A DNA stretch of 64,000 nt from contig OY762069.1 of assembly GCA_963665095.1 (NCBI GenBank), forward strand, positions 1,216,001-1,280,000, in the 5' to 3' direction. Within the stretch, counting starts at the first letter, position 1. Each line of letters begins with the position of its first letter. The notes beneath the pieces were generated by a model, which saw only the letters and a program-made list of their open reading frames with translations, searched no databases and had not been told where the DNA came from. This document shows positions 1 through 64,000 of the stretch, piece after piece. The DNA is from an uncultured Desulfobacter sp. Lineage in GTDB: Bacteria > Desulfobacterota > Desulfobacteria > Desulfobacterales > Desulfobacteraceae. The position numbers were made by a program, and so were the translations under genes.

Positions 1-1
1 C

Positions 2-184
2 CTTGAAGGCGGCACAGCGCTTTCCTACCGGATTTATGAAAAGGGGTTACGAAGGCTTCTGGATGTCCAGTCCGGTTTCACGCTTCCCCAAGGAATCAAA
101 GAGGTGCGCCGCATCCGGCCGGAACCGCCAGTGAACAACACATCTGTGTTTGCGATAAAAGAGCGTTTCCCCAACAATTTATGA
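2..184 (+). CDS. 3' end of an unidentified ORF running in from before the window
   Basis: Frame 2 is open from the window edge (LEGGTALSYRIYEKGLRRLLD...FPNNL) to TGA at 182-184; family not recognised. Confidence 0.3.
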   Translation, partial: LEGGTALSYRIYEKGLRRLLDVQSGFTLPQGIKEVRRIRPEPPVNNTSVFAIKERFPNNL

Positions 185-323
185 GCGGTTTGAAAAACTT
201 ATTCGGGCAACTATCTCATACCCTTTGCCTGATCTATGATTCTTGAACAGAGACAGGCCATGGATACGGGTAAAGCAGGCGTGTTTGGGTGGAATGGAAA
301 TCAGAATACGGTCGTGATATTGC

Positions 324-374
324 AAACAACCTTCCTTTCATAGCGTTGATCAGCTAATGAAAGGAAGGTTGTTT
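324..374. terminator. Long perfect hairpin, probable bidirectional terminator
   Basis: 18-bp inverted repeat AAACAACCTTCCTTTCAT (324-341) / ATGAAAGGAAGGTTGTTT (357-374) between convergent ORFs. Confidence 0.55.
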
Positions 375-484
375 ATATTTAACTCACGGAACTGTCAAAC
401 TTATTGATGACTCGACCCCCACCCCGACCTGAGGCATGGTACCCAGTAAAATTTAAAAAGACAGAACCTTAATCATCCTAAACT

Positions 485-643
485 CTAATGGTGCGACTCA
501 CCATCGTCATTTACGGTGTCATATGCCGCCTTGAGAATGCAGTAGGTCATTCCCGCACCCAGAATAGAGATGGCATACCAGAACCCGCCGAAAAAAATGG
601 CATGGCCGATGTCCCAGGCCCATTCAAAACAAAAGGGAAACAT
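485..643 (-). CDS. 52-aa membrane protein directly downstream of qrcD (not in ORF track)
   Basis: MFPFCFEWAWDIGHAIFFGGFWYAISILGAGMTYCILKAAYDTVNDDGESHH; AAGGAGG RBS at 650-656 overlapping the qrcD stop; one hydrophobic segment. Confidence 0.75.
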   Translation of the reverse strand: MFPFCFEWAWDIGHAIFFGGFWYAISILGAGMTYCILKAAYDTVNDDGESHH

Positions 644-655
644 AAGAAACCTCCT

Positions 656-1915
656 TTATCCGTTTTGAGCTGCCGTATCGGCAGGTTTGTTAAGTTCCAG
701 CTCCTGGGGGAATACCGGCAGGTACCGGTATGCCACGGCGATCAGGATAATGCCGTAGGCCACAGGCAGAACCGTTGTGGCAATTTCCTGCCAGCTTGGG
801 AAATACAATGCCCAGGTGTCAAAGGACATGACAGGTACAGCCATGATCTGGAGCACCATAACCCAGCGGTTCAGACATACACCGATAACACCCAGGGTAA
901 TGGCAATCAGGCGTGTGGTTGGGTTTTCCCGGGTGCTTTTCATGATCAGCAGAAGCCCTGGGACCACACCGCACAGGATCACTTCGGTAATGAGAATCCA
1001 GTATCCGTAGAACCCGTTATTGCTGTAAAAGTGACTCAGCTTGAACCCCATGGAAGGTGCGGTTACATAGGCCCAGTAAATGGTGTCTATGATTTTGGCC
1101 ACAATGTAGGTAGTGATCATCCATCCGGATATTTTGGCCAGCAGGTGAACCGTTTTGTCTCCCACCAACTTTTTACCCGTAACTGCTTCAGTAATCCTGG
1201 TTACCAGCAGGGTAAAGCATGGACCAAAAGCCGCTGCAGACCAGGTAAACAAAAAGAACGTCCACGGCCAGATCAAAAGGCCCTCACGATAGGCAAAGGG
1301 TCTGCCGAACATAACGCCGGCCACACCACCCAGAGATCCCTGGTGGAAAAAGCTTAAAAAAGCACCTGTTGCGGCAAAGACAGCCATCACTTCGTGCATG
1401 TTGTGGGCCAGGTGATGAAAGAACGGCACCTTGTAAGCCTGGCGGTTTTCCAGGATATTGGGAATGAACTCAATGGTCAGCACTGCAAAGTAGCAGGATA
1501 GACAGAAGGCCACCTCGGTGAGCATGGAATGCACATTGGCATGCCAGAAGATGAACCACCCGCGCAAAGGCTGTCCAATATCAATGGCCAGAATCAGAAG
1601 GGCTGAGCTGTAGCAGATAAACCCAATGATAACGGCAAAGTTAATGATATTTTTCAGCTCATCAACCTTGAAAATATACTTTAAAAGGCCAGTAAAAAAT
1701 GCGCCGCCGCCTACGGCAATAACTGCCAGGTCAGCCCAGATCCACAGGGCAAACCCGTAATAATCGTTCATATTGGTCTGGTTCAGGCCTTTGAACCAGC
1801 AAAGGAACATGGCGATAACGCCCCAGAGAAGAACGACACCGACTATGCTGATCCCAATCATGAATTTCGGGAATGCACACCGTTTGGCGCCTTCGGGTAT
1901 TAATGCATCATCCAT
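656..1915 (-). CDS. qrcD: Menaquinone reductase integral membrane subunit (NrfD/PsrC family)
   Basis: Polytopic membrane protein with DIGQPLR and SFFHQGSLGG motifs; fourth gene of a cytochrome c / Mo-family / FeS / NrfD operon. Confidence 0.9.
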   Translation of the reverse strand: MDDALIPEGAKRCAFPKFMIGISIVGVVLLWGVIAMFLCWFKGLNQTNMNDYYGFALWIWADLAVIAVGGGAFFTGLLKYIFKVDELKNIINFAVIIGFICYSSALLILAIDIGQPLRGWFIFWHANVHSMLTEVAFCLSCYFAVLTIEFIPNILENRQAYKVPFFHHLAHNMHEVMAVFAATGAFLSFFHQGSLGGVAGVMFGRPFAYREGLLIWPWTFFLFTWSAAAFGPCFTLLVTRITEAVTGKKLVGDKTVHLLAKISGWMITTYIVAKIIDTIYWAYVTAPSMGFKLSHFYSNNGFYGYWILITEVILCGVVPGLLLIMKSTRENPTTRLIAITLGVIGVCLNRWVMVLQIMAVPVMSFDTWALYFPSWQEIATTVLPVAYGIILIAVAYRYLPVFPQELELNKPADTAAQNG

Positions 1916-1946
1916 ATCTAATTACTCCTAAATAGTTTTATGCAAG

Positions 1947-2804
1947 TTAACCATGGGATGAAGACGCCCCATGATGGGTTTTAACATTTTCCCACTCACC
2001 TTTAAGATAGTTGTCACCGGCTTTCCTAACCCATTCCCGGTCAGACATGTAATACACCTTGGTGTTGGTGCCAAGACGTTCAAGCAGCCTGAATACTTTG
2101 GGGTTTCTGGATTTGCCGACAACTTTGTGGTTCATGGGGTCCGGATGGGGATCTGGTTTGACAATCTGGTGCACCTTGTGGGCCGGATTATTCAAATCCC
2201 CGAATACAATGGCACCGGCCGGGCATGCGGTGGTGCACGCGGTCTGGTATTCCATCTCTTCTATTTCGCGTTCTTCAGCAATGGCTGCTTCACGGGCCAG
2301 CTGATATCTGTGGTAACAGAAGGAGCATTTCTCTACCACCCCGCGCATACGCGGAGAGACATTGGGACTGAGGTAATTTTCCATCCCTTCCGGCCATTTG
2401 GGATCCCACCAGTTGAAATACCGGGCATGATAAGGGCATGCCCCCATGCAGTACCGGCAGCCAAAGCAGCGGGTATAAATCTGGCTGACAATACCAGTGT
2501 CATAGCCATAGTCAGTTGCTGTTGCAGGACATACAGAGACGCATGGGGAGTGGCCATGGTCACCAATTCCGCCGCAGTGCTGGCAGGGTCTTGGCAGATA
2601 GACCACTTCGGTTTCAGGAAAAGATTTTCCGTTGGTCAGTTTGTACACCCGCATCCAGGTGATGCTGTCCTTTTTGTTGGATTCATCCTCCTTAAACGGA
2701 ACGTTATTTTCTGACATGCACGAGACCATGCAGGCACCACATCCCGTGCATTTGTCCAGATCAATGACCATTCCGAACTTATGGGCTTTTTTATTTTCTA
2801 TCAT
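1947..2804 (-). CDS. qrcC: Menaquinone reductase iron-sulfur subunit
   Basis: DLDKCTGCGAC, PCQHC...CVSVCP, CFGCRYCMGACPY and KCSFC...CTTACP ferredoxin motifs. Confidence 0.9.
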   Translation of the reverse strand: MIENKKAHKFGMVIDLDKCTGCGACMVSCMSENNVPFKEDESNKKDSITWMRVYKLTNGKSFPETEVVYLPRPCQHCGGIGDHGHSPCVSVCPATATDYGYDTGIVSQIYTRCFGCRYCMGACPYHARYFNWWDPKWPEGMENYLSPNVSPRMRGVVEKCSFCYHRYQLAREAAIAEEREIEEMEYQTACTTACPAGAIVFGDLNNPAHKVHQIVKPDPHPDPMNHKVVGKSRNPKVFRLLERLGTNTKVYYMSDREWVRKAGDNYLKGEWENVKTHHGASSSHG

Positions 2805-2836
2805 CAGAACCTCTTAAAAAGATTTGGTAAACAGTT

Positions 2837-4951
2837 TTATGCCTTGGAAAGTGTTGCCTTGATTCCAAAGGCAGCATCCAGTCCTGAACCAGGCTCGATG
2901 ACCGGGCCGATCAGATCATTGACATTAACGCCCTTGCCCGCCACATAGGGATTGTTGCACTTGTGGCCAAGGCCTCTTGCCATGCCGATCACTCCCGGCT
3001 GAATACCTTCATTGAGGCCAATTTTCACCTTAGCCGTTCCCACTGCAGTTTTCAAAACAGCAAAGTCGCCATCCTTCAGAGACCCTGCAGAAGCGGGATT
3101 GATTTCCACAACAATGCTCTTGCCGGTGAGTACCCGGTCTGACACCGTTTTAATGGCAAAGGGAGAGGAGGCAGTGTCAGCCCCGGCCAGACGCATATTA
3201 TCCACAGGCACCAGGGTAAAATCCCCCTCACCCATGGGCTGGATGGCAGCAGGTCCGGAAGAGAGGAAGTTGAAATCCGTGGCAGGCATCCCCACCGGCG
3301 GTTTATCCTCAATGACAATATAGCCCTCTTCGGAAAGGGTGTCCCAGTTATCCTGGGCAGCTTCTTCCAGGCAGGCATCATAGGATTCCCACTCAAAACC
3401 GGCTGCAATACTGTCTCCCATGGCCTGGGCCAGAAGAATCAGGGCATCACCCGGATGTTTGGTATCAAACGCCGGTTTAACCATAGGACGGCATAAGCCC
3501 ACAACTGTTTTGGGAAGCCCTGCGCCGGAAGGCACATCTTCAAGACGTTCAAGGAAAATGGAAGCAGGCAGGATCACGTCGGACTGCAGGGCGGTTTCAT
3601 CCATGAATGAGGAAAAACTGACCTTGAAATCAATCTTTTCCATGGCTGCCTTGACCTTATCAGGCGCATGCAGGGTGTAGCAGGGATTGGCATTGTAAAT
3701 GAACAATGCAGAGAGCCCCTTTTCCTTTTCAAGCTTTTCAACCAGTTCACTGATGGAACCGGCAAGTTTTTCTTTAGCCGCCCCTGTTTCCGCGATCTCA
3801 TCCTGTTCAAGCTCGGGAAAGGAGAGATAGTCTGTGACAGGCATAACAAATGCACCGCCTTCCTTGTTCAACCGACCAGCCAAGGCGTTCAGGGTCTGAA
3901 CAGCAGCAAATTCGCGCAGGCTTTGTCCATAATCGCCCTTTCCTTTTCCGGGAACCGCCACTGGTGCTTTGGCCTTAACAAACTCCATGGCAAGCGCTTC
4001 TATATCAGCGGCCTTGACACCGGTAACCGCTTCCACCTTTTCCGGTGTGTAATTCTTGGTTACCATGGCATGAAATTTATTGATGCCGCCGGTAAGCCTT
4101 CCAGGAGCAATCTGGTTCTTTGAAAGCAGTACCGCGCACAGCCCTAAGGCCAGATCGGCTTCGGTTCCGGGTTTTACAACGATCCATTTATCTGCACTGT
4201 TCGCTGTATTGGAAAGCCGGTAATCGATCTGAACCAGTTTTGCGCCGCGCTCTTTTCGTGCGGCATGGGCCTGAATGCAGGCCACCGGAGACCCCCAGCC
4301 TTCAATGAGACCGGCACCGAAACTTAAAATAAAATCAGAATGGTCAAGATCAAAACCAAGTGTCCGGTCAGCACTGTGAAGAGAGGCTGCTGTCAGGGCC
4401 AGATTGGTTTCAAGGCTTGGCATGGCATAGGTGTTTGGCGAACCAAAAGCATCCATGAATCGTGAAAACAATTTTGCCACGGAACCACAGGTGGTACCGG
4501 TGATCAGGCCAAGACCTTCAGGTGTTCCGTTTTCACGTAAAGCCCCAAGCTTTCCTGTAACAAGGGCAATGGCCTCATCCCAGGAAATCGCCTCAAATCT
4601 GTTTCCGTTCTTTTTCATGGGTGATTTGACTCTGGCAGGGTCATAGAGATACTGCAGGCCGGAAATACCATGCAGACATGCACCGCCGTTGTTAATGGGA
4701 TATTCGTCAAGCCCTTCTATTTTTACGGGCCGTCCGTTAACTTTTCTGACGTTAATACCGCAGGCGCCTGGACACAGGCTGCATACGGAACGTTCATAGG
4801 TTATTTCACCGTCTTCAGGGACAGGGGTCCAGGGCCAGTTCTGGGTCCAGATGGAAGAGTCATCTGTCAGCTTGATGCCCACAGGAGAGAGCGCTACGCC
4901 AGCTGCCGCGCCAAGTCCCAATCCCAAGAAGCTTCGTCTGTCAATTTTCAT
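2837..4951 (-). CDS. qrcB: Menaquinone reductase molybdopterin-oxidoreductase-like subunit
   Basis: Tat signal (DRRSFL), WTQNWPW, CSLCPGACG...C cluster motif, DMSO-reductase-family fold motifs. Confidence 0.88.
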   Translation of the reverse strand: MKIDRRSFLGLGLGAAAGVALSPVGIKLTDDSSIWTQNWPWTPVPEDGEITYERSVCSLCPGACGINVRKVNGRPVKIEGLDEYPINNGGACLHGISGLQYLYDPARVKSPMKKNGNRFEAISWDEAIALVTGKLGALRENGTPEGLGLITGTTCGSVAKLFSRFMDAFGSPNTYAMPSLETNLALTAASLHSADRTLGFDLDHSDFILSFGAGLIEGWGSPVACIQAHAARKERGAKLVQIDYRLSNTANSADKWIVVKPGTEADLALGLCAVLLSKNQIAPGRLTGGINKFHAMVTKNYTPEKVEAVTGVKAADIEALAMEFVKAKAPVAVPGKGKGDYGQSLREFAAVQTLNALAGRLNKEGGAFVMPVTDYLSFPELEQDEIAETGAAKEKLAGSISELVEKLEKEKGLSALFIYNANPCYTLHAPDKVKAAMEKIDFKVSFSSFMDETALQSDVILPASIFLERLEDVPSGAGLPKTVVGLCRPMVKPAFDTKHPGDALILLAQAMGDSIAAGFEWESYDACLEEAAQDNWDTLSEEGYIVIEDKPPVGMPATDFNFLSSGPAAIQPMGEGDFTLVPVDNMRLAGADTASSPFAIKTVSDRVLTGKSIVVEINPASAGSLKDGDFAVLKTAVGTAKVKIGLNEGIQPGVIGMARGLGHKCNNPYVAGKGVNVNDLIGPVIEPGSGLDAAFGIKATLSKA

Positions 4952-4995
4952 AAGTCATCCTTTATAAACTTTGAAATTTTTGTCCTTGAGGTATT

Positions 4996-5667
4996 TTACT
5001 TGTGGCACTGGAAGCAGTAACCCTTGTGACCCATTTTTTCCTGATGACATTCTGCGCAGTCATCCATCTTCATCCGATCCCAGGAGTTCTTTTTAATTCC
5101 CCAGATGCTTTTCCCCCAGATGTCCCGGCTGTAACCGGTGATTCTGTTTTCCTCATAGGGGCGTGAAGATGTGGATTCACCAATATGACCGTGGCAGGTT
5201 ACGCACGCCATGCCGCCACCCACTGTGTGGGCCGCATGGGAGAAAAATACGCAGTCCGGCTGTTTGGCATACACCAGCCATGGGACTTCCTTGCCCTGGG
5301 CCACATATTCCTCAATGAAAACCGCTTCATCATCAGTCTCACCCATGGGCTCGTCCGTATGGCACTCCATACAGGCAGCCAGGCCGGGAATGCCTGAAAA
5401 TGTGCCGTCATCTCTGAGGTAATGGCAGGTTTCACAATCACCTGTTTCTTCTGCATGAAGCTTGTGATCGAAGTTAAACGGCTGCTCTTTTTTTGAATAA
5501 AGCAATTTGGGAAACAGCAGCCAGCCCGACAGGAAGCATATCAGAAATGCCCCCATAAAAAAGATGACGCCAAGCCCTAAACCAGCGTCATCCTTTGGAC
5601 CGTTGTCGGTGCCATGGTGCGCACCACTCTCAGGACCATCATTTGCTTTGTTTTCTAGTTCGCTCAT
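4996..5667 (-). CDS. qrcA: Menaquinone reductase membrane-anchored pentaheme cytochrome c
   Basis: One TM helix, five CxxCH motifs (CETCH, CMECH, CVTCH, CAECH, CFQCH), QPDCVFFSH. Confidence 0.9.
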   Translation of the reverse strand: MSELENKANDGPESGAHHGTDNGPKDDAGLGLGVIFFMGAFLICFLSGWLLFPKLLYSKKEQPFNFDHKLHAEETGDCETCHYLRDDGTFSGIPGLAACMECHTDEPMGETDDEAVFIEEYVAQGKEVPWLVYAKQPDCVFFSHAAHTVGGGMACVTCHGHIGESTSSRPYEENRITGYSRDIWGKSIWGIKKNSWDRMKMDDCAECHQEKMGHKGYCFQCHK

Positions 5668-6215
5668 GAAAACTCCATCAATGTTAAATTGTTGATGTTA
5701 CCATACCCTTAGCAGCCCCGGGGGTAAGCCCGCAGGCATATATATACTTTCCGCAGAACAGCAATACCATGCAGATTCTGCAATACGTCCGAGAAAACAT
5801 GAATCGCTCAATCTATATTAAGATATGGTTTTCTTGTCAAGACTATTTGGGAAAAGGCGTGTCACGGAAACCCTTGTCAAACAGCACGGTGATGCCCATA
5901 AACACCACTTTTTTTTAACAGGATCACTTTTATGCTTTCTTTTTTTATAAATATCTGATTTTAACAATTCAATATCTCGTGAAAAATTTTGTATTAGGAT
6001 GCATAAAGATTCAGGTTGGCTTCGATCTTTATGCTCCCAATTGACACAACATAAAAATTGAAAAGAAATTAAGAATATTTTCAGTCAGGGGCGGACTGTT
6101 TTTTCACATCCAGGATCATCGCACAGCAGAATGGGCGCCTTAAGTCAGCAGGTTATCGACTCAGTCATACTTAAACGGACAGGATTTATATATATAAATA
6201 CCAAGGAGGTATAGT

Positions 6216-6779
6216 ATGAAAAAATCTCTGGGAGCCGGTACCTTTTTCCCTGCAACACCTGTCGTATTAGTAGGAACTTACGACCATGCGGGCAAACCAA
6301 ACCTGATGACAGCCGCATGGACAGGTATCTGCTGCTCCAAACCGCCATGCATGAATGTATCTCTTCGAAAGGCCACCTATTCCTACAGCGGCCTCCAGCA
6401 GCGAAAGGCATTTACCCTTGGCGTCCCATCGGCATCGCAGGTAAAAGAAGCTGATTTTATGGGCATTGTCAGCGGCCGTGATACAGACAAGTTTGAAAAC
6501 GCAGGATTTACTGCGGTGAAAAGCGACGTGGTAGATGCCCCCTATGCCGCTCAGATTCCTTTTATTGTGGAATGCCGTCTGATCCAAAGCCTGGAACTTG
6601 GCCTGCACACCCTGTTTGTGGGAGAGATTATGGATGTAAAGGCCGAAGAATATATCATGAACGGCGACGGACGCCCGGATCTGTCCAAGCTGTCCCCGTT
6701 TGTTTATGACAGCATTCGAAAGGAGTACCATGGTGTAGGCCAGATACTAGGCCGGGCCTTCTCCGTCGGTCACCCTTAA
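6216..6779 (+). CDS. Flavin reductase family protein (flavoredoxin-like)
   Basis: PVVLVGTYD..GKPNLMTAAW, SGRDTDKF, GLHTLFVGEI; AAGGAGG RBS. Confidence 0.85.
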   Translation: MKKSLGAGTFFPATPVVLVGTYDHAGKPNLMTAAWTGICCSKPPCMNVSLRKATYSYSGLQQRKAFTLGVPSASQVKEADFMGIVSGRDTDKFENAGFTAVKSDVVDAPYAAQIPFIVECRLIQSLELGLHTLFVGEIMDVKAEEYIMNGDGRPDLSKLSPFVYDSIRKEYHGVGQILGRAFSVGHP

Positions 6780-6792
6780 GAAAACTGCACCA

Positions 6793-7626
6793 TTATGCGT
6801 AACTGTGCAGCCCGCTTAACAGATAGTTGACGCCGAAATAGGTGAACAACACACCTGCAAAACCGATAATGGACACAATGGCCAGATTTTTACCGTGCCA
6901 GCCGCGCATAAGCCGCAGGTGCAGAAAAATGGCATAGATGAACCAGGTGATTAAAGACCAGGTCTCCTTGGGATCCCATGACCAGTATTTACCCCAGGCA
7001 GAATTGGCCCAGACCGATCCTGTTATAATACCTATGGTCAGAAATAAAAACCCGAAAACAATCATCTGGTAGGTCAGCTCATCAATGGTATCCCAGTCCG
7101 GAAGCCTGGCAAACAGGGTCCGGGCTTCCGGATCTTTGGGTTTGATAAAATACATGAAGCTGAACCCGAAAGCCAGGGCAAACCCGGCATACCCCAGAAA
7201 ACAGGTAATAACATGGGCAATAAGCCAGTTGGATTTCAGTGCCGGAATCAAAGGGCTGATCTTTGAGGTAATGGACGGATCAAAAGACGCATAGGCAATG
7301 CCTAAAAATATCAGAGGAGAGACAAATACACCGATAATGCTCTCCTTGTATTTAACTTCAACAAACACGTACAGGACCGCAGCTGTCCAGGAAAAAAAGA
7401 CAAGGGATTCATACATATTTGAAAAAGGAGCATGGCCGTATCCGATACGGTATGACTCCACCCACCGCAGTATAATACCACAGGTATTGGCGGCAAGGCC
7501 GATGACAATCACCCAGAACCCAAACCGGGCAAGTACCTGTTTTTTGAATGAGAAAGAACCGATATAAAGCACAGATGCCAGGGCATAAATAAATGTTGCA
7601 GCTGATAATAACAGGGAGTGATTCAT
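6793..7626 (-). CDS. ccsA: System II cytochrome c biogenesis heme-delivery protein (CcsA/ResC)
   Basis: WWD motif WANSAWGKYWSWDPKETW and C-terminal GLHSYA. Confidence 0.92.
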   Translation of the reverse strand: MNHSLLLSAATFIYALASVLYIGSFSFKKQVLARFGFWVIVIGLAANTCGIILRWVESYRIGYGHAPFSNMYESLVFFSWTAAVLYVFVEVKYKESIIGVFVSPLIFLGIAYASFDPSITSKISPLIPALKSNWLIAHVITCFLGYAGFALAFGFSFMYFIKPKDPEARTLFARLPDWDTIDELTYQMIVFGFLFLTIGIITGSVWANSAWGKYWSWDPKETWSLITWFIYAIFLHLRLMRGWHGKNLAIVSIIGFAGVLFTYFGVNYLLSGLHSYA

Positions 7627-9026
7627 TTTCCTGAAATTTCCTTTAATTCTTTTGCAAGTTTTTTAACAATCAGATTGGTACTCTGGGCATTGCGGTTGGC
7701 CCGGCCTGCCACCCATCCCCGAGTGAGACCGTTCCCTGCCGGTTCAAGGACAATGCATACGGACTGGTGGGAAATAAAAAAAGTAACCCAGCAGCCAATG
7801 ATCATGAGGATAAATCCACCGTAAACAAAGGGAACGCCCGGGTCCTTTGTCACCTGAAGGCCGCTATAATATGCCTGTTCAAAGGATTTTACCTCTACGG
7901 CAAACCTGCCTTTGCGCATTTTGTCAAAGGTGGGGAACTGGGTTGGCAACGCCACCCGGGTACTGTTTTCTCCGGGCAGGTCAATCCGGCCGATAAACGC
8001 TTCCCCGAGATTATGCCCGTTAAAGGTATAACGGGGCAGAAAACCCTCAAAGGTAAAGGTGCCGGCACCCTGTGGCAGGGATATCATTCCGCCGTTTTTA
8101 ATGATCTTGCTGATGATATTTCCCGTTGTATTGTCTTTTATTTCAAACAGGGCTTCATCCGGGGTCGTTGTGCCGTAGGAGGCCAGAAAAACATTGATAC
8201 CTTTATACCGTAAGGGGTGGTTCACCCGGATATCCCGGGTCATGCTTTCCTGGTTACCCTCTAAAATGGTCAAACTGGACTTGAACTCATCGGGAGCACC
8301 GGTATCATAGAATTTCACCTGGAAGTCATTGCACCTTATGGCAAAGGGAAGTTTAATGGGCAGTTTGGAATAGACATCAAATACGGTGTCTGCCGCCGTT
8401 CCCTCGTCCAGACGCAGGTCCGCTTTAAAACCAAAGGCGGTACCGATCAAAGCCCCTGCCAAAAGCAGCAGCACACTGGCATGCACCACGTAAACGCCGA
8501 GGCGGGACCAGCGTCCCTTTTCCGCATAAAGAACAAGCCTGTCCCCGTTTCTATTTTCAATAACCTTTCCGGATCTGCGGGCAAGAAGCGTTTTGATCCT
8601 GCCTGCCATCGTATCAATGGACATGTCACAGTCAAAGGCTTGTCGGTTCTTTGCTTTTTCGAACCGCTGGGGATTGACGGATATGCTTTTGGGAAAAATG
8701 ATCTTCCAGGTGACAGAGAGCCTGTCCACAGAGCAGACAACAATATTGACGCACAGCACCACAATAAGCAGCAGATACCACCATGCCTGGTACATCCGGT
8801 CCAGATCCAGCACCTGGATCAGATTGGTCATGCCAGGCCCGTATAGCCTGATATAAGCATCAGAGCTTCCGTTCTGCAGGATTACAGTTCCGATAACAGA
8901 TGTTAAAGCCAGAAGCACCAGGGTATAAACGGTGAGTTTCACCGAGGCAAAAAACATCCAGATATGATCGGCAAAGCTGGTTTTAGATTTCAAATCACGT
9001 CTTTCTTTCTGGTTATACCGTATCAC
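7623..9026 (-). CDS. resB: System II cytochrome c biogenesis protein ResB/CcsB (start may be slightly downstream)
   Basis: SVIGTVILQN, GVYVVH, IRVNHPLRYKG, SGLQVTKDPG; adjacent to ccsA. Confidence 0.88.
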   Translation of the reverse strand: MIRYNQKERRDLKSKTSFADHIWMFFASVKLTVYTLVLLALTSVIGTVILQNGSSDAYIRLYGPGMTNLIQVLDLDRMYQAWWYLLLIVVLCVNIVVCSVDRLSVTWKIIFPKSISVNPQRFEKAKNRQAFDCDMSIDTMAGRIKTLLARRSGKVIENRNGDRLVLYAEKGRWSRLGVYVVHASVLLLLAGALIGTAFGFKADLRLDEGTAADTVFDVYSKLPIKLPFAIRCNDFQVKFYDTGAPDEFKSSLTILEGNQESMTRDIRVNHPLRYKGINVFLASYGTTTPDEALFEIKDNTTGNIISKIIKNGGMISLPQGAGTFTFEGFLPRYTFNGHNLGEAFIGRIDLPGENSTRVALPTQFPTFDKMRKGRFAVEVKSFEQAYYSGLQVTKDPGVPFVYGGFILMIIGCWVTFFISHQSVCIVLEPAGNGLTRGWVAGRANRNAQSTNLIVKKLAKELKEISGK

Positions 9027-9081
9027 TACCTGCGGGGACCCTGACCTTGAAATCTACAGGACCCGTCCATATTCCGTGCAG

Positions 9082-10881
9082 TCAGACAGCCTGCCCCAAA
9101 GCAGCCAGAAGATTTGACCGGCGTGCCACCGGGGTATTAAGGGCCTGTCGGATCAAAGGCAGGCTGCCGAAAATAATCACTTTCTCACGGGACCGGGTGA
9201 TCCCTGTGTACAGCAACTGCCGGGTAACAACAGGTGAAATCTGTTCAGGGATGAGAATCAGTACGGTGTCAAACTCAGATCCCTGGCTTTTATGTATGGT
9301 CACGGCAAACGCCTGCTCACTGTCAGGCAGATCCACAGGTCTGAATGATCGGATCTCTTTTGTTTCCGATTCAAACCACGCGGTTGTCACACCGTCCTGC
9401 TCAAGCAGCACACAAGTGTCGCCATTAAACAGCAGGCGGTTGTAATCGTTGCGTCGTACCATCAAAAGCGTTTTAAAAATAGAGGCATTTATATCATTTC
9501 TACCCCGGGATCGTAATATGTTTTCACATAGATGATTAATTTGTAATGTTCCGCCAGGCCCTGAATTGTGTGCGCACAGCACGCGAAACCGGTCCACAGC
9601 ACTTAAAGCCTGCGCAACTGTTTTAGATGAAAAAAGCGGTGTATACCCGTTATAAATATATGATTCAAGGCGGCTCTGATATGGCTTTGGCCTGTCACTA
9701 TTCTCAAAAATGAGATCAGGAAATTCATTGCCTGTCAGGATATTTTCAACTGTATCAACATCACCGGCATTCACTGCATCGGCCAGCATTTCAATGCCGC
9801 TGTGCCCTGCGGATCTGAAATTAAAGGTTAAAAACACCCTGTTATCTTTGAGGCATTCGGCCTGGCAGAAGTCGGCAAACACACTGCCGGCCTGGACAGG
9901 AGACAACTGGTTCTTATCCCCCAGCATGACCACACGCGTATCCAGAGTAATTGCCTCCATCAGTCGCACCATCAGGGCCATGTCAATCATGGAGGCTTCA
10001 TCTATAATCACAAGATCTGCATCCAGGGGATGGCCTGCATTGTGAACAAATCCTGTTCCATTGTGTAAAGGTTTAAGTGCCCCATGAATGGTGACCCCGT
10101 TTTTCAGTCGGGATGCGGCCTTACCCGTGGGAGCCAGACACAACACTTTTACGGGCGGCAGCCCACACGCATCTGCCCATTGTGTCAGAATTTTTTGAAT
10201 AATATCTGTGACATATGTTTTCCCTGTTCCAGGGCCGCCGGAAATGATTGTAAACCCGGTGGACAATGCTTTTTTTACGGCCTGCTGCTGGTCATGGGTA
10301 TGCTGCAGCTTCTGGGATTTAAAAAAGGGGGCCAATCCGGCAGCAATAAATCCATCATCAGGACCTTGAATCTGCATGTCAACACGATTTCTAATAGTAC
10401 AGGCCAACCGGTTTTGAAAATCATAGTATCTGGTGAGATAGAGATTACCATCCTGATCAAGAATGAGCGGATAGTGACAAAACCAGGTATCGTCAATATT
10501 CCCTGGATTATGGTCTGCTTTTTTTCCCACCATGGTGCTTTCTGTAAGGGTATTGATCAACGTAGCAGCGTCAGGAAAATAAGCGACCACCCGGCCGTCA
10601 GATAACTGCAAAGGAGAACCGGCCGCCTTGACCGGATTGAAGCAGACGTGGCCTTCTGACAGAGCTCGCGACGTTGATGCAGCTAAGAGCATATCCAATG
10701 GCATGGTCTCTTTGAAGATACCTGCCATGGTGGTGGAAAAATAGTAATCCAGATGGGAAAAGAAGCCCAGCTCATGAAGGGTTTTAAAATCATCCATGGA
10801 AAAATTTTTCATGCCCTTTTTTACCAGCGATAGCAGAAAAAGAAAAGCCGGGGCGTCACGAATGAAAATATTATTGTTCAC
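9082..10881 (-). CDS. recD: Exodeoxyribonuclease V alpha subunit (true start probably ~10797-10812)
   Basis: GHVC N-terminal motif, LYLTRYY, SGGPGTGKT, APTGKAA, IIDEASMID, TIHKSQGSEF, LLYTGITR. Confidence 0.9.
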   Translation of the reverse strand: MNNNIFIRDAPAFLFLLSLVKKGMKNFSMDDFKTLHELGFFSHLDYYFSTTMAGIFKETMPLDMLLAASTSRALSEGHVCFNPVKAAGSPLQLSDGRVVAYFPDAATLINTLTESTMVGKKADHNPGNIDDTWFCHYPLILDQDGNLYLTRYYDFQNRLACTIRNRVDMQIQGPDDGFIAAGLAPFFKSQKLQHTHDQQQAVKKALSTGFTIISGGPGTGKTYVTDIIQKILTQWADACGLPPVKVLCLAPTGKAASRLKNGVTIHGALKPLHNGTGFVHNAGHPLDADLVIIDEASMIDMALMVRLMEAITLDTRVVMLGDKNQLSPVQAGSVFADFCQAECLKDNRVFLTFNFRSAGHSGIEMLADAVNAGDVDTVENILTGNEFPDLIFENSDRPKPYQSRLESYIYNGYTPLFSSKTVAQALSAVDRFRVLCAHNSGPGGTLQINHLCENILRSRGRNDINASIFKTLLMVRRNDYNRLLFNGDTCVLLEQDGVTTAWFESETKEIRSFRPVDLPDSEQAFAVTIHKSQGSEFDTVLILIPEQISPVVTRQLLYTGITRSREKVIIFGSLPLIRQALNTPVARRSNLLAALGQAV

Positions 10882-10936
10882 CGTACCGGGGGAAATAGAA
10901 CTGCGACCAGATCAGTTAGACGCAAAAATCTGTATA

Positions 10937-11905
10937 TCAGACCTGGTACAGATGGCAGGCCACCTGGTGGCCCGGTGCCACGTTCAGCAGCTTTGGAGGC
11001 GATTGCCGGCATATATCCATGACCCTGGGGCAGCGCGGGTGAAACCGGCATCCCCGGGGAGGAGAGATGGGGCTTGGCACATCACCCTCAAGCAGAATCC
11101 GGTTTGAATCCGCACTGGGATCCGGTTTGGGCACTGCAGACAAAAGTGCCTGGGTATAGGGATGTTTTGGATTTTCATACAGCCGGTCATAGGTGGTGAA
11201 TTCAGCGACCTGACCAATATACATTACCATAATCCGGTCGCAGATGTACTCCACCACAGCCAGATCATGGGAGATAATAATGTAGGAGAGATGAAATTCT
11301 TTCTGCAGATCCATGAGCAGGTTGATGATCTGGGCCTGGATAGAGACGTCCAGGGCGGAAACCGGTTCATCCCCGATGATCAGTTTAGGACTTAAGGCCA
11401 GTGCCCGGGCAATCCCGATTCTCTGACGCTGCCCCCCAGAAAATTCATGGGGATACCGCTGCCCCTGATCCGGGGAGAGTCCGACCTTTTCAAGAAGAAA
11501 TGCCACCCGCGCCCTGATCTCCTGTTCCGGATAGAGCTTGTGAATCCGCATGGGATCCCCCAGAATATGGTTCAAAGTCATCCTGGGGTTCAAAGAGGAG
11601 TAAGGATCCTGAAAAATAATCTGCATATTGCAGGTCAGGGCTTTTTTCTCCCTGTCATTCATCTGGTCCACATCGTGGCCCTCAAAGTAAACCTTGCCGC
11701 CGGTGGGCTGTTCAAGGCCCATAATCGCCATGCCGGTGGTGGTCTTGCCGCACCCGCTTTCTCCTACAATGCCTAAGGTTTCTCCTTTTTCAAGGCTTAA
11801 GGAGACACCGTCCACGGCATGGACATATCCAGCATTTCGGCTGAATACCCCTTTTTTGACCGGGAAATGGACTTCAAGATTTTCTACACGAAGCAAAGGT
11901 TCCAA
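10937..11905 (-). CDS. Oligo/dipeptide ABC transporter ATPase (OppF/DppF-like)
   Basis: GESGCGKT, FSGGQRQR, DEPVSALD, GCRFHPRC. Confidence 0.9.
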   Translation of the reverse strand: MEPLLRVENLEVHFPVKKGVFSRNAGYVHAVDGVSLSLEKGETLGIVGESGCGKTTTGMAIMGLEQPTGGKVYFEGHDVDQMNDREKKALTCNMQIIFQDPYSSLNPRMTLNHILGDPMRIHKLYPEQEIRARVAFLLEKVGLSPDQGQRYPHEFSGGQRQRIGIARALALSPKLIIGDEPVSALDVSIQAQIINLLMDLQKEFHLSYIIISHDLAVVEYICDRIMVMYIGQVAEFTTYDRLYENPKHPYTQALLSAVPKPDPSADSNRILLEGDVPSPISPPRGCRFHPRCPRVMDICRQSPPKLLNVAPGHQVACHLYQV

Positions 11906-11917
11906 TGGGTTTTTCCT

Positions 11918-12926
<1,009 letters not shown>

Positions 12927-12955
<29 letters not shown>

Positions 12956-14510
12956 TTATAGTCATCTCAACACCAATGGTATGCCAAATATCTGCCGGAA
13001 CGTTTGTCAGATCAGATGCAAACACAGTTAGATCGGCAAGGAATCCGGGCTTCAGCATTCCAAGCGTATCTTCTTTTCCAGCTGTGTAAGCAGCCTGCCT
13101 GGTATAGCCGGTCAGACTCTGTTCCAGGGTTAACCGCTGATCCGGGGTCCACCCGCCCTGGGGCAGTCCTTCCGGGGTCTGGCGCAGGACTGCTGCCTGA
13201 AGCCCGAGAAGCGGGTTAATAGGCTCGATTGGCGCATCCGTACCAAACTGCAGGGGAATACCTTTATCCAGAAGATTTTTCCAGGCATAGGCCCTGGTGC
13301 ATCTCTCCTGTCCCCAACGCCGCTGAGCCAGTTCCCAGTCTGAAGAGACAAATCTGGGCTGCACAGACCCTGTAATATCCAGCTCTTTGTATCTGTCAAG
13401 GTCTGACGGGGCATAAAGCTGAACATGTTCCACCTCATCCCTTGGGGAACCCGGGTATTGGGCTCTGCCGTGGGCAATGGCATCAAGGACGTTTGTGCCG
13501 GCCTTATCTCCAATGGCATGGACCGCCACACTGAACCCACGTTTATAGGCCTCACATACATAAAATTTGAGTTCGTCAGCATCCAGGCAATGCATACCGC
13601 TGTTGTAAGGTTCATCACTGTAAGGTTCATGCAGAAGGGCCGTACCTGCCCCTAAGGATCCGTCTGAAAACAACTTTAAGTGTCCGTGCCACAGATGATC
13701 AGATCCGGAAAGCCATGTCATGCCCTGTGCATCCGCTTCTTCCAGATCATAGTACTGCATGAGATGGTGAATTCTTAAGTTCAGCCTGCCGCTGTCATCC
13801 AGCTTGCGCAGCACGGTGTATTCTGCCAGGGACTCGCATGAATGAAGACCTGTGATACCGTTTGCAAGATATTCGTTCTGGGCATTTAATGCTGCAGTTT
13901 CCAGCTGATCATGGGTGTAGGGTGGAATGGCTTTGTCAATCAGATCTCGTGCTTCGTGAAGAAGCCCGGTAAGTTCTGCATCTGTGTCCCGTTCAAATCG
14001 CATACCGCCAGGAGCTGTAGACGCTTTTGTTATCCCGGCCGCTTCAAGTGCCTTTGAATTTACCCATTCGCTGTGCCCGCATACCCGTATCATCAAAAGT
14101 GGATTATCCGGGCTGAAAGAATCCAGATCATGCCGGGTGGGTTCCCGGCTTTCCGTCCACAGATGATGGTTCCACCCCCTGCCGATTACCCATTCACCAG
14201 GTGCCGCCTTTGACACAGCTTCCCGAATTTTTTTCTGGCAGGCCTCAAGGCTGTCAAGGCCAACCAGGTCCACCATCATCCGGCTTCGTCCGTATGAGAT
14301 GAAATGGCAGTGGGCATCCACAAGTCCGGGCGTCACAAGGCGACCCGGCAGATCCATTCCCTTTGCATGGGGTAAGACGGCCTTTACCTGTTCATTGCTG
14401 CCTAGGACAGCAATGCGCCCGTCCTTGACCCCCACGGCCTGGACCCAGGGCAGATCGGGCATGCCTGTGAAAACCGATGCTGAATATATGGCAAATTCTG
14501 AAGATGACAT
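12927..14510 (-). CDS. Amidohydrolase (YtcJ/amidohydrolase_3-like)
   Basis: [34 protein letters not shown]. Confidence 0.88.
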
Positions 14511-14545
14511 GAGGATTCCTTTAATATTTAAGTTGCACCTGTTAT

Positions 14546-15388
14546 TTAGTTTCTCCGGGTAAGTGTCTTGGGGTCTAAGAGATCTCGCAATCCGTCTCCG
14601 AGAAGATTAAGACCCAACACAGTAATAAAAATGGCAACGCCTGGAAAAATCGAAATCCAGGGGGCTGTGAACAGCTGTTCCCGGGCGGCAGACAGCATGG
14701 CCCCCCATGAAGGAATTGGCGGCTGTACCCCAAGTCCCAGAAAGGAAAGGGCTGCCTCCAGAAGAATGGCCCCTGCCACACCAAGGGTGGCAATGATGAG
14801 AATAGGTCCAATAATATTGGGAAGAATCTGGGTGAACATCAGCCGGATACGGCCGTAACCTAAAGCTTTTGCCGCTTTGACATAATCAAGATGCTTGGCG
14901 GAAAGGGCCTGAGAACGGGTAATCCGGCAGGAATAAGACCAGTTGGTAAATCCGAGAGCCAGAAATACATTAATAAGCCCGGGGCCTAACAGCGCCATGA
15001 CGGCAAGGGCAAATATCAAAGCAGGTATGGAGAGCATGATATTGGTCAACCCCACCACAAAATCATCCCACCAGCCACCGAAAAAACCGGCACTCAGCCC
15101 CAGACATACTCCGATAATAGTGTTCATGACCTGGCTGATCAGCCCCACAGCCAGAGAGATTCTGGCACCGTAAATAACCCGGGAAAGGATATCCCGGCCC
15201 TGGATGTCTGTCCCGAACCAGAATTGTTCAGACGGTGGTTCTTCTGACACCATGAGGTCCGCATCGTTAATGGGGTGGTAAGGGGCGAGAACCGGTGCAA
15301 AAACAGCCACAATAATAACAAACAGCGTAATGGCACCCCCTGCCACAAGGTTGGGCTGGGAAAGGATTTTAAATATCTTTTTTTTCAT
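14546..15388 (-). CDS. Peptide ABC transporter permease (OppC/DppC-like)
   Basis: FGTDIQGRDILSRVIYGARISL, LSFLGLG, GDGLRDLLDP. Confidence 0.9.
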   Translation of the reverse strand: MKKKIFKILSQPNLVAGGAITLFVIIVAVFAPVLAPYHPINDADLMVSEEPPSEQFWFGTDIQGRDILSRVIYGARISLAVGLISQVMNTIIGVCLGLSAGFFGGWWDDFVVGLTNIMLSIPALIFALAVMALLGPGLINVFLALGFTNWSYSCRITRSQALSAKHLDYVKAAKALGYGRIRLMFTQILPNIIGPILIIATLGVAGAILLEAALSFLGLGVQPPIPSWGAMLSAAREQLFTAPWISIFPGVAIFITVLGLNLLGDGLRDLLDPKTLTRRN

Positions 15389-16329
15389 TTATATGCGGCT
15401 CTGATTCTTGGATCAATTGCCCCGTAGAGCAGATCCACCGTTAGGTTTACAAATAAAAAGGAGAGGATAATGACCAGGATACAACCCTGGGTGACAGGTA
15501 TGTCGCGCTGGAAAATGGAATCCACAAGTAAAGATCCAAGTCCCGGCCATGAATAGAGCTTTTCTACGATAACCGTGTTGGCGATCAGTTCTCCAAACTG
15601 GAGACTGGCTGTGGTTAAAATCAGAATCATGGCATTTCTTAAGACATGTTTCCGGTTGACTATCATTTCTGACAATCCTTTGGCCCTAGCTGTACGGATA
15701 TAATCCATGGATAGAATCTCAACCACTGCAGCCCGGGTGGTTCGTGCCAGCAGCCCGACATATCCAACGCCAAGGGTGCAGGCCGGCAGGATAAGGTTTT
15801 TAACAGACCCTTCTCCATAGCCAAGTGGCGGCAACCAGTGCAGCTTTACTGAGACGAGATACATCAGCAGCAGCCCCAGCCAGAATTGCGGGATGGATAC
15901 ACCTGAAACCGCCCCCATCATGGTGATGGTGTCGGGTATCCGGCCCTGGCGCAGGGCAGAATAAAACCCGAGCGGAATACCTAAAGCCAGGGCAATAATC
16001 ATAGCGGCAACGGCGAGCTTAAAGGTGGGCCACAGCCGCTCGCCAATCAATTGATTCACCGGTTCCTGACGCAGAAAAGATCTTCCCAGGTTCCCTTTGA
16101 CAAGGTCCCTGAGATATATGACGTATCGCTCCCATAAAGGTTTGTCCAGCCCCCACTCTTTTGTCATCTGGTCAATATATTCCTGTGTGATGGTCCCACT
16201 GTCCTGATCTCCGGCCGCCATGAGTGCGGCATTTCCGGGCAGGACATTGAGCAGGGCAAACATAATCAGGGTGATAGCCAGAATGGTGGGAATAAATTGC
16301 AGGACCCTGCGCAGGGCGTAAGCAAACAT
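15385..16329 (-). CDS. Peptide ABC transporter permease (OppB/DppB-like)
   Basis: GLDKP..RY, DYIRTARAKGL, WPGLG, DLLYGAIDPR. Confidence 0.9.
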   Translation of the reverse strand: MFAYALRRVLQFIPTILAITLIMFALLNVLPGNAALMAAGDQDSGTITQEYIDQMTKEWGLDKPLWERYVIYLRDLVKGNLGRSFLRQEPVNQLIGERLWPTFKLAVAAMIIALALGIPLGFYSALRQGRIPDTITMMGAVSGVSIPQFWLGLLLMYLVSVKLHWLPPLGYGEGSVKNLILPACTLGVGYVGLLARTTRAAVVEILSMDYIRTARAKGLSEMIVNRKHVLRNAMILILTTASLQFGELIANTVIVEKLYSWPGLGSLLVDSIFQRDIPVTQGCILVIILSFLFVNLTVDLLYGAIDPRIRAAYK

Positions 16330-16379
16330 TATCTTTCCTTCAAGAGGGTAGAACCTTAAGGTGGCTTTAATATCAAAAG

Positions 16380-16414
16380 GCAGCCGGGAAAGCCAATTAA
16401 ACTTTCCCGGCTGC
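16380..16414. terminator. Intercistronic hairpin after the substrate-binding protein gene
   Basis: 13-bp perfect IR GCAGCCGGGAAAG / CTTTCCCGGCTGC. Confidence 0.55.
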
Positions 16415-16440
16415 TTGCAAATGAGCGAACTGTTAGTTAT

Positions 16441-18042
16441 TTATTTTGCCCTGGGAGAGCCTTCATCGACCCAGACATTGGTCAGATCCTGAAACATCAT
16501 TTCCGGAGCGACCTTTGACAGATTGTGAACCCAGGGCTGAAATGCCATAACAGCCTTGTTGTAGTTGAAAAACCACATGGGTGCATCGTCAGTTAAAATA
16601 CCGTCGGCTTTCATGAGCAGCTCGTTTTTCTTCTTGGTATCCCGTTCCTTGGACGCTGCATCAATGATTTTGTCAAATTCAGGGTTGTTGTATTTGACAT
16701 AGTTGCCGGAACCTACAGAGTTGGTGGAAATCCATCTTTGAAGGGCACCTAAAGGATCGGGACCTGAATCCAGGGACCAGATAAACATCTGGTATTTACC
16801 GTCACGGATGCGCTCATCCATAGTGGCCCCTTCCATCTGTTCAATCTTAATATCAATGTTGATTTTTTTCAGGAAAGGCATCATGGCTTCATAAATCCCG
16901 GTACCCCAGGATTTGTTGGAGGTGCCGATGGCATGCTCAATGGTAAATCCCTTTTCATAGCCGGCCTCTTTCATCAGTGCCTTGGCCTTGTCCAGGTTAT
17001 ATTCATATTTTTTCCCGTTGGGATTAAATGCCGGGGAAGTGGTTGGCAGATATCCCCTGCAGGGGAACGCCTTGTTTTTAAGAATTTTTTTAATAATCAG
17101 ATCAGCAGGCAGCGCATAGCAAATGGCCTGACGGACGCGTTTGTCTGAAAAAGGCTTAAAATCAGGGTTCATACCCACCAGGCGGGTGAACATTTCAGCG
17201 ACGTCAATCATATTTTTGGAAATCACCGGATCAGCCATGTACTCAGGATAGTTCACAGCGCCAACAATGGTGGCGTCCAGCTCTTTCGCTTTAAAGGCCA
17301 GATCCCTGGGAGCGGATTCAGGCATAATTTTATATACAACTTTGTCCAGGTAAGGTTTGCCTTCCATATAAAAGTCATCAAACTTTTCCAGGACAATTTC
17401 AGAGCCTTTGACCCATTTGGAAAATTTAAACGGACCGCATCCAACAGGGTTATTTTTAAACTGGTCTTCCTTGCCCACGACCTCTTCTTTGGGAAGAATC
17501 GCTGCAGAGGGCAGCCACAGGAAGTATTTAAGGTCCAAAGGATTTTCAAGGGTAATCTCTAAGGTCAGGTCATCAATTTTTTTCAATCCGCTGATGGCGG
17601 CAGCCTCACCTTTATTAACCGCCATGGCGCCCTGAATCACCTGAATCTGCTGAAAAGATGGAGAATCTGGCTTCATCGCTGCGCAGTAAGTATACGTCCA
17701 GATGATATCATCGGAAACCAGCTGCCTGCCGTTGTGAAATTTGATATTTGGAAGCAGTTTGAAGGTATAGGTCAGTCCGTCATCAGAAACCTTGACGCTT
17801 TGGGCCAGATCCAGAACGGGTTCACTTTTCTGGGCATCCCACCGGTAAAGACTGCGGTGAACATTCATGGAGACCAGAAAATCCTGGTACCGGCTTGTAG
17901 TATAGGGGTTTAAACCGGACAGGTCCCCCCCGTAGGGTGCCATAAAGTTCAAGGTACCGCCGCTTCTTTCAGCAAAAGCAGGTGCCTGCAGACTCAGCAC
18001 GGTCATGGCCACGACAGCAAACAACAATACGACTTTTTTCAT
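16441..18042 (-). CDS. ABC transporter substrate-binding protein, family 5
   Basis: Signal peptide, SDDGLTYTFKL..NIKFHNG, VGCGPFKF. Confidence 0.9.
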   Translation of the reverse strand: MKKVVLLFAVVAMTVLSLQAPAFAERSGGTLNFMAPYGGDLSGLNPYTTSRYQDFLVSMNVHRSLYRWDAQKSEPVLDLAQSVKVSDDGLTYTFKLLPNIKFHNGRQLVSDDIIWTYTYCAAMKPDSPSFQQIQVIQGAMAVNKGEAAAISGLKKIDDLTLEITLENPLDLKYFLWLPSAAILPKEEVVGKEDQFKNNPVGCGPFKFSKWVKGSEIVLEKFDDFYMEGKPYLDKVVYKIMPESAPRDLAFKAKELDATIVGAVNYPEYMADPVISKNMIDVAEMFTRLVGMNPDFKPFSDKRVRQAICYALPADLIIKKILKNKAFPCRGYLPTTSPAFNPNGKKYEYNLDKAKALMKEAGYEKGFTIEHAIGTSNKSWGTGIYEAMMPFLKKINIDIKIEQMEGATMDERIRDGKYQMFIWSLDSGPDPLGALQRWISTNSVGSGNYVKYNNPEFDKIIDAASKERDTKKKNELLMKADGILTDDAPMWFFNYNKAVMAFQPWVHNLSKVAPEMMFQDLTNVWVDEGSPRAK

Positions 18043-18166
18043 GATTACTCCTTAATTATTCGTTAATATTGCCTTGAATGCCCTCTAATGAATCAGAATA
18101 GTAATTATGTGTCAATACAAATATACGGACAAATTTGTTCACAAAACTGTAATTTCATGAAAACGA

Positions 18167-18946
18167 TCAATTCGCCAGACACGCCCGGGTCAATGCGGAA
18201 AACGGGGTAATGAACTGTGGATAGAGACCTGCCAATGTTTCCGGGTGCCATTGAATCCCCACAGCAAACCTGTGTATTGTGCTTTCCATGGCTTCAATAA
18301 TGCCGTCTTCTGACCGTGCACATACTTTGAATCCCGGAGCCGGCTCTTTGACGGCCTGGTGGTGAAAGGAGTTGACCCGGATCTGATCTTTATTGAACAG
18401 TCCATGCACCATGGAGCCCGGTTCAAAATTCACCCTGTGCCACAGGTAATGCATGGGCAGTCCTTCAGGGCAATGACCCTGTACATTTTTAACCTGGGCA
18501 GGCAGATGCTGGTACAGGGTTCCCCCAAAGGCCGCATTCATCAACTGCATTCCCCTGCAGATGGCCAGCACAGGCTTATTCAAATCCAGCACCGCCTTCA
18601 TCAGAGCCGTTTCCCAGTTGTCCCTTTCAGGCATCACCGAGTTAAGTTCAACAATTGGATTCTCACCATAAAACAGAGGGTGAACATCTTCAACCCCGCC
18701 TGTCATAACAAGGCCGTCCAGCAATGCGGCATACCGTGATGCATCAGCCACATCCGTACGCAACGGTACCACAACAGGCAACCCACCACCCATTTCAACA
18801 GATTGTACATAATCGTTGGGAGTGTCTACGCAGCGCAGAGAATCCCGCGTGGCCCATGAGGCCGTAACACCAATAACCGGTTTTTTTTCAGCCCGCGGTG
18901 CAGCACCGCCGGTTTTACCGGGCATCATATTATCAGATAAATTCAA
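18167..18946 (-). CDS. Peptidase C26 / gamma-glutamyl-GABA hydrolase family (PuuD-like)
   Basis: LAICRGMQ, VNSFHHQAV, GIQWHPE class I glutamine amidotransferase motifs. Confidence 0.88.
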   Translation of the reverse strand: MNLSDNMMPGKTGGAAPRAEKKPVIGVTASWATRDSLRCVDTPNDYVQSVEMGGGLPVVVPLRTDVADASRYAALLDGLVMTGGVEDVHPLFYGENPIVELNSVMPERDNWETALMKAVLDLNKPVLAICRGMQLMNAAFGGTLYQHLPAQVKNVQGHCPEGLPMHYLWHRVNFEPGSMVHGLFNKDQIRVNSFHHQAVKEPAPGFKVCARSEDGIIEAMESTIHRFAVGIQWHPETLAGLYPQFITPFSALTRACLAN

Positions 18947-18996
18947 CAGGTACCCTTTTCACTCCAAATTTTAATACATAACGAAGTTGGCAGGAT

Positions 18997-19278
18997 TCAG
19001 GCAATAATTCCATCGTTCGAATTATAGGGCGGTATATGTGGCCTGGCCAGCGTCCGGCGATCTATCCCCTTTCTTCGATCCTGCTCAAAAGAAAGTTCCA
19101 CAACAACGCCGTCCAGAACACTTTTCCGGCGCTCTTGTCCTTTCCGGCGGTCTTTGCCCTTCCGGTGTTTCTTTTTACTGCCCCTGCCGTCTTTATAAGT
19201 CTTGTGGTTTGCATCTTTTCTAAATCCAGGCGCGATTACCCTGCCGGCCACCGGTATAGTCTGATATCCGTTATCCAT
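18997..19278 (-). CDS. Small basic hypothetical protein with repeated DRR.G.(D/E)RR motifs
   Basis: GGAGG RBS; DRRKGQERR and DRRKGIDRR. Confidence 0.6.
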   Translation of the reverse strand: MDNGYQTIPVAGRVIAPGFRKDANHKTYKDGRGSKKKHRKGKDRRKGQERRKSVLDGVVVELSFEQDRRKGIDRRTLARPHIPPYNSNDGIIA

Positions 19279-19444
19279 AACAATACCTCCTGAAGCTTAA
19301 GAGCAATTCTTTTCTGCTCTTAATATAGATATCGTCTATTGTTACAGATTCTTTAAATATTCTGTATGATCAGCCAGTTACAATCATTCATCAGAATAGT
19401 CGAAACTAACCGTAATACTCGACACGCCTGAAATTACAGTACTT

Positions 19445-19885
19445 TTATTTTTTACCTTCAACGTCCTCTATATAAGCATGAATTCTTAAAAACGGCACAA
19501 ACAGAGAATCGTTGGTTTCAAAGTGTTCAAGAAGCCAGCCACGCAGCTCCACAATCTCTTCAATGGGCAGACTGTTAACGTCTTCTGCGATTTCCCGGCG
19601 AAGACCTATGGCCTTTTTAATAAACTGACGGTGGGATTTTGAGTGGGTGTCAAGGTCCGGGTACTTTTTTTTGCCAAGCAGCTTTTCTTCCCTGGAAAAA
19701 AAGATTTTGCTGAAATCGTTGATTTCCGTAATTAAATTGGTAATGTCTTTTGCATCGGTTTTCTTTTTCTTCATCTCTATCAGGGTGTTAAACATATTGA
19801 GAAGCTGTTTTTTAAAATCGTCTATTTCAGGTACATCCACACCGTATTTGTCATCCCATTCAATGATGTCTGTCATGGGGTACAT
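19445..19885 (-). CDS. Bacteriohemerythrin-like protein with degenerate iron ligands
   Basis: EWDDKYGVDVPEID, FSREE, YPDLDTHSKSH, WLLEHF...D. Confidence 0.8.
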   Translation of the reverse strand: MYPMTDIIEWDDKYGVDVPEIDDFKKQLLNMFNTLIEMKKKKTDAKDITNLITEINDFSKIFFSREEKLLGKKKYPDLDTHSKSHRQFIKKAIGLRREIAEDVNSLPIEEIVELRGWLLEHFETNDSLFVPFLRIHAYIEDVEGKK

Positions 19886-20078
19886 CTCCTTTGTTCTTTA
19901 TTTTATTTTTTTCCCAGCCACATGGTGGCCATAATACCTATGGATATGAGGATCGCCAGAATCACGGCAAAGGTAATACCGTGCCGGCCGAATTTGGGGT
20001 AAATCACGAAGGGAACCAGATATCCGTACAGGAATGAGTGCAAAAGCCCGATTCCCGCAACCCTTAGCACCACTCTTT

Positions 20079-21509
20079 TCACCCAAGGCGCTCCAGAAGG
20101 CGCTGATGAATATTCCCAAACCCGCCATTGGACATGATCAGAACAATATCTTTGGATTTCAGTTCAGGGGCAAGAAAATCAATAATCTGGTCAGGTTCCT
20201 GAAAATGCCGGGCCTGCCCTCCCCTTTTACAGATATCTTCGGTCAGGTGTTCGGGTGAAAACCGCTGGCTTTCAGGAATATTCTTTTTTACCCCGGGCGA
20301 ACAGATACACACCAGATCGGCCTGATCAAAACAGGCAGGATAGGTTTCCTGGAAAATACTGCGCATACTGGTGTTGGTTCTTGGTTCAAATACTGCCACA
20401 AGACGCCCTTCAGGGTAAAAGGGCTTGACAGCTGCAATGGTCTCCTTTACAGCGGTCGGGTGGTGGGCAAAATCATCCATCACAGTAATGCCTCTGACCT
20501 TTCCGCGTATTTCCTGGCGTCTGCGTACGCCGGAAAAAGTGGAAAGCCCCTTACCAATAATGTCAGTGTCAATTCCCATGCTGCGCGCTGCAGCCGTACA
20601 GGCTATGGCGTTGAGCAAGTTGTGCCGTCCGATTAGATCTGTTAGCACAGGTAGATCTGTCCGTGGACCTGTAAAGCGCGCAAGCGTATGTAACCGGCCG
20701 GTATCAGGGTCAGGCTCACGACTTATACCATGATCCGAAATCTGCCACAGGGCATCGTCTCCATAGGTTTCAGGAACCACCCCGGCCCGTTCAAGCACAT
20801 TCATCAGGGTTTGATTCTCACCGCAGGCAATGATGCGGCTGTTCTTTTTTATTTTAACTGCCAACGCTTCAAAAGCCCTGCAAATATGACTGAGGTCGTC
20901 AAAGATATCAGCATGATCAAATTCAATTCCCGTCATAATGGTGATGGCAGGATCATAGTGCATGAACTTCGGGCCCTTATCAAAAAAGGCCGTGTCATAC
21001 TCATCTCCTTCAATGACCATATATTGCCCGGTACCGATTTTAAAAGAAGAGTTAAAATCCTTTAAAATGCCGCCGATCATGAACGAAGGGGACATGCCGG
21101 CCGTTTCAAGCAGATGGGCCATAATGGCAGATGTCGTAGTTTTCCCATGGGTACCGGTCACAAGAATTATCTTTTTGCCCCTGGCAACAAATCGGTTCAC
21201 GGCCTGGGGCATGGACATGTAGGAAAGGCCTCTTTCCATTACAGCCACTGCCTCAGGGTTTTCCCGGGTCACCGCATTTCCGATAATTACAAGATCCGGA
21301 ACGGCTTTCGGGTCCTGGCTGATATTTGCCGGGTCAAAGCCTTCGAACAGTTCAATTCCGTTTTCTTTAAGGAAATCACTCATGGGCGGATATACATTGC
21401 GGTCAGATCCGGTAACCGTATACCCTTGTTCTTTTAAAATACAGGCCAGAGTCCCCATGCCGGTGCCGCAGGCGGCAACCAGATGAATACGTTTAATTGA
21501 GTCTGTCAT
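20079..21509 (-). CDS. mpl: Murein peptide ligase
   Basis: CGTGMG, VTGTHGKTTTS, EGDEYDTAFFDKGPKF, DDFAHHPTA, FEPRTNT, MSNGGFG. Confidence 0.92.
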   Translation of the reverse strand: MTDSIKRIHLVAACGTGMGTLACILKEQGYTVTGSDRNVYPPMSDFLKENGIELFEGFDPANISQDPKAVPDLVIIGNAVTRENPEAVAVMERGLSYMSMPQAVNRFVARGKKIILVTGTHGKTTTSAIMAHLLETAGMSPSFMIGGILKDFNSSFKIGTGQYMVIEGDEYDTAFFDKGPKFMHYDPAITIMTGIEFDHADIFDDLSHICRAFEALAVKIKKNSRIIACGENQTLMNVLERAGVVPETYGDDALWQISDHGISREPDPDTGRLHTLARFTGPRTDLPVLTDLIGRHNLLNAIACTAAARSMGIDTDIIGKGLSTFSGVRRRQEIRGKVRGITVMDDFAHHPTAVKETIAAVKPFYPEGRLVAVFEPRTNTSMRSIFQETYPACFDQADLVCICSPGVKKNIPESQRFSPEHLTEDICKRGGQARHFQEPDQIIDFLAPELKSKDIVLIMSNGGFGNIHQRLLERLG

Positions 21510-22795
21510 TAAATTTCTGCCATGACCTGCCTTGCAGCATTTAACGTCGCTTGGATATCATCATCCGTATGGGCTGCAGATATGAAACAGGCCTCAAACT
21601 GGGATGGGGCAAGGTAAATTCCCTTTGAAAGCATGCCCCGGTAGAACCGTGCAAACCGGTCCAGATCACAGGTCTTGGCATCTTCAAAATTACGGACTGT
21701 ACGGTCCGTAAAAAAGAAACCGGCCATGGATCCAAAATGGTCGGCTGTAAAAGGAATACCCGCATCATCAGCAGCTGCTTTCAGCCCATTTACAAGCATA
21801 TCCGCCCGCCGGTCCATATCAGCATAAAGTGTATCATCCTTAAGTGCGGTCAACGTTGCAACTCCGGCGGCCATGGCCAGGGGATTGCCGGAAAGGGTGC
21901 CGGCCTGATACACATTACCCACAGGGGCAATCTGCTCCATGATGTTACGCTTACCGCCATAGGCCCCCACAGGCAGCCCGCCACCAATCACCTTGCCGAA
22001 ACAGGTCAGGTCCGGCTCAATATTAAAAAGGCCCTGGGCACAGGCCATCCCCCCTACCCTGAAGCCTGTCATCACCTCATCAAATATAAGCAGGGCACCA
22101 TGGTTAGCAGTCTCTCTGCGAAGGACCCGTAAAAAATCAGGCAGGGGGGCAACCATACCCATATTTCCCCCGACAGGCTCAAGGATGACACAGGCTATTT
22201 TATCTCCTTTTTCAGCCATAAGCCGTTCAACACCGTCAATATCATTGTAAGGCAGAGACAGAGTATTACGGATCACGTCAGCGGGAACGCCGGGGCTTCC
22301 GGGAATACCAAGGGTTGCAACACCGGAACCGGCCGCCACCAGAAGCGTATCTGCATGGCCATGATAGCAGCCGTCAAATTTTACAATAAGATCACGACCT
22401 GTATATCCCCTGGCCAGCCGGATGGCGCTCATGGTGGCCTCGGTGCCTGAATTGACCATTCTTAACATATCCACTGAGGCCACAGCATCGACAACCAGCC
22501 CGGCAAGTTCGTTTTCAAGGGGGTTGGGGGCACCAAAACTGGTACCAGATTCAAGCACTGACTTTAACGCCTCAATCACAGATCTCGGCCGATGCCCGAG
22601 AATAAGCGGTCCCCAGGAAAGCACATAATCAACGTATGAGTTGCCGTCGGCGTCAAACAGCCTGGACCCCTCTCCTTTTGTGACAAAAACAGGTTCTCCG
22701 CCCACTGCACCGCAGGCCCGCACAGGAGAGTTGACCCCGCCCGGAATTAATGTTTTTGCCAATTTAAATAAAGCTGCTGAGTTTGCCCGCTCCAT
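21509..22795 (-). CDS. hemL: Glutamate-1-semialdehyde 2,1-aminomutase
   Basis: PGGVNSPVRA, NSGTEATMSA, FDEVMTGFR, GKVIGGGLPVGA, YQAGTLSGNP. Confidence 0.95.
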   Translation of the reverse strand: MERANSAALFKLAKTLIPGGVNSPVRACGAVGGEPVFVTKGEGSRLFDADGNSYVDYVLSWGPLILGHRPRSVIEALKSVLESGTSFGAPNPLENELAGLVVDAVASVDMLRMVNSGTEATMSAIRLARGYTGRDLIVKFDGCYHGHADTLLVAAGSGVATLGIPGSPGVPADVIRNTLSLPYNDIDGVERLMAEKGDKIACVILEPVGGNMGMVAPLPDFLRVLRRETANHGALLIFDEVMTGFRVGGMACAQGLFNIEPDLTCFGKVIGGGLPVGAYGGKRNIMEQIAPVGNVYQAGTLSGNPLAMAAGVATLTALKDDTLYADMDRRADMLVNGLKAAADDAGIPFTADHFGSMAGFFFTDRTVRNFEDAKTCDLDRFARFYRGMLSKGIYLAPSQFEACFISAAHTDDDIQATLNAARQVMAEI

Positions 22796-22929
22796 ATTAT
22801 CTACCCCTTGTTTTATCTGGCTTTTAAAATTTGGATCACTTCTTTAAAATCTTTGTAATATATCAAATTAGCCTCAAAAGGGTCAACTGCTTTGGTTTTA
22901 TAAAAACCAATATCAATGTAAAAAACCCA

Positions 22930-22958
22930 TTGACAAGGGCCTCAACCGCTGATATTTT
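22930..22958 (+). promoter_or_regulatory. sigma70 promoter of tRNA-Lys
   Basis: TTGACA (22930-22935), 17 bp, TATTTT (22953-22958). Confidence 0.6.
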
Positions 22959-22975
22959 TCCCAAGTTAATTTTTC

Positions 22976-23051
22976 GGGCCATTAGCTCAATTGGTAGAGC
23001 AACTGACTCTTAATCAGTAGGTCCAAGGTTCGATCCCTTGATGGCCCACCA
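22976..23051 (+). tRNA. tRNA-Lys (anticodon CTT)
   Basis: 76 nt GGGCCAT...ATGGCCC ACCA; D arm AGCTCAATTGGTAGAGC; anticodon arm ACTGA-CTCTTAA-TCAGT; T loop GGTTCGATCC. Confidence 0.97.
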
Positions 23052-23063
23052 CCGAAAATAAAG
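23007..23063 (+). repeat. attL core (3' half of tRNA-Lys plus 12 bp)
   Basis: CTCTTAATCAG...CCACCACCGAAAATAAAG identical to 59108-59164. Confidence 0.95.
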
Positions 23064-23096
23064 CCGATCCGCTTCAAATAAGCATTTCGGCTTTTT
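23060..23096 (+). terminator. Element-supplied terminator for the reconstituted tRNA
   Basis: AAAGCCGA...TCGGCTTT stem followed by a T run. Confidence 0.55.
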
Positions 23097-23142
23097 ACTT
23101 TCCTGGACCGTATCCCGGCATAAATCGGCATATCCGGACCGA

Positions 23143-23175
23143 TTTACAACACGTTGTTGTAACTCTTGTTGTAAA
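23143..23175. repeat. Putative integrase arm-type sites, left end
   Basis: TTGTTGTAAC (23154-23163), TTGTTGTAAA (23166-23175), inverted TTTACAACA (23143-23151); same motif and 12-bp spacing near attR. Confidence 0.75.
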
Positions 23176-23189
23176 AAATTTGCCGAAAT

Positions 23190-26100
23190 TTATGTCCTGG
23201 CACGCTCTCTTTTACTGGGCCGAAATGCCATTTTAATTCTATTCTTAATTGTCCTTTCCGTGATCAGGGGAACAACATCATCCAGCCTGTTGCTTTTTAC
23301 CCTGGCATTAAATCTCTGGATATCCATAATGATATCCCGCCATTCAGACGGATCCTTTTTTGAAACAGGCAGAGCATGATAATGAATAATCCGACTATAG
23401 AGCATACGCTTTCTTTCTGTATACTGGCGCTTCAGGGTTGTTTCGTTCCACTGGATCTCTCTGGGCTTTGCAATCTTGGTTGGATTCATGCCGGCAGCCC
23501 GCATGAGCCCGGTTCCCAGATCCCCTTTGATCTGCTCATTACCAAAGAAAACAGGGTCACCGGCCCTTGTTGTCACACCCTTGGTGGCTTCCCGATAAGC
23601 CTTTGCCACATTACCCATGGCAAGCGGAGTAATTTTTTCAATCCCTTTCAGGTAATCACCATGGGTGATATTCTCTGCGCCCTGGTAGATATTGCGCATC
23701 ATCCCGCCGATTGGGCCAAGTGCGTCCAGGGGTTCTTCAAAATCCGGCAGGCCTGGTGCAAGGGAACCTTTCAAAGAGACGCCGGCCAGGCCCGGCAGTC
23801 CGTAGCGGGCAATATCCTCGCCCGTTTCCCCGAATAATTGTTCTGCAAGTTGATATATTTTTTCTTCCGGGTCATCCTCTCTCATGGCTTTGAAAATCAA
23901 TTTTACAGCCGGCAAAAGAATGGAGCTTGCGGCGCCACCGAAAACCATGGGGGAGAGCATCATATATGCGGCTGCCCCGGCCTGCTTCCGGCCGATCATA
24001 TAAGACAATGTGGTAAAGTAATTGTGAATGAAGGTTTGAAAAATATACATGGCCGAAGCGGCCCGCAGCCCCCGGCCCTTTCTCAGTAACGCCGGCTGAT
24101 TTTCAACACCATAAATCCCATGAGCACGGTCTGACACTTTTTTTGCTTTCATCAGGGCTTCTTCTTTGTTCATTCCAGGATTTTCAGCAATGATACCTTT
24201 ATATGCAGCCAGGATGGTCACCCCGCGGTTAAATTCTTCCGTAATTTTGAACGGTGTCATCAATAATTCAACCGCCCTCCCATACTTCTGGGCCGGGCCG
24301 GATTTAAGGGCGTTAACGGTCTCCATATTCAGCTGGGCCGCAACCCATCCCCTGGAGAAGATATCCTCAAGGACGGCACGATCCGCCTTTGAAACCACCC
24401 CTTTGCCCGTAACAAAGGAAGCATATGTTTTCCCAGCCTTTACAACATGCTGGACAGTCCGCTGCAAAGGGATCCCGCCATAGGCATCCATTGCCGCCGG
24501 CACCGTGGTCCCCAGGGCAGTTAGGTTGATTGCAGCAGAAGACAGGCGCCCTCCTAAAAACCAGACAGATGCAAGGCCCTTGAGAGTGTTAATCACCCGG
24601 TCCCCGGCCTCATCATTCTTGAGGACGTTTTCAACGGCGTTCACAACATCGGTATAAGCCCGTTTCTGCCGTTTAGGGTCAATCATGTGGGTTTGGATGT
24701 ATTCACGGTATTCACGGTGAATGTTGCCTCTTAACCGGGCAATTTCCTGATGGGCATCTGCAGCTTGCTTATCATCTTTCCACTTCCGAATTTTTTCTTT
24801 TTCCCTGAACAGGGTACCGATCCTGAAAAGACGGTCTTGTCTGGATTTTTCAGATTCGGTCTTCACCCCTGCCCGTTCCCGTTGCAGTTGTTTTATTTCC
24901 CGGTCAATTTCGGCAATTCTTTCCTCTTCGGTCCTGGAATTCCTCTGAAGGTTTTTTAAATGATCTTCTGCAGCTGTCAGGGTCTCATAGTCCTTGTGCT
25001 GTTTCTGCCATTCATCCCAGGAGTAGTGCTGGCCAGTAATGGCTTTTGATGTATTCAAGGCAACCTGCTGTTTTGCAAAACCGCCGGCTGCTGAATTCAC
25101 TGCCTGGGCAATGGCCTTCAGCGGATCCGTCTCGTATCCAATCGGGACATCTTTTCCCACGGCATCAGACCGGGATATCATCCGTGCCCGGCTGCCCCTT
25201 GCACGCAATGTGTCAGCCAGTTGATTGACCAGGCTCTGGGCAATTTCAAAGGAGACATCGGTTTCCTGACCCCTGGCAGCATAAAGAGCATTGGTCACAA
25301 TTTCTTCTATATCTTTCGGGGCATTTTCAAACCAGTACCCAGGGGACCATGAATTCCCGCTGCGCCCTTTATCAGAATACTCACGGCCGCCAAGTTTCTC
25401 CAAGACCGATGCAGACCATTCATAGACACCGCCATTAGGCATGTAATAGCTGTCACCTCTCCACCTGCCTCTTAACCCAAGGTCTGCAAGATTTCGGGTC
25501 TTCACATCCATTTTGGTTTCGGATAAGGCTTGGTTCACCATGGCTTGGGTGGACAGGATGTTCTTGATATTTTGGTAAACATCTTCCGACATGCTACCGA
25601 CTTTTTTCACTTCGACCTCATACCCCAGGGCTTTCATTTTGCCGGCAAGGAAATCAGCCGTTTTTTTAAAGTCACGGTACTCAATGACATCGTGCTCCCC
25701 GTCTTTTTTTGAATATACCCGCCAATCGCCATTGGACCGTTGCCTGGGGAAATAATAGGAGGAGCGTTCGCCCATCTTGGCCAAAGCCACCTTCAAATCA
25801 ATCCTGACTTCGCCTGATTTTGTCCGGATCACGACGTCAGGAAGGGTCAGCCCCCGGGCCTCATATTCTTTAATGATGGATTCCCAGGACTCTGCATAGA
25901 AGTCATGCAGGTTGGCTGTCATGTTCCTGAATGCCCTCAGTGCATCGCGGCCTGCCGGGTTATCATACTCATCAACTTCATAATTTATGGACCAGGTCCT
26001 GGCTTCGGCTTTGGATCGAAACCCGGATTTCAAAAGCTTACGCTTCCCTGTTCTCTCATCCTTGGCGGAATAGACTTTCCACTCTCCTGGTTCGCCCTCC

Positions 26101-29100
26101 ATAACCAGGTTCCCGATCTGGTAAATATCTCGATCAACCAGATACTCTTTAAGTTCGGAGTATGTGGCTTTATCATGCTTCTGCAAATCCTCAATCGTGC
26201 CAATCATGGATTCTTCGCCATTTTTAAACAGCTCGTTTTCTTTTTGGAATTTCCATTCCGGCCGCTTCAGCAACTCTTCAAATGCCAGCTTCAAAGCAGG
26301 GATCTTTTCAGAGTAATGGGACATCAGACCCAGGACATTTTCAACAACACCGATATCCTCTTTATAGTCCGGGCCCATGTTCTTTCTGTTTTCCAAGACG
26401 CCTTTAAGCCCGGCTGCAATCTGGCTGTACGTTTTCTTTTTTTCACCTTCAGTTGGTGTGAGGATGTCCTGAGACGTTTGGTAAAGGGCCTCGTCGGAAT
26501 CTAAAGCTCTCATCCCGTTTACGTTCGGTGCAGGCAGCTGGTTGGTGTCACGCATACTGATCAACCGGCCGAAGGGGTTTGTTGTTATGATGTCATTCAC
26601 GCTTATGCCCTGAGTAGTTAGGCCTTCCGCCAGGCGTTCGTACAATTTATTTCGGTTCGTGTTGGCAAAGGTCTGCATGTTAATAACTGCCTGGACAGCA
26701 TTGACTCCTGAGGCCTTGGTCAAGATATCCCTGGCGGCCTCCCGGATTGTTTCTCCCTTTTTAAAAGGGATGAACACCACTTCTCTGTGCCCTTCATCCG
26801 TCAATAGGATTCCGTCCTGCTCTCCTTCGAACCGCTCCATTGCCGCCCATGCGTCCTTAATGCTGATCGGATTTTGCGGCTCCCTGGAAAGAATACGCCT
26901 TTCACTGACAGGAACTGTGCTTTTGGCTGGCAGTTGTTTTATTTTTTGAGCACCACCGACATGGTATTCATCGAACTCCAAGTATCTGCCGTCAGAGATA
27001 ACCAAACCATTGACGTTGATTCCGGCAAGCCTAAGGCCTAAACGGAGATCTCGCATAATGAGGCGGTCCTCGTCCGACGGTGCCAAATTTCCTGAAATGT
27101 GATTGTGAACCAGATAGGCTGCATGTGCAGATTTATTTTCCAGCAGATGCCCTGACAGTTGGTTGATATGAGCATCTGCCTTTCCGGACGATCCTTTGGA
27201 GAATTTATGGACCTCTAATACTTTTCCCGCTTTATCTGCTGTGAGGAGATAGACTTCTTCTTGAGCTGCTTCAGAAAGGCCAGATAGCATTTGTGCCGCA
27301 TCGGACACGTTGCGAACGGTTCTCCTTGGCACTCGGAGTTCTCCGGTTTCTCGCATTCCGATTCGTGCAAATCTGGGAACAGGTGTTTGTGTCTGTGTTC
27401 CACTTTTAACAACCCCTTTGGATAGATCTTTGTCGAGATCAATTATTTCAATAGAATCGTTGGCTTGATCTGGCTTCCGTTCGAAAGCTTTCCCAGATTC
27501 AATTTCCTTGGCCAATTTTCGTGAAGATGATTTCCCAATATACCGAAGCCCGTCCAGGAAATCCATAATCTTCTGGATAATCCTGTTGAAAACGGATTTA
27601 TCGCGGTACGCCTCCCGGTCTGCAATTATCTGGGCCAGGGTGTTGGCCCGGTCCTCTTCAGGCGTATTCAGGAGTTCATATCGATATTTATTCTCCTTAA
27701 TCAGTTTCGACCTGTGGACATCCAGGGAGAGTTCTTCGCTGCGGGTGACAATACCAAGATCCGTTAGCAGATGATACACCTCATGGGTAAGGGTCTGGCC
27801 GTCAGCAAGGTTCTGGTTCAGGGTAATGATTTGGTTCTTATATTTCCCCAGGATGACACCGCCTTCATCCATCCGGCCGATTTCCATGGCATACCGGATA
27901 TCATTGCCGCCAATGTGCTCAACGGCTTTTATCCGGCAGCCCTGGCCGTTTTTAAACCGCACTGATATGGATCCGTCAGGTGACAGGTTGACGAACTGTC
28001 CCTTGAAAAAATTTTGGATATCTTTCAAGGAAATCCCTTGGCCGAGCCTGGTGTCAATCTGGAACTTTTTCTTGACGGAATCAGATTTTGATTTTATATT
28101 AGATCCTGAGGGGTCACCCCCTCTTAAAGGCTCGCCCCCCGCGGCTTCTATCCGCGGTAAATTGCGAGCCTTTTTTATTTTCAACAACAAATCCGTGTCG
28201 TGATTGATGTTGTAATAAAAGTTGCCGTGCCTATCTTCCCCGATTGTTACCCCTGCTTGGTAAAGATTGTCCCCTATTTGAACATTTGCTGAGATATGAT
28301 GATAACGATAAACGTCCTTTTTTTTGCTTGAGAATTGACCGGGTTCGATAGCCCCATGTTTGATAATGTCAGGGATAGCCGGGATCAATTTGGCCTTAAT
28401 GGGATCACTTTTTAATCCGCGCTTAGTTTTGTCCCATCCGGTGCCTGTGATTCGGACAGGTCCCAATCCTTCCCGGACAACAGTCTTGACCTTTCTCTGC
28501 AGTTCTTCTCGAAAATATTTTTTTGCGGACTGGAAAAGCTCTTCCGGTGTCGCCCCTTTAATTTCTTCTCCAGAGAGTACGGCAACTGGTTTGGATTTCA
28601 AGTCATCGGATGTGGAATAAACAGCTTCTCCAGAATTTATATAAGCAATTTCTTTGACATCCGATTCATTTAAAATGATTTCCTTAAACTGACCGTTGAT
28701 ATTCGCAACCATTACAGGAGAGTGTTTATTAAGATCCCGCAAGCTTCGGGCCAACTCTATAAAAAATTCTGTTCTTTCGGTTTTACTGCCATCCTTGTTG
28801 TAAGGGATAAAGACTGTGGCGTTGGTTTGATCCATGGCTTCAAGGACTTCAGCGGCCACTTCCCGCTTTGATGTACCGGGAAGAAACTCCAGATACCCGA
28901 CTTCGTTCAACTGATTATCAGCAAGGATAAACCCGGACTCTTTGTCTTTTAAGACCTGGCTAACTGTATCTGGCGTGACCTTCACCCCTCGCTTTGAAGC
29001 TTTAAAGACCCGCTCCTTAACGGGGATAGAAACGCTTTTCTCTCCATCTAAAACAGAGTTATCCTGTGACAATGGACCAAACGCGTCAAACTTCCCCCAA

Positions 29101-30836
29101 ACGGGTTTATTGGATTGATCCCTGCCTATGATAAGATTTGAGGTCTCGATATCGCGAAGCTTGAGTGCGTCACCAATACGCCTTACAAGAGGAGTATCTG
29201 CATTGGCGGAAGGGGCAGTGCTGCCAGCCGGGTGGTTATGGACAAAATACACCTTCTGGATGCCTTTATTCGAAAAAATTTTGCCAACTAACTCCCCAGG
29301 CGCAACCGTGGCGCTGCTTATCCCGCCTTTTGAATAGGCGTGAACCTCAACAACTTGGTTTTTATCATCAACCGCTACGGTATAAGCGGTTTCATGAGGA
29401 GAATGTGCCAGATGGGATAAAAGAGAGGCGGCATCTTCATCAGAAGAAACGTTTAATCCACGATGCTGAATATTGCCTGTAGTTCTGACGCCAGTTCTGC
29501 TCTTTGCTGCCAGTCGTTTGGAGAAACCTTTTCCAGCTGCTGTCTGACCCGCTCCGCCTGTTTCTCCCTTTGGCTGTGAAAGAACCTTTCCGGACTCGGA
29601 TAGGTGGAACAGCTCAAGGTTGTCTTTTTCTGCTTTGTTCTCATTGGAAAACCCCTTTTTGGATTCTTCAATTATATCTTTTTTTTGTGTTTTTTCAAGG
29701 GTCTCTTGGTTATCTTTATCGGTTTTTTCTTCGAAATCATCTATTTTCACCGTGCTGTTTTTTGCCGAATCCGAATTTTTATTTGCTTTCCCCTTCAATG
29801 GAATCTGATGCATCTTTCCGTCCCGGGTTGAAACTGTCAGGGTATCAAACGTAATTTCCTTTCCAGCAAATCTTTTATCCCCAATATATTTTTTACCCTG
29901 GCCAGGCTTCACATAGGCAATGGTGGCATGTGGAGAGTAATCATAAGTTTGATCTGCAGGCAGAGAGATATCCGCTTCTTTCTCAATTTTTTTATTCAGG
30001 GCACGAAGTGCAGGGCTATCCACATCAACCTTGACCACGTCAAATTTATCATCTTCAAAGATGGAGACATCGCTCATTTTGACAGTGATAGGGGGGTGGG
30101 CTTCAATGATTTTGGCAATGTCGGACGGATCATTTGTTTTCAGGCCATATTTAACGGTAATGTGGGGAGCATCCTCCCGGCCGTACGAATCGTCCTGCGG
30201 ATCCGTGTAAAGGTCTTCATCAGGAATTTTTGAAGCAAAAGTCCGGATCTCTTCGGACTCTTTTGCCGGGAAATCAACCTGGGTGCTTGAATGATCGTGA
30301 ACAAATCCACCTGCTTTATCTTCAACCCCTTCCGTCGGAGCATCCTTTGTCTCAGTTGTTAAGGAATCCTTTACAACTGGCTCTTTTTTTTCTGAAGAGA
30401 TTTTGTCAACGGTTTTGTCGTTTTCTTTAACCGGGCTTAGGCCTTTATTATCAATGGTCTCAAGAGAACCTTCCGCTGTTTTGTCGGTCCTTTTGTCACT
30501 TTTATTTTCTTCCGAGCCTGGTACAAATTCGGTTTTTCCGGATTTCTGGGAGGAAGAAGGAATCTCCGTGTCAAGTTCTGTACCGGCAATATCAGATGCA
30601 AACCGGCCGGCATCAGCATCTGACATCGGGGGAGGTTCATATGCCGGTGGTTGTTCCTGCATGCCGGGAGCATCAGTCTGGGCCTGCTGATTCTGTGCAC
30701 CCTGCGGCTGCACAATCCCCCATGCAAGGATTTTAACAACACCCACAGCCACACCCGTGAACAGGCACAGCAAAGCAAAGATAAATATGGATATTCCCGC
30801 GATCTTTCCGATTTTCCACCAGTTCAAATTCTTCAA
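23190..30836 (-). CDS. 2548-aa phage polyvalent protein: TM N-terminus, 2H phosphoesterase, JAB x2, LPD3-like, HExxH metallopeptidase, PLxRFG-like C-terminal region
   Basis: TTG start with GGAGG RBS; PHIT (H225) and PHAT (H303); HNHPAG...PS..D (aa 533) and HNHISG...PS..D (aa 1244); THEVYH (aa 1018); YFPRQR..G (~aa 1694). Confidence 0.85.
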   Translation of the reverse strand: MKNLNWWKIGKIAGISIFIFALLCLFTGVAVGVVKILAWGIVQPQGAQNQQAQTDAPGMQEQPPAYEPPPMSDADAGRFASDIAGTELDTEIPSSSQKSGKTEFVPGSEENKSDKRTDKTAEGSLETIDNKGLSPVKENDKTVDKISSEKKEPVVKDSLTTETKDAPTEGVEDKAGGFVHDHSSTQVDFPAKESEEIRTFASKIPDEDLYTDPQDDSYGREDAPHITVKYGLKTNDPSDIAKIIEAHPPITVKMSDVSIFEDDKFDVVKVDVDSPALRALNKKIEKEADISLPADQTYDYSPHATIAYVKPGQGKKYIGDKRFAGKEITFDTLTVSTRDGKMHQIPLKGKANKNSDSAKNSTVKIDDFEEKTDKDNQETLEKTQKKDIIEESKKGFSNENKAEKDNLELFHLSESGKVLSQPKGETGGAGQTAAGKGFSKRLAAKSRTGVRTTGNIQHRGLNVSSDEDAASLLSHLAHSPHETAYTVAVDDKNQVVEVHAYSKGGISSATVAPGELVGKIFSNKGIQKVYFVHNHPAGSTAPSANADTPLVRRIGDALKLRDIETSNLIIGRDQSNKPVWGKFDAFGPLSQDNSVLDGEKSVSIPVKERVFKASKRGVKVTPDTVSQVLKDKESGFILADNQLNEVGYLEFLPGTSKREVAAEVLEAMDQTNATVFIPYNKDGSKTERTEFFIELARSLRDLNKHSPVMVANINGQFKEIILNESDVKEIAYINSGEAVYSTSDDLKSKPVAVLSGEEIKGATPEELFQSAKKYFREELQRKVKTVVREGLGPVRITGTGWDKTKRGLKSDPIKAKLIPAIPDIIKHGAIEPGQFSSKKKDVYRYHHISANVQIGDNLYQAGVTIGEDRHGNFYYNINHDTDLLLKIKKARNLPRIEAAGGEPLRGGDPSGSNIKSKSDSVKKKFQIDTRLGQGISLKDIQNFFKGQFVNLSPDGSISVRFKNGQGCRIKAVEHIGGNDIRYAMEIGRMDEGGVILGKYKNQIITLNQNLADGQTLTHEVYHLLTDLGIVTRSEELSLDVHRSKLIKENKYRYELLNTPEEDRANTLAQIIADREAYRDKSVFNRIIQKIMDFLDGLRYIGKSSSRKLAKEIESGKAFERKPDQANDSIEIIDLDKDLSKGVVKSGTQTQTPVPRFARIGMRETGELRVPRRTVRNVSDAAQMLSGLSEAAQEEVYLLTADKAGKVLEVHKFSKGSSGKADAHINQLSGHLLENKSAHAAYLVHNHISGNLAPSDEDRLIMRDLRLGLRLAGINVNGLVISDGRYLEFDEYHVGGAQKIKQLPAKSTVPVSERRILSREPQNPISIKDAWAAMERFEGEQDGILLTDEGHREVVFIPFKKGETIREAARDILTKASGVNAVQAVINMQTFANTNRNKLYERLAEGLTTQGISVNDIITTNPFGRLISMRDTNQLPAPNVNGMRALDSDEALYQTSQDILTPTEGEKKKTYSQIAAGLKGVLENRKNMGPDYKEDIGVVENVLGLMSHYSEKIPALKLAFEELLKRPEWKFQKENELFKNGEESMIGTIEDLQKHDKATYSELKEYLVDRDIYQIGNLVMEGEPGEWKVYSAKDERTGKRKLLKSGFRSKAEARTWSINYEVDEYDNPAGRDALRAFRNMTANLHDFYAESWESIIKEYEARGLTLPDVVIRTKSGEVRIDLKVALAKMGERSSYYFPRQRSNGDWRVYSKKDGEHDVIEYRDFKKTADFLAGKMKALGYEVEVKKVGSMSEDVYQNIKNILSTQAMVNQALSETKMDVKTRNLADLGLRGRWRGDSYYMPNGGVYEWSASVLEKLGGREYSDKGRSGNSWSPGYWFENAPKDIEEIVTNALYAARGQETDVSFEIAQSLVNQLADTLRARGSRARMISRSDAVGKDVPIGYETDPLKAIAQAVNSAAGGFAKQQVALNTSKAITGQHYSWDEWQKQHKDYETLTAAEDHLKNLQRNSRTEEERIAEIDREIKQLQRERAGVKTESEKSRQDRLFRIGTLFREKEKIRKWKDDKQAADAHQEIARLRGNIHREYREYIQTHMIDPKRQKRAYTDVVNAVENVLKNDEAGDRVINTLKGLASVWFLGGRLSSAAINLTALGTTVPAAMDAYGGIPLQRTVQHVVKAGKTYASFVTGKGVVSKADRAVLEDIFSRGWVAAQLNMETVNALKSGPAQKYGRAVELLMTPFKITEEFNRGVTILAAYKGIIAENPGMNKEEALMKAKKVSDRAHGIYGVENQPALLRKGRGLRAASAMYIFQTFIHNYFTTLSYMIGRKQAGAAAYMMLSPMVFGGAASSILLPAVKLIFKAMREDDPEEKIYQLAEQLFGETGEDIARYGLPGLAGVSLKGSLAPGLPDFEEPLDALGPIGGMMRNIYQGAENITHGDYLKGIEKITPLAMGNVAKAYREATKGVTTRAGDPVFFGNEQIKGDLGTGLMRAAGMNPTKIAKPREIQWNETTLKRQYTERKRMLYSRIIHYHALPVSKKDPSEWRDIIMDIQRFNARVKSNRLDDVVPLITERTIKNRIKMAFRPSKRERART

Positions 30837-30845
30837 TCCTGCCTC

Positions 30846-31568
30846 CTAATCCTCCAAGTTAAAAGCCGAACCACCCTGGGTGGTTTCCAGCCAAGGGCGT
30901 TGGGTTAAAATTGTGTGAACCATCCCGCCCAGCAGCCCCACCACCGGGAAGTCCTCATACTTTCCGTTTTCAGCATCTTCCTGGCGGATGGCCTGGGCAT
31001 AGGATGAAAGATTCTGGTGACCGTTTACATCCAGATAGACGGGGCTCCGGAGCTGTGGATTCCGGGCCCGGAACAACTGCCGGATATACAGGGGGAAAGA
31101 ATGTTTCTCTCCGAAGTCAACCGGCGGCTTTATGTAAATTCCCTGGCCCTCACCGTGTTTTTCCTCAAGCTTAACGCTGGTTCTGGACACCAGGGGCTGA
31201 AACCGGTCAGGGTCTCCTATCCACCATGGCAGGATCCGGGAGTCCTTTCCAAAACCATACTTGACCCGCAGCCGAAGTAAGATCTGAAACAGCGCAAAGA
31301 CTTCTTTCTCTTCAGCGGCTTCCAATATCTTGAAAACAGGCAGCCCATTAACCATGACAATACCAATAACGATAACAATACCGGCAGATGAAACAGACGG
31401 ATAGGCGATCCCGCCAATGATATCGCTATACCGTTCAGCGGCTTCCATGTTCCAGAACACTGGATTTTTCAGGGTAAAATCCTGGCCGTAAACCGTGGCC
31501 CAGTCCTTCCGGGCCTGCTCGGTATGTTCCATATGGTGATCTTGTTCAACGCGGATGACACATTCCAT
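30846..31568 (-). CDS. Phage protein coupled to terL, possibly a degenerate RNase H-like fold
   Basis: Start overlaps terL stop; beta-rich IIGGIAYP...GIVIVIG...FKILEA segment; fold is inference. Confidence 0.6.
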   Translation of the reverse strand: MECVIRVEQDHHMEHTEQARKDWATVYGQDFTLKNPVFWNMEAAERYSDIIGGIAYPSVSSAGIVIVIGIVMVNGLPVFKILEAAEEKEVFALFQILLRLRVKYGFGKDSRILPWWIGDPDRFQPLVSRTSVKLEEKHGEGQGIYIKPPVDFGEKHSFPLYIRQLFRARNPQLRSPVYLDVNGHQNLSSYAQAIRQEDAENGKYEDFPVVGLLGGMVHTILTQRPWLETTQGGSAFNLED

Positions 31569-33193
31569 TAGAACAGTCCTCCAAAGAAACCAGTCGGTGC
31601 AAAAGTGAGAATGACTGACTCCAGTTCATCCGGAGAATGCTGAAGAAGTTTTTTCATATCGGGCTTTCGCATGATCCGGACCTTGCCATCATCCGTGTTA
31701 TAAGTGGGAATAAGTGCCTGTTCAATAAGCCGTTCATCAGGTGGAAGCATAGCTGTATCATCAGTACGAAGCCATTCCCTGAATGCCCAGTAAAGCTGGT
31801 CCCGAAGAATGCCAAACTCACCCATTTCAGTCTTTTCTGTGGGTGAGTTGGCAACTTTTATTGAATGGGCAATGACTGCATCCTCAGCATCCATCATACC
31901 TTGAGCCACCCCGGCCCCGACGCCGGTACCGTCCACATTAGCATGGGTTAGATTACCGGTTTTTATGTAGTCGGCAGCCGCCTTTCTGGCTGTTACTGTG
32001 GGATCTACTCCCTCCCATTTTTTCAGGGGTGGAACAAATCCTCCATACCGTCTGGCAGCACAGTTTTTATCCAGGCCCTGCTCAGCAACATCCAAACCCA
32101 TAACCCCCACAGCTCCCTTAGGAGGAGCCTCACCGAACTGTGCAACATACTGGTCATACCTCAGCCGTGCCCGGTCCACCCACTCGGCAGAAATTAACTG
32201 TTCTTCGGATTGTGCAGGATATCGTCCCAGAACCATGTATGAAAAAGCGGGATTGATTATCTTATATGTCCCGGCCTGCAAAGGCGGATATAATCGATTA
32301 TCCCCAGTTCGCTTAGCCTGGGCTCCAACAAGAAAATCTGGCAGCTCATAACAGGAATACTCTGAATAAGTCTCGTCCGGAGCTAAAGGACGGGTCCATT
32401 CATTTATTCGGCGGACCGTAACTGCCCTGGATACGGCGCCGGGGATGATGTCTTTGCCTGTCAAGACGTTGGGATGGTTAAACGCTGTCAAAGACACTAT
32501 ATTCGCGGTTTTGTCCCGCTCCATCCGGTGAGGAGTCCCAGCCGCTGCCCTGGGATTGAACATAATCAACATTCGGACATGCCCACCGGTCATGCATGAT
32601 TCAGTGCCTTTGTATACTTCATCTGGGATAGCATCCCCTTCATCAAAGATAAAAAGCATGTACGGTGCATGCTTGCCTGAAAACTTGGCTTCCCTTTCCG
32701 CTGGTGTGCCGGATGAAGGAATTGCAACCCCCTTCATAAACTCCAAAGAATTACGTTTGACTTCCAGATTTTTTACAGTGTCCCCTACGGTCAATTGTGG
32801 ATAGTTGTAAATCAGATATCCGATTTCTCCCCACAACAGTGTCTGAAGATTCTCCTTAGGCGGGGCGGCAGCCGTATAGACCTGGGCCCCGGGAAAGCAC
32901 TTGTAAAACCAAAAAGCCACTCTGGCCGCGGCATGAGTTTTTCCTGTAGCATTGGCAGACTTGGCAATAGTGATGACGTTATCTCTGACAGAATTCATCA
33001 TTGCCTGGACATCATCAGTGAAAGCTTCTCCCAGCTCATCAACGCAAAAACCATGAGGATCTTGCTGATAAGCCAAAAGCGCTGGATCAACACCGGGATT
33101 ATCCAGGCGCGATAACACTGTTTCTGGATCAAACAGAGAAAGGATCGAATCAACGATCTCTGGCTGATATGTCTCGAAAACGGCATTATTCAT
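31568..33193 (-). CDS. terL: Terminase large subunit
   Basis: Walker A SANATGKT, FSGKHA, Walker B FIFDEG, MFNP, nuclease motif MGLDVAEQGLD, VDGTGVGAGV, HSPD. Confidence 0.88.
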   Translation of the reverse strand: MNNAVFETYQPEIVDSILSLFDPETVLSRLDNPGVDPALLAYQQDPHGFCVDELGEAFTDDVQAMMNSVRDNVITIAKSANATGKTHAAARVAFWFYKCFPGAQVYTAAAPPKENLQTLLWGEIGYLIYNYPQLTVGDTVKNLEVKRNSLEFMKGVAIPSSGTPAEREAKFSGKHAPYMLFIFDEGDAIPDEVYKGTESCMTGGHVRMLIMFNPRAAAGTPHRMERDKTANIVSLTAFNHPNVLTGKDIIPGAVSRAVTVRRINEWTRPLAPDETYSEYSCYELPDFLVGAQAKRTGDNRLYPPLQAGTYKIINPAFSYMVLGRYPAQSEEQLISAEWVDRARLRYDQYVAQFGEAPPKGAVGVMGLDVAEQGLDKNCAARRYGGFVPPLKKWEGVDPTVTARKAAADYIKTGNLTHANVDGTGVGAGVAQGMMDAEDAVIAHSIKVANSPTEKTEMGEFGILRDQLYWAFREWLRTDDTAMLPPDERLIEQALIPTYNTDDGKVRIMRKPDMKKLLQHSPDELESVILTFAPTGFFGGLF

Positions 33194-33851
33194 CGTCTTG
33201 ACTCTTCACTGTCTGGGAGATTTTCTCTCTAAGGGCTTCCCTTACTGGTTCGGGAAGGGCTCGAAGGATTTCATCTAAAGCAGATTCCCTGCGCTGAAGG
33301 TTGTCTTTTTCAAAAAGGCCCTGATACTTAGCCAGAGCTTCCCTTGCAGAATCGCCCTTGTCCCATTTTATAGTTACAAGGGATTCTTCGGTTGTCTCAA
33401 TTCCGTCTTCACCATCCTCCAGGTCCACCTTTCGAATTTTGGTGTCCAGGCGATGGACCTTTATTTCGGTTACCGCAGCAGCCGTATCGCGGTTCATTCG
33501 GTGCAAAGGTTTGATATTCCCATCTGCATTGATAAGGCTTCTCGGATCAAAGTAAGCCCTTCTTGCAAAAGCTCGTAGTGTCCGCTCTGGCGTAATTTCC
33601 AGCTTCTCCGCTATCTCGGCTTTCCTTTTGTCTAAATAGGCTATAACCTTAACATTTCTTAACAATCTTGCTGCAGCAGAAGCGGCTGTGGAATCTTTTA
33701 CAACATTGGGGTAGGCTACTTTGTAGGCACGGGTCCCATTGAAATCAATGAGGTATTCCTCACAAAAGAGAATTCGCTTATCGGTAAGACCCTTCGCCAT
33801 TATTTTCGTTTCCGTTTGAGGATCCGCCACCAACGCTCGATCTTCCGGCAA
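33186..33851 (-). CDS. terS: Terminase small subunit (start may be ATG at 33800)
   Basis: LTDKRILFCEEYLIDFNGTRAY...AARLL..V.V; immediately upstream of terL. Confidence 0.85.
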   Translation of the reverse strand: MPEDRALVADPQTETKIMAKGLTDKRILFCEEYLIDFNGTRAYKVAYPNVVKDSTAASAAARLLRNVKVIAYLDKRKAEIAEKLEITPERTLRAFARRAYFDPRSLINADGNIKPLHRMNRDTAAAVTEIKVHRLDTKIRKVDLEDGEDGIETTEESLVTIKWDKGDSAREALAKYQGLFEKDNLQRRESALDEILRALPEPVREALREKISQTVKSQDDE

Positions 33852-33893
33852 AGCTGCGGCGTGAAGTTAACCGTCAAAGAGAGCTTAAACTCC

Positions 33894-34196
33894 TTAAACG
33901 GCAGACGTTTCAGTGGATTTCTCATCGTCAACCACTACGTCCCGGTCGCTGTCACTTATGCTTGAAACCTTACGCACAGATGTGGCAAGGATGCCGATAG
34001 CAAAATCGTCCAGCTTATTGCTGGTTTTGGCGGCCTCAATCTCTGCACGGTCGAGCAAATCCTCAATGAAATTCTTCAATTCATCCCCGGTAAGCGCTGC
34101 GCAAACCGCAGTCAGCACCGTGGTCAAACCAGTTACCGCCACGTTTTTAACTGCAGTGGTGGTGGCCTCTGAAATCGCGTCTGTTAATGTGCTCAT
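33894..34196 (-). CDS. Phage hypothetical protein, possibly holin-associated
   Basis: AAGGA RBS; KTSNKLDD motif; late operon position. Confidence 0.55.
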   Translation of the reverse strand: MSTLTDAISEATTTAVKNVAVTGLTTVLTAVCAALTGDELKNFIEDLLDRAEIEAAKTSNKLDDFAIGILATSVRKVSSISDSDRDVVVDDEKSTETSAV

Positions 34197-34207
34197 TTAA
34201 GTTTCCT

Positions 34208-34402
34208 TTACTTGTTGTCTGGCAGAACCTTCCGCCGGTTCTCCAACTCGGTGATAACCTCCACCACCTCATCATCAATGGTTGTCTTTGTCCTTTTGGC
34301 TATCACCTTAAAAACTCCCCAGGCGAAGCCAAGTATTAGCCAGTGAGCATTGAGGACCTTAAAAACAAACCCTGATGAATCAAAAAAAAGCCATTCCATC
34401 AT
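34208..34402 (-). CDS. Small membrane protein, holin-like
   Basis: GGGAG RBS; hydrophobic segment then KRTKTTIDD. Confidence 0.5.
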   Translation of the reverse strand: MMEWLFFDSSGFVFKVLNAHWLILGFAWGVFKVIAKRTKTTIDDEVVEVITELENRRKVLPDNK

Positions 34403-34464
34403 ACAATCTCCCCTTCACAAGTGTTTCAGGCTACGGAGCAGGACAACGACAACCTGTCTTGCTT

Positions 34465-34653
34465 CTATTTGAGGCTCAACTCATAAAGGGTCTCCTTAAT
34501 TACCAAGGCTTCTTCTGGCGACACCAAATGCATGTGTTTTAAATCTGGCTCCTTCTCATAGCCCTCATAAACGGATTGGTGAAAGATCTCTTCCCTCTTG
34601 GGAGGATTGTTTTCCGTTGGCCATATCCCATACCCAGGGAGAGATACAAACAT
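34465..34653 (-). CDS. Phage hypothetical protein
   Basis: AAGGAG RBS; co-oriented within the late operon. Confidence 0.5.
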   Translation of the reverse strand: MFVSLPGYGIWPTENNPPKREEIFHQSVYEGYEKEPDLKHMHLVSPEEALVIKETLYELSLK

Positions 34654-34658
34654 TCTCC

Positions 34659-35006
34659 TTACCCCTCGTCCTTATCCCCAAGCAAAACCTTATGCCGTTC
34701 CAGGACCTTCTCATGCTGATCCGTACGGGCATAAAGCTCTTTGAATTTCTCGGCCGTTCCGTTCTTATCAGCAAACCGTTCAGCAAGGGTTTCCCGGCAT
34801 GTGGTCTGCTTGGACAAAAACTCTTTTTGGTTGGAAATGATATCGTTGAGCTGCCTTTTCCCCAGCCATGCGACCAGGGCAAGAAGAATGGTGATCACCC
34901 CAAACCCGATCATAATAAGAACAGCTTCGGGAGTCCACGCGGAAGAGGCCCCGGGCGCCTGCACCTGGACTTGCGGAAGAGTGGCGGTTAGGAAAAGTAA
35001 TGGCAT
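34659..35006 (-). CDS. Membrane-anchored coiled-coil protein, first late gene
   Basis: TM helix followed by a heptad-rich C-terminus. Confidence 0.6.
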   Translation of the reverse strand: MPLLFLTATLPQVQVQAPGASSAWTPEAVLIMIGFGVITILLALVAWLGKRQLNDIISNQKEFLSKQTTCRETLAERFADKNGTAEKFKELYARTDQHEKVLERHKVLLGDKDEG

Positions 35007-35152
35007 GACCCTTTTCCTATTGGGCGGTGGCGGTTTAATCCGGCAGGCAGGCGGGAGGCTTCAGGCGCCCGGGGGAAAATCGGTTGGTTTAAATCATCTG
35101 TTCTCACCCTCTAAATCTCCATATATAAAAAATCTGGAACTTAATGGGTGGG

Positions 35153-35272
35153 ATTTTGCGGGGTTATTTGGCGGGCGTCAAACGGGGGGAGCGGATCATT
35201 ACAGTATCATCGTAGCTCATTACCGTATCATGACGGATCATCGTGGGTAAAAATCGGATCATCGTGGATCAT
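35153..35272 (-). promoter_or_regulatory. Putative activator-dependent late promoter with helically phased upstream repeats
   Basis: Minus strand TTGACG (35176-35181), 17 bp, CAAAAT (35153-35158); plus-strand TCAT cores at 35196, 35207, 35217, 35228, 35238, 35259, 35269. Confidence 0.6.
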
Positions 35273-35485
35273 TTTTTCACAACGATCAAGAATCTGCTTT
35301 GTTTTTTCGTCTATGAGGTCAATTTCTTTCCTGTAAGAGCTTAATTTTTTATCGTAATAGTTAAAACCACCAGGCAAATTGGTTATCGCGTCTATAAGGG
35401 TTTGACGTTGACGTTGATAGCCACGGACAGCGGCTACATGTGCTTGTATTCCATCTAACACGGTCATTTCTGTTTCCTTTGCCAC
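35228..35485 (-). CDS. Phage hypothetical protein
   Basis: Open 85-aa frame overlapping the HTH gene stop; 3' end runs through the phased repeats. Confidence 0.45.
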   Translation of the reverse strand: MAKETEMTVLDGIQAHVAAVRGYQRQRQTLIDAITNLPGGFNYYDKKLSSYRKEIDLIDEKTKQILDRCEKMIHDDPIFTHDDPS

Positions 35486-35706
35486 TCATCCATCTCACTT
35501 GGAAAGGCTCTAACCACGCCACCCCCTGGCCGCTTAACAGGTAATCCTATTCTAGCCCATCTCTTTGCAGTTGGCACAGACACACGGAGATACGCGGCAA
35601 TTTCCTTCCAGGTTACCTTAGCTTCCGTCTCTTCCTGACTGGTGGTGTCTTGCATATTCCTTTCCTCTTCCCTCATAACAACCGTTTCTGAGCCATAATA
35701 AGCCAC
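35464..35706 (-). CDS. Excisionase/MerR-like HTH DNA-binding protein (start likely ~35655, MQDTT)
   Basis: WKEIAAYLRVSVPTAKRWARIGLPV...VRAFPSEMDEW. Confidence 0.7.
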   Translation of the reverse strand: MAYYGSETVVMREEERNMQDTTSQEETEAKVTWKEIAAYLRVSVPTAKRWARIGLPVKRPGGGVVRAFPSEMDEWQRKQK

Positions 35707-35832
35707 CGCCGTGGGATAACAGCTTGGGAATGAGCAAGGGGCCTTCTACCACTATGCCACCTAACCATTTTCCAGTTCCTTAGCATCCACCGATATTTTC
35801 CATTTTTCCAAAACTGACGTAATAGAGACATT

Positions 35833-36135
35833 CTATCGTCTAAATGCCTTATTGAGGTGTCCTGCATATTCCTCTTCTCTCCTGCGAACCGTTACAGACT
35901 TAGAGTCTTCATGCTGAATGACTTTAAATTTATTGCCCATTATTTTTTTGAACCATTTAAGCGGCTTGTCCTGGGGGTGGGGGAATAAAGCAAATTCCCC
36001 TGTAGGTAAGGTCTTTGGATACGTACTCTGCCACAGATCCATGATCACATAATCGTCAATTTGACAGCATTGCCCAGGAGACATGCTTAAAGCTATCTTC
36101 AACTGGGCAATTGATCTTTCTTCGGGTTTTGACAT
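35833..36135 (-). CDS. Phage hypothetical protein
   Basis: Start overlaps upstream stop; GGAG RBS. Confidence 0.5.
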   Translation of the reverse strand: MSKPEERSIAQLKIALSMSPGQCCQIDDYVIMDLWQSTYPKTLPTGEFALFPHPQDKPLKWFKKIMGNKFKVIQHEDSKSVTVRRREEEYAGHLNKAFRR

Positions 36136-36923
36136 TAAGCCGACTCCTCCAACTCACCGGGCAAAACTTCCTTTTCAAGATGCCAAAGAATCTGCCCCTC
36201 GGCTGTTCTCCGGTCCTTGGCTGCCCAACCGCGAATGCGTTCCAATAGCTCCGGCTCTTCTCGCAGGTCCAGAAAAAAACATCCCTCCGGCACCACTGGC
36301 AACTCAACCTTTCCCGCTTTAATCCTTCTTGCAGCCCTTCTCTTTGCATTCCGGCAGTCTTTACAGTGAGAGTCAAATCCAGAACTGTACCCAGCATCCC
36401 GCTGGAAGTTCTCCGGAGTGAGGGGCAGCTCCCGGCCGCATTCACCTCGGCAGACTGCCGTTTCAACTGGTAAGGCTTCCTGAATGGTTGCCGGGGCCGG
36501 CTTTGGGATGGACTCCTTGGGCGCGGGGTCAACCGGTACCGCCCGGGGCTTCGGCGGTGGCGGTGCCTCTTTCTGGGCCGCAGGTGCCCGGCATACTTTA
36601 CAGGCGTTCGTCAACCCATCACTGGCCCGGTTGGCCACGTCGAAGTGATCCGTATCAGCCGGTAACAATTTTTTGCATATTGAACATAATTTCATATCTG
36701 GCATAAATTTAAGTTCTCCTTCCATATGTTTTTCATAGAGTTCCAGGCCAGTCTCACACCCGCCGCACATCTCCAGGTATTGATTATACTTCCATGCCTC
36801 ATGGCCGTTTTGTTGCTTGCCAGGCTGTGAGGCAACCTTATTCCCCGCTGCAATGACTTTTTGTCTCTCTATGCAGGTGTCGGGCCGCATAAAGCTGGCG
36901 TTATGGCGTTTGCACTCAATCAT
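36135..36923 (-). CDS. Zinc-finger repeat protein with Arc/RHH-like C-terminus
   Basis: Two C..C-x(~25)-CK.CR units; C-terminal LDLREEPELLERIRGWAAKDRRTAEGQILWHL. Confidence 0.65.
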   Translation of the reverse strand: MIECKRHNASFMRPDTCIERQKVIAAGNKVASQPGKQQNGHEAWKYNQYLEMCGGCETGLELYEKHMEGELKFMPDMKLCSICKKLLPADTDHFDVANRASDGLTNACKVCRAPAAQKEAPPPPKPRAVPVDPAPKESIPKPAPATIQEALPVETAVCRGECGRELPLTPENFQRDAGYSSGFDSHCKDCRNAKRRAARRIKAGKVELPVVPEGCFFLDLREEPELLERIRGWAAKDRRTAEGQILWHLEKEVLPGELEESA

Positions 36924-37360
36924 AAATCCACCTTTTTCAGCCAGACACCTGGGTTATCCGGGTCAACGTCATAATCCAAACCGTTTGACATCATCGGGTA
37001 AGGCACAAAGCAATCCATGTTGTCATCCGGAATGAATCCATGGGCCACCAGCAGGTCTGCAATGATCTGCACAGCATTATGGAAATCAAACTTGCGCCGG
37101 CTGTCCCGAACAAAGAAAAATTTTACCCTGACCGGCAGGCTGGCCCCGATAAAATAATCACCGACTGCTTGCCGGAATAAATTCGGCCTGGTGGAATAAT
37201 CCTCGACCCCTGACCGGGTTGAGTATTTTTTGATACCCATGGTCCTCAGGTACTTCCGAACAGCATCAGACGGCACCAGGGTGGTATAGTCTTTTCCTGG
37301 AAGGGAAACAGGCTTTTTGCTGTTCTTCACGCTTGGGACGTTGTTTGGAATAAAGATCAT
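36920..37360 (-). CDS. RusA-like Holliday junction resolvase
   Basis: VPSVKN N-terminus; RRKFDFHNAVQIIADLL..GFIPDDN. Confidence 0.7.
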   Translation of the reverse strand: MIFIPNNVPSVKNSKKPVSLPGKDYTTLVPSDAVRKYLRTMGIKKYSTRSGVEDYSTRPNLFRQAVGDYFIGASLPVRVKFFFVRDSRRKFDFHNAVQIIADLLVAHGFIPDDNMDCFVPYPMMSNGLDYDVDPDNPGVWLKKVDL

Positions 37361-37914
37361 GACGGCAGCCTCTTTACTGCGTCGTTGATTATTTTTTTAA
37401 TCTCCCCGCTTTCTGGGCCAGAAAGTTCTGGCAGGATATTTCTCCCGGCAACCTTATCGTTTTCAAATTCCTGGTAGGCTTTTACAAACTCCTTACGAAA
37501 AAAAACAAACCCAGGATCACGCACAGCCATCATGTCCAGCTGTCGAAAAGTCCACCGATGAGTCATCAAGTACGTGGTTATCTCGTCATAAAACAAAGCC
37601 TCTGCATCCCGTCCCCATTCTTTCAGCGTTTCAATAACCTTGTCCGCCTCAATTTCTGCTTTAATGCTGACTGTGGGCGATTCAATAAGCCGTATGGCGT
37701 CGATAAATTCCTTGATCGTTGGCACGGCCGGGAACGTTTCTCGTCTATTTTTGAGCAGGTGTATTGCACCCCTGGATATTTGCTCAATGGAAAATTCTTT
37801 CAGGAGATTAAAGCGAGTCTTCAACTGCTCCTTGCTGATATCCCCACCGAAGTTTTCAGAAACACCGACCATGATCGAAGAAAACTTTTTAAATTCGTCC
37901 GGTGTGTTGTTCAT
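37357..37914 (-). CDS. Replication accessory protein (helicase loader/inhibitor, lambda P position)
   Basis: Directly after the initiator; F..L.EFS.EQI..GA..LL...FP.VPTI.EF pattern. Confidence 0.55.
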   Translation of the reverse strand: MNNTPDEFKKFSSIMVGVSENFGGDISKEQLKTRFNLLKEFSIEQISRGAIHLLKNRRETFPAVPTIKEFIDAIRLIESPTVSIKAEIEADKVIETLKEWGRDAEALFYDEITTYLMTHRWTFRQLDMMAVRDPGFVFFRKEFVKAYQEFENDKVAGRNILPELSGPESGEIKKIINDAVKRLPS

Positions 37915-38857
37915 TGCTGCACCCTCTCGTCATTTCGTCCACAAAATCCGCTCCAGCCTGTTTATTCCGCTCTGCCCTGGTTATCTTTTCCTTGCGGATC
38001 GGCACAACCTTGTTGCGGTAGTTGCCGTTCAGGACCTTTGCCATGTTTGTGGGTTTGACAAGCCAATCAAACGAGGCATGAAACGGCCTGTCTGAGTTTA
38101 TACGCCCCATCAGGAAATCAGACTCAGACACGGTATTGAAGAAATCAGACCACCAATCAAGATTTTGCCTTGCCCGGTCCTCCCGCCACCGGGCTTGTAA
38201 ATTTTTTTGAATTATGCTGTTTGTTACCTTGCACTTCGGTAGGATATCCCCAAGCGTTTGGTTGTATATTTCCTGGATTTTTTTCAAAGGGCATTTTTGT
38301 GGTGTCGGATGGTCATCGGAATCCGACTCCGGCGGTTCCGATGACGAGTACCCGTTAGGGTACTTATATTCTGTTACTGTATCTGTTACTGTATCTGTTT
38401 CTGTTACTGCTTCTGTTACTGCTTCTGTAGAGGTTGAAGGGGGGTTCAAGGGTGGTTCAACCACTTTCTGTGCTTTGATTTTGTATTTTTCAAGGATTGA
38501 TTTATTAGTATTTACAAATACTTGTACCTTATCAGGCCAGTTTTCAGCGACTATGTTTAAGGCCCCTTCTGCGAACTGCTTGTTCTGACACTGCCTTTTC
38601 AAGAAATTGGGGATAAAAACGACCTCATCCGTGGACCACCATTGAACCATATGAGCCAAACCCTTCAACAGGGGTTCAAGGTCGGTTGAAGGTATTTTTG
38701 TTTCAAATGCCATTCGTCGGAGGGTGATTTCATACATGCCAGACTGGTTGCATTGGCTGTTTGTCCAGAGGTATATAAATAAATACCGCTCCATTGGATT
38801 GAGCTTTTCAAAACGCTTATCTTCCCATGTTCCAGTGTCAAATTTTCTATAGGCCAT
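37889..38857 (-). CDS. Phage replication initiator (lambda O-like)
   Basis: N-terminal W.D..F..L....RYLFIYL.TN...N..G wHTH; C-terminal SDFLMGR...ASFDWL.KP.N..KVLNGNY; internal iterons. Confidence 0.8.
   Translation of the reverse strand: MAYRKFDTGTWEDKRFEKLNPMERYLFIYLWTNSQCNQSGMYEITLRRMAFETKIPSTDLEPLLKGLAHMVQWWSTDEVVFIPNFLKRQCQNKQFAEGALNIVAENWPDKVQVFVNTNKSILEKYKIKAQKVVEPPLNPPSTSTEAVTEAVTETDTVTDTVTEYKYPNGYSSSEPPESDSDDHPTPQKCPLKKIQEIYNQTLGDILPKCKVTNSIIQKNLQARWREDRARQNLDWWSDFFNTVSESDFLMGRINSDRPFHASFDWLVKPTNMAKVLNGNYRNKVVPIRKEKITRAERNKQAGADFVDEMTRGCSNEQHTGRI
38370..38429. repeat. Iteron-like tandem repeats (probable phage origin) inside the initiator gene
   Basis: TCTGTTACTG(T/C)(A/T) 12-mers repeated about five times, encoding TEAVTEAVTETDTVTDTVTE. 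Confidence 0.65.
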
Positions 38858-38872
38858 CAGTCCGCCCTTGGC

Positions 38873-39574
38873 TTAATTATTCGCAAAAACCGGGATTCCG
38901 GTTAACTTCTGTATTTCTTCAACAAAAAAACCGGGATCTCCGTTGTCGCCACTGATGTGGATTAAATGGATTTCCCGGCATTGTGACAGGTCGTTTGCCC
39001 TGATAAACGCCTTTACATTCTCAAGGCTAAAATGACTCTTTTTAATGCGGTTTCTGTGGGATGGGTGGATTGTCCCGTTTTCAATATTTTCATCCAGCAA
39101 ATCGTCTGAATAATTGCATTCAAGCATAAAATGGGTGACACCCTTAAACGCAAAGCGACTGTAATATGTGTCCGTGATGTAAAGGATCTTCCCGGTGGCC
39201 GATTGAATCAGAAACCCATGATTTTCGACATCGTGCTGGAGTGGAAAGGGCAGGACTGTAAATGCCCCAACCTTGAATTGTTCTTTTCCTTTGAAATTCT
39301 TTACACGGTGACCGGATAGGCCTGGGATTTCCGCCTGGGTTGTTTCCGACATCCAGACGTCCACCCCGGCCTTGGTCATATCCACAGCAGCCTTGCAGTG
39401 GTCTTTGTGGGAGTGTGAAATAAGACACCCGGAAATCCCGGATAACTGGAAATCGAAAGCCTGCCGGATCTTCCGGAAACTGATGCCGCATTCAATCATT
39501 AAGACGTTTGCACCGTCTGTGATTTGGTAACAGTTACCGGTAGATCCGGAGGCATGGGTGGCGATGGATATCAT
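38873..39574 (-). CDS. MBL-fold metallohydrolase (phage exonuclease, YycJ-like)
   Basis: SGSTGNCY, ISHSHKDH, HDV, YITDT, ECNY, LIHIS. Confidence 0.85.
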   Translation of the reverse strand: MISIATHASGSTGNCYQITDGANVLMIECGISFRKIRQAFDFQLSGISGCLISHSHKDHCKAAVDMTKAGVDVWMSETTQAEIPGLSGHRVKNFKGKEQFKVGAFTVLPFPLQHDVENHGFLIQSATGKILYITDTYYSRFAFKGVTHFMLECNYSDDLLDENIENGTIHPSHRNRIKKSHFSLENVKAFIRANDLSQCREIHLIHISGDNGDPGFFVEEIQKLTGIPVFANN

Positions 39575-39577
39575 GGC

Positions 39578-39844
39578 CTATGCAGCTTTTATACTCTCAA
39601 GTGCCATGCAGTCCTTGCAACTTTCATTGACTGCCGGAATAGACCCGAAAACAATATCAGCAGCCCTGTCAAGTAGATCCCGTACTACCTGGACATCCTT
39701 TTGGATAATCATGGCCTTGGCTGAAAAAGGCATATAAAATCCGCTGTTATCAGCACTTTTCTCCCCTGGGTCTGTAATGGGTTCACACAAAAACACTGCA
39801 GGGAATGGCCCAAGGATATTTACAAGTGTCGTTAATGTTTCCAT
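39578..39844 (-). CDS. Short protein, possibly a C-terminal remnant of a PD-(D/E)XK nuclease
   Basis: Ends in P....CKDC; lies between the annealing protein and MBL nuclease; remnant status is inference. Confidence 0.4.
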   Translation of the reverse strand: METLTTLVNILGPFPAVFLCEPITDPGEKSADNSGFYMPFSAKAMIIQKDVQVVRDLLDRAADIVFGSIPAVNESCKDCMALESIKAA

Positions 39845-39847
39845 GGA

Positions 39848-40627
39848 TCAAAACCCCGGCCCACCAGCCATCTGCGCTTCAGCCTCGGCCCGCTCCTGGG
39901 CTTCAATCTCTGCCTTCTCAGCATCGGTCATGCCGTCAGATCCAGAAACGTCCTTTGGGTCTGGTTCCTGTTTTTTGACATTATTTGAGGGGGCAGGATC
40001 AATATCAAGAGTCTCTTTGTTGGCATTCTGATTTATCTCCGCCTGAATCTCTTTGTCAGGGGTGACATCAATAATCTCACCATCGTAAAGCTCTTCCGGC
40101 GTATGAAGCCCCATGGTCGTTTCCGGGGAATAGAGACGGATAAAAAAAGCAGCGGCCCGATATCTAAGCATCAAGTCCGGCAATGTTTTCCATTTTGAGC
40201 CGGATTTACTGTACCAACCTTCGGCTTTGGCCATGGCAATGGAAACAGGAGGGCCGTCAACAACCTCCTTGGTTTGGAGGTCAGTTGCATATGCAACACA
40301 CTGCTTATCATCACCGGAGCCAGACATTTTGTATTTCAAAGGGGAAAACTGCCCACCTTTATTGAAAAGGGCAATCTGTAACTGCGTTTCGATGGCGGGC
40401 TTGCCATGGATGACATACATCTTCTGCATTGCCATGAAGGGGTCTATCCCGGCCCTGTGGGCATAATTAAGAGCGATAACGCAGTTGCCGATATTATCCC
40501 GGAAGTGCTGCGGCACCATTGTGGAAGACGCCAGCATTTTACTTACTCTCTGCGCGTGTTCAAAGCCGGTTGTGTCAAAGAGTAAGGATTTATTTGTTAG
40601 TGTTGCTGGTACGTTATTGTTTGTCAT
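39848..40627 (-). CDS. RecT-like single-strand annealing protein
   Basis: VPQHFR...NC.IAL..A...GIDP...MQ.MYVIHGKP; SKWKTLPDLML.YRAA.FF.R.Y.PE. Confidence 0.75.
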   Translation of the reverse strand: MTNNNVPATLTNKSLLFDTTGFEHAQRVSKMLASSTMVPQHFRDNIGNCVIALNYAHRAGIDPFMAMQKMYVIHGKPAIETQLQIALFNKGGQFSPLKYKMSGSGDDKQCVAYATDLQTKEVVDGPPVSIAMAKAEGWYSKSGSKWKTLPDLMLRYRAAAFFIRLYSPETTMGLHTPEELYDGEIIDVTPDKEIQAEINQNANKETLDIDPAPSNNVKKQEPDPKDVSGSDGMTDAEKAEIEAQERAEAEAQMAGGPGF

Positions 40628-40729
40628 TTCTTCTCTCCTTTAAATATTTTTCCATGAAAACAACCCTGTATTTGGGTTGTAATCTAAAAACTGCTTTATT
40701 TCTTTTTGGGATATTTCCATGCATTATTC

Positions 40730-42670
40730 CTAAGACGCCTGAGCCATCTCGGCCACACCAGACGAGACAATAAGCTCCTTGTCCTTAGTGACAGACATGG
40801 AAATAACCTGGGCCTCAACAGGAAGCAGGTTGTTTACAGATTCTCTGTTGTCTATCCAGACGGGCGCCTGTAGACCGAAGTGCTCAGACAAAACATTGCA
40901 GATATCCAGGCCAACATTTACCTGGGCCGCCGTATTCAAACCGGAATTAAACGGGACGCCTTTATAAAGGACTTCGCAGCATTTATCGTCAATACCTCCA
41001 TTAACAAGCTGTTTAAACATCTTGAATTTAGCGGTTGAAAATTTGCTATTGATCTGATCTTCCAGGAGTTCAACCTTCCTGACAACAAACCGGTCAGTCA
41101 AGAACATCTGATGCTCAAGGCGTTCATATTCAGCGGAAAGAGTCTTCTCCTGGGCCAGCAGTTCGTTTATCCTGGTTCTGGCTTTGCCAGCAGCTTCATA
41201 TTCAGCCTGCGCTTTCCTCCAAGTGTCTATTTCCTTCTGGGCCTCTTCGATCTTCTCCCGGGTATCTTTCTCCTGGACAGCGGTACCGTTTTTCAGGGCC
41301 TTGATCATGCCTTCGTGCTTGGCTTTTTCGTGTTCCAGGTCACGTAATTCTTTATTTTCAACAGTGGTGCCTGTGTCATCCAAGCTCTTTTCAAGCTCGG
41401 CTATTTCAGCGCTTATTTCATCCATCCGGATAGAGACATCAGAAAGCTTTGCCTGGGCTACTTCAATGTCATTATTACGCTGCTCAACGTTGGCTTTAAG
41501 TGTCTTTCCCTCATCTGAGATGCTTTTCAGTTTCTCCGCCTTTGCCTGGTTGAATTTATCGATAACGGCCTGCACCTGATCCGCCGGCAAGTCCTGGCCG
41601 CAAGTCGGGCATTTTTTATCCGGGTAGACCTTCGCAGAGTTTGCCGCGTCCCAATCCACACGCAGTTGAACCATGGCCTCTTCGGCCAACTGGTTACGCT
41701 TCTGGTCCCTCTTTATGGATTCTTCGAGTGTCGTTATCTGCTGACTCAGCTGTGATGATTCTTTATTCAGGGTCTTGATCTTATCCATGACCGGTTTCTG
41801 GTTGGCCATGGAGGCCTTGGCCGCATCGGCTTTAATCTGCGCAATCTGTGCGGACACGTTACTAAGCTGTTCCTTGTGGTTTGACATCGCCTCGTTGGTC
41901 TGCAGGGAGGAAAGCTTGTCTTTGGCATACTGGAGCTGTTTTTCTAACCGTGAAAGCTCTTTATCGTCAGGTTTGTAGGTATCAGCCATCTGATTTTCAA
42001 GCTCTGAAATACGCGGTGGAATACCCTGGATATCCTTATTGATCTGGCGCATCTGAGACTTGGCCATGGTACGGATATCATCAATGGATTTTTCTTTAAC
42101 CAGATCTGCCAAGGGGGAGAGCTCGGCATCTGATTCGATTACTTCCAGGTCAGAAATATCCCCGGACATATCAAGCAAAATTTCACGGCGCCGCGGCCAG
42201 GGGATGTTTGCAAAATACATAGGATCGGACACCAGGAGATATGTTTCTTCATCGAACATATCCTTGATTGCCGTTTTAAATTCCCCCTCTTTTTTCGGGA
42301 TGTCATCAATCCAATGTTCTTTGACGTGGCCTGAGAATTCTTTCGTAGCAGACCCTTTTTTCTGGACGTAATTTTCCTTGAACATTTTTTTCAGGGTGAT
42401 GGGCTTGCCGTTAAAAGAAAAAGTGCCTTTCACCACAGTTTCCAGGTGGTGAATTTCGTTGTTGCCTGCATCCAATGGCTTCAGGGCAAAGTCCGCCCTG
42501 CCCTTGGAGTCTTTGCCGGTAAACAGCCAGCTGCAGGCGTCTGAAATAGTTGTTTTCCCAAGCTCGTTATCTCCAAGTATGGAGATGTCCTGACCAGCTG
42601 CGACAAGATCAAACGAGGTTATTCCCTTGAAATGTTCTATGTGCAGGCTTTCAAGTGATAATGTGTCCAT
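40730..42670 (-). CDS. SbcC/Rad50-like coiled-coil ATPase
   Basis: FKGI, GDNELGKTT, CPTCGQ zinc hook, LNTA, WIDNRES. Confidence 0.85.
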   Translation of the reverse strand: MDTLSLESLHIEHFKGITSFDLVAAGQDISILGDNELGKTTISDACSWLFTGKDSKGRADFALKPLDAGNNEIHHLETVVKGTFSFNGKPITLKKMFKENYVQKKGSATKEFSGHVKEHWIDDIPKKEGEFKTAIKDMFDEETYLLVSDPMYFANIPWPRRREILLDMSGDISDLEVIESDAELSPLADLVKEKSIDDIRTMAKSQMRQINKDIQGIPPRISELENQMADTYKPDDKELSRLEKQLQYAKDKLSSLQTNEAMSNHKEQLSNVSAQIAQIKADAAKASMANQKPVMDKIKTLNKESSQLSQQITTLEESIKRDQKRNQLAEEAMVQLRVDWDAANSAKVYPDKKCPTCGQDLPADQVQAVIDKFNQAKAEKLKSISDEGKTLKANVEQRNNDIEVAQAKLSDVSIRMDEISAEIAELEKSLDDTGTTVENKELRDLEHEKAKHEGMIKALKNGTAVQEKDTREKIEEAQKEIDTWRKAQAEYEAAGKARTRINELLAQEKTLSAEYERLEHQMFLTDRFVVRKVELLEDQINSKFSTAKFKMFKQLVNGGIDDKCCEVLYKGVPFNSGLNTAAQVNVGLDICNVLSEHFGLQAPVWIDNRESVNNLLPVEAQVISMSVTKDKELIVSSGVAEMAQAS

Positions 42671-42825
42671 TTATTCACCTTCCTTCCCGGGCTGCGTTAA
42701 ACAGCTCATTCTCGACCAGGGCCTGCTCATGAATAATGACAATGTTTTCCTGCTGTGCTACGTCGTACGCCTCTTCAAAACTAAGTCTTTCATCTTTCAT
42801 GATTGCTCCTTAAAATAGTGATGTA

Positions 42826-43491
42826 TTATGAATTAATTTCTTCCAGGGTCTCATCCTCAAGAAGCGCCTGGTCATCGGTGTCATCCACAGGCGCCGCCGG
42901 AACACTGTCAGGAGAAAACATCTCCTGCTGATACTGGATGGGTTTTAAATGTCCGGTCAGGTCTGACAGCCATTGCAAAATCTGAGGGACATAGACGTGC
43001 CCCCAAAGAGGAGTGATGCGCACGGTTATAAATTCCCGATGTAGAGCATCCAGGCACATAAAAAGCTGTTCAATCAGGTACACCTTCTCCAGGACTGCCC
43101 CCTCAATTTCATCGGGCGCATTGGATGTCTCCATTGTTGGGGCCTTGTGGATCTTCACCGCCAGGTCATCACTGGTGATGGAAAAAGAATATCCATTCTC
43201 ACCAATGGAAAGATCGAAGCATATTTCCTTGATCCGGCCACCGTCAGAAATGGCAATGGCAGCGGACTTATGGCCGGTCTCTTCGCTCTTGATGGTAATT
43301 TTTGACTTTGGCTTCTCGCTCTCAATCACGATGCCGCCGGCAAAATCAACGGATACTTTTTCGTTGGGGCAGACCGAATTGTTAACGGTGTCCGGAGTGA
43401 TCTCCGACGCCCACCACAACCACAAAAGGAATTCTCCACCCAGAAAGGAATACTTGGCAAAAGCCGTTGCAATATCAATACTCATGCACAC
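42826..43491 (-). CDS. Partner of RdgC-like protein
   Basis: FLGGEFLLWLWW motif; overlaps the upstream RdgC-like gene. Confidence 0.65.
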   Translation of the reverse strand: MCMSIDIATAFAKYSFLGGEFLLWLWWASEITPDTVNNSVCPNEKVSVDFAGGIVIESEKPKSKITIKSEETGHKSAAIAISDGGRIKEICFDLSIGENGYSFSITSDDLAVKIHKAPTMETSNAPDEIEGAVLEKVYLIEQLFMCLDALHREFITVRITPLWGHVYVPQILQWLSDLTGHLKPIQYQQEMFSPDSVPAAPVDDTDDQALLEDETLEEINS

Positions 43492-44102
43492 CTCCCTATA
43501 GCCATTGGTGCGGCCTGTGCTACACTATCAATCAGGCCGGCATTGTCCCTGGCAGCCAGGGTGTAAGGAAAAAGCCGATGGATTTTGATTCCAAAGGACT
43601 TCAGGAAAAGGGTTTCAAAAAGTTCATTCGCAGAGTTCTGTGTTGAAAAAAACATGATTGTCTTTCCCTCATAGTCCCATACGATTTCATAGATTGTCGG
43701 GACGAAAGGGACCTGCTTGAAAAGCTTATCCATGACAAGCTCTTTGAGCTCTGCACGCTCTCCCTTTGAAAGAAATTCGCGGTCAACTTCAGCCAGTTTT
43801 TTCTGGACTGCAATGTCCAGTTGTTCGGCCAGGGCCTTGGCCGGGATTGTCTTTTTATCCACTCGCATAGAGAAGACAAAATACACACCAAAAACAAAGC
43901 CGTGTTTTTCAAAATCCGGGTTATACGGCCCCTCAAAGGGCACCCACCCGACAACGATTTCATCATACTCGTTTTTCTCCACAGGCATCTTGCCCTGGAC
44001 AAGGCCTCTGCGGACATGCTCTGCCACGCCGGCGTCCAGGTCCACCGGGCAGTCCGGCACATGATACCGGACAACCGCCTGTGATGTTGATAATAGCGCC
44101 AT
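43482..44102 (-). CDS. RdgC-like recombination-associated protein
   Basis: MALLS....VRY.V, GWVPFE, FSMRVDKK.IP, LSKGER.ELKE, FETLF..SFG. Confidence 0.7.
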   Translation of the reverse strand: MALLSTSQAVVRYHVPDCPVDLDAGVAEHVRRGLVQGKMPVEKNEYDEIVVGWVPFEGPYNPDFEKHGFVFGVYFVFSMRVDKKTIPAKALAEQLDIAVQKKLAEVDREFLSKGERAELKELVMDKLFKQVPFVPTIYEIVWDYEGKTIMFFSTQNSANELFETLFLKSFGIKIHRLFPYTLAARDNAGLIDSVAQAAPMAIGRCA

Positions 44103-44414
44103 TCTACCTCCTAAATAGTTTCAATACTTGTCCTCGGCACATTCCACCGGCCGCAATGCGGACAGGCCCACAGATACACTGCATGCACTTCACCTGCCGC
44201 TGCCAGCTGCCAGCGCATCATGCGGTGGCAGCGCCTGCAGAACATCATTTGCCAGCCCCTCTGTTGACCCGCGCAATACCCAACAGAGACAATCCAAATC
44301 CCAGCATGCCCATGGTATTTATTATGATCTGCTGGCCGAATCGCTCAGCTTCAGCCCCGGATAAGATCAAACCGGCCACTGCGGTGATTGCCAGAACCAC
44401 TGTGATTACCTTTT

Positions 44415-44609
44415 TCATGCTTTAATTCCCTCCTGGAAGGCATCCCTTTTGGTCCTGCATGCTTCCAAGGTAGGCCCCACACAAGAGAACAACCGCCCGT
44501 CTTCAGTCCGGTAATCGTACTGAAAATAGGTCTTACGCCCTCTGGTGAACCGTTCATACGACTCTGTTCCTTTGGCGCAAGTTGAACACCCGTTGACATC
44601 TGATTTCAT
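44415..44609 (-). CDS. DUF3873-like phage protein
   Basis: NGCSTC..G.E.YE.F...YFQYDYR..DG.LFSCV.PTL..CR..RD. Confidence 0.6.
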   Translation of the reverse strand: MKSDVNGCSTCAKGTESYERFTRGRKTYFQYDYRTEDGRLFSCVGPTLEACRTKRDAFQEGIKA

Positions 44610-44739
44610 TCCCCTTCTCCTTTCCAGACGGCCCGGCCTCCACCGGGCGCCCGGGTTTGGGATTTACCCTCAAGTCGATTCTCACATGTCCCATCAGGCC
44701 ACTCCCGTTGTTATTTCCCCGGCCCTGTGCCGGGGTTCG

Positions 44740-45012
44740 CTAAACCTTATCTTTATCTAAGTACAGCTCCATCAATCCGGTCATTGCCGCCTTCAGGCGC
44801 TGTTCCTTTGCATGTAATTGTTTTTCTTTGTCTCCTGACTCTATCTTGAGCCCAGAAATCGTAAGAATCTCCCCAAGGGCTTTTAGAGAAATTTTGGCTC
44901 CAGGCTGCCGCATCCGTGTAATTTCCTGTGCGCTGACATCCAGCTGAGCAGCCAGGGCAGAGGCGCTGCCGCATTTTGTTACAGCGTCTTCTATCAGATC
45001 CTCAATGCGCAT
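44740..45012 (-). CDS. HTH regulator in the CII position
   Basis: GSASALAAQLDVSAQEITRMR HTH; GGGAG RBS. Confidence 0.65.
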   Translation of the reverse strand: MRIEDLIEDAVTKCGSASALAAQLDVSAQEITRMRQPGAKISLKALGEILTISGLKIESGDKEKQLHAKEQRLKAAMTGLMELYLDKDKV

Positions 45013-45191
45013 AAGACTCCCTGTTATCGCTTGGAAATCCTTGGAAATCGTTTTGCTTGGGATTCCATCCCGTATTTCTTATATTGGACTTACCGAAACG
45101 AACATCTCTCCGCAGATCACGTACATACATCCGCAGATCACGTATAAATTCGGAATATTGACAATAAATACGGGGGCTTGTATTTATGGCC

Positions 45192-45356
45192 ATGGCCGAT
45201 GACAAAAAAAATACTGCTGAACTAAGGATATATTGCGACGAGGCTCTCAAAGCCCGGCTCGTCGAAATTGCGCGAGAGGAGGTGAGGTCAATCTCTGGGC
45301 AAGTGGTATTTTTCTTGATCAAGGCCATAAAGGATTATGATTCCACGGGGGAATAA
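45192..45356 (+). CDS. 54-aa Arc/ribbon-helix-helix repressor-like protein (not in ORF track)
   Basis: MADDKKNTAELRIYCDEALKARLVEIAREEVRSISGQVVFFLIKAIKDYDSTGE; preceded by TTGACA-17-TATTTA. Confidence 0.7.
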   Translation: MADDKKNTAELRIYCDEALKARLVEIAREEVRSISGQVVFFLIKAIKDYDSTGE

Positions 45357-45538
45357 ATTGCCGAACGGATTTCTTCTGACGTTCCTTCTAGCCAAAGAAC
45401 CGGGTCTGTTTTTGTAAGCTCGGCGAGCTGTTTTGCTCGTTTCCAATTTGGCCGCTTTTTTGTTTTAACTAAAGAGTTGATAAAGGTAGGCGTCACTTTA
45501 AGGCATTTGGCTATGTATGCTTGAGTTATTCGTTTCAT
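45335..45538 (-). CDS. Cro-like HTH protein
   Basis: ITQAYIAKCLKVTPTFINSLVKTKKRPNWKRAKQLA; divergent from the repressor gene. Confidence 0.75.
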   Translation of the reverse strand: MKRITQAYIAKCLKVTPTFINSLVKTKKRPNWKRAKQLAELTKTDPVLWLEGTSEEIRSAIYSPVES

Positions 45539-45548
45539 GGAAATGAAA

Positions 45549-45636
45549 ATAAACCTTTTGGTTGATATCTGTCAAGGGATAAATAAACTTTTTAGTAGAT
45601 TTTTTTTATTTGTAACAAATCAACTTATAGGTTAAC
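45549..45636. promoter_or_regulatory. Lysis/lysogeny switch: three 18-bp operators and the leftward promoter
   Basis: ATAAACCTTTTGGTTGAT (45549-45566), ATAAACTTTTTAGTAGAT (45583-45600), ATCAACTTATAGGTTAAC (45619-45636); minus-strand TTGACA at 45570-45575. Confidence 0.7.
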
Positions 45637-45645
45637 AAATTTAGG

Positions 45646-46152
45646 ATGAGTTTAATCGCAAATAGACATGAGTATTTTGAAGCAGCATTTAAGGCCATTC
45701 TTGGCAAGACGGCCCAGAATACCTTGGCCATAGATATGGATGTGTCGCCTCAGTATATAAATAAGCTGATCAAGAAAGCGAAGGAGCACACTCTTAGCGA
45801 AAAGGCTCAAGAAAAAATAGCCAAAGGGTGCAAGTATTCTCTTGAATCCTTTTTGCTATATGGACAGCAAATAACAGAAGGCGGCAACACCCCTCCCTCG
45901 GAATCAAATCCAAAGGCAAAAGCTGAACTTGAACCTGAATCTGAGGAGGAAAAAACATTGAGAGAATTAGCGTCTCTTATTGCTGAATTGTCACGTGAAA
46001 ATAGATTGTTAAGCAAAGAGAATAAAGAGCTTGCCTTAAAAATCAAAGATTTGGAAAATCAATTGCAGGGTATGAACCGGACTTCGGGGGCCAGCGGGCA
46101 GACTCGGAGTCCGCATTTAAAAGAAAAGGAGACTGCCCAAAAAACAAGTTAG
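45646..46152 (+). CDS. CI-like repressor (XRE HTH plus coiled coil, no S24 peptidase)
   Basis: QNTLAIDMDVSPQYINKLIK HTH; C-terminal leucine-zipper-like heptads. Confidence 0.7.
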   Translation: MSLIANRHEYFEAAFKAILGKTAQNTLAIDMDVSPQYINKLIKKAKEHTLSEKAQEKIAKGCKYSLESFLLYGQQITEGGNTPPSESNPKAKAELEPESEEEKTLRELASLIAELSRENRLLSKENKELALKIKDLENQLQGMNRTSGASGQTRSPHLKEKETAQKTS

Positions 46153-46244
46153 ACGTTCAAAAATTTCTAAAAATAGGGGGAACTTCAATTTCCAAAAGCG
46201 TCAACTCCCCCTTTCATATACATCTCTTAAACACGGAGGGAACC

Positions 46245-46586
46245 GTGATCAATACAACGCTCATCCAGCCCAGAAAGATCCAGGCTGATACAATCGTGGG
46301 GCTCAACGCCCGGGGGATAATTGATCCCCCGGACCAGACTGCTTTTTTTGACACATTAAAAAAAGTGGCTCTGGAAAACACCCACGGTTTTGTAGCCTAT
46401 TCCATACAGCGCACGCTATCATTTATCGGCCTGCTCGTACCGGCTGAGAAAGATATTCTATGCTTTGAGCTTGCGTCATCACCATTATCGAACAAAACTT
46501 ACCAGAAAGACTTACTGTTGAAAGCGGCTCGGGGCCTTATCCCGGAATTCAGGGATCAGACTGTGCCTAAATTTGTTACGTTATAA
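46245..46586 (+). CDS. Hypothetical protein whose 3' end abuts the transposon
   Basis: GGAGG RBS with GTG start. Confidence 0.5.
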   Translation: MINTTLIQPRKIQADTIVGLNARGIIDPPDQTAFFDTLKKVALENTHGFVAYSIQRTLSFIGLLVPAEKDILCFELASSPLSNKTYQKDLLLKAARGLIPEFRDQTVPKFVTL

Positions 46587-46724
46587 TGAGAATGATCACA
46601 AAAAATCATGGAAAAATTAAAGATAATTTGCAAGATATGCCAGGGATGAGGCAGAAGCTCCCCCGTTTATCTCGCAAATAATCAATGGAACTTCTGCCCC
46701 TATTACCCTAACAGGGCAGGAGAT

Positions 46725-47300
46725 ATGCTATCAGAACTTATTAAAAACAAAAATCTTTTTTTCCATCTTTACGAAATCGATAAAAATACAGCAAAACAGT
46801 ACAGACAGTTGCCTTGTCCGCATTGTGGAGGCCCCTTATATTTCAGCAATTACATGCGCAAGCCCCGGGGAGAGCCTGAGGGCGTGCCGGAGGAATTCTT
46901 TATTCAGTTCAGCCTATGTTGTGGAACCGAAGGGTGTCGCAAAAGATTGATGCCGCCGTCCTGCCGTTTTCTGGGGAGAAAAGTCTACTGGTTTGCAGTT
47001 ATTCTGTGTGTTTTAACAGACTGGCAAAATACCAATGAAAAAATCACCGTTTATGATTTGTCCATACGAACTGGCATTAGCCGGAACACAATAAACCGCT
47101 GGCTTGCCTTTTTTCAGGATACATTTCCAGTGAGCCGAACCTGGCGAAGGCTTCGGGGGCAGATATCCGCTGGTGTCAGTAACAGCCGTCTGCCGTCAAG
47201 TTTCATCAATTATTGCCGGGCGGTGAAATCCAACGCCGAAAACGCACTTGTATCAAGCCTGATAATCTTATCAGGCGGGTCCAAAATCAGGGCCGGATAA
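46725..47300 (+). CDS. Zn-ribbon plus HTH transposon accessory protein (DUF6431-like)
   Basis: CPHCGG, CC...CRKR..PPS.RFLGR.VY, GISRNTINRW. Confidence 0.7.
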   Translation: MLSELIKNKNLFFHLYEIDKNTAKQYRQLPCPHCGGPLYFSNYMRKPRGEPEGVPEEFFIQFSLCCGTEGCRKRLMPPSCRFLGRKVYWFAVILCVLTDWQNTNEKITVYDLSIRTGISRNTINRWLAFFQDTFPVSRTWRRLRGQISAGVSNSRLPSSFINYCRAVKSNAENALVSSLIILSGGSKIRAG

Positions 47301-47406
47301 TCTCGCGCAGAGGATGAACATAGACAAATATATGCAGGCTGTTTTACCACCTGATTTCAGACGTTGATCCGAAATTTTAACCTGAAATTAAAAAGGAGCC
47401 TGATTT

Positions 47407-48852
47407 ATGAGTGGTAAAACACAGCACCCGGCAGACCTGTGGGCATTATTTCGCTTTTCGGTTATCGGCGGTTTACTGGCACGCCCTCCGGCAAAGGGAG
47501 AGTTGCAAAATGAACTGACCCGGCTCGCAGGTCAAATCTATTCTCATCCTGTGACGAACAAACCGACCTGTTTTCATTTTTCCACAATTGAGGCCTGGTA
47601 TTACAGGGCAAAAAATTGCCAGGACCCAATTCTGGCTCTGGGCCGTAAAGTTCGTTCAGATATGGGCAAATCCACAGCATTGAATGCTGAATTGATCCGC
47701 CTTCTTGGTGTCCAGTACAACACTTATCCGCAATGGAGCTATCAGCTTCATTGCGACAACCTGGCAGCTGAAATCGCTGAACAGGGCCTGTGTGAGAATC
47801 CGCCGTCCTATGCAAGTGTGAGAAGGCGTATGGTTGAACGGGGTTGGAGAAAAAAGGCTTCCAAGAACAAAAATCAAACATCCGGACAGAAATCAGCTTT
47901 TAAGCGATTAGAAACGTATGAAGTCCGTAGTTATGAAACCGAAAACATCCATGAATTATGGCATCTGGACTTTCACGAATGCAGCAGGCGCGTGGTGGAC
48001 GAAAAAGGTCAGTGGCATACGCCCAAGGCATTGTGCATTCTTGATGATCGCTCCCGTCTGTGTTGTCATATTCAATGGTATTTGAATGAAACGGCAGAGG
48101 TTTTGATCCACGGCTTGTCCCAGGCGTTTTACAAAAGAGGGCTTCCCAGAGCCTTGATGACAGATAATGGTTCTGCCATGATTGCTCATGAAACCGGCAA
48201 CGGACTTAAACGATTGGGCGTCAGTCATGAGACCACGTTGCCATACTCGCCCTATCAAAATGGGAAGCAGGAAGCCTTTTGGGGTACACTTGAAGGCCGT
48301 TTGATCGCCATGCTGAGCCGGATGGATTCTTTGACCCTGGTATATTTAAATCAGGTCTCCCAGGCCTGGATCGAGATGGAATACAACAAGTCAACCCATG
48401 ATGAAATTCATATGTCGCCATTGCAATGCGCCCTTGACGGCAAGGATGTGTCACGTCCTGCACCGGAACCTGAACAGCTTCAATTTTCGTTTACAGCCTG
48501 TGAATCCAGAAAACAGCGTCTGTCCGATGGTACCATCTCTTTGATGGGCATCCGGTTTGAAATCCCTTCACGGTTTAATCATATCCAGCGTCTTCATGTC
48601 TGTTTTTGCTCCTGGGATAAATCGGTTGCCTGGCTGATAGATAAACGAACCGGAAATAAGCTTGCCGCAATTTATCCCCAGGACAAGACAAAGAATGCTT
48701 CAGCAATCCGTCGTATCAAATCCACTCCGGATGAAATTAACCCTGGCCATGAAACCCTGTCCGGATCAGAACCGGCCCTGCTTAAAAAGCTCTTGTCCGA
48801 TTATGCAGCAACCGGAATGCCTTGTGCCTACTTGCCAATGGAGGAAAAGTGA
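47407..48852 (+). CDS. DDE transposase (rve core, Mu-like C-terminus)
   Basis: LWHLDFH, ILDDRSR, LMTDNGSA, PYSPYQNGKQE, DGTISL.G.RFEIP. Confidence 0.9.
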   Translation: MSGKTQHPADLWALFRFSVIGGLLARPPAKGELQNELTRLAGQIYSHPVTNKPTCFHFSTIEAWYYRAKNCQDPILALGRKVRSDMGKSTALNAELIRLLGVQYNTYPQWSYQLHCDNLAAEIAEQGLCENPPSYASVRRRMVERGWRKKASKNKNQTSGQKSAFKRLETYEVRSYETENIHELWHLDFHECSRRVVDEKGQWHTPKALCILDDRSRLCCHIQWYLNETAEVLIHGLSQAFYKRGLPRALMTDNGSAMIAHETGNGLKRLGVSHETTLPYSPYQNGKQEAFWGTLEGRLIAMLSRMDSLTLVYLNQVSQAWIEMEYNKSTHDEIHMSPLQCALDGKDVSRPAPEPEQLQFSFTACESRKQRLSDGTISLMGIRFEIPSRFNHIQRLHVCFCSWDKSVAWLIDKRTGNKLAAIYPQDKTKNASAIRRIKSTPDEINPGHETLSGSEPALLKKLLSDYAATGMPCAYLPMEEK

Positions 48853-49676
48853 TGAACAGCAAACGATTATTGGCTTATTATGGATTGAAGTACAATCCTT
48901 TTTTACCAAATATTCCTGTGGACTCATTATGGCATCCACCCCGGATGGAGGCATTTATTACACGCCTTGAAAATATGACCATGAACGGTGGATTTGCATT
49001 AATCGCCGGTGAACCCGGTCTTGGCAAATCCAAGACACTACAGGCGATTGCCCATCAGCTTGGCAAGCTTGATGAAGTCGTTGTCGGCGTTATGGAGCGC
49101 CCCCAAAGCAGCGTGGCCGATTTCTATCGGGAAATGGGGACACTGTTTGGTGTCAATTTGAGTCCGGCCAACCGTTACGGAGGGTTCAAAGATCTGCGGC
49201 AACGATGGAAAAATCATATTAAAACAACCCTGTTCAGACCCGTCCTGCTCATTGATGAGGCTCAGGAAATGCTTACCGGATGCCTGAATGAGCTTCGGTT
49301 GCTCAACAGTATGGATTTTGACTCCCAGAATTTATTGACCACCATTATCTGTGGTGATACCCGGCTGCCGGAACGGTTCAGAACCAGTGCATTGGTAGCC
49401 CTGGGGAGTCGACTCCGGTTCCGGTTAAAATTGGATCCTTATACCCGGGAAGAATTGTTGGATTATATAGCGCATTGCCTAAATCAGGCCGGAGCTCCTC
49501 AACTCATGACAAAACCTTTAATCACCGCTTTGGTAGAGCACTGTACAGGAAACTTACGGGTCCTCAATAATATGTCGGCAGAACTGCTTGAAGTGGGCGT
49601 TCAAAGAGAGCTGCCGCAACTGGATGAGAAACTTTTCATAGAGCTTTTTTCACTGAAACCGTCGCCAACCAGATAA
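48852..49676 (+). CDS. ExeA/TniB-like AAA ATPase
   Basis: YGLKYNPF, GEPGLGKS, LLIDEAQEM, GNLR; ATG overlaps the transposase TGA. Confidence 0.88.
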   Translation: MNSKRLLAYYGLKYNPFLPNIPVDSLWHPPRMEAFITRLENMTMNGGFALIAGEPGLGKSKTLQAIAHQLGKLDEVVVGVMERPQSSVADFYREMGTLFGVNLSPANRYGGFKDLRQRWKNHIKTTLFRPVLLIDEAQEMLTGCLNELRLLNSMDFDSQNLLTTIICGDTRLPERFRTSALVALGSRLRFRLKLDPYTREELLDYIAHCLNQAGAPQLMTKPLITALVEHCTGNLRVLNNMSAELLEVGVQRELPQLDEKLFIELFSLKPSPTR

Positions 49677-49687
49677 GAGGTATAAAA

Positions 49688-49930
49688 ATGACAATCAATG
49701 AAACACAACTTGAAAAAACAATGGCTGAAATTGTCGACGAGCTGGGCAATCTGGTCATGGAGTTGATCCTTGTCAGTTTAAAAAAAATAAACTCGGAAAA
49801 TCATCTTTTGACAGAATTGCTGGAGATCAAACAAGAGGAACAAAGAGAAAATGAATTTTATGGTTTTGGTGAAACGGAGCCGGGACATCCTGGGGAGGAA
49901 ACCCGGCAAGGGATAGCCAAAAGCAGGTAG
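49688..49930 (+). CDS. Small acidic protein, last gene of the transposon
   Basis: GAGG RBS; followed by a hairpin at 49948-49977. Confidence 0.55.
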   Translation: MTINETQLEKTMAEIVDELGNLVMELILVSLKKINSENHLLTELLEIKQEEQRENEFYGFGETEPGHPGEETRQGIAKSR

Positions 49931-50200
49931 CATTGAATAATGCGCCGGGGGAAGCGGGGTTGACCTGCTTCCCCTTTCTGTATTATTCAAGCTTTCCTGC
50001 TCATGCCTTAAAAAACCCAATAAAATCAGTCGGAGCGCAGCGACATCTGCTAATCATTGAAAATACAGTTATGCCTTTCCCTGATTTATCCTGATTGTCG
50101 CTCCATTGATTATCGTGCTTCCTCTCAATAACATCAATCACCCGGCTGCCACGGGTGGCCGGGGTATCATTATAAAAAACAATCAATCAACGAAAGCCCT

Positions 50201-50920
50201 ATGCGAAATAAAATTAATGGTATCCCTAATTATTTATTCATTGCTTATCTTTTAATTTCGTACCCTTTATATTGTTTAACTGAAGCCCCTGACAACAATG
50301 GTTTCTATTATTTTTTTCTTTTCCAAGTCAGATACATAGGGTTCTCTTGTGTTCCGCTATTTTTCATTATAGCCTATAATTTTTATAAAAAAGAAATCAT
50401 AGGTCTTATTTCATCTATTCTTTCAATTGTATTCATTTTAATCATAATCTTGGGATATTATGGCGAAACACGCGCCCAAGAAGAGGCCAAACAAAAAGCT
50501 GAAAAAATCATATTTGCATCAAATTTAAATCAAATTCAATCGATAGTTTTGGCTCATGCTACTCCAGACGAAATACAAAGGCTCGTGTCACAAGGACTTA
50601 TCCCCATGATAACACCCTCGAACTTAAATTATTATACAAACGGGGCTATTGGGTGGACATATGGAGATAACGATAAGGTCTGTTTTGTTTATTCAGAGGA
50701 TATGAGACGTATAGAATACGGGGTTTATGAACGATTTGTTCAAACCGATACAGAAAAACAATTCTTAAAAAAATTATGGATTAACGCTTTGCAAATATTG
50801 TCAAATTCTCATGAGGACATTGATGATTGCATTTTTTTTGAACACAATGATTGTGTTGTTACAGTGAAAGAGAAAAATAACAATACCTTGATGTTAATTG
50901 TAATGTGCCAGAAGAGTTGA
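50201..50920 (+). CDS. AT-rich membrane protein (moron-like cargo)
   Basis: Three N-terminal TM segments then a soluble domain; visibly lower GC than flanks. Confidence 0.6.
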   Translation: MRNKINGIPNYLFIAYLLISYPLYCLTEAPDNNGFYYFFLFQVRYIGFSCVPLFFIIAYNFYKKEIIGLISSILSIVFILIIILGYYGETRAQEEAKQKAEKIIFASNLNQIQSIVLAHATPDEIQRLVSQGLIPMITPSNLNYYTNGAIGWTYGDNDKVCFVYSEDMRRIEYGVYERFVQTDTEKQFLKKLWINALQILSNSHEDIDDCIFFEHNDCVVTVKEKNNNTLMLIVMCQKS

Positions 50921-51039
50921 AATTAACAGCTCTGGATTATACTTAAACGTTATGATTAAAATTAATTTTCGTGCCAAAGGTATTACCGCTTAAAAAATAG
51001 TTGAGACTTTACCCATGGGTATTTTCCCGCCCTTGAAAA

Positions 51040-51363
51040 ATGTCACCAGGAGAAATAATTTTAAAAGACCCCTTGACACCACCCCAACAACCGACTGACA
51101 TCACCACAGAACGCCATCGCCAAGTAATTGAAAAGTTCAAGCAAAAAGACTTGGCACTTGAAATAAACGAACTGTTACTCGAAATAGAAAAAGGGGCATA
51201 TCATGGGCTACTTTTTATCAAGCCGGTAAAAACTGACGAAGGTATTCAATATAGCGCCATATCAGAGGTCACGCCCGTAAAATTATTCGTATGCAAAATT
51301 TGTGGTTATAGCGAAAGCTACCTGGTTGACCCTGAGCTTGAACAGCCCGGAGGCATTGATTAA
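51040..51363 (+). CDS. Hypothetical, possibly chimeric protein
   Basis: Helical N-half; C-half with a single CKICGY knuckle. Confidence 0.45.
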   Translation: MSPGEIILKDPLTPPQQPTDITTERHRQVIEKFKQKDLALEINELLLEIEKGAYHGLLFIKPVKTDEGIQYSAISEVTPVKLFVCKICGYSESYLVDPELEQPGGID

Positions 51364-51384
51364 TTCGGAAAGGAGTCATATATT

Positions 51385-51672
51385 ATGGGTGAGCTTATGC
51401 AATTACCATGCTCTATTCCTGAAAAATTTTCCTCAAGCGGAGGTGGAGGCAATATGGAAGCAAGAGTTGCAAAACTTGAATCGGATGTTGAGCATATCAA
51501 AACCGACGCATCCGATATTAAAACAGACATCCGGGATCTCGCAAAAGAATTGAGATCAGACATTCGGGATATGAGAAAAGACCACAGATCTGATTTCAGA
51601 ATCCTTATTGGCTTCCATATAACCACCTTGGTTTGCCTTATTGGATTGCTGGTTAAAATTTTCGGGAAATAA
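51385..51672 (+). CDS. Coiled-coil protein with C-terminal TM helix (DUF1640-like)
   Basis: MEARVAKLESDV..IK.D...IK.DIR.L heptads plus hydrophobic tail. Confidence 0.65.
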   Translation: MGELMQLPCSIPEKFSSSGGGGNMEARVAKLESDVEHIKTDASDIKTDIRDLAKELRSDIRDMRKDHRSDFRILIGFHITTLVCLIGLLVKIFGK

Positions 51673-51770
51673 ATAGTTCAACCCGTGGCGTGAAAAAAGC
51701 TCCGCAGCATTAAAATTGAAAAGACAATAATCCCCTTGCCACACCCCCGCCGCATAAAGACTGTTCACAC

Positions 51771-51799
51771 TTGACAAATACGTCTCCAGGGCGTATAAA
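51771..51799 (+). promoter_or_regulatory. sigma70 promoter of the RelE/HigA pair, probably leaderless
   Basis: TTGACA, 17 bp, TATAAA; ATG 5 bp downstream. Confidence 0.6.
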
Positions 51800-51804
51800 A
51801 TACC

Positions 51805-52068
51805 ATGAACAAAATAATCCTGAATAAAAAAGCACAAAAGCAACTCAGAAAAGTACCAGCACACATCCAGGGTAAACTTCAGGGCTGGATTGAAGCAGTT
51901 GAAGCTTTCGGGATTGAAGAAATCAGGCTGATACCCGGATACCATGACGAACCTTTAAAAGGCCGGAGAACCGGGCAAAGATCTATACGGCTTTCAAAAG
52001 CCTACCGGGCGATATATATCGACAACACCATTATTGAAATCATAGAGGTGAATAAACATGACTACTGA
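51805..52068 (+). CDS. RelE/HigB-family toxin
   Basis: GYHDEPLKGRRTGQRSIRLSKAYRAIY...EVNKHDY. Confidence 0.85.
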   Translation: MNKIILNKKAQKQLRKVPAHIQGKLQGWIEAVEAFGIEEIRLIPGYHDEPLKGRRTGQRSIRLSKAYRAIYIDNTIIEIIEVNKHDY

Positions 52069-52360
52069 AAAAACATATGGCCGGGAAGCGATGGAAAAAG
52101 AGTACGGCCCCTTGACCTTTGGCCGGGCGCTCTGGTCCCACCGGATGTGTGAAGAGATTCCCCAGAAAGAGTTTGCCAAACTTCTGGGCATCTCCCCGTC
52201 AAGTCTGTGTGATCTGGAAAAAGGCAGAAAGTTACCATCTGTCAACAGGGCTGTGAAAATTGCCGGGATATTAAATGAACCTGACAAGATATGGGTTCGC
52301 CTGGCTCTCCAGGACATGATCAGAGAAGCTGATTTGCAGTATGAAGTGTCTGTGGTTTAA
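52058..52360 (+). CDS. HigA-like XRE antitoxin
   Basis: QKEFAKLLGISPSSLCDLEKGRK HTH; overlaps toxin stop. Confidence 0.85.
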   Translation: MTTEKTYGREAMEKEYGPLTFGRALWSHRMCEEIPQKEFAKLLGISPSSLCDLEKGRKLPSVNRAVKIAGILNEPDKIWVRLALQDMIREADLQYEVSVV

Positions 52361-52405
52361 ACAAACACTGCCAGGGAAACCCTGATCGTTATTAATTCTC
52401 ACCCC

Positions 52406-52434
52406 TTGAAAATGGTGGCATAAATTGCTACCAT
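52406..52434 (+). promoter_or_regulatory. hicAB promoter with overlapping palindromic operator
   Basis: TTGAAA, 17 bp, TACCAT; ATGGTGGCA / TGCTACCAT inverted repeat. Confidence 0.6.
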
Positions 52435-52440
52435 ATACCA

Positions 52441-52695
52441 ATGAAATCAAAGCACAGAAAAACACTTGCCGCAATCTTTGCCGTACCGACCAGGGCAAAT
52501 ATTAAATTCAGTGACATTGAAGCCCTGATTATCGCTCTTGGTGGTGAAGTCCGGGAAGGGGCCGGATCTCGGGTAATGCTGGAACTGTCCGGCACACGGG
52601 AATATGCCCACCGGCCCCACCCGGGCAAGGAGGCAAAGCGTTATATAGTGGAGAGAATCCGCGAATGGTTGAAAAGCCTGGAGGTGACACCATGA
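52441..52695 (+). CDS. hicA: HicA-family toxin
   Basis: KHRKTLAAIF..P...NI.F.DIE.L, GAGSRV, HRPHPGKE. Confidence 0.88.
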   Translation: MKSKHRKTLAAIFAVPTRANIKFSDIEALIIALGGEVREGAGSRVMLELSGTREYAHRPHPGKEAKRYIVERIREWLKSLEVTP

Positions 52696-53030
52696 ACAGC
52701 ATGACATACAAGGGATATTTTGCAAAAATCAACTTTGATGAACGGGATAACATCTTCTGGGGGAAGGTGCTTGGGGTGAAAGACAGTATCACCTTTGAGG
52801 GCGAAACCGTAACCGAACTAAAAGAAGATTTCCAAAACGCTATTGATCACTACCTGGTCATTTGTGAACAAGAGGGAATTGCCCCGGATAAACCTTATTC
52901 CGGCAAGCTGACATTGCGCCTGCCCCCTCAGACACACGCTGAAATTGCCCAGGCAGCAGCACAAAAAGGAACCAGCCTTAATAAGTGGGTGGCTGATACT
53001 CTGCACCGCGCCGTGGAAACATCAGCGTGA
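52692..53030 (+). CDS. hicB: HicB-family antitoxin
   Basis: MTYKGY, ITFEGETV.EL...F..AID.YL, KPYSGKLTLR, SLNKWV. Confidence 0.9.
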   Translation: MNSMTYKGYFAKINFDERDNIFWGKVLGVKDSITFEGETVTELKEDFQNAIDHYLVICEQEGIAPDKPYSGKLTLRLPPQTHAEIAQAAAQKGTSLNKWVADTLHRAVETSA

Positions 53031-53404
53031 CCCTGATCCCCCATGCGGTGGTCGAGGAATCGGTAAATAATTTTTTCTTGACACCACCCCAATAAGTATG
53101 CTTCCATAATCAGCATCTCACATGTCTCATCAAGCCCACCCACCAGGGAGGGCCTGAGATGCACAAATCAGCACCACCAATTTTAAGCAACGGAACCCGT
53201 ATAGGGTCTCGCTGCTTTTTTATTTTCCGCATCCCGCCAAATTTTTCTGCCGGCCATTGGTACCTCCTTCACGGGCTACCCGGAGCCCCGGAACCCAAGC
53301 TTTCCGTGCGGCCAATGGCTGTTTTCATTTCCGCTGGAGGGCGCCGGGTATTTTCTTCTTCAATTTCAATTTCAATCCAAAATACAAAAATTCAAGGAGG
53401 CATC

Positions 53405-53608
53405 ATGAAAAAAGCAGTGCGTATTGATTACAGTAAATTCGGTCCAGTCGTGGTTTGTCATCTTACAGCCATTATGCTGAAAACCCAGCAGCGGGAAATC
53501 AATGATCAGGCTGCAGCCTGTGCAGCTTGGCTGCCGGCCGTATTCCCTTTACGGCCGGTGCGACTGGGAAGCCTTGACGCTTTTGTCAAAAGCGGGGTGA
53601 TCAGATGA
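53405..53608 (+). CDS. Phage hypothetical protein, first gene of the rightward early operon
   Basis: AAGGAGG RBS before ATG 53405. Confidence 0.55.
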   Translation: MKKAVRIDYSKFGPVVVCHLTAIMLKTQQREINDQAAACAAWLPAVFPLRPVRLGSLDAFVKSGVIR

Positions 53609-53693
53609 AAATTATGGTTGAAGTCGTATTCTGGCTGACGTCCGCTGTGATCCTGGGATACCTGCTTGGGGACTTTGTTGAAAGGATACTGAA

Positions 53694-54101
53694 ATGATCT
53701 ATGTGATGGACTGCGGTTGCCGGAAAGCCCGCGATGAGCTTGTTTTTACACAGTATGGATTAAGGTGTCCGGACCATCGTGACGCCCGTATTGATCATAA
53801 AGAAGTCACCTGCGTGGACTGCGGCGCCATCATTGAACTTACGCCCAGGGCACAGCCGGCGTCCAGGTGCAAATTGTGTCAGAAAGAACACGTCCTCAAA
53901 CAGAACCGTGAGAACCGGCACAACAAGAAAAAGATGACTGCGGCTGAAAAAATGCGGCGCCGCAAAGCATCCGTTGATGCCTGGGACTGTATCCACAGAG
54001 ACGAATGCCTCAAGGTTGAGACAAGAGACGGGAAACTGCCTGGGTATCTGCCTTGTTACCAGTGTGAGCGGTACAAGTCGGCTTCGGAGGTGGCGGCATG
54101 A
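53694..54101 (+). CDS. Cys-rich zinc-finger phage protein
   Basis: CGC, RCPDH, CVDCG, CKLCQ, PCYQC. Confidence 0.6.
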   Translation: MIYVMDCGCRKARDELVFTQYGLRCPDHRDARIDHKEVTCVDCGAIIELTPRAQPASRCKLCQKEHVLKQNRENRHNKKKMTAAEKMRRRKASVDAWDCIHRDECLKVETRDGKLPGYLPCYQCERYKSASEVAA

Positions 54102-54277
54102 GCGAAGAATTACAAACCGCATACGAACAACTGAATGCAGCGGCCAGGGATGTCCTGGATCTGGCCGAACCGTATAGTGATGATGAATTCATCCTCCACG
54201 AAGATTGCTATAAGGACCTGGCCGCAGCGCACAAGGCTGTTTACCAGGCCATGAAGGCAGCAAGACATGCAGCTTGA
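54098..54277 (+). CDS. 59-aa phage hypothetical protein (not in ORF track)
   Basis: GGAGG RBS; ATGA overlap with upstream stop; MSEELQTAYEQLNAAARD... Confidence 0.55.
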   Translation: MSEELQTAYEQLNAAARDVLDLAEPYSDDEFILHEDCYKDLAAAHKAVYQAMKAARHAA

Positions 54278-54494
54278 TTTGTTCGCCAATCCACACGAAG
54301 GAGTTGAACTGCCTTGGTTCCCGGGGTCGATGCCGCCTACAGATGGGCAGAAGATCCTGGAAGTATATGAGATGGAGGACGGCACCGCATCTGAGATTAT
54401 TCCATCAACTTATTATCAAAAATTTCATGATGCCGGGTTTTGCAGGCCTGTTTTGTGGTGGACGCCCATGCCGAAACACCCAACTAAAAAGTAA
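54267..54494 (+). CDS. DUF551-like phage protein
   Basis: W.P..MPPTDGQKIL...VLWWTPMPKHP. Confidence 0.5.
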   Translation: MQLDLFANPHEGVELPWFPGSMPPTDGQKILEVYEMEDGTASEIIPSTYYQKFHDAGFCRPVLWWTPMPKHPTKK

Positions 54495-54510
54495 AAAAAA
54501 GGAGATAATA

Positions 54511-54705
54511 ATGACCACTTCACCAGAAAGTTTATGCAACACTTCAGTCGAGGATGCCAAATCAAGCCTGTACCATTTTGGTGTTGGTGACCTGAAAATA
54601 GTACAGAAAGCATACCTGTATGAATGCGCCCACATGAACCGGTCTTCTATGAAAAAAATACTGTTGGCTAAACAGAGGCAACTCCTGAAGGAGAAGAAAC
54701 AGTGA
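54511..54705 (+). CDS. Phage hypothetical protein
   Basis: AAGGAG RBS before ATG 54511. Confidence 0.55.
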   Translation: MTTSPESLCNTSVEDAKSSLYHFGVGDLKIVQKAYLYECAHMNRSSMKKILLAKQRQLLKEKKQ

Positions 54706-54980
54706 AAAACAAACTGATTGATCTCAACAACCATCTTTTCGAGCAGCTGGAACGGCTGTTTGTCCGTGTGGATGTGCCATCCATTGACGGCAGGCCTGAG
54801 TTTACAAAACTGTATGGCCAGGGCGCTATTTATGGGATCACCTTCACGGATGAGGAAACGGCCACTGCAGCTGCACGGTCCTTTCATCCGAGGCCTATCA
54901 AGGCATGGGAGGCCCGGGACTTACTGGAAGAGCCAAAAGGCTTAAGGCAATCAGACATCCCAGATGACATGCCGTATTAA
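54702..54980 (+). CDS. Phage protein, likely a fusion of two families
   Basis: KNKLIDLNNHLFEQLERL joined directly to FVRVDVP...FTKLYGQGAIYGIT. Confidence 0.55.
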   Translation: MKNKLIDLNNHLFEQLERLFVRVDVPSIDGRPEFTKLYGQGAIYGITFTDEETATAAARSFHPRPIKAWEARDLLEEPKGLRQSDIPDDMPY

Positions 54981-54998
54981 AAAGGAGGCAGACTCCTA

Positions 54999-55172
54999 AT
55001 GGATGATTTTAAAAAAGCAACTGCAAAAACAATAGGCCCAGGTGGGGTGAGATGCCGTTGTTGCAACCCGTTTAGGCAAGGAAAATGGATGAGAAAAAAG
55101 CCGGGGTTAAGCAAGCTGCGAAGATCCAGAATAAAACAACAAGTCAGAGATTTGATAAGGAAAGTACTATGA
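54999..55172 (+). CDS. 57-aa basic phage protein with GPGG.RCRCC motif (not in ORF track)
   Basis: AAGGAGG RBS; stop overlaps the next ATG. Confidence 0.55.
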   Translation: MDDFKKATAKTIGPGGVRCRCCNPFRQGKWMRKKPGLSKLRRSRIKQQVRDLIRKVL

Positions 55173-55462
55173 TCGGAAAAGATGGTGACGTGAATGTCAT
55201 TGAATTTGGGACAGGGGATATCGAAGTGACATCCGGCTTTGCGGATGATCCTGAAATCAATGCCGGCGTGGTCTGTTTTGGCCAAAGTATTCCCGGTGAA
55301 ATTGGCCGGGATATGGAAATTCACGGGGATTATGGATGCAATCCAAAATCAGTTAACCCGCAAGAACATACACGACTAATTTTCAACAATACAAAATCTA
55401 TTGATATTGTCATTGAGCATTTGCTTAAAGCCAAAAAAATCATGCTGGAAGAATCAATTTAA
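55169..55462 (+). CDS. Phage hypothetical protein
   Basis: ATG coupled to upstream stop; EFGTGDI...F.N.KSID.VI..L. Confidence 0.55.
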   Translation: MIGKDGDVNVIEFGTGDIEVTSGFADDPEINAGVVCFGQSIPGEIGRDMEIHGDYGCNPKSVNPQEHTRLIFNNTKSIDIVIEHLLKAKKIMLEESI

Positions 55463-55725
55463 TGGGCTGTACTCCAGCCCGGGAGGAGAAAATAATGCCA
55501 GACCCATTTGCAACAGAACAACTTAAGAAAGACGCCCTATCGGGGTTATTCGACAACGCCACAGCCCCCATGGAAACCCTGGGCTTCATGAGGCCTGAAC
55601 CGTTTGTAGAGACAAAGCCTGAGCCCTATCAGAAAAAGGATGTAAAGATCAAGGAGCTAACGGAACGCGTAGATGCTCTGGAGCGGGAGCGTTGGGAACC
55701 AGTGCATTCAGAACAAAAAGCGTAA
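55462..55725 (+). CDS. Phage hypothetical protein (start may be MPDPF, ~55495)
   Basis: GGAGG RBS upstream of the internal ATG. Confidence 0.5.
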   Translation: MGCTPAREEKIMPDPFATEQLKKDALSGLFDNATAPMETLGFMRPEPFVETKPEPYQKKDVKIKELTERVDALERERWEPVHSEQKA

Positions 55726-55752
55726 TCTTTTGGATAGGAGTTTATTTTTACG

Positions 55753-56439
55753 ATGTTGAATAGACAAGGCCCAGGAAAAATAGACTGGACGGACTGGACC
55801 TGGAACCCGATATCCGGATGCAAGCACGGGTGCCCGTACTGCTATATGCTGCGGATGGAGAAGCGGTTTCCCGGGATCATGAAGCCGGCCTTTAAGCCGG
55901 AATACCTGGACCGGTTCCAGCAGGTCCGCAAGGTGAGATCCGGAGATAAAATATTTGTTGGTTCGTCCGGGGACATGTGGGGCGAATGGGTGCCCAAAGA
56001 ATGGATCCACATTTTCTTTTATAAAGCGGTTCGGAAACGCCCGGATGTGATCTTCCAATTTCTTACCAAAAACCCAGAACGGTATTGGGAATTCGATTTC
56101 AGGGAATACCAGAACTGCTGGTTCGGCACCACGGTGGATGGAACAAAGAGAACTGAGCTGAACATGTCCTGCCTGGTAAACGCCATTGACCGCCAGGGCC
56201 CCAAATTCATTTCCTTTGAGCCGCTTCTGGCTATGCCATCGATTGATATTGATGAATTCAAAGAACTTGACTGGATCATTATCGGTGCTGATTCCACCCC
56301 TGGCGCCGAGCTGCCTCATCTATCCCGTGCGGATGGACTAATCCAACTGGCCAGGGAGAATAATATCCCGGTCTGGGTTAAGGACAATTACAGATATTCG
56401 TATACTATAAAGGAGTTTCCCAAATGTGCGGTGGAATAG
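55753..56439 (+). CDS. Gp37/Gp68 (DUF5131) radical-SAM-like phage protein
   Basis: KIDWTDWTWNPISGCKHGCPYCY, FQFLTKNP, FISFEPLL, DWIIIG. Confidence 0.85.
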   Translation: MLNRQGPGKIDWTDWTWNPISGCKHGCPYCYMLRMEKRFPGIMKPAFKPEYLDRFQQVRKVRSGDKIFVGSSGDMWGEWVPKEWIHIFFYKAVRKRPDVIFQFLTKNPERYWEFDFREYQNCWFGTTVDGTKRTELNMSCLVNAIDRQGPKFISFEPLLAMPSIDIDEFKELDWIIIGADSTPGAELPHLSRADGLIQLARENNIPVWVKDNYRYSYTIKEFPKCAVE

Positions 56440-56636
56440 ATATCGGTTGTGGATATGATTTTAGTCCACCATGGATCGGTTGGAATCCGGGAGAAGGGGA
56501 CCGTCAATCATACACATATTGGATTGACAAAGACCTTTCGGTGTTCACTGATACGCCCCTGACAGATGAAGAACTAGAAGCCATGAAAAAAGCCCCGGAT
56601 TTGGTCCGGCGAATGCTCAAGTTGGAAGATATTTAA
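56424..56636 (+). CDS. Phage hypothetical protein
   Basis: AAGGAG RBS. Confidence 0.45.
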   Translation: MCGGIDIGCGYDFSPPWIGWNPGEGDRQSYTYWIDKDLSVFTDTPLTDEELEAMKKAPDLVRRMLKLEDI

Positions 56637-56638
56637 CG

Positions 56639-57625
56639 ATGCTGGCCAACAACATCAAAATCAAAGATAACCGATCGACTTACCCTGGGGGGAAAGGCGG
56701 ATCCGGTGTTTATCAATCAATAATCAATTTGATTCCACCACATCGGGTTTACATCGAAACCCATTTAGGCGGTGGATCTATCATGAGACATAAACGGCCT
56801 GCCGTCCAAAATATAGGAATCGATCTTGATCCAGCAGTTATTAATGCTTGGGCGAATCTTCCGGAAGATATCATTAAAACTGCTGATGCCCCCAGGGGGG
56901 AAATCGGATCCAACATCACCAAAATGGAGGTGAGGCCCCGGGCAAAATCGACCAGGAACTCCAAAATCGATGATACTGGATCTGGTACCGCATCGACAGA
57001 ATTATCGAGCGGTGATGACAAGCAGTTTTTTACCTTCATTAATGATGATGCGAGCAGCTTTTTAAAAAGATATCGTTTTACAGGAAATGAATTTGTTTAT
57101 GTGGACCCTCCTTATCTTATGGAGACTCGAAAGGGCGGCAAGCTTTATAATTTTGAATACACCACTCAGGATCATGTTGATCTGTTGAATATCTTAAAAA
57201 CCCTGCCATGCATGGTCATGGTTTCAGGCTACTGGTCACCACTCTATTCGTCGATGTTGCCGGCATGGAATACCCACTCATTTGAAGCCCAAACCAGGCA
57301 AGGGCCAGCAACGGAGTGGTTGTGGTTTAATTACCCTGAACCTGAAGAACTTCATGACTATTCGTATCTTGGGGAGACCTTCCGGGAACGAGAACGAATT
57401 AAAAAGAAAAGAGATAGGTGGATTTTACGAATATTGAACACACCTGTGCTTGAAAGGAACGCCCTATTTAAAGAACTGTCTGCCAGCCTGCCAGCAGCAT
57501 CAACAAAAACAATGGTAAGGGCCTGCACCTGTGAAAATGACGGTGCTGCAGCATCATCTAAAAGAAGGATGGCACCAGGTGACACCGTTAAAAGTGGTGG
57601 GTGTGGATCCGGAACGACGGGCTAA
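56639..57625 (+). CDS. D12/Dam-class N6-adenine DNA methyltransferase with no evident target-recognition domain
   Basis: YPGGK, YIETHLGGG, IGIDLD, YVDPPY, VMVSGY, EWLW.NY. Confidence 0.85.
   Translation: MLANNIKIKDNRSTYPGGKGGSGVYQSIINLIPPHRVYIETHLGGGSIMRHKRPAVQNIGIDLDPAVINAWANLPEDIIKTADAPRGEIGSNITKMEVRPRAKSTRNSKIDDTGSGTASTELSSGDDKQFFTFINDDASSFLKRYRFTGNEFVYVDPPYLMETRKGGKLYNFEYTTQDHVDLLNILKTLPCMVMVSGYWSPLYSSMLPAWNTHSFEAQTRQGPATEWLWFNYPEPEELHDYSYLGETFRERERIKKKRDRWILRILNTPVLERNALFKELSASLPAASTKTMVRACTCENDGAAASSKRRMAPGDTVKSGGCGSGTTG
56650..57602. repeat. Dispersed degenerate 20-bp pseudo-palindromes CAYC-N3-(A-rich)6-N3-GRTR within the methyltransferase gene
   Basis: Copies at 56650, 56869, 56914 (19 bp), 56956, 56991, 57498, 57526, 57552, 57583. 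Confidence 0.6.
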
Positions 57626-57667
57626 AGAATAACGAATATCGGGCATTGAATGAAGAGAACCTAAGAC

Positions 57668-57973
57668 TTGACCGAAACCGATTTAAATAAGCTTGCGGAT
57701 TTAATAGCATTAAAGATGCTTGCAGCCGAGGAATGCCTTGACAAGGTACAGGCGTCCGCATATTCTAAAATCGGTCAAAAACGGCTTATCAAGTTGGCAA
57801 AAAATGGTTCCATTGATGGATATCCTGATCCAGAGAATAAAGGGCAGTGGGTATTCTTGAAAAGTTCTCTCAAACGATACCGGCAACGCCAGATAGAGCT
57901 ATACTCTGGCCTCCCCAATGACCAGGAACAGAAAGATGATGAAATAATCGCTAACATCTTGAAGGCAATATGA
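57668..57973 (+). CDS. Excisionase-like protein
   Basis: LDKVQASAYSKIGQKRLIKLAKNGSI.G...GQWVF; immediately upstream of the integrase. Confidence 0.65.
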   Translation: MTETDLNKLADLIALKMLAAEECLDKVQASAYSKIGQKRLIKLAKNGSIDGYPDPENKGQWVFLKSSLKRYRQRQIELYSGLPNDQEQKDDEIIANILKAI

Positions 57974-59010
57974 AAAAACAAAAGGACGGCAATTTCAGGC
58001 TTTTTGGATATCTCATCTTCCAGCGACCGAACGGGTATTATTATATTGAGGTCAAGAGAGGAACTCACAAAACCCTCAGAACCAAAGACCGAAATGAAGC
58101 TGAAAGAATTGCCTTAAAGACCATCCAGGCCATTCTGGACAAGAAAGTCATTGATACCCGCAGGAAAAATGATCCCACCATTAAAGAGTACCTTGAAACA
58201 TATCTTGATACCAGATTGGATAAATCCCAGAAAACGCTCAACAATGACCGGACAGCCGTTAACATGTTCAGGATGGTGGTTGGTGAAAACAAACGGATGC
58301 GTGAGCTGACGGATGCCGATGGGCTTAATTTTAAAAAACACTATATTAATAAGAATGTCTCAAAAGTAACCATCCACACTTACTTTAAGCACCTGTCAGG
58401 ATTTTTTAAATTTGCAATAAACGATAAAGATCTTGATTTTAACAGGTCCCCTCTTCCGGCAAATGTCAAAAAGCCGAAACGGCTTCCAAAGGTCATCCCA
58501 GCCTATGACAGAAAAAAAATTCTAAAGCACCTCCAGAAAACCAACCTGGATCTTTGGCGTATCACAACCTTTGCCCTTTATACAGGCATGCGGCGGGCTG
58601 AGATACATGATCTGGAATGGCAACACTTCACACCGAAGAATGACCCCAAGAAACCAGAGATTGCCGGATCAATCCGGGTGATTGGAAAAGGAGACAAGGA
58701 AAGAAACGTCCCTCTCCTGAAACAGGCTGCTTTTGCCATGGGGGAAGAAGGCAAAGGAAGAATCTTTAAGCAGTGGCACCCGGACACCTACACCCACAAA
58801 TTTCATGATGCCGCAAAAGATATCGGGATAATAACAAATTTCCATCGGCTCCGGCACTCAGCTGCAACCCAAATGGTGGAAGATGGTTTAAGTCTGAAAG
58901 CCATCCAGCAAATTCTTGGGCATACTGATATTTCCACCACCATGATTTATACAGAATTGGTTGACCAGGCCCTTGAAAATGAGATCACAAAATTGAAGTT
59001 TAAGGCCTGA
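57970..59010 (+). CDS. int: Tyrosine integrase
   Basis: TGMRRAEI, GKGDKER, HRLRHS, LGH.DISTT.IY; full catalytic set present; next to attR. Confidence 0.93.
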   Translation: MKKQKDGNFRLFGYLIFQRPNGYYYIEVKRGTHKTLRTKDRNEAERIALKTIQAILDKKVIDTRRKNDPTIKEYLETYLDTRLDKSQKTLNNDRTAVNMFRMVVGENKRMRELTDADGLNFKKHYINKNVSKVTIHTYFKHLSGFFKFAINDKDLDFNRSPLPANVKKPKRLPKVIPAYDRKKILKHLQKTNLDLWRITTFALYTGMRRAEIHDLEWQHFTPKNDPKKPEIAGSIRVIGKGDKERNVPLLKQAAFAMGEEGKGRIFKQWHPDTYTHKFHDAAKDIGIITNFHRLRHSAATQMVEDGLSLKAIQQILGHTDISTTMIYTELVDQALENEITKLKFKA

Positions 59011-59045
59011 AAAATGAGCCGTGGAACACATGTGTGGAACGTTTT

Positions 59046-59067
59046 TTGTTGTAACTTTTGTTGTAAC
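59046..59067. repeat. Putative integrase arm-type sites, right end
   Basis: TTGTTGTAAC at 59046-59055 and 59058-59067. Confidence 0.75.
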
Positions 59068-59107
59068 TCGCCCGAAGAGCCGTATAAAATGGCCACTCGG
59101 CAAACTG

Positions 59108-59164
59108 CTCTTAATCAGTAGGTCCAAGGTTCGATCCCTTGATGGCCCACCACCGAAAATAAAG
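59108..59164 (+). repeat. attR core (duplicated tRNA-Lys 3' half)
   Basis: 57-bp identity with 23007-23063. Confidence 0.95.
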
Positions 59165-59197
59165 GTTCTTCACCGATAAGGTGACGGACCTTTTTTT
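59161..59197 (+). terminator. Original host tRNA terminator
   Basis: AAAGGTTC.TCACC...GGTGA.GGACCTTTTTTT. Confidence 0.65.
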
Positions 59198-59395
59198 ATA
59201 ACTCTGAACTCCTGAAACTCATAACCATCGTTCACCCCGGCTGAAATCAAAAAAATATTAGAAAACTGGACTCAGGATATTTCCTGATACCATCAGACTC
59301 GTTACTCAAGATGTCAACTCGAAAACGAGGATAAACAAATGGCACATAATTGTGAAAAATATAAATTCCGGGCCCAATACGATAACGCTCCGAAA

Positions 59396-59423
59396 TTTTT
59401 TTTTTTGGGGGGGGGGGGGGGGG
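59396..59423. repeat. T11-G17 homopolymer tract
   Basis: T at 59396-59406, G at 59407-59423. Confidence 0.8.
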
Positions 59424-59805
59424 CAATGTTGAAGATGGCATACTAGCTGGTGCCCTGGGTGGAAAAAATACATGACATCGTTGCCTGATAAGGATCGAAC
59501 TCACATAGCAGTTCAGTATCAAATGCAAAAGTTTCAAAGGTAGGGGATCTATTTAGCATCCCCGCTTTTGATATCAATGCCCTATGCCCCACTTGGGATA
59601 CCGGGTCAAATTAACTCCCTAATTTAACTTAAGGGAACGCTAATATCAGGGCTTGGGGGCATGTCATGTTTTTATTGTTTTTTAGATAGTTTTATTATAG
59701 AAATTTTCTACTGGCAGTGGCTTAAACCACGATACTTTTGTTTCTTCTTCAACTTAGGAAATTTACAGCTAATATTAAAAAGATTAAAATTCTGCCAAAC
59801 ATAAA

Positions 59806-60738
59806 ATGAAACCAATTTTTTATTTAATTCTTACTGGTCTGACGTTTCTGGTTGCGTTCCAGGTATATGCCCTTGTCCGGCCGGCATCTGAAAGACCTCA
59901 ACCAGATAAGCTGCTGAACGCTGCGCAAAATAATTCCCAGGAACAGCCCCCTGAGTTGAAGCAGCCCAAACCGGCCCGGTTGAAAAATTTAACGGCAAAT
60001 ATCATCCGACGCAATCTGTTTAATGTGCAGGTAGACAACAGCGCCCCTGACAAGCGCACTGCGCCCAAACCAGTGGACACTCAACCCCTTGAAAAGACAA
60101 ACCTTAAGTTGACCCTGTGGGGAACGGTGACAGGAAAAAATAAAGAAGACGGGTGGGCGGTCATAGAAGATCTTAATAATAAAAAACAGGATCTTTACCG
60201 GGTGAATGACAACATTCAGGGCGGTACCATCCGTACGATCTTAAGAAGCAGGGTCATTCTGACTGTCAACGGAAAGGACCAGATTCTTGAAGCCAGTACC
60301 GATTCTTTTGCGAACAAGCCGGGCCTCAGACGCCCTTCCCGATCAAAAAAGCGTAAACCTTCGGAACCGCCAAAGATTAAAAAACCTGAAAATGCCCAGG
60401 CCCTTATGGAAGAGATGAGTGAAGATGCGCCCCCACCCATTAAAGAGACATCCCAATTTAAAAGCCGGGCCTACTTTAAAGATGGCGAAGCAGCAGGCGT
60501 CATGATATACGGGATAAGGGGGGACTCTGGGGCAAAAGAGCTGGGTCTTAGAAACGGTGACGTTGTTCAGTCCGTTGATGATGTTGAGATAAAAAGCATA
60601 GATGATTTTGAAGCGGTTGCTGAAAGTATTGACGGTGACTCAGATATAACATTAAGTGTCCTTAGACGGGGAAAGCCAAAAGAGATTGTATATAATGCAG
60701 AGGATAAGACCTATGCCATCAATGATGTTGAAGAATAG
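59806..60738 (+). CDS. Type II secretion protein C-like with PDZ domain
   Basis: N-terminal TM, RRNLF, L.LTLWGTV, AVIED...QDLY, LGLRNGDVV.SV, VLRRGK. Confidence 0.8.
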   Translation: MKPIFYLILTGLTFLVAFQVYALVRPASERPQPDKLLNAAQNNSQEQPPELKQPKPARLKNLTANIIRRNLFNVQVDNSAPDKRTAPKPVDTQPLEKTNLKLTLWGTVTGKNKEDGWAVIEDLNNKKQDLYRVNDNIQGGTIRTILRSRVILTVNGKDQILEASTDSFANKPGLRRPSRSKKRKPSEPPKIKKPENAQALMEEMSEDAPPPIKETSQFKSRAYFKDGEAAGVMIYGIRGDSGAKELGLRNGDVVQSVDDVEIKSIDDFEAVAESIDGDSDITLSVLRRGKPKEIVYNAEDKTYAINDVEE

Positions 60739-60792
60739 CCCTTCAACCCATTGTGTTCACGGCACAGGTTATGGCACATATTTTAACGCCGG

Positions 60793-61296
60793 ATGAATTT
60801 CATCAAAAAAACATTCCGGGTTTTCCGGTATTCCCCACTTATCCTGGCAGGGTTATACTTTTGCTCTTCGGCCGGACTCCCGCAGCTTCTATTTGCTCAG
60901 GATGTAAACAAACAGTGCGCCTGCCAGAATGAAAACAGCCGGGGAAACCCAGTAATCCGGCTTTATCAGGAGTATATCTCCGGGGCTGACGGCAACCGTT
61001 GCCCCATGTATCCCTGCTGCTCCAGCTATGCAGCCCAGGCTGTTGAAAAACACGGGCTGTTCATGGGATGGATCATGGCCTGTGATCGTATAGTCAGATG
61101 CGGCAGAGATGAAGCTCATCTCTCCCCTCATGTAACCATCAACGGCAGCAGGCTCATATATGATCCGCTTAAAGCCAACGATTTCTGGTGGTTTTCACCC
61201 AAAACACCTCCCTGCGAAAAAACGTCTCAAAAAATGGATTTTCATTTTACCGCTGTCGAGCAATGCCCGGTCCCTGACCAGGAGACGATTAAGTGA
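60793..61296 (+). CDS. YidD-like membrane protein insertion efficiency factor
   Basis: IRLYQEYIS...RCPMYPCCSSYA..AVEKHG...G......RIVRC. Confidence 0.75.
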   Translation: MNFIKKTFRVFRYSPLILAGLYFCSSAGLPQLLFAQDVNKQCACQNENSRGNPVIRLYQEYISGADGNRCPMYPCCSSYAAQAVEKHGLFMGWIMACDRIVRCGRDEAHLSPHVTINGSRLIYDPLKANDFWWFSPKTPPCEKTSQKMDFHFTAVEQCPVPDQETIK

Positions 61297-62249
61297 GACA
61301 CAAACTTATATTTTCAGCAGTTCTTTTTTTTCTTTTCACCTGTTATGCGGAAAAGACCACGGCATCATCGCCCGAAGACCCGTCCGGTCTTAATATCACT
61401 GCAGATATGCAATTTAACTATGCCCAAAAACTTTTTGACGATAAAGATTATCCGGCAGCCCAGGTAGAGTTTAAACGGTTTATCCGATTTTTCCCCCAAG
61501 ACCCCCGTATGGACCAGGCCGATTACTCGGCAGGGGTGGCTCTTTTTTATTCAAAACAGTTTTATGAGGCAGCCAAATGGTTTGACAGAATCATCCGTCG
61601 GACAGAAAACCCGGATGATCAATGGGCGAGAAATTCATATTTCATGCAAAGCCAGTCATTTGAAGCCATGGGGAATATGGGGTTTGCCCAGATCGTCCTG
61701 CAAAATTTTTTGAAACTGACCCGGAATGATCAGACAAAGGACCGCATTTATATGGAACTCTCCCGTATCCATATTAAAAATACCATGACACCCGGCATTG
61801 ACGAACTGGGTAACGCCCGCAGGAACCTCACCCTTATCAGTCCTGACGCACAACAGGAATTTGAGGTATCCAGACACATTGAAGCTTTAGACAGTGCTGT
61901 GAACGCGCCATCCAAAAGCCCAGCCCTTGCAGGGGTTCTTGCCATTATCCCCGGTGGCGGCATGCTTTACTGCCAAAGATATAAAGATGCCCTGGCCAGT
62001 TTCTGCCTCAATACCGGGTTAATCTGGGCGGCGTGGACTGCCTTTGACCACGACAATCCAGCCCTGGGGGCGGTGATTACATTTGTGGAAACAGGATTTT
62101 ACTCCGGCAATATTTACGGTTCCATTACAGCCGCCCACAAGTACAACAAGGCAGCCCAGATCAGGATTTTAAACAGGGCATTTAATCTTCATCCCGGCTT
62201 TGATCCCTTAACCCGCTCCTTTTCCATGACGCTGAGCTGCCCGTTTTAA
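61293..62249 (+). CDS. TPR (BamD/YfiO-like) protein with C-terminal membrane segment
   Basis: FNYA..LF...DY.AA..EFKRF..FFP; KSPALAGVLAIIPGGG.LY. Confidence 0.7.
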   Translation: MRHKLIFSAVLFFLFTCYAEKTTASSPEDPSGLNITADMQFNYAQKLFDDKDYPAAQVEFKRFIRFFPQDPRMDQADYSAGVALFYSKQFYEAAKWFDRIIRRTENPDDQWARNSYFMQSQSFEAMGNMGFAQIVLQNFLKLTRNDQTKDRIYMELSRIHIKNTMTPGIDELGNARRNLTLISPDAQQEFEVSRHIEALDSAVNAPSKSPALAGVLAIIPGGGMLYCQRYKDALASFCLNTGLIWAAWTAFDHDNPALGAVITFVETGFYSGNIYGSITAAHKYNKAAQIRILNRAFNLHPGFDPLTRSFSMTLSCPF

Positions 62250-62269
62250 TACGGAAAATCTTAAAAAAC

Positions 62270-62731
62270 TCAACCAAACAAAGACAGAAGACGGTTTGCC
62301 GTCACCCTGGCAGAGATACTGGATCGTGTATTATCACTGATATCAAGGCTGCCGGCCCGCAGAAACGGAGATAAGGCATATGCTTCACACACCTTGATCT
62401 CGTATGCGTTGCGAAGCTTTTTAAATGAAAGTTCCACTTCGGGATATTCGTTGGACTGGCGGAACGGCAATCGGATGAAGCCCCTGGTATACCCGTCCTT
62501 AAAATAAGGAACCTGGAGAACATGAAAGTCTTCAGGGTGCCACGACAGAGCCCGTTCATTCTCGCCGGGCATGCAATAGCTTAAATGGGAGTTGGGAATT
62601 CGGGGGATCAGGCTTTCCACCTGAACAGCATGGATGGCCAGCTCTTTTTCAAATGCTTCAAGCGTCAGCTCATAGCTGAGCTGTGGCCTGAAATGGCCCC
62701 TTTTCTTAGTAATCTGCCAGTCGATTTTCAT
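62270..62731 (-). CDS. Conserved hypothetical protein
   Basis: ATG at 62731 (MKIDWQITKKRGHFRP) lies just downstream of the vWA gene stop. Confidence 0.65.
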   Translation of the reverse strand: MKIDWQITKKRGHFRPQLSYELTLEAFEKELAIHAVQVESLIPRIPNSHLSYCMPGENERALSWHPEDFHVLQVPYFKDGYTRGFIRLPFRQSNEYPEVELSFKKLRNAYEIKVCEAYALSPFLRAGSLDISDNTRSSISARVTANRLLSLFG

Positions 62732-62762
62732 CTCTTTCTTCCCATATAATAATTGTAAAACC

Positions 62763-64000
62763 CTAACGACCTGATGGATCAGGCAGCATATCAATGATCT
62801 CTCCAAACGGCGGTAACACCCCACCCTGCCCCACCCTGACCCAGAGTACCGGATAGGCGGGGGCCTGTTCAGGAAAAGCCCGGCACTCAAGGTCGGTGAA
62901 ATAAATGAGGCAAAAAGGATAAATGCCGTTCGTCTCCACAAAATCAAACACAGCGCGGAAATCAGTTCCGCCACCACCCTTTGGTGTAAAACCTTGTGAC
63001 AGATCTGATGCAGAAACAAGTTCATATTTATTGACGGCCATATCTGCATATATGAGGTGGACAAGGCTTGGATTCATGGAAAGAATGGCTGACAGTTCAG
63101 CAGTAAACCTTGCCAGTTCAAGGGGTTTAATACTGCCGGAAGTATCCACAGCCAATACCATTTCAGGCAACTGGTCCGATACCAGGGAGGGCAGATATAA
63201 ATTCTGGTGAATATACCTGCGATTGGGCCGCGTCCAGGTATAATCCTGCCGGGCAGACTGCTGAATAAACCGGGCCAGAAGCGCATCCCAGGAAAGCGTG
63301 GGGCTGAAGCACTCCTTCACCAGAATATCCACCCCTTTAGGCAGTTGTCCCATGGCCCTGGCATTTGTGGCCGCCTGGATCAGGGCCTGATCCCAGTCCG
63401 TGCCGTTCTCCTCCTGGGCAGAGAAGCGCTTCTTTTTCGGTGATATTCCGTCTCTGACCTCACCGGAACCTCCGGGGTCTGAGGGGATGTCCTGATCATC
63501 TCTATCCGTTTCCATCCCCTCTCCAGAGTCAATGGAAGCCTGCGTTTTGTCTTCCTCTTCCTTATTTTTATCCTGATTATCTTTTTCGTCCAACGGCCGG
63601 GCGTCCGGATTATCCTGATCCTTTTTTCCATCCTCTGCCTGACCCTCTTTCAGAGTGCGGTACACCTGCTCTGCAGTTTTACCGGCATGGGCCTCGTCCC
63701 ATAAATACCCGTCCGGAAGCACCAGGCCTGCGTCCAGAAGAATGGGATTGATCGCATAGTCACATGCCTTGTTCCAGGTATGGGGATCACGGTTTTCCCG
63801 GCGCAGATGGTGACCGCAGGCCGGATGCATGACTGTGTGGGCGGACAGCCCCAAAAGCTTTTCCCGGGGAAGGATATTAATATAGTCAGGGTTATAGCCA
63901 AAGGTTTTACCGTCACTCCAGGCAGTCCGGCAGGTTCTGTCCTCCCGGAGGGTAAGGCGCATGGCAAGGGAGGCAAAAAAAGGATGATGCAACACCATGT
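62763..64000 (-). CDS. DUF2201-like metallopeptidase/vWA protein, 5' end outside the window
   Basis: PFFASL, TAWSDG, HTVMH, WNKACDYAIN, AVDTSGS, GGGGTDF, YFTD. Confidence 0.82.
   Translation of the reverse strand, partial: MVLHHPFFASLAMRLTLREDRTCRTAWSDGKTFGYNPDYINILPREKLLGLSAHTVMHPACGHHLRRENRDPHTWNKACDYAINPILLDAGLVLPDGYLWDEAHAGKTAEQVYRTLKEGQAEDGKKDQDNPDARPLDEKDNQDKNKEEEDKTQASIDSGEGMETDRDDQDIPSDPGGSGEVRDGISPKKKRFSAQEENGTDWDQALIQAATNARAMGQLPKGVDILVKECFSPTLSWDALLARFIQQSARQDYTWTRPNRRYIHQNLYLPSLVSDQLPEMVLAVDTSGSIKPLELARFTAELSAILSMNPSLVHLIYADMAVNKYELVSASDLSQGFTPKGGGGTDFRAVFDFVETNGIYPFCLIYFTDLECRAFPEQAPAYPVLWVRVGQGGVLPPFGEIIDMLPDPSGR

Follow-up and report, generated by a model that had tools for sequence, protein, structure and literature searches.

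A truncated polyvalent prophage protein from an uncultured Desulfobacter carries a 2H phosphoesterase and two RadC-type JAB cassettes

Does a single giant phage protein disarm CBASS twice, destroying the nucleotide signal with one domain and undoing protein conjugation with two others? This question is raised by a gene in a 64,000-nucleotide stretch of an uncultured Desulfobacter sp. genome (the window), for which the initial annotation proposed a dual anti-CBASS factor pairing an Acb1-like 2H phosphoesterase with two intact JAB domains. The open reading frame extends at both ends past the region first described (27000..30300), and all the elements named there were found in this one chain: two HxT motifs spaced 78 aa apart (PHITVKY, aa 224 or nt 30167, and PHATIAY, aa 302 or nt 29933), the two HNH motifs (aa 533 and aa 1244), THEVYH at aa 1017 and the LPD3-like segment, which had been placed at about 28190-28590 (Table 1). 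Scored as separate domains, the 2H domain matches Pfam 2_5_RNA_ligase2 with 44.7 bits (cut-off 27) and the two JABs match RadC with 61.8 and 62.4 bits (cut-off 22.1); the motif and Pfam domain scores in this frame are far above chance. With multiple unrelated enzyme domains, an LPD and an HExxH peptidase in a single chain, the protein falls among the phage-type polyvalent proteins. The first reading had missed that the protein is truncated at its N-terminus and fused, that the JABs have dead JAB-like partners, that a clamp-like motif is present and that the virion genes are lost.

Table 1. Features of the polyvalent protein gene and of the surrounding prophage, in window positions.
Feature	Position	Strand	Remark
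att repeat overlapping 3' part of tRNA-Lys(CTT) 22976-23051	23001..23063	+	
Polyvalent protein ORF, 2548 aa, N-terminally truncated and fused	23190..30836	-	Open frame
C-terminal PLxRFG domain, NF032893, 123 bits (cut-off 100)	23238..24674	-	Common to giants of intact relatives
Dead RadC-like partner domain 2, aa 1321-1425	26562..26876	-	
JAB2, RadC-type, E1193 H1244 H1246 S1254 D1257	26961..27365	-	Allele-swapped cassette, without clamp motif
Zincin-like metallopeptidase region, HEVYH aa 1018-1022	27447..28046	-	HExxH in 29/30 matched stretches; no Pfam match
LPD3 domain, aa 767-875, 59 bits	28212..28538	-	Pfam
Dead RadC-like partner domain 1, aa 612-715, without metal ligands	28692..29003	-	
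JAB1, RadC-type, E482 H533 H535 S543 D547	29082..29498	-	One extra residue ahead of Asp
Degenerate sliding-clamp-like motif NLELF, aa 406-410	29607..29621	-	Relatives QLDLF, QLTLF or QLELF
2H phosphoesterase domain, aa 179-350, H225/T227 and H303/T305	29787..30302	-	Motifs, Pfam, PDB match
Foreign 44-aa N-terminus, hydrophobic stretch probably membrane-spanning	30705..30836	-	Small-gene remnant
240-aa gene, without convincing family match	30846..31568	-	After terminase also in G104, 29% identity
Terminase large 31568-33193 and small 33186-33851	31568..33851	-	
Second att repeat, past tyrosine integrase (57970-59010)	59103..59164	+	

We regard it as probable that the gene belongs to a late operon and encodes an ejection-type giant, in which a constant scaffold holds interchangeable cassettes with separate targets. 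The scaffold would consist of the metallopeptidase and the C-terminal PLxRFG domain and would carry the swappable cargo of a temperate phage. By analogy with the family literature and with phi24B gp47, the giant of the intact phage is probably packaged, injected and then split into its units by the HExxH peptidase that it carries, as the family account in PMC5512222 suggests. Neither the protein class nor the occurrence of 2H and RadC in it is new: PMC5512222 lists both as polyvalent domains and predicts that 2H degrades signals and that RadC processes nucleic acids, and its phage-type proteins share with the window protein a giant late gene with an HExxH peptidase, LPD3, 2H and RadC-type JAB. 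One passage of that source confines RadC to conjugative-type polyvalent proteins and another mentions prophages, whereas here the RadC JAB sits beside 2H in the phage type; neither the clamp motif nor a dead partner domain appears in the passages of its main text considered here. The phi24B gp47 ejection protein is of the same kind (2811 aa, LPD-bearing and found in virions), with a different cargo.

The gene lies at the end of a 36-kb element that is bounded by 63-bp repeats at tRNA-Lys and contains an integrase, recombination and replication genes, terminase subunits and a multi-copy insertion sequence, while no portal, capsid or tail genes were found within it. An intact-allele database protein (P0003, 3006 aa) aligns with the frame from its residue 463, opposite residue 45 of the window protein, and for the 462 aa before that the genome contains no match. 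At the junction (30704/30705) a 44-aa N-terminal piece is joined in frame, and a small hydrophobic ORF occupies the equivalent place in a relative (G104). In G104 the same terminase (70%) and the next gene are followed by some 15 kb that match portal, major head and tail-fibre genes, and past this stretch by a giant having the peptidase and C-terminus in common with the window protein; giants adjoin virion genes in both G104 and a further relative (G111), whereas in the window copy these genes are deleted. Thirteen genes of the G104 virion stretch gave just one 42-aa match, located elsewhere in the window's genome, and two portal families searched against this genome gave nothing. The contig of one sequencing run crosses the junction without differences, and that of a second run tracks the gene to 30704, has the 117-nt insertion of P0003 and then diverges. 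From the run contigs and the comparisons with G104 and P0003 we conclude that the virion module was lost through a genuine deletion, which left two genes fused in frame. The copy in this genome is therefore stranded, having lost the virion genes and the first 462 aa, and since both are gone it is not packageable by its own phage, which makes the co-delivery with DNA envisaged earlier impossible from this copy.

Comparison with P0003 also locates an exchange of cargo. Only 7 mismatches were found outside aa 760-1445, and identity outside the swapped part is 99-100%, whereas cassette 2 is 45-53% identical to P0003 and 79% identical to the cassette of another phage, which indicates a recent swap of cassette 2. 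The JAB1 and JAB2 cassettes are 34% identical to one another. The near identity to the intact allele also bears on whether the host has kept the truncated, membrane-anchored fusion as a defence or superinfection-exclusion factor, a possibility in keeping with the in-frame junction, the open 2548-codon frame and the ribosome-binding-like sequence upstream, and with the host capture of polyvalent proteins raised in PMC5512222. Such retention is highly improbable in our judgement: the identity means a deletion so recent that there was no time for decay, one in three deletions falls in frame, the gene sits in a late operon, and the window's query found no 2H matches in 160 other genomes of the family.

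The 2H clade was found in 116 of 119 listed giants and at 72 distinct viral loci, in 40 of which the frame measures at least 1000 aa, and 476 of 600 pattern matches fall in viral contigs. The best PDB sequence match of the domain is 9Q2G (E 0.013 with the single sequence, 3.6e-9 with a profile). This structure is PDE-9, a phage enzyme that cleaves 3'3'-cGAMP, is grouped with T4 Acb1 and is active without its C-terminal lid, and the same source describes two structural groups of viral 2H enzymes that cut 0 of 18 messengers (10.1101/2025.08.21.671373). Acb1 cleaves cyclic di- and trinucleotides that contain adenosine. With Acb1 (T4 gp57B; FBB1, 7T26) and PDE-9 the window domain shares the HxT/HxT tetrad, a Tyr after each motif and an aromatic residue at W74. 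The pattern YxPHxTxxY occurs in 83/83 family rows and in 36/36 Acb1 sequences, and LigT sequences end in Arg in 23/23. The Acb1 pocket has stacking aromatics Y12, W74, F107 and W147 and the adenine reader E141 (PMC9117128); W74 corresponds to F260 (Phe in 82/83 rows) and F107 to T297 (H, Y or F in 74/83 rows), while for Y12, E141 and the lid W147 there is no equivalent in the window domain, the terminal alignment being weak. The domain also differs from Acb1 in being about 170 aa long within a giant and in its LigT-like overall span, and it scores 14.5 bits with Pfam Acb1 (PF23474), under the gathering score of 27; among 7 further homologues for which a score was listed, 2 pass it (four of the 7 had been chosen as pre-labelled Acb1).

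Some results favour the alternative that the 2H domain is a LigT/Usb1-like enzyme processing RNA ends or 2',3'-cyclic phosphates, or an RNase, with no part in countering a signal. The family profile matches LigT better and over a longer span (P 97, E 3e-11, 144 columns) than Acb1 (P 93, E 3e-7, 77 columns), the window domain scores 19.8 bits on the LigT profile against 8.1 on the T4-type Acb1 profile, its Pfam 2_5_RNA_ligase2 score is well above that for Acb1, a plant CPDase outranks FBB1 Acb1 in the profile search of solved structures, and RNase is the other option named in PMC5512222. However, the Acb1 set used had little depth (Neff 2.0 against 4.8), a bias in favour of LigT, and 53/83 family rows score higher on the Acb1 than on the LigT profile. 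The residue after the second HxT is Tyr in all 83 family rows and not the LigT Arg, the domain scores 27.1 bits against a cut-off of 65.7 for TIGR02258 (LigT/ThpR), and association with RNA ligases is said in PMC5512222 never to occur in this family. Trees did not separate the two placements. We consider an RNA-directed role rather unlikely, and the Acb1-like assignment survives as a plausible likeness in action: the domain may behave like Acb1, yet it is not filed as Acb1.

On balance, hydrolysis of small nucleotide alarm signals, whether cyclic or linear, is the most likely activity of the 2H cassette, with a chance a little better than even, and would use the metal-free mechanism that its HxT/HxT motifs suggest; for the CBASS signal in particular as its substrate, we put the prospect slightly below even. 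The role as such is not new, since PMC5512222 earlier put forward for polyvalent 2H domains either an RNase activity or the degradation of defence nucleotides, and our literature search found no assay of the polyvalent 2H clade. The clade bears on whether a signal nuclease enters the cell together with the phage genome, ahead of any gene expression. In a viral contig (L072:8603-11296) a member of the same clade lies in one chain with a portal domain on one side and a MuF-like domain on the other, which offers another way into the virion, as described in PMC5512222.

Both JABs are intact, as had been reported, with Glu, His, His, Ser and Asp all present and conserved in 134-135 of the 135 listed family modules. 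The motif E...HNH..G...PS..D given for both requires one amendment: in JAB1 three residues separate Ser from Asp, a spacing that among the 135 listed aligned modules is seen in 2 (just JAB1 and its near-identical allele), as against two residues in 130 and four in 3. The earlier caveat that the JABs look RadC-type proved sound. Each of them scores above the PF04002 cut-off and has the RadC ligands and fold, while the NCBIfam RadC equivalog cut-offs are not reached (97.7 vs 180). With Cap3 and the BilC deconjugases they share the JAB fold and the zinc motif. Prok-JAB gave 14.2 bits for JAB1 (cut-off 25) and no match for JAB2, no CBASS JAB model came from PADLOC, and JAB1 has a faint BilC match (E 0.0058, 14.2 bits). 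Alignment with the host Cap3 gave P 0.9, the host Cap3 scoring 3.5 bits, and Cap3 was not the closest fold, the predicted models placing both with RadC. By sequence and predicted fold, both JABs belong with RadC, far from Cap3.

What RadC does has been a matter of dispute for decades. Among the 150 of 1800 hits listed from a search of 1.84 billion representatives, the JAB and a second domain make up a conserved unit of about 260-300 aa. The latter lies downstream in 131 of the 137 listed JABs having room for it and is without HxH in 131/135 listed rows. It matches the host RadC (P 89, E 2.2e-6; 2H controls P <=0.3) and, more weakly, the JAB half (P 34; 30 column shuffles <=2.3), and in the predicted model it repeats the helix/strand order of the JAB. 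Four predicted viral structures match across JAB and partner (TM 0.75-0.84). A JAB joined to a dead copy recalls the active/inactive MPN pairs of eukaryotic complexes. Compared with RadC itself (PF04002; PDB 2QLC), the cassette type adds an N-terminal strand, the C-terminal dead RadC copy and, outside the JAB2 type, an upstream clamp motif, and the window protein has two divergent cassettes in its chain.

The clamp motif, whose consensus is QL[S/D]LF (PMC12309361), lies about 33 aa upstream of the JAB with tight spacing (median 33-35 aa). In its strict form it was found in 15/132 listed JAB-upstream windows and in 0/3936 other windows, and in a looser form, written after the sequences were seen, in 53/132 and 67/3936 respectively; shuffled sequences gave at most 4, and upstream of 2H it occurs in 0/115. 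It holds in 36/95 clusters at 50% identity and 5/21 at 38%, while about 60% of the listed modules are without even the looser form. In the window protein, JAB1 has N for Q in this motif where its nearest relatives keep the Q, and first-position changes can weaken binding (PMC12309361). The phage protein MuC binds the clamp through QxDLF and tolerates the Q2A change; unlike the window protein, it is a transcription factor. The strong enrichment of the motif in the JAB family points to DNA.

It is rather unlikely, in our view, that the JAB cassettes are peptidases acting on their own polyprotein or on a host protein unrelated to DNA, with the clamp motif belonging to the whole giant. Characterised JABs are peptidases (PMC3239186), and the motif is found in none of the 7 JAB2-type cassettes. 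The looser motif is also present in 35/108 giants without JAB, about twice the shuffled rate, so some clamp motifs may serve the whole giant. On the other hand, the strict motif, found in 14/108 JAB giants, adjoins the JAB in 14/14 and occurs in 0/108 giants without JAB, the protein already has an HExxH peptidase, and elsewhere the fusion partners of RadC are DNA-acting domains (PMC3239186). A JAB unit made of clamp motif, linker, zinc-binding RadC domain and dead RadC copy would instead be tethered to the host beta-clamp and hydrolyse a substrate on or near the incoming or replicating genome; this substrate might be a lesion or an end in nucleic acid, or else a defence or repair protein bound to DNA. 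To such clamp-tethered action on DNA or DNA-bound protein, independent of CBASS, we give almost an even chance. The more general proposal that phage giants inject an exchangeable cassette of clamp motif, active RadC JAB and dead RadC copy as a beta-clamp-docked hydrolase on DNA is put forward tentatively.

In the dual anti-CBASS proposal, the 2H domain would destroy the signal and the JABs would strip Cap2-type (or Bil-type) conjugates. Its 2H half is plausible. For its JAB half, the metal ligands are present, JAB1 has the faint BilC match, the swap of JAB2 suggests changing targets and the host has two CBASS loci, one with Cap2 and Cap3; moreover, overexpression of Cap3 counteracts CBASS (10.1101/2022.03.31.486616), so a phage mimic of Cap3 is workable in principle. 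Against it stand the RadC-type sequence and fold with the P of 0.9 to the host Cap3, the clamp motif directing the JABs to DNA, the argument that RadC JABs are without a ubiquitin-tail groove (PMC5512222) and the specificity of Cap3, which cleaves after the CD-NTase C-terminus, for the C-terminal sequence of its substrate (10.1101/2022.03.31.486616). In addition, JAB and 2H are uncoupled across relatives: 2H was found in 3/108 JAB giants, JAB in 8/116 2H giants (the query of this set included JAB1), and JAB in 0/72 viral 2H loci inside the fetched flanks. We therefore judge the dual function very unlikely, the JAB half being unsupported. Both host CBASS loci are broken by insertion sequences. 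The first (G000:C1 ~6065000-6077000; L099:3165-14891) reads cyclase-Cap2-[IS]-Cap3-HNH/SAVED, with the last gene split by another IS, and the second (G000:C1 1845000-1849400; L098:7098-11368) reads patatin-cyclase-E2, with the cyclase shortened next to a transposase.

The case warns that the domains of one polyvalent chain need not have a common target. The cassette of clamp motif, RadC and dead RadC appears to be new, as it was not found in the literature, the supplements of PMC5512222 aside. As a soluble, well-folded unit of 280 aa with a clamp motif, a dead partner and swapped alleles, it offers a direct test object for RadC. If the proposal is true, the clamp-docked JAB cassette would be the first concrete handle on RadC function, and the giants would carry an enzyme tethered to the replisome alongside a signal nuclease of Acb1 grade.

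Some further features of the prophage were observed. A 3.5-kb insertion sequence (46587-50127; integrase core and AAA ATPase) has at least 12 copies elsewhere, one of them in a CBASS locus. Over 23007-34000, a contig of run X1 (32,586 bases) has 8980 bases ahead of the left att site, a length equal to that from the insertion sequence to the right att site; by this arithmetic it may reflect an attP-type join, through excision or a repeat assembly effect. A contig of run X6 matches just the 33 bases 31010-31042, flanked on both sides by near-identical repeat-like letters, as would a CRISPR spacer against the 240-aa gene. The recombination cluster includes a metallo-beta-lactamase-fold gene (38873-39574), which we do not call anti-Pycsar since it scores 15.1 bits with the Apyc1 model (cut-off 50). 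The gene pair at 42826-44102 encodes a 221-aa product and a 206-aa product that weakly matches RdgC, and the small genes at 51385-53030 are presumably two toxin-antitoxin pairs, RelE/HigA-like and HicA/HicB-like.
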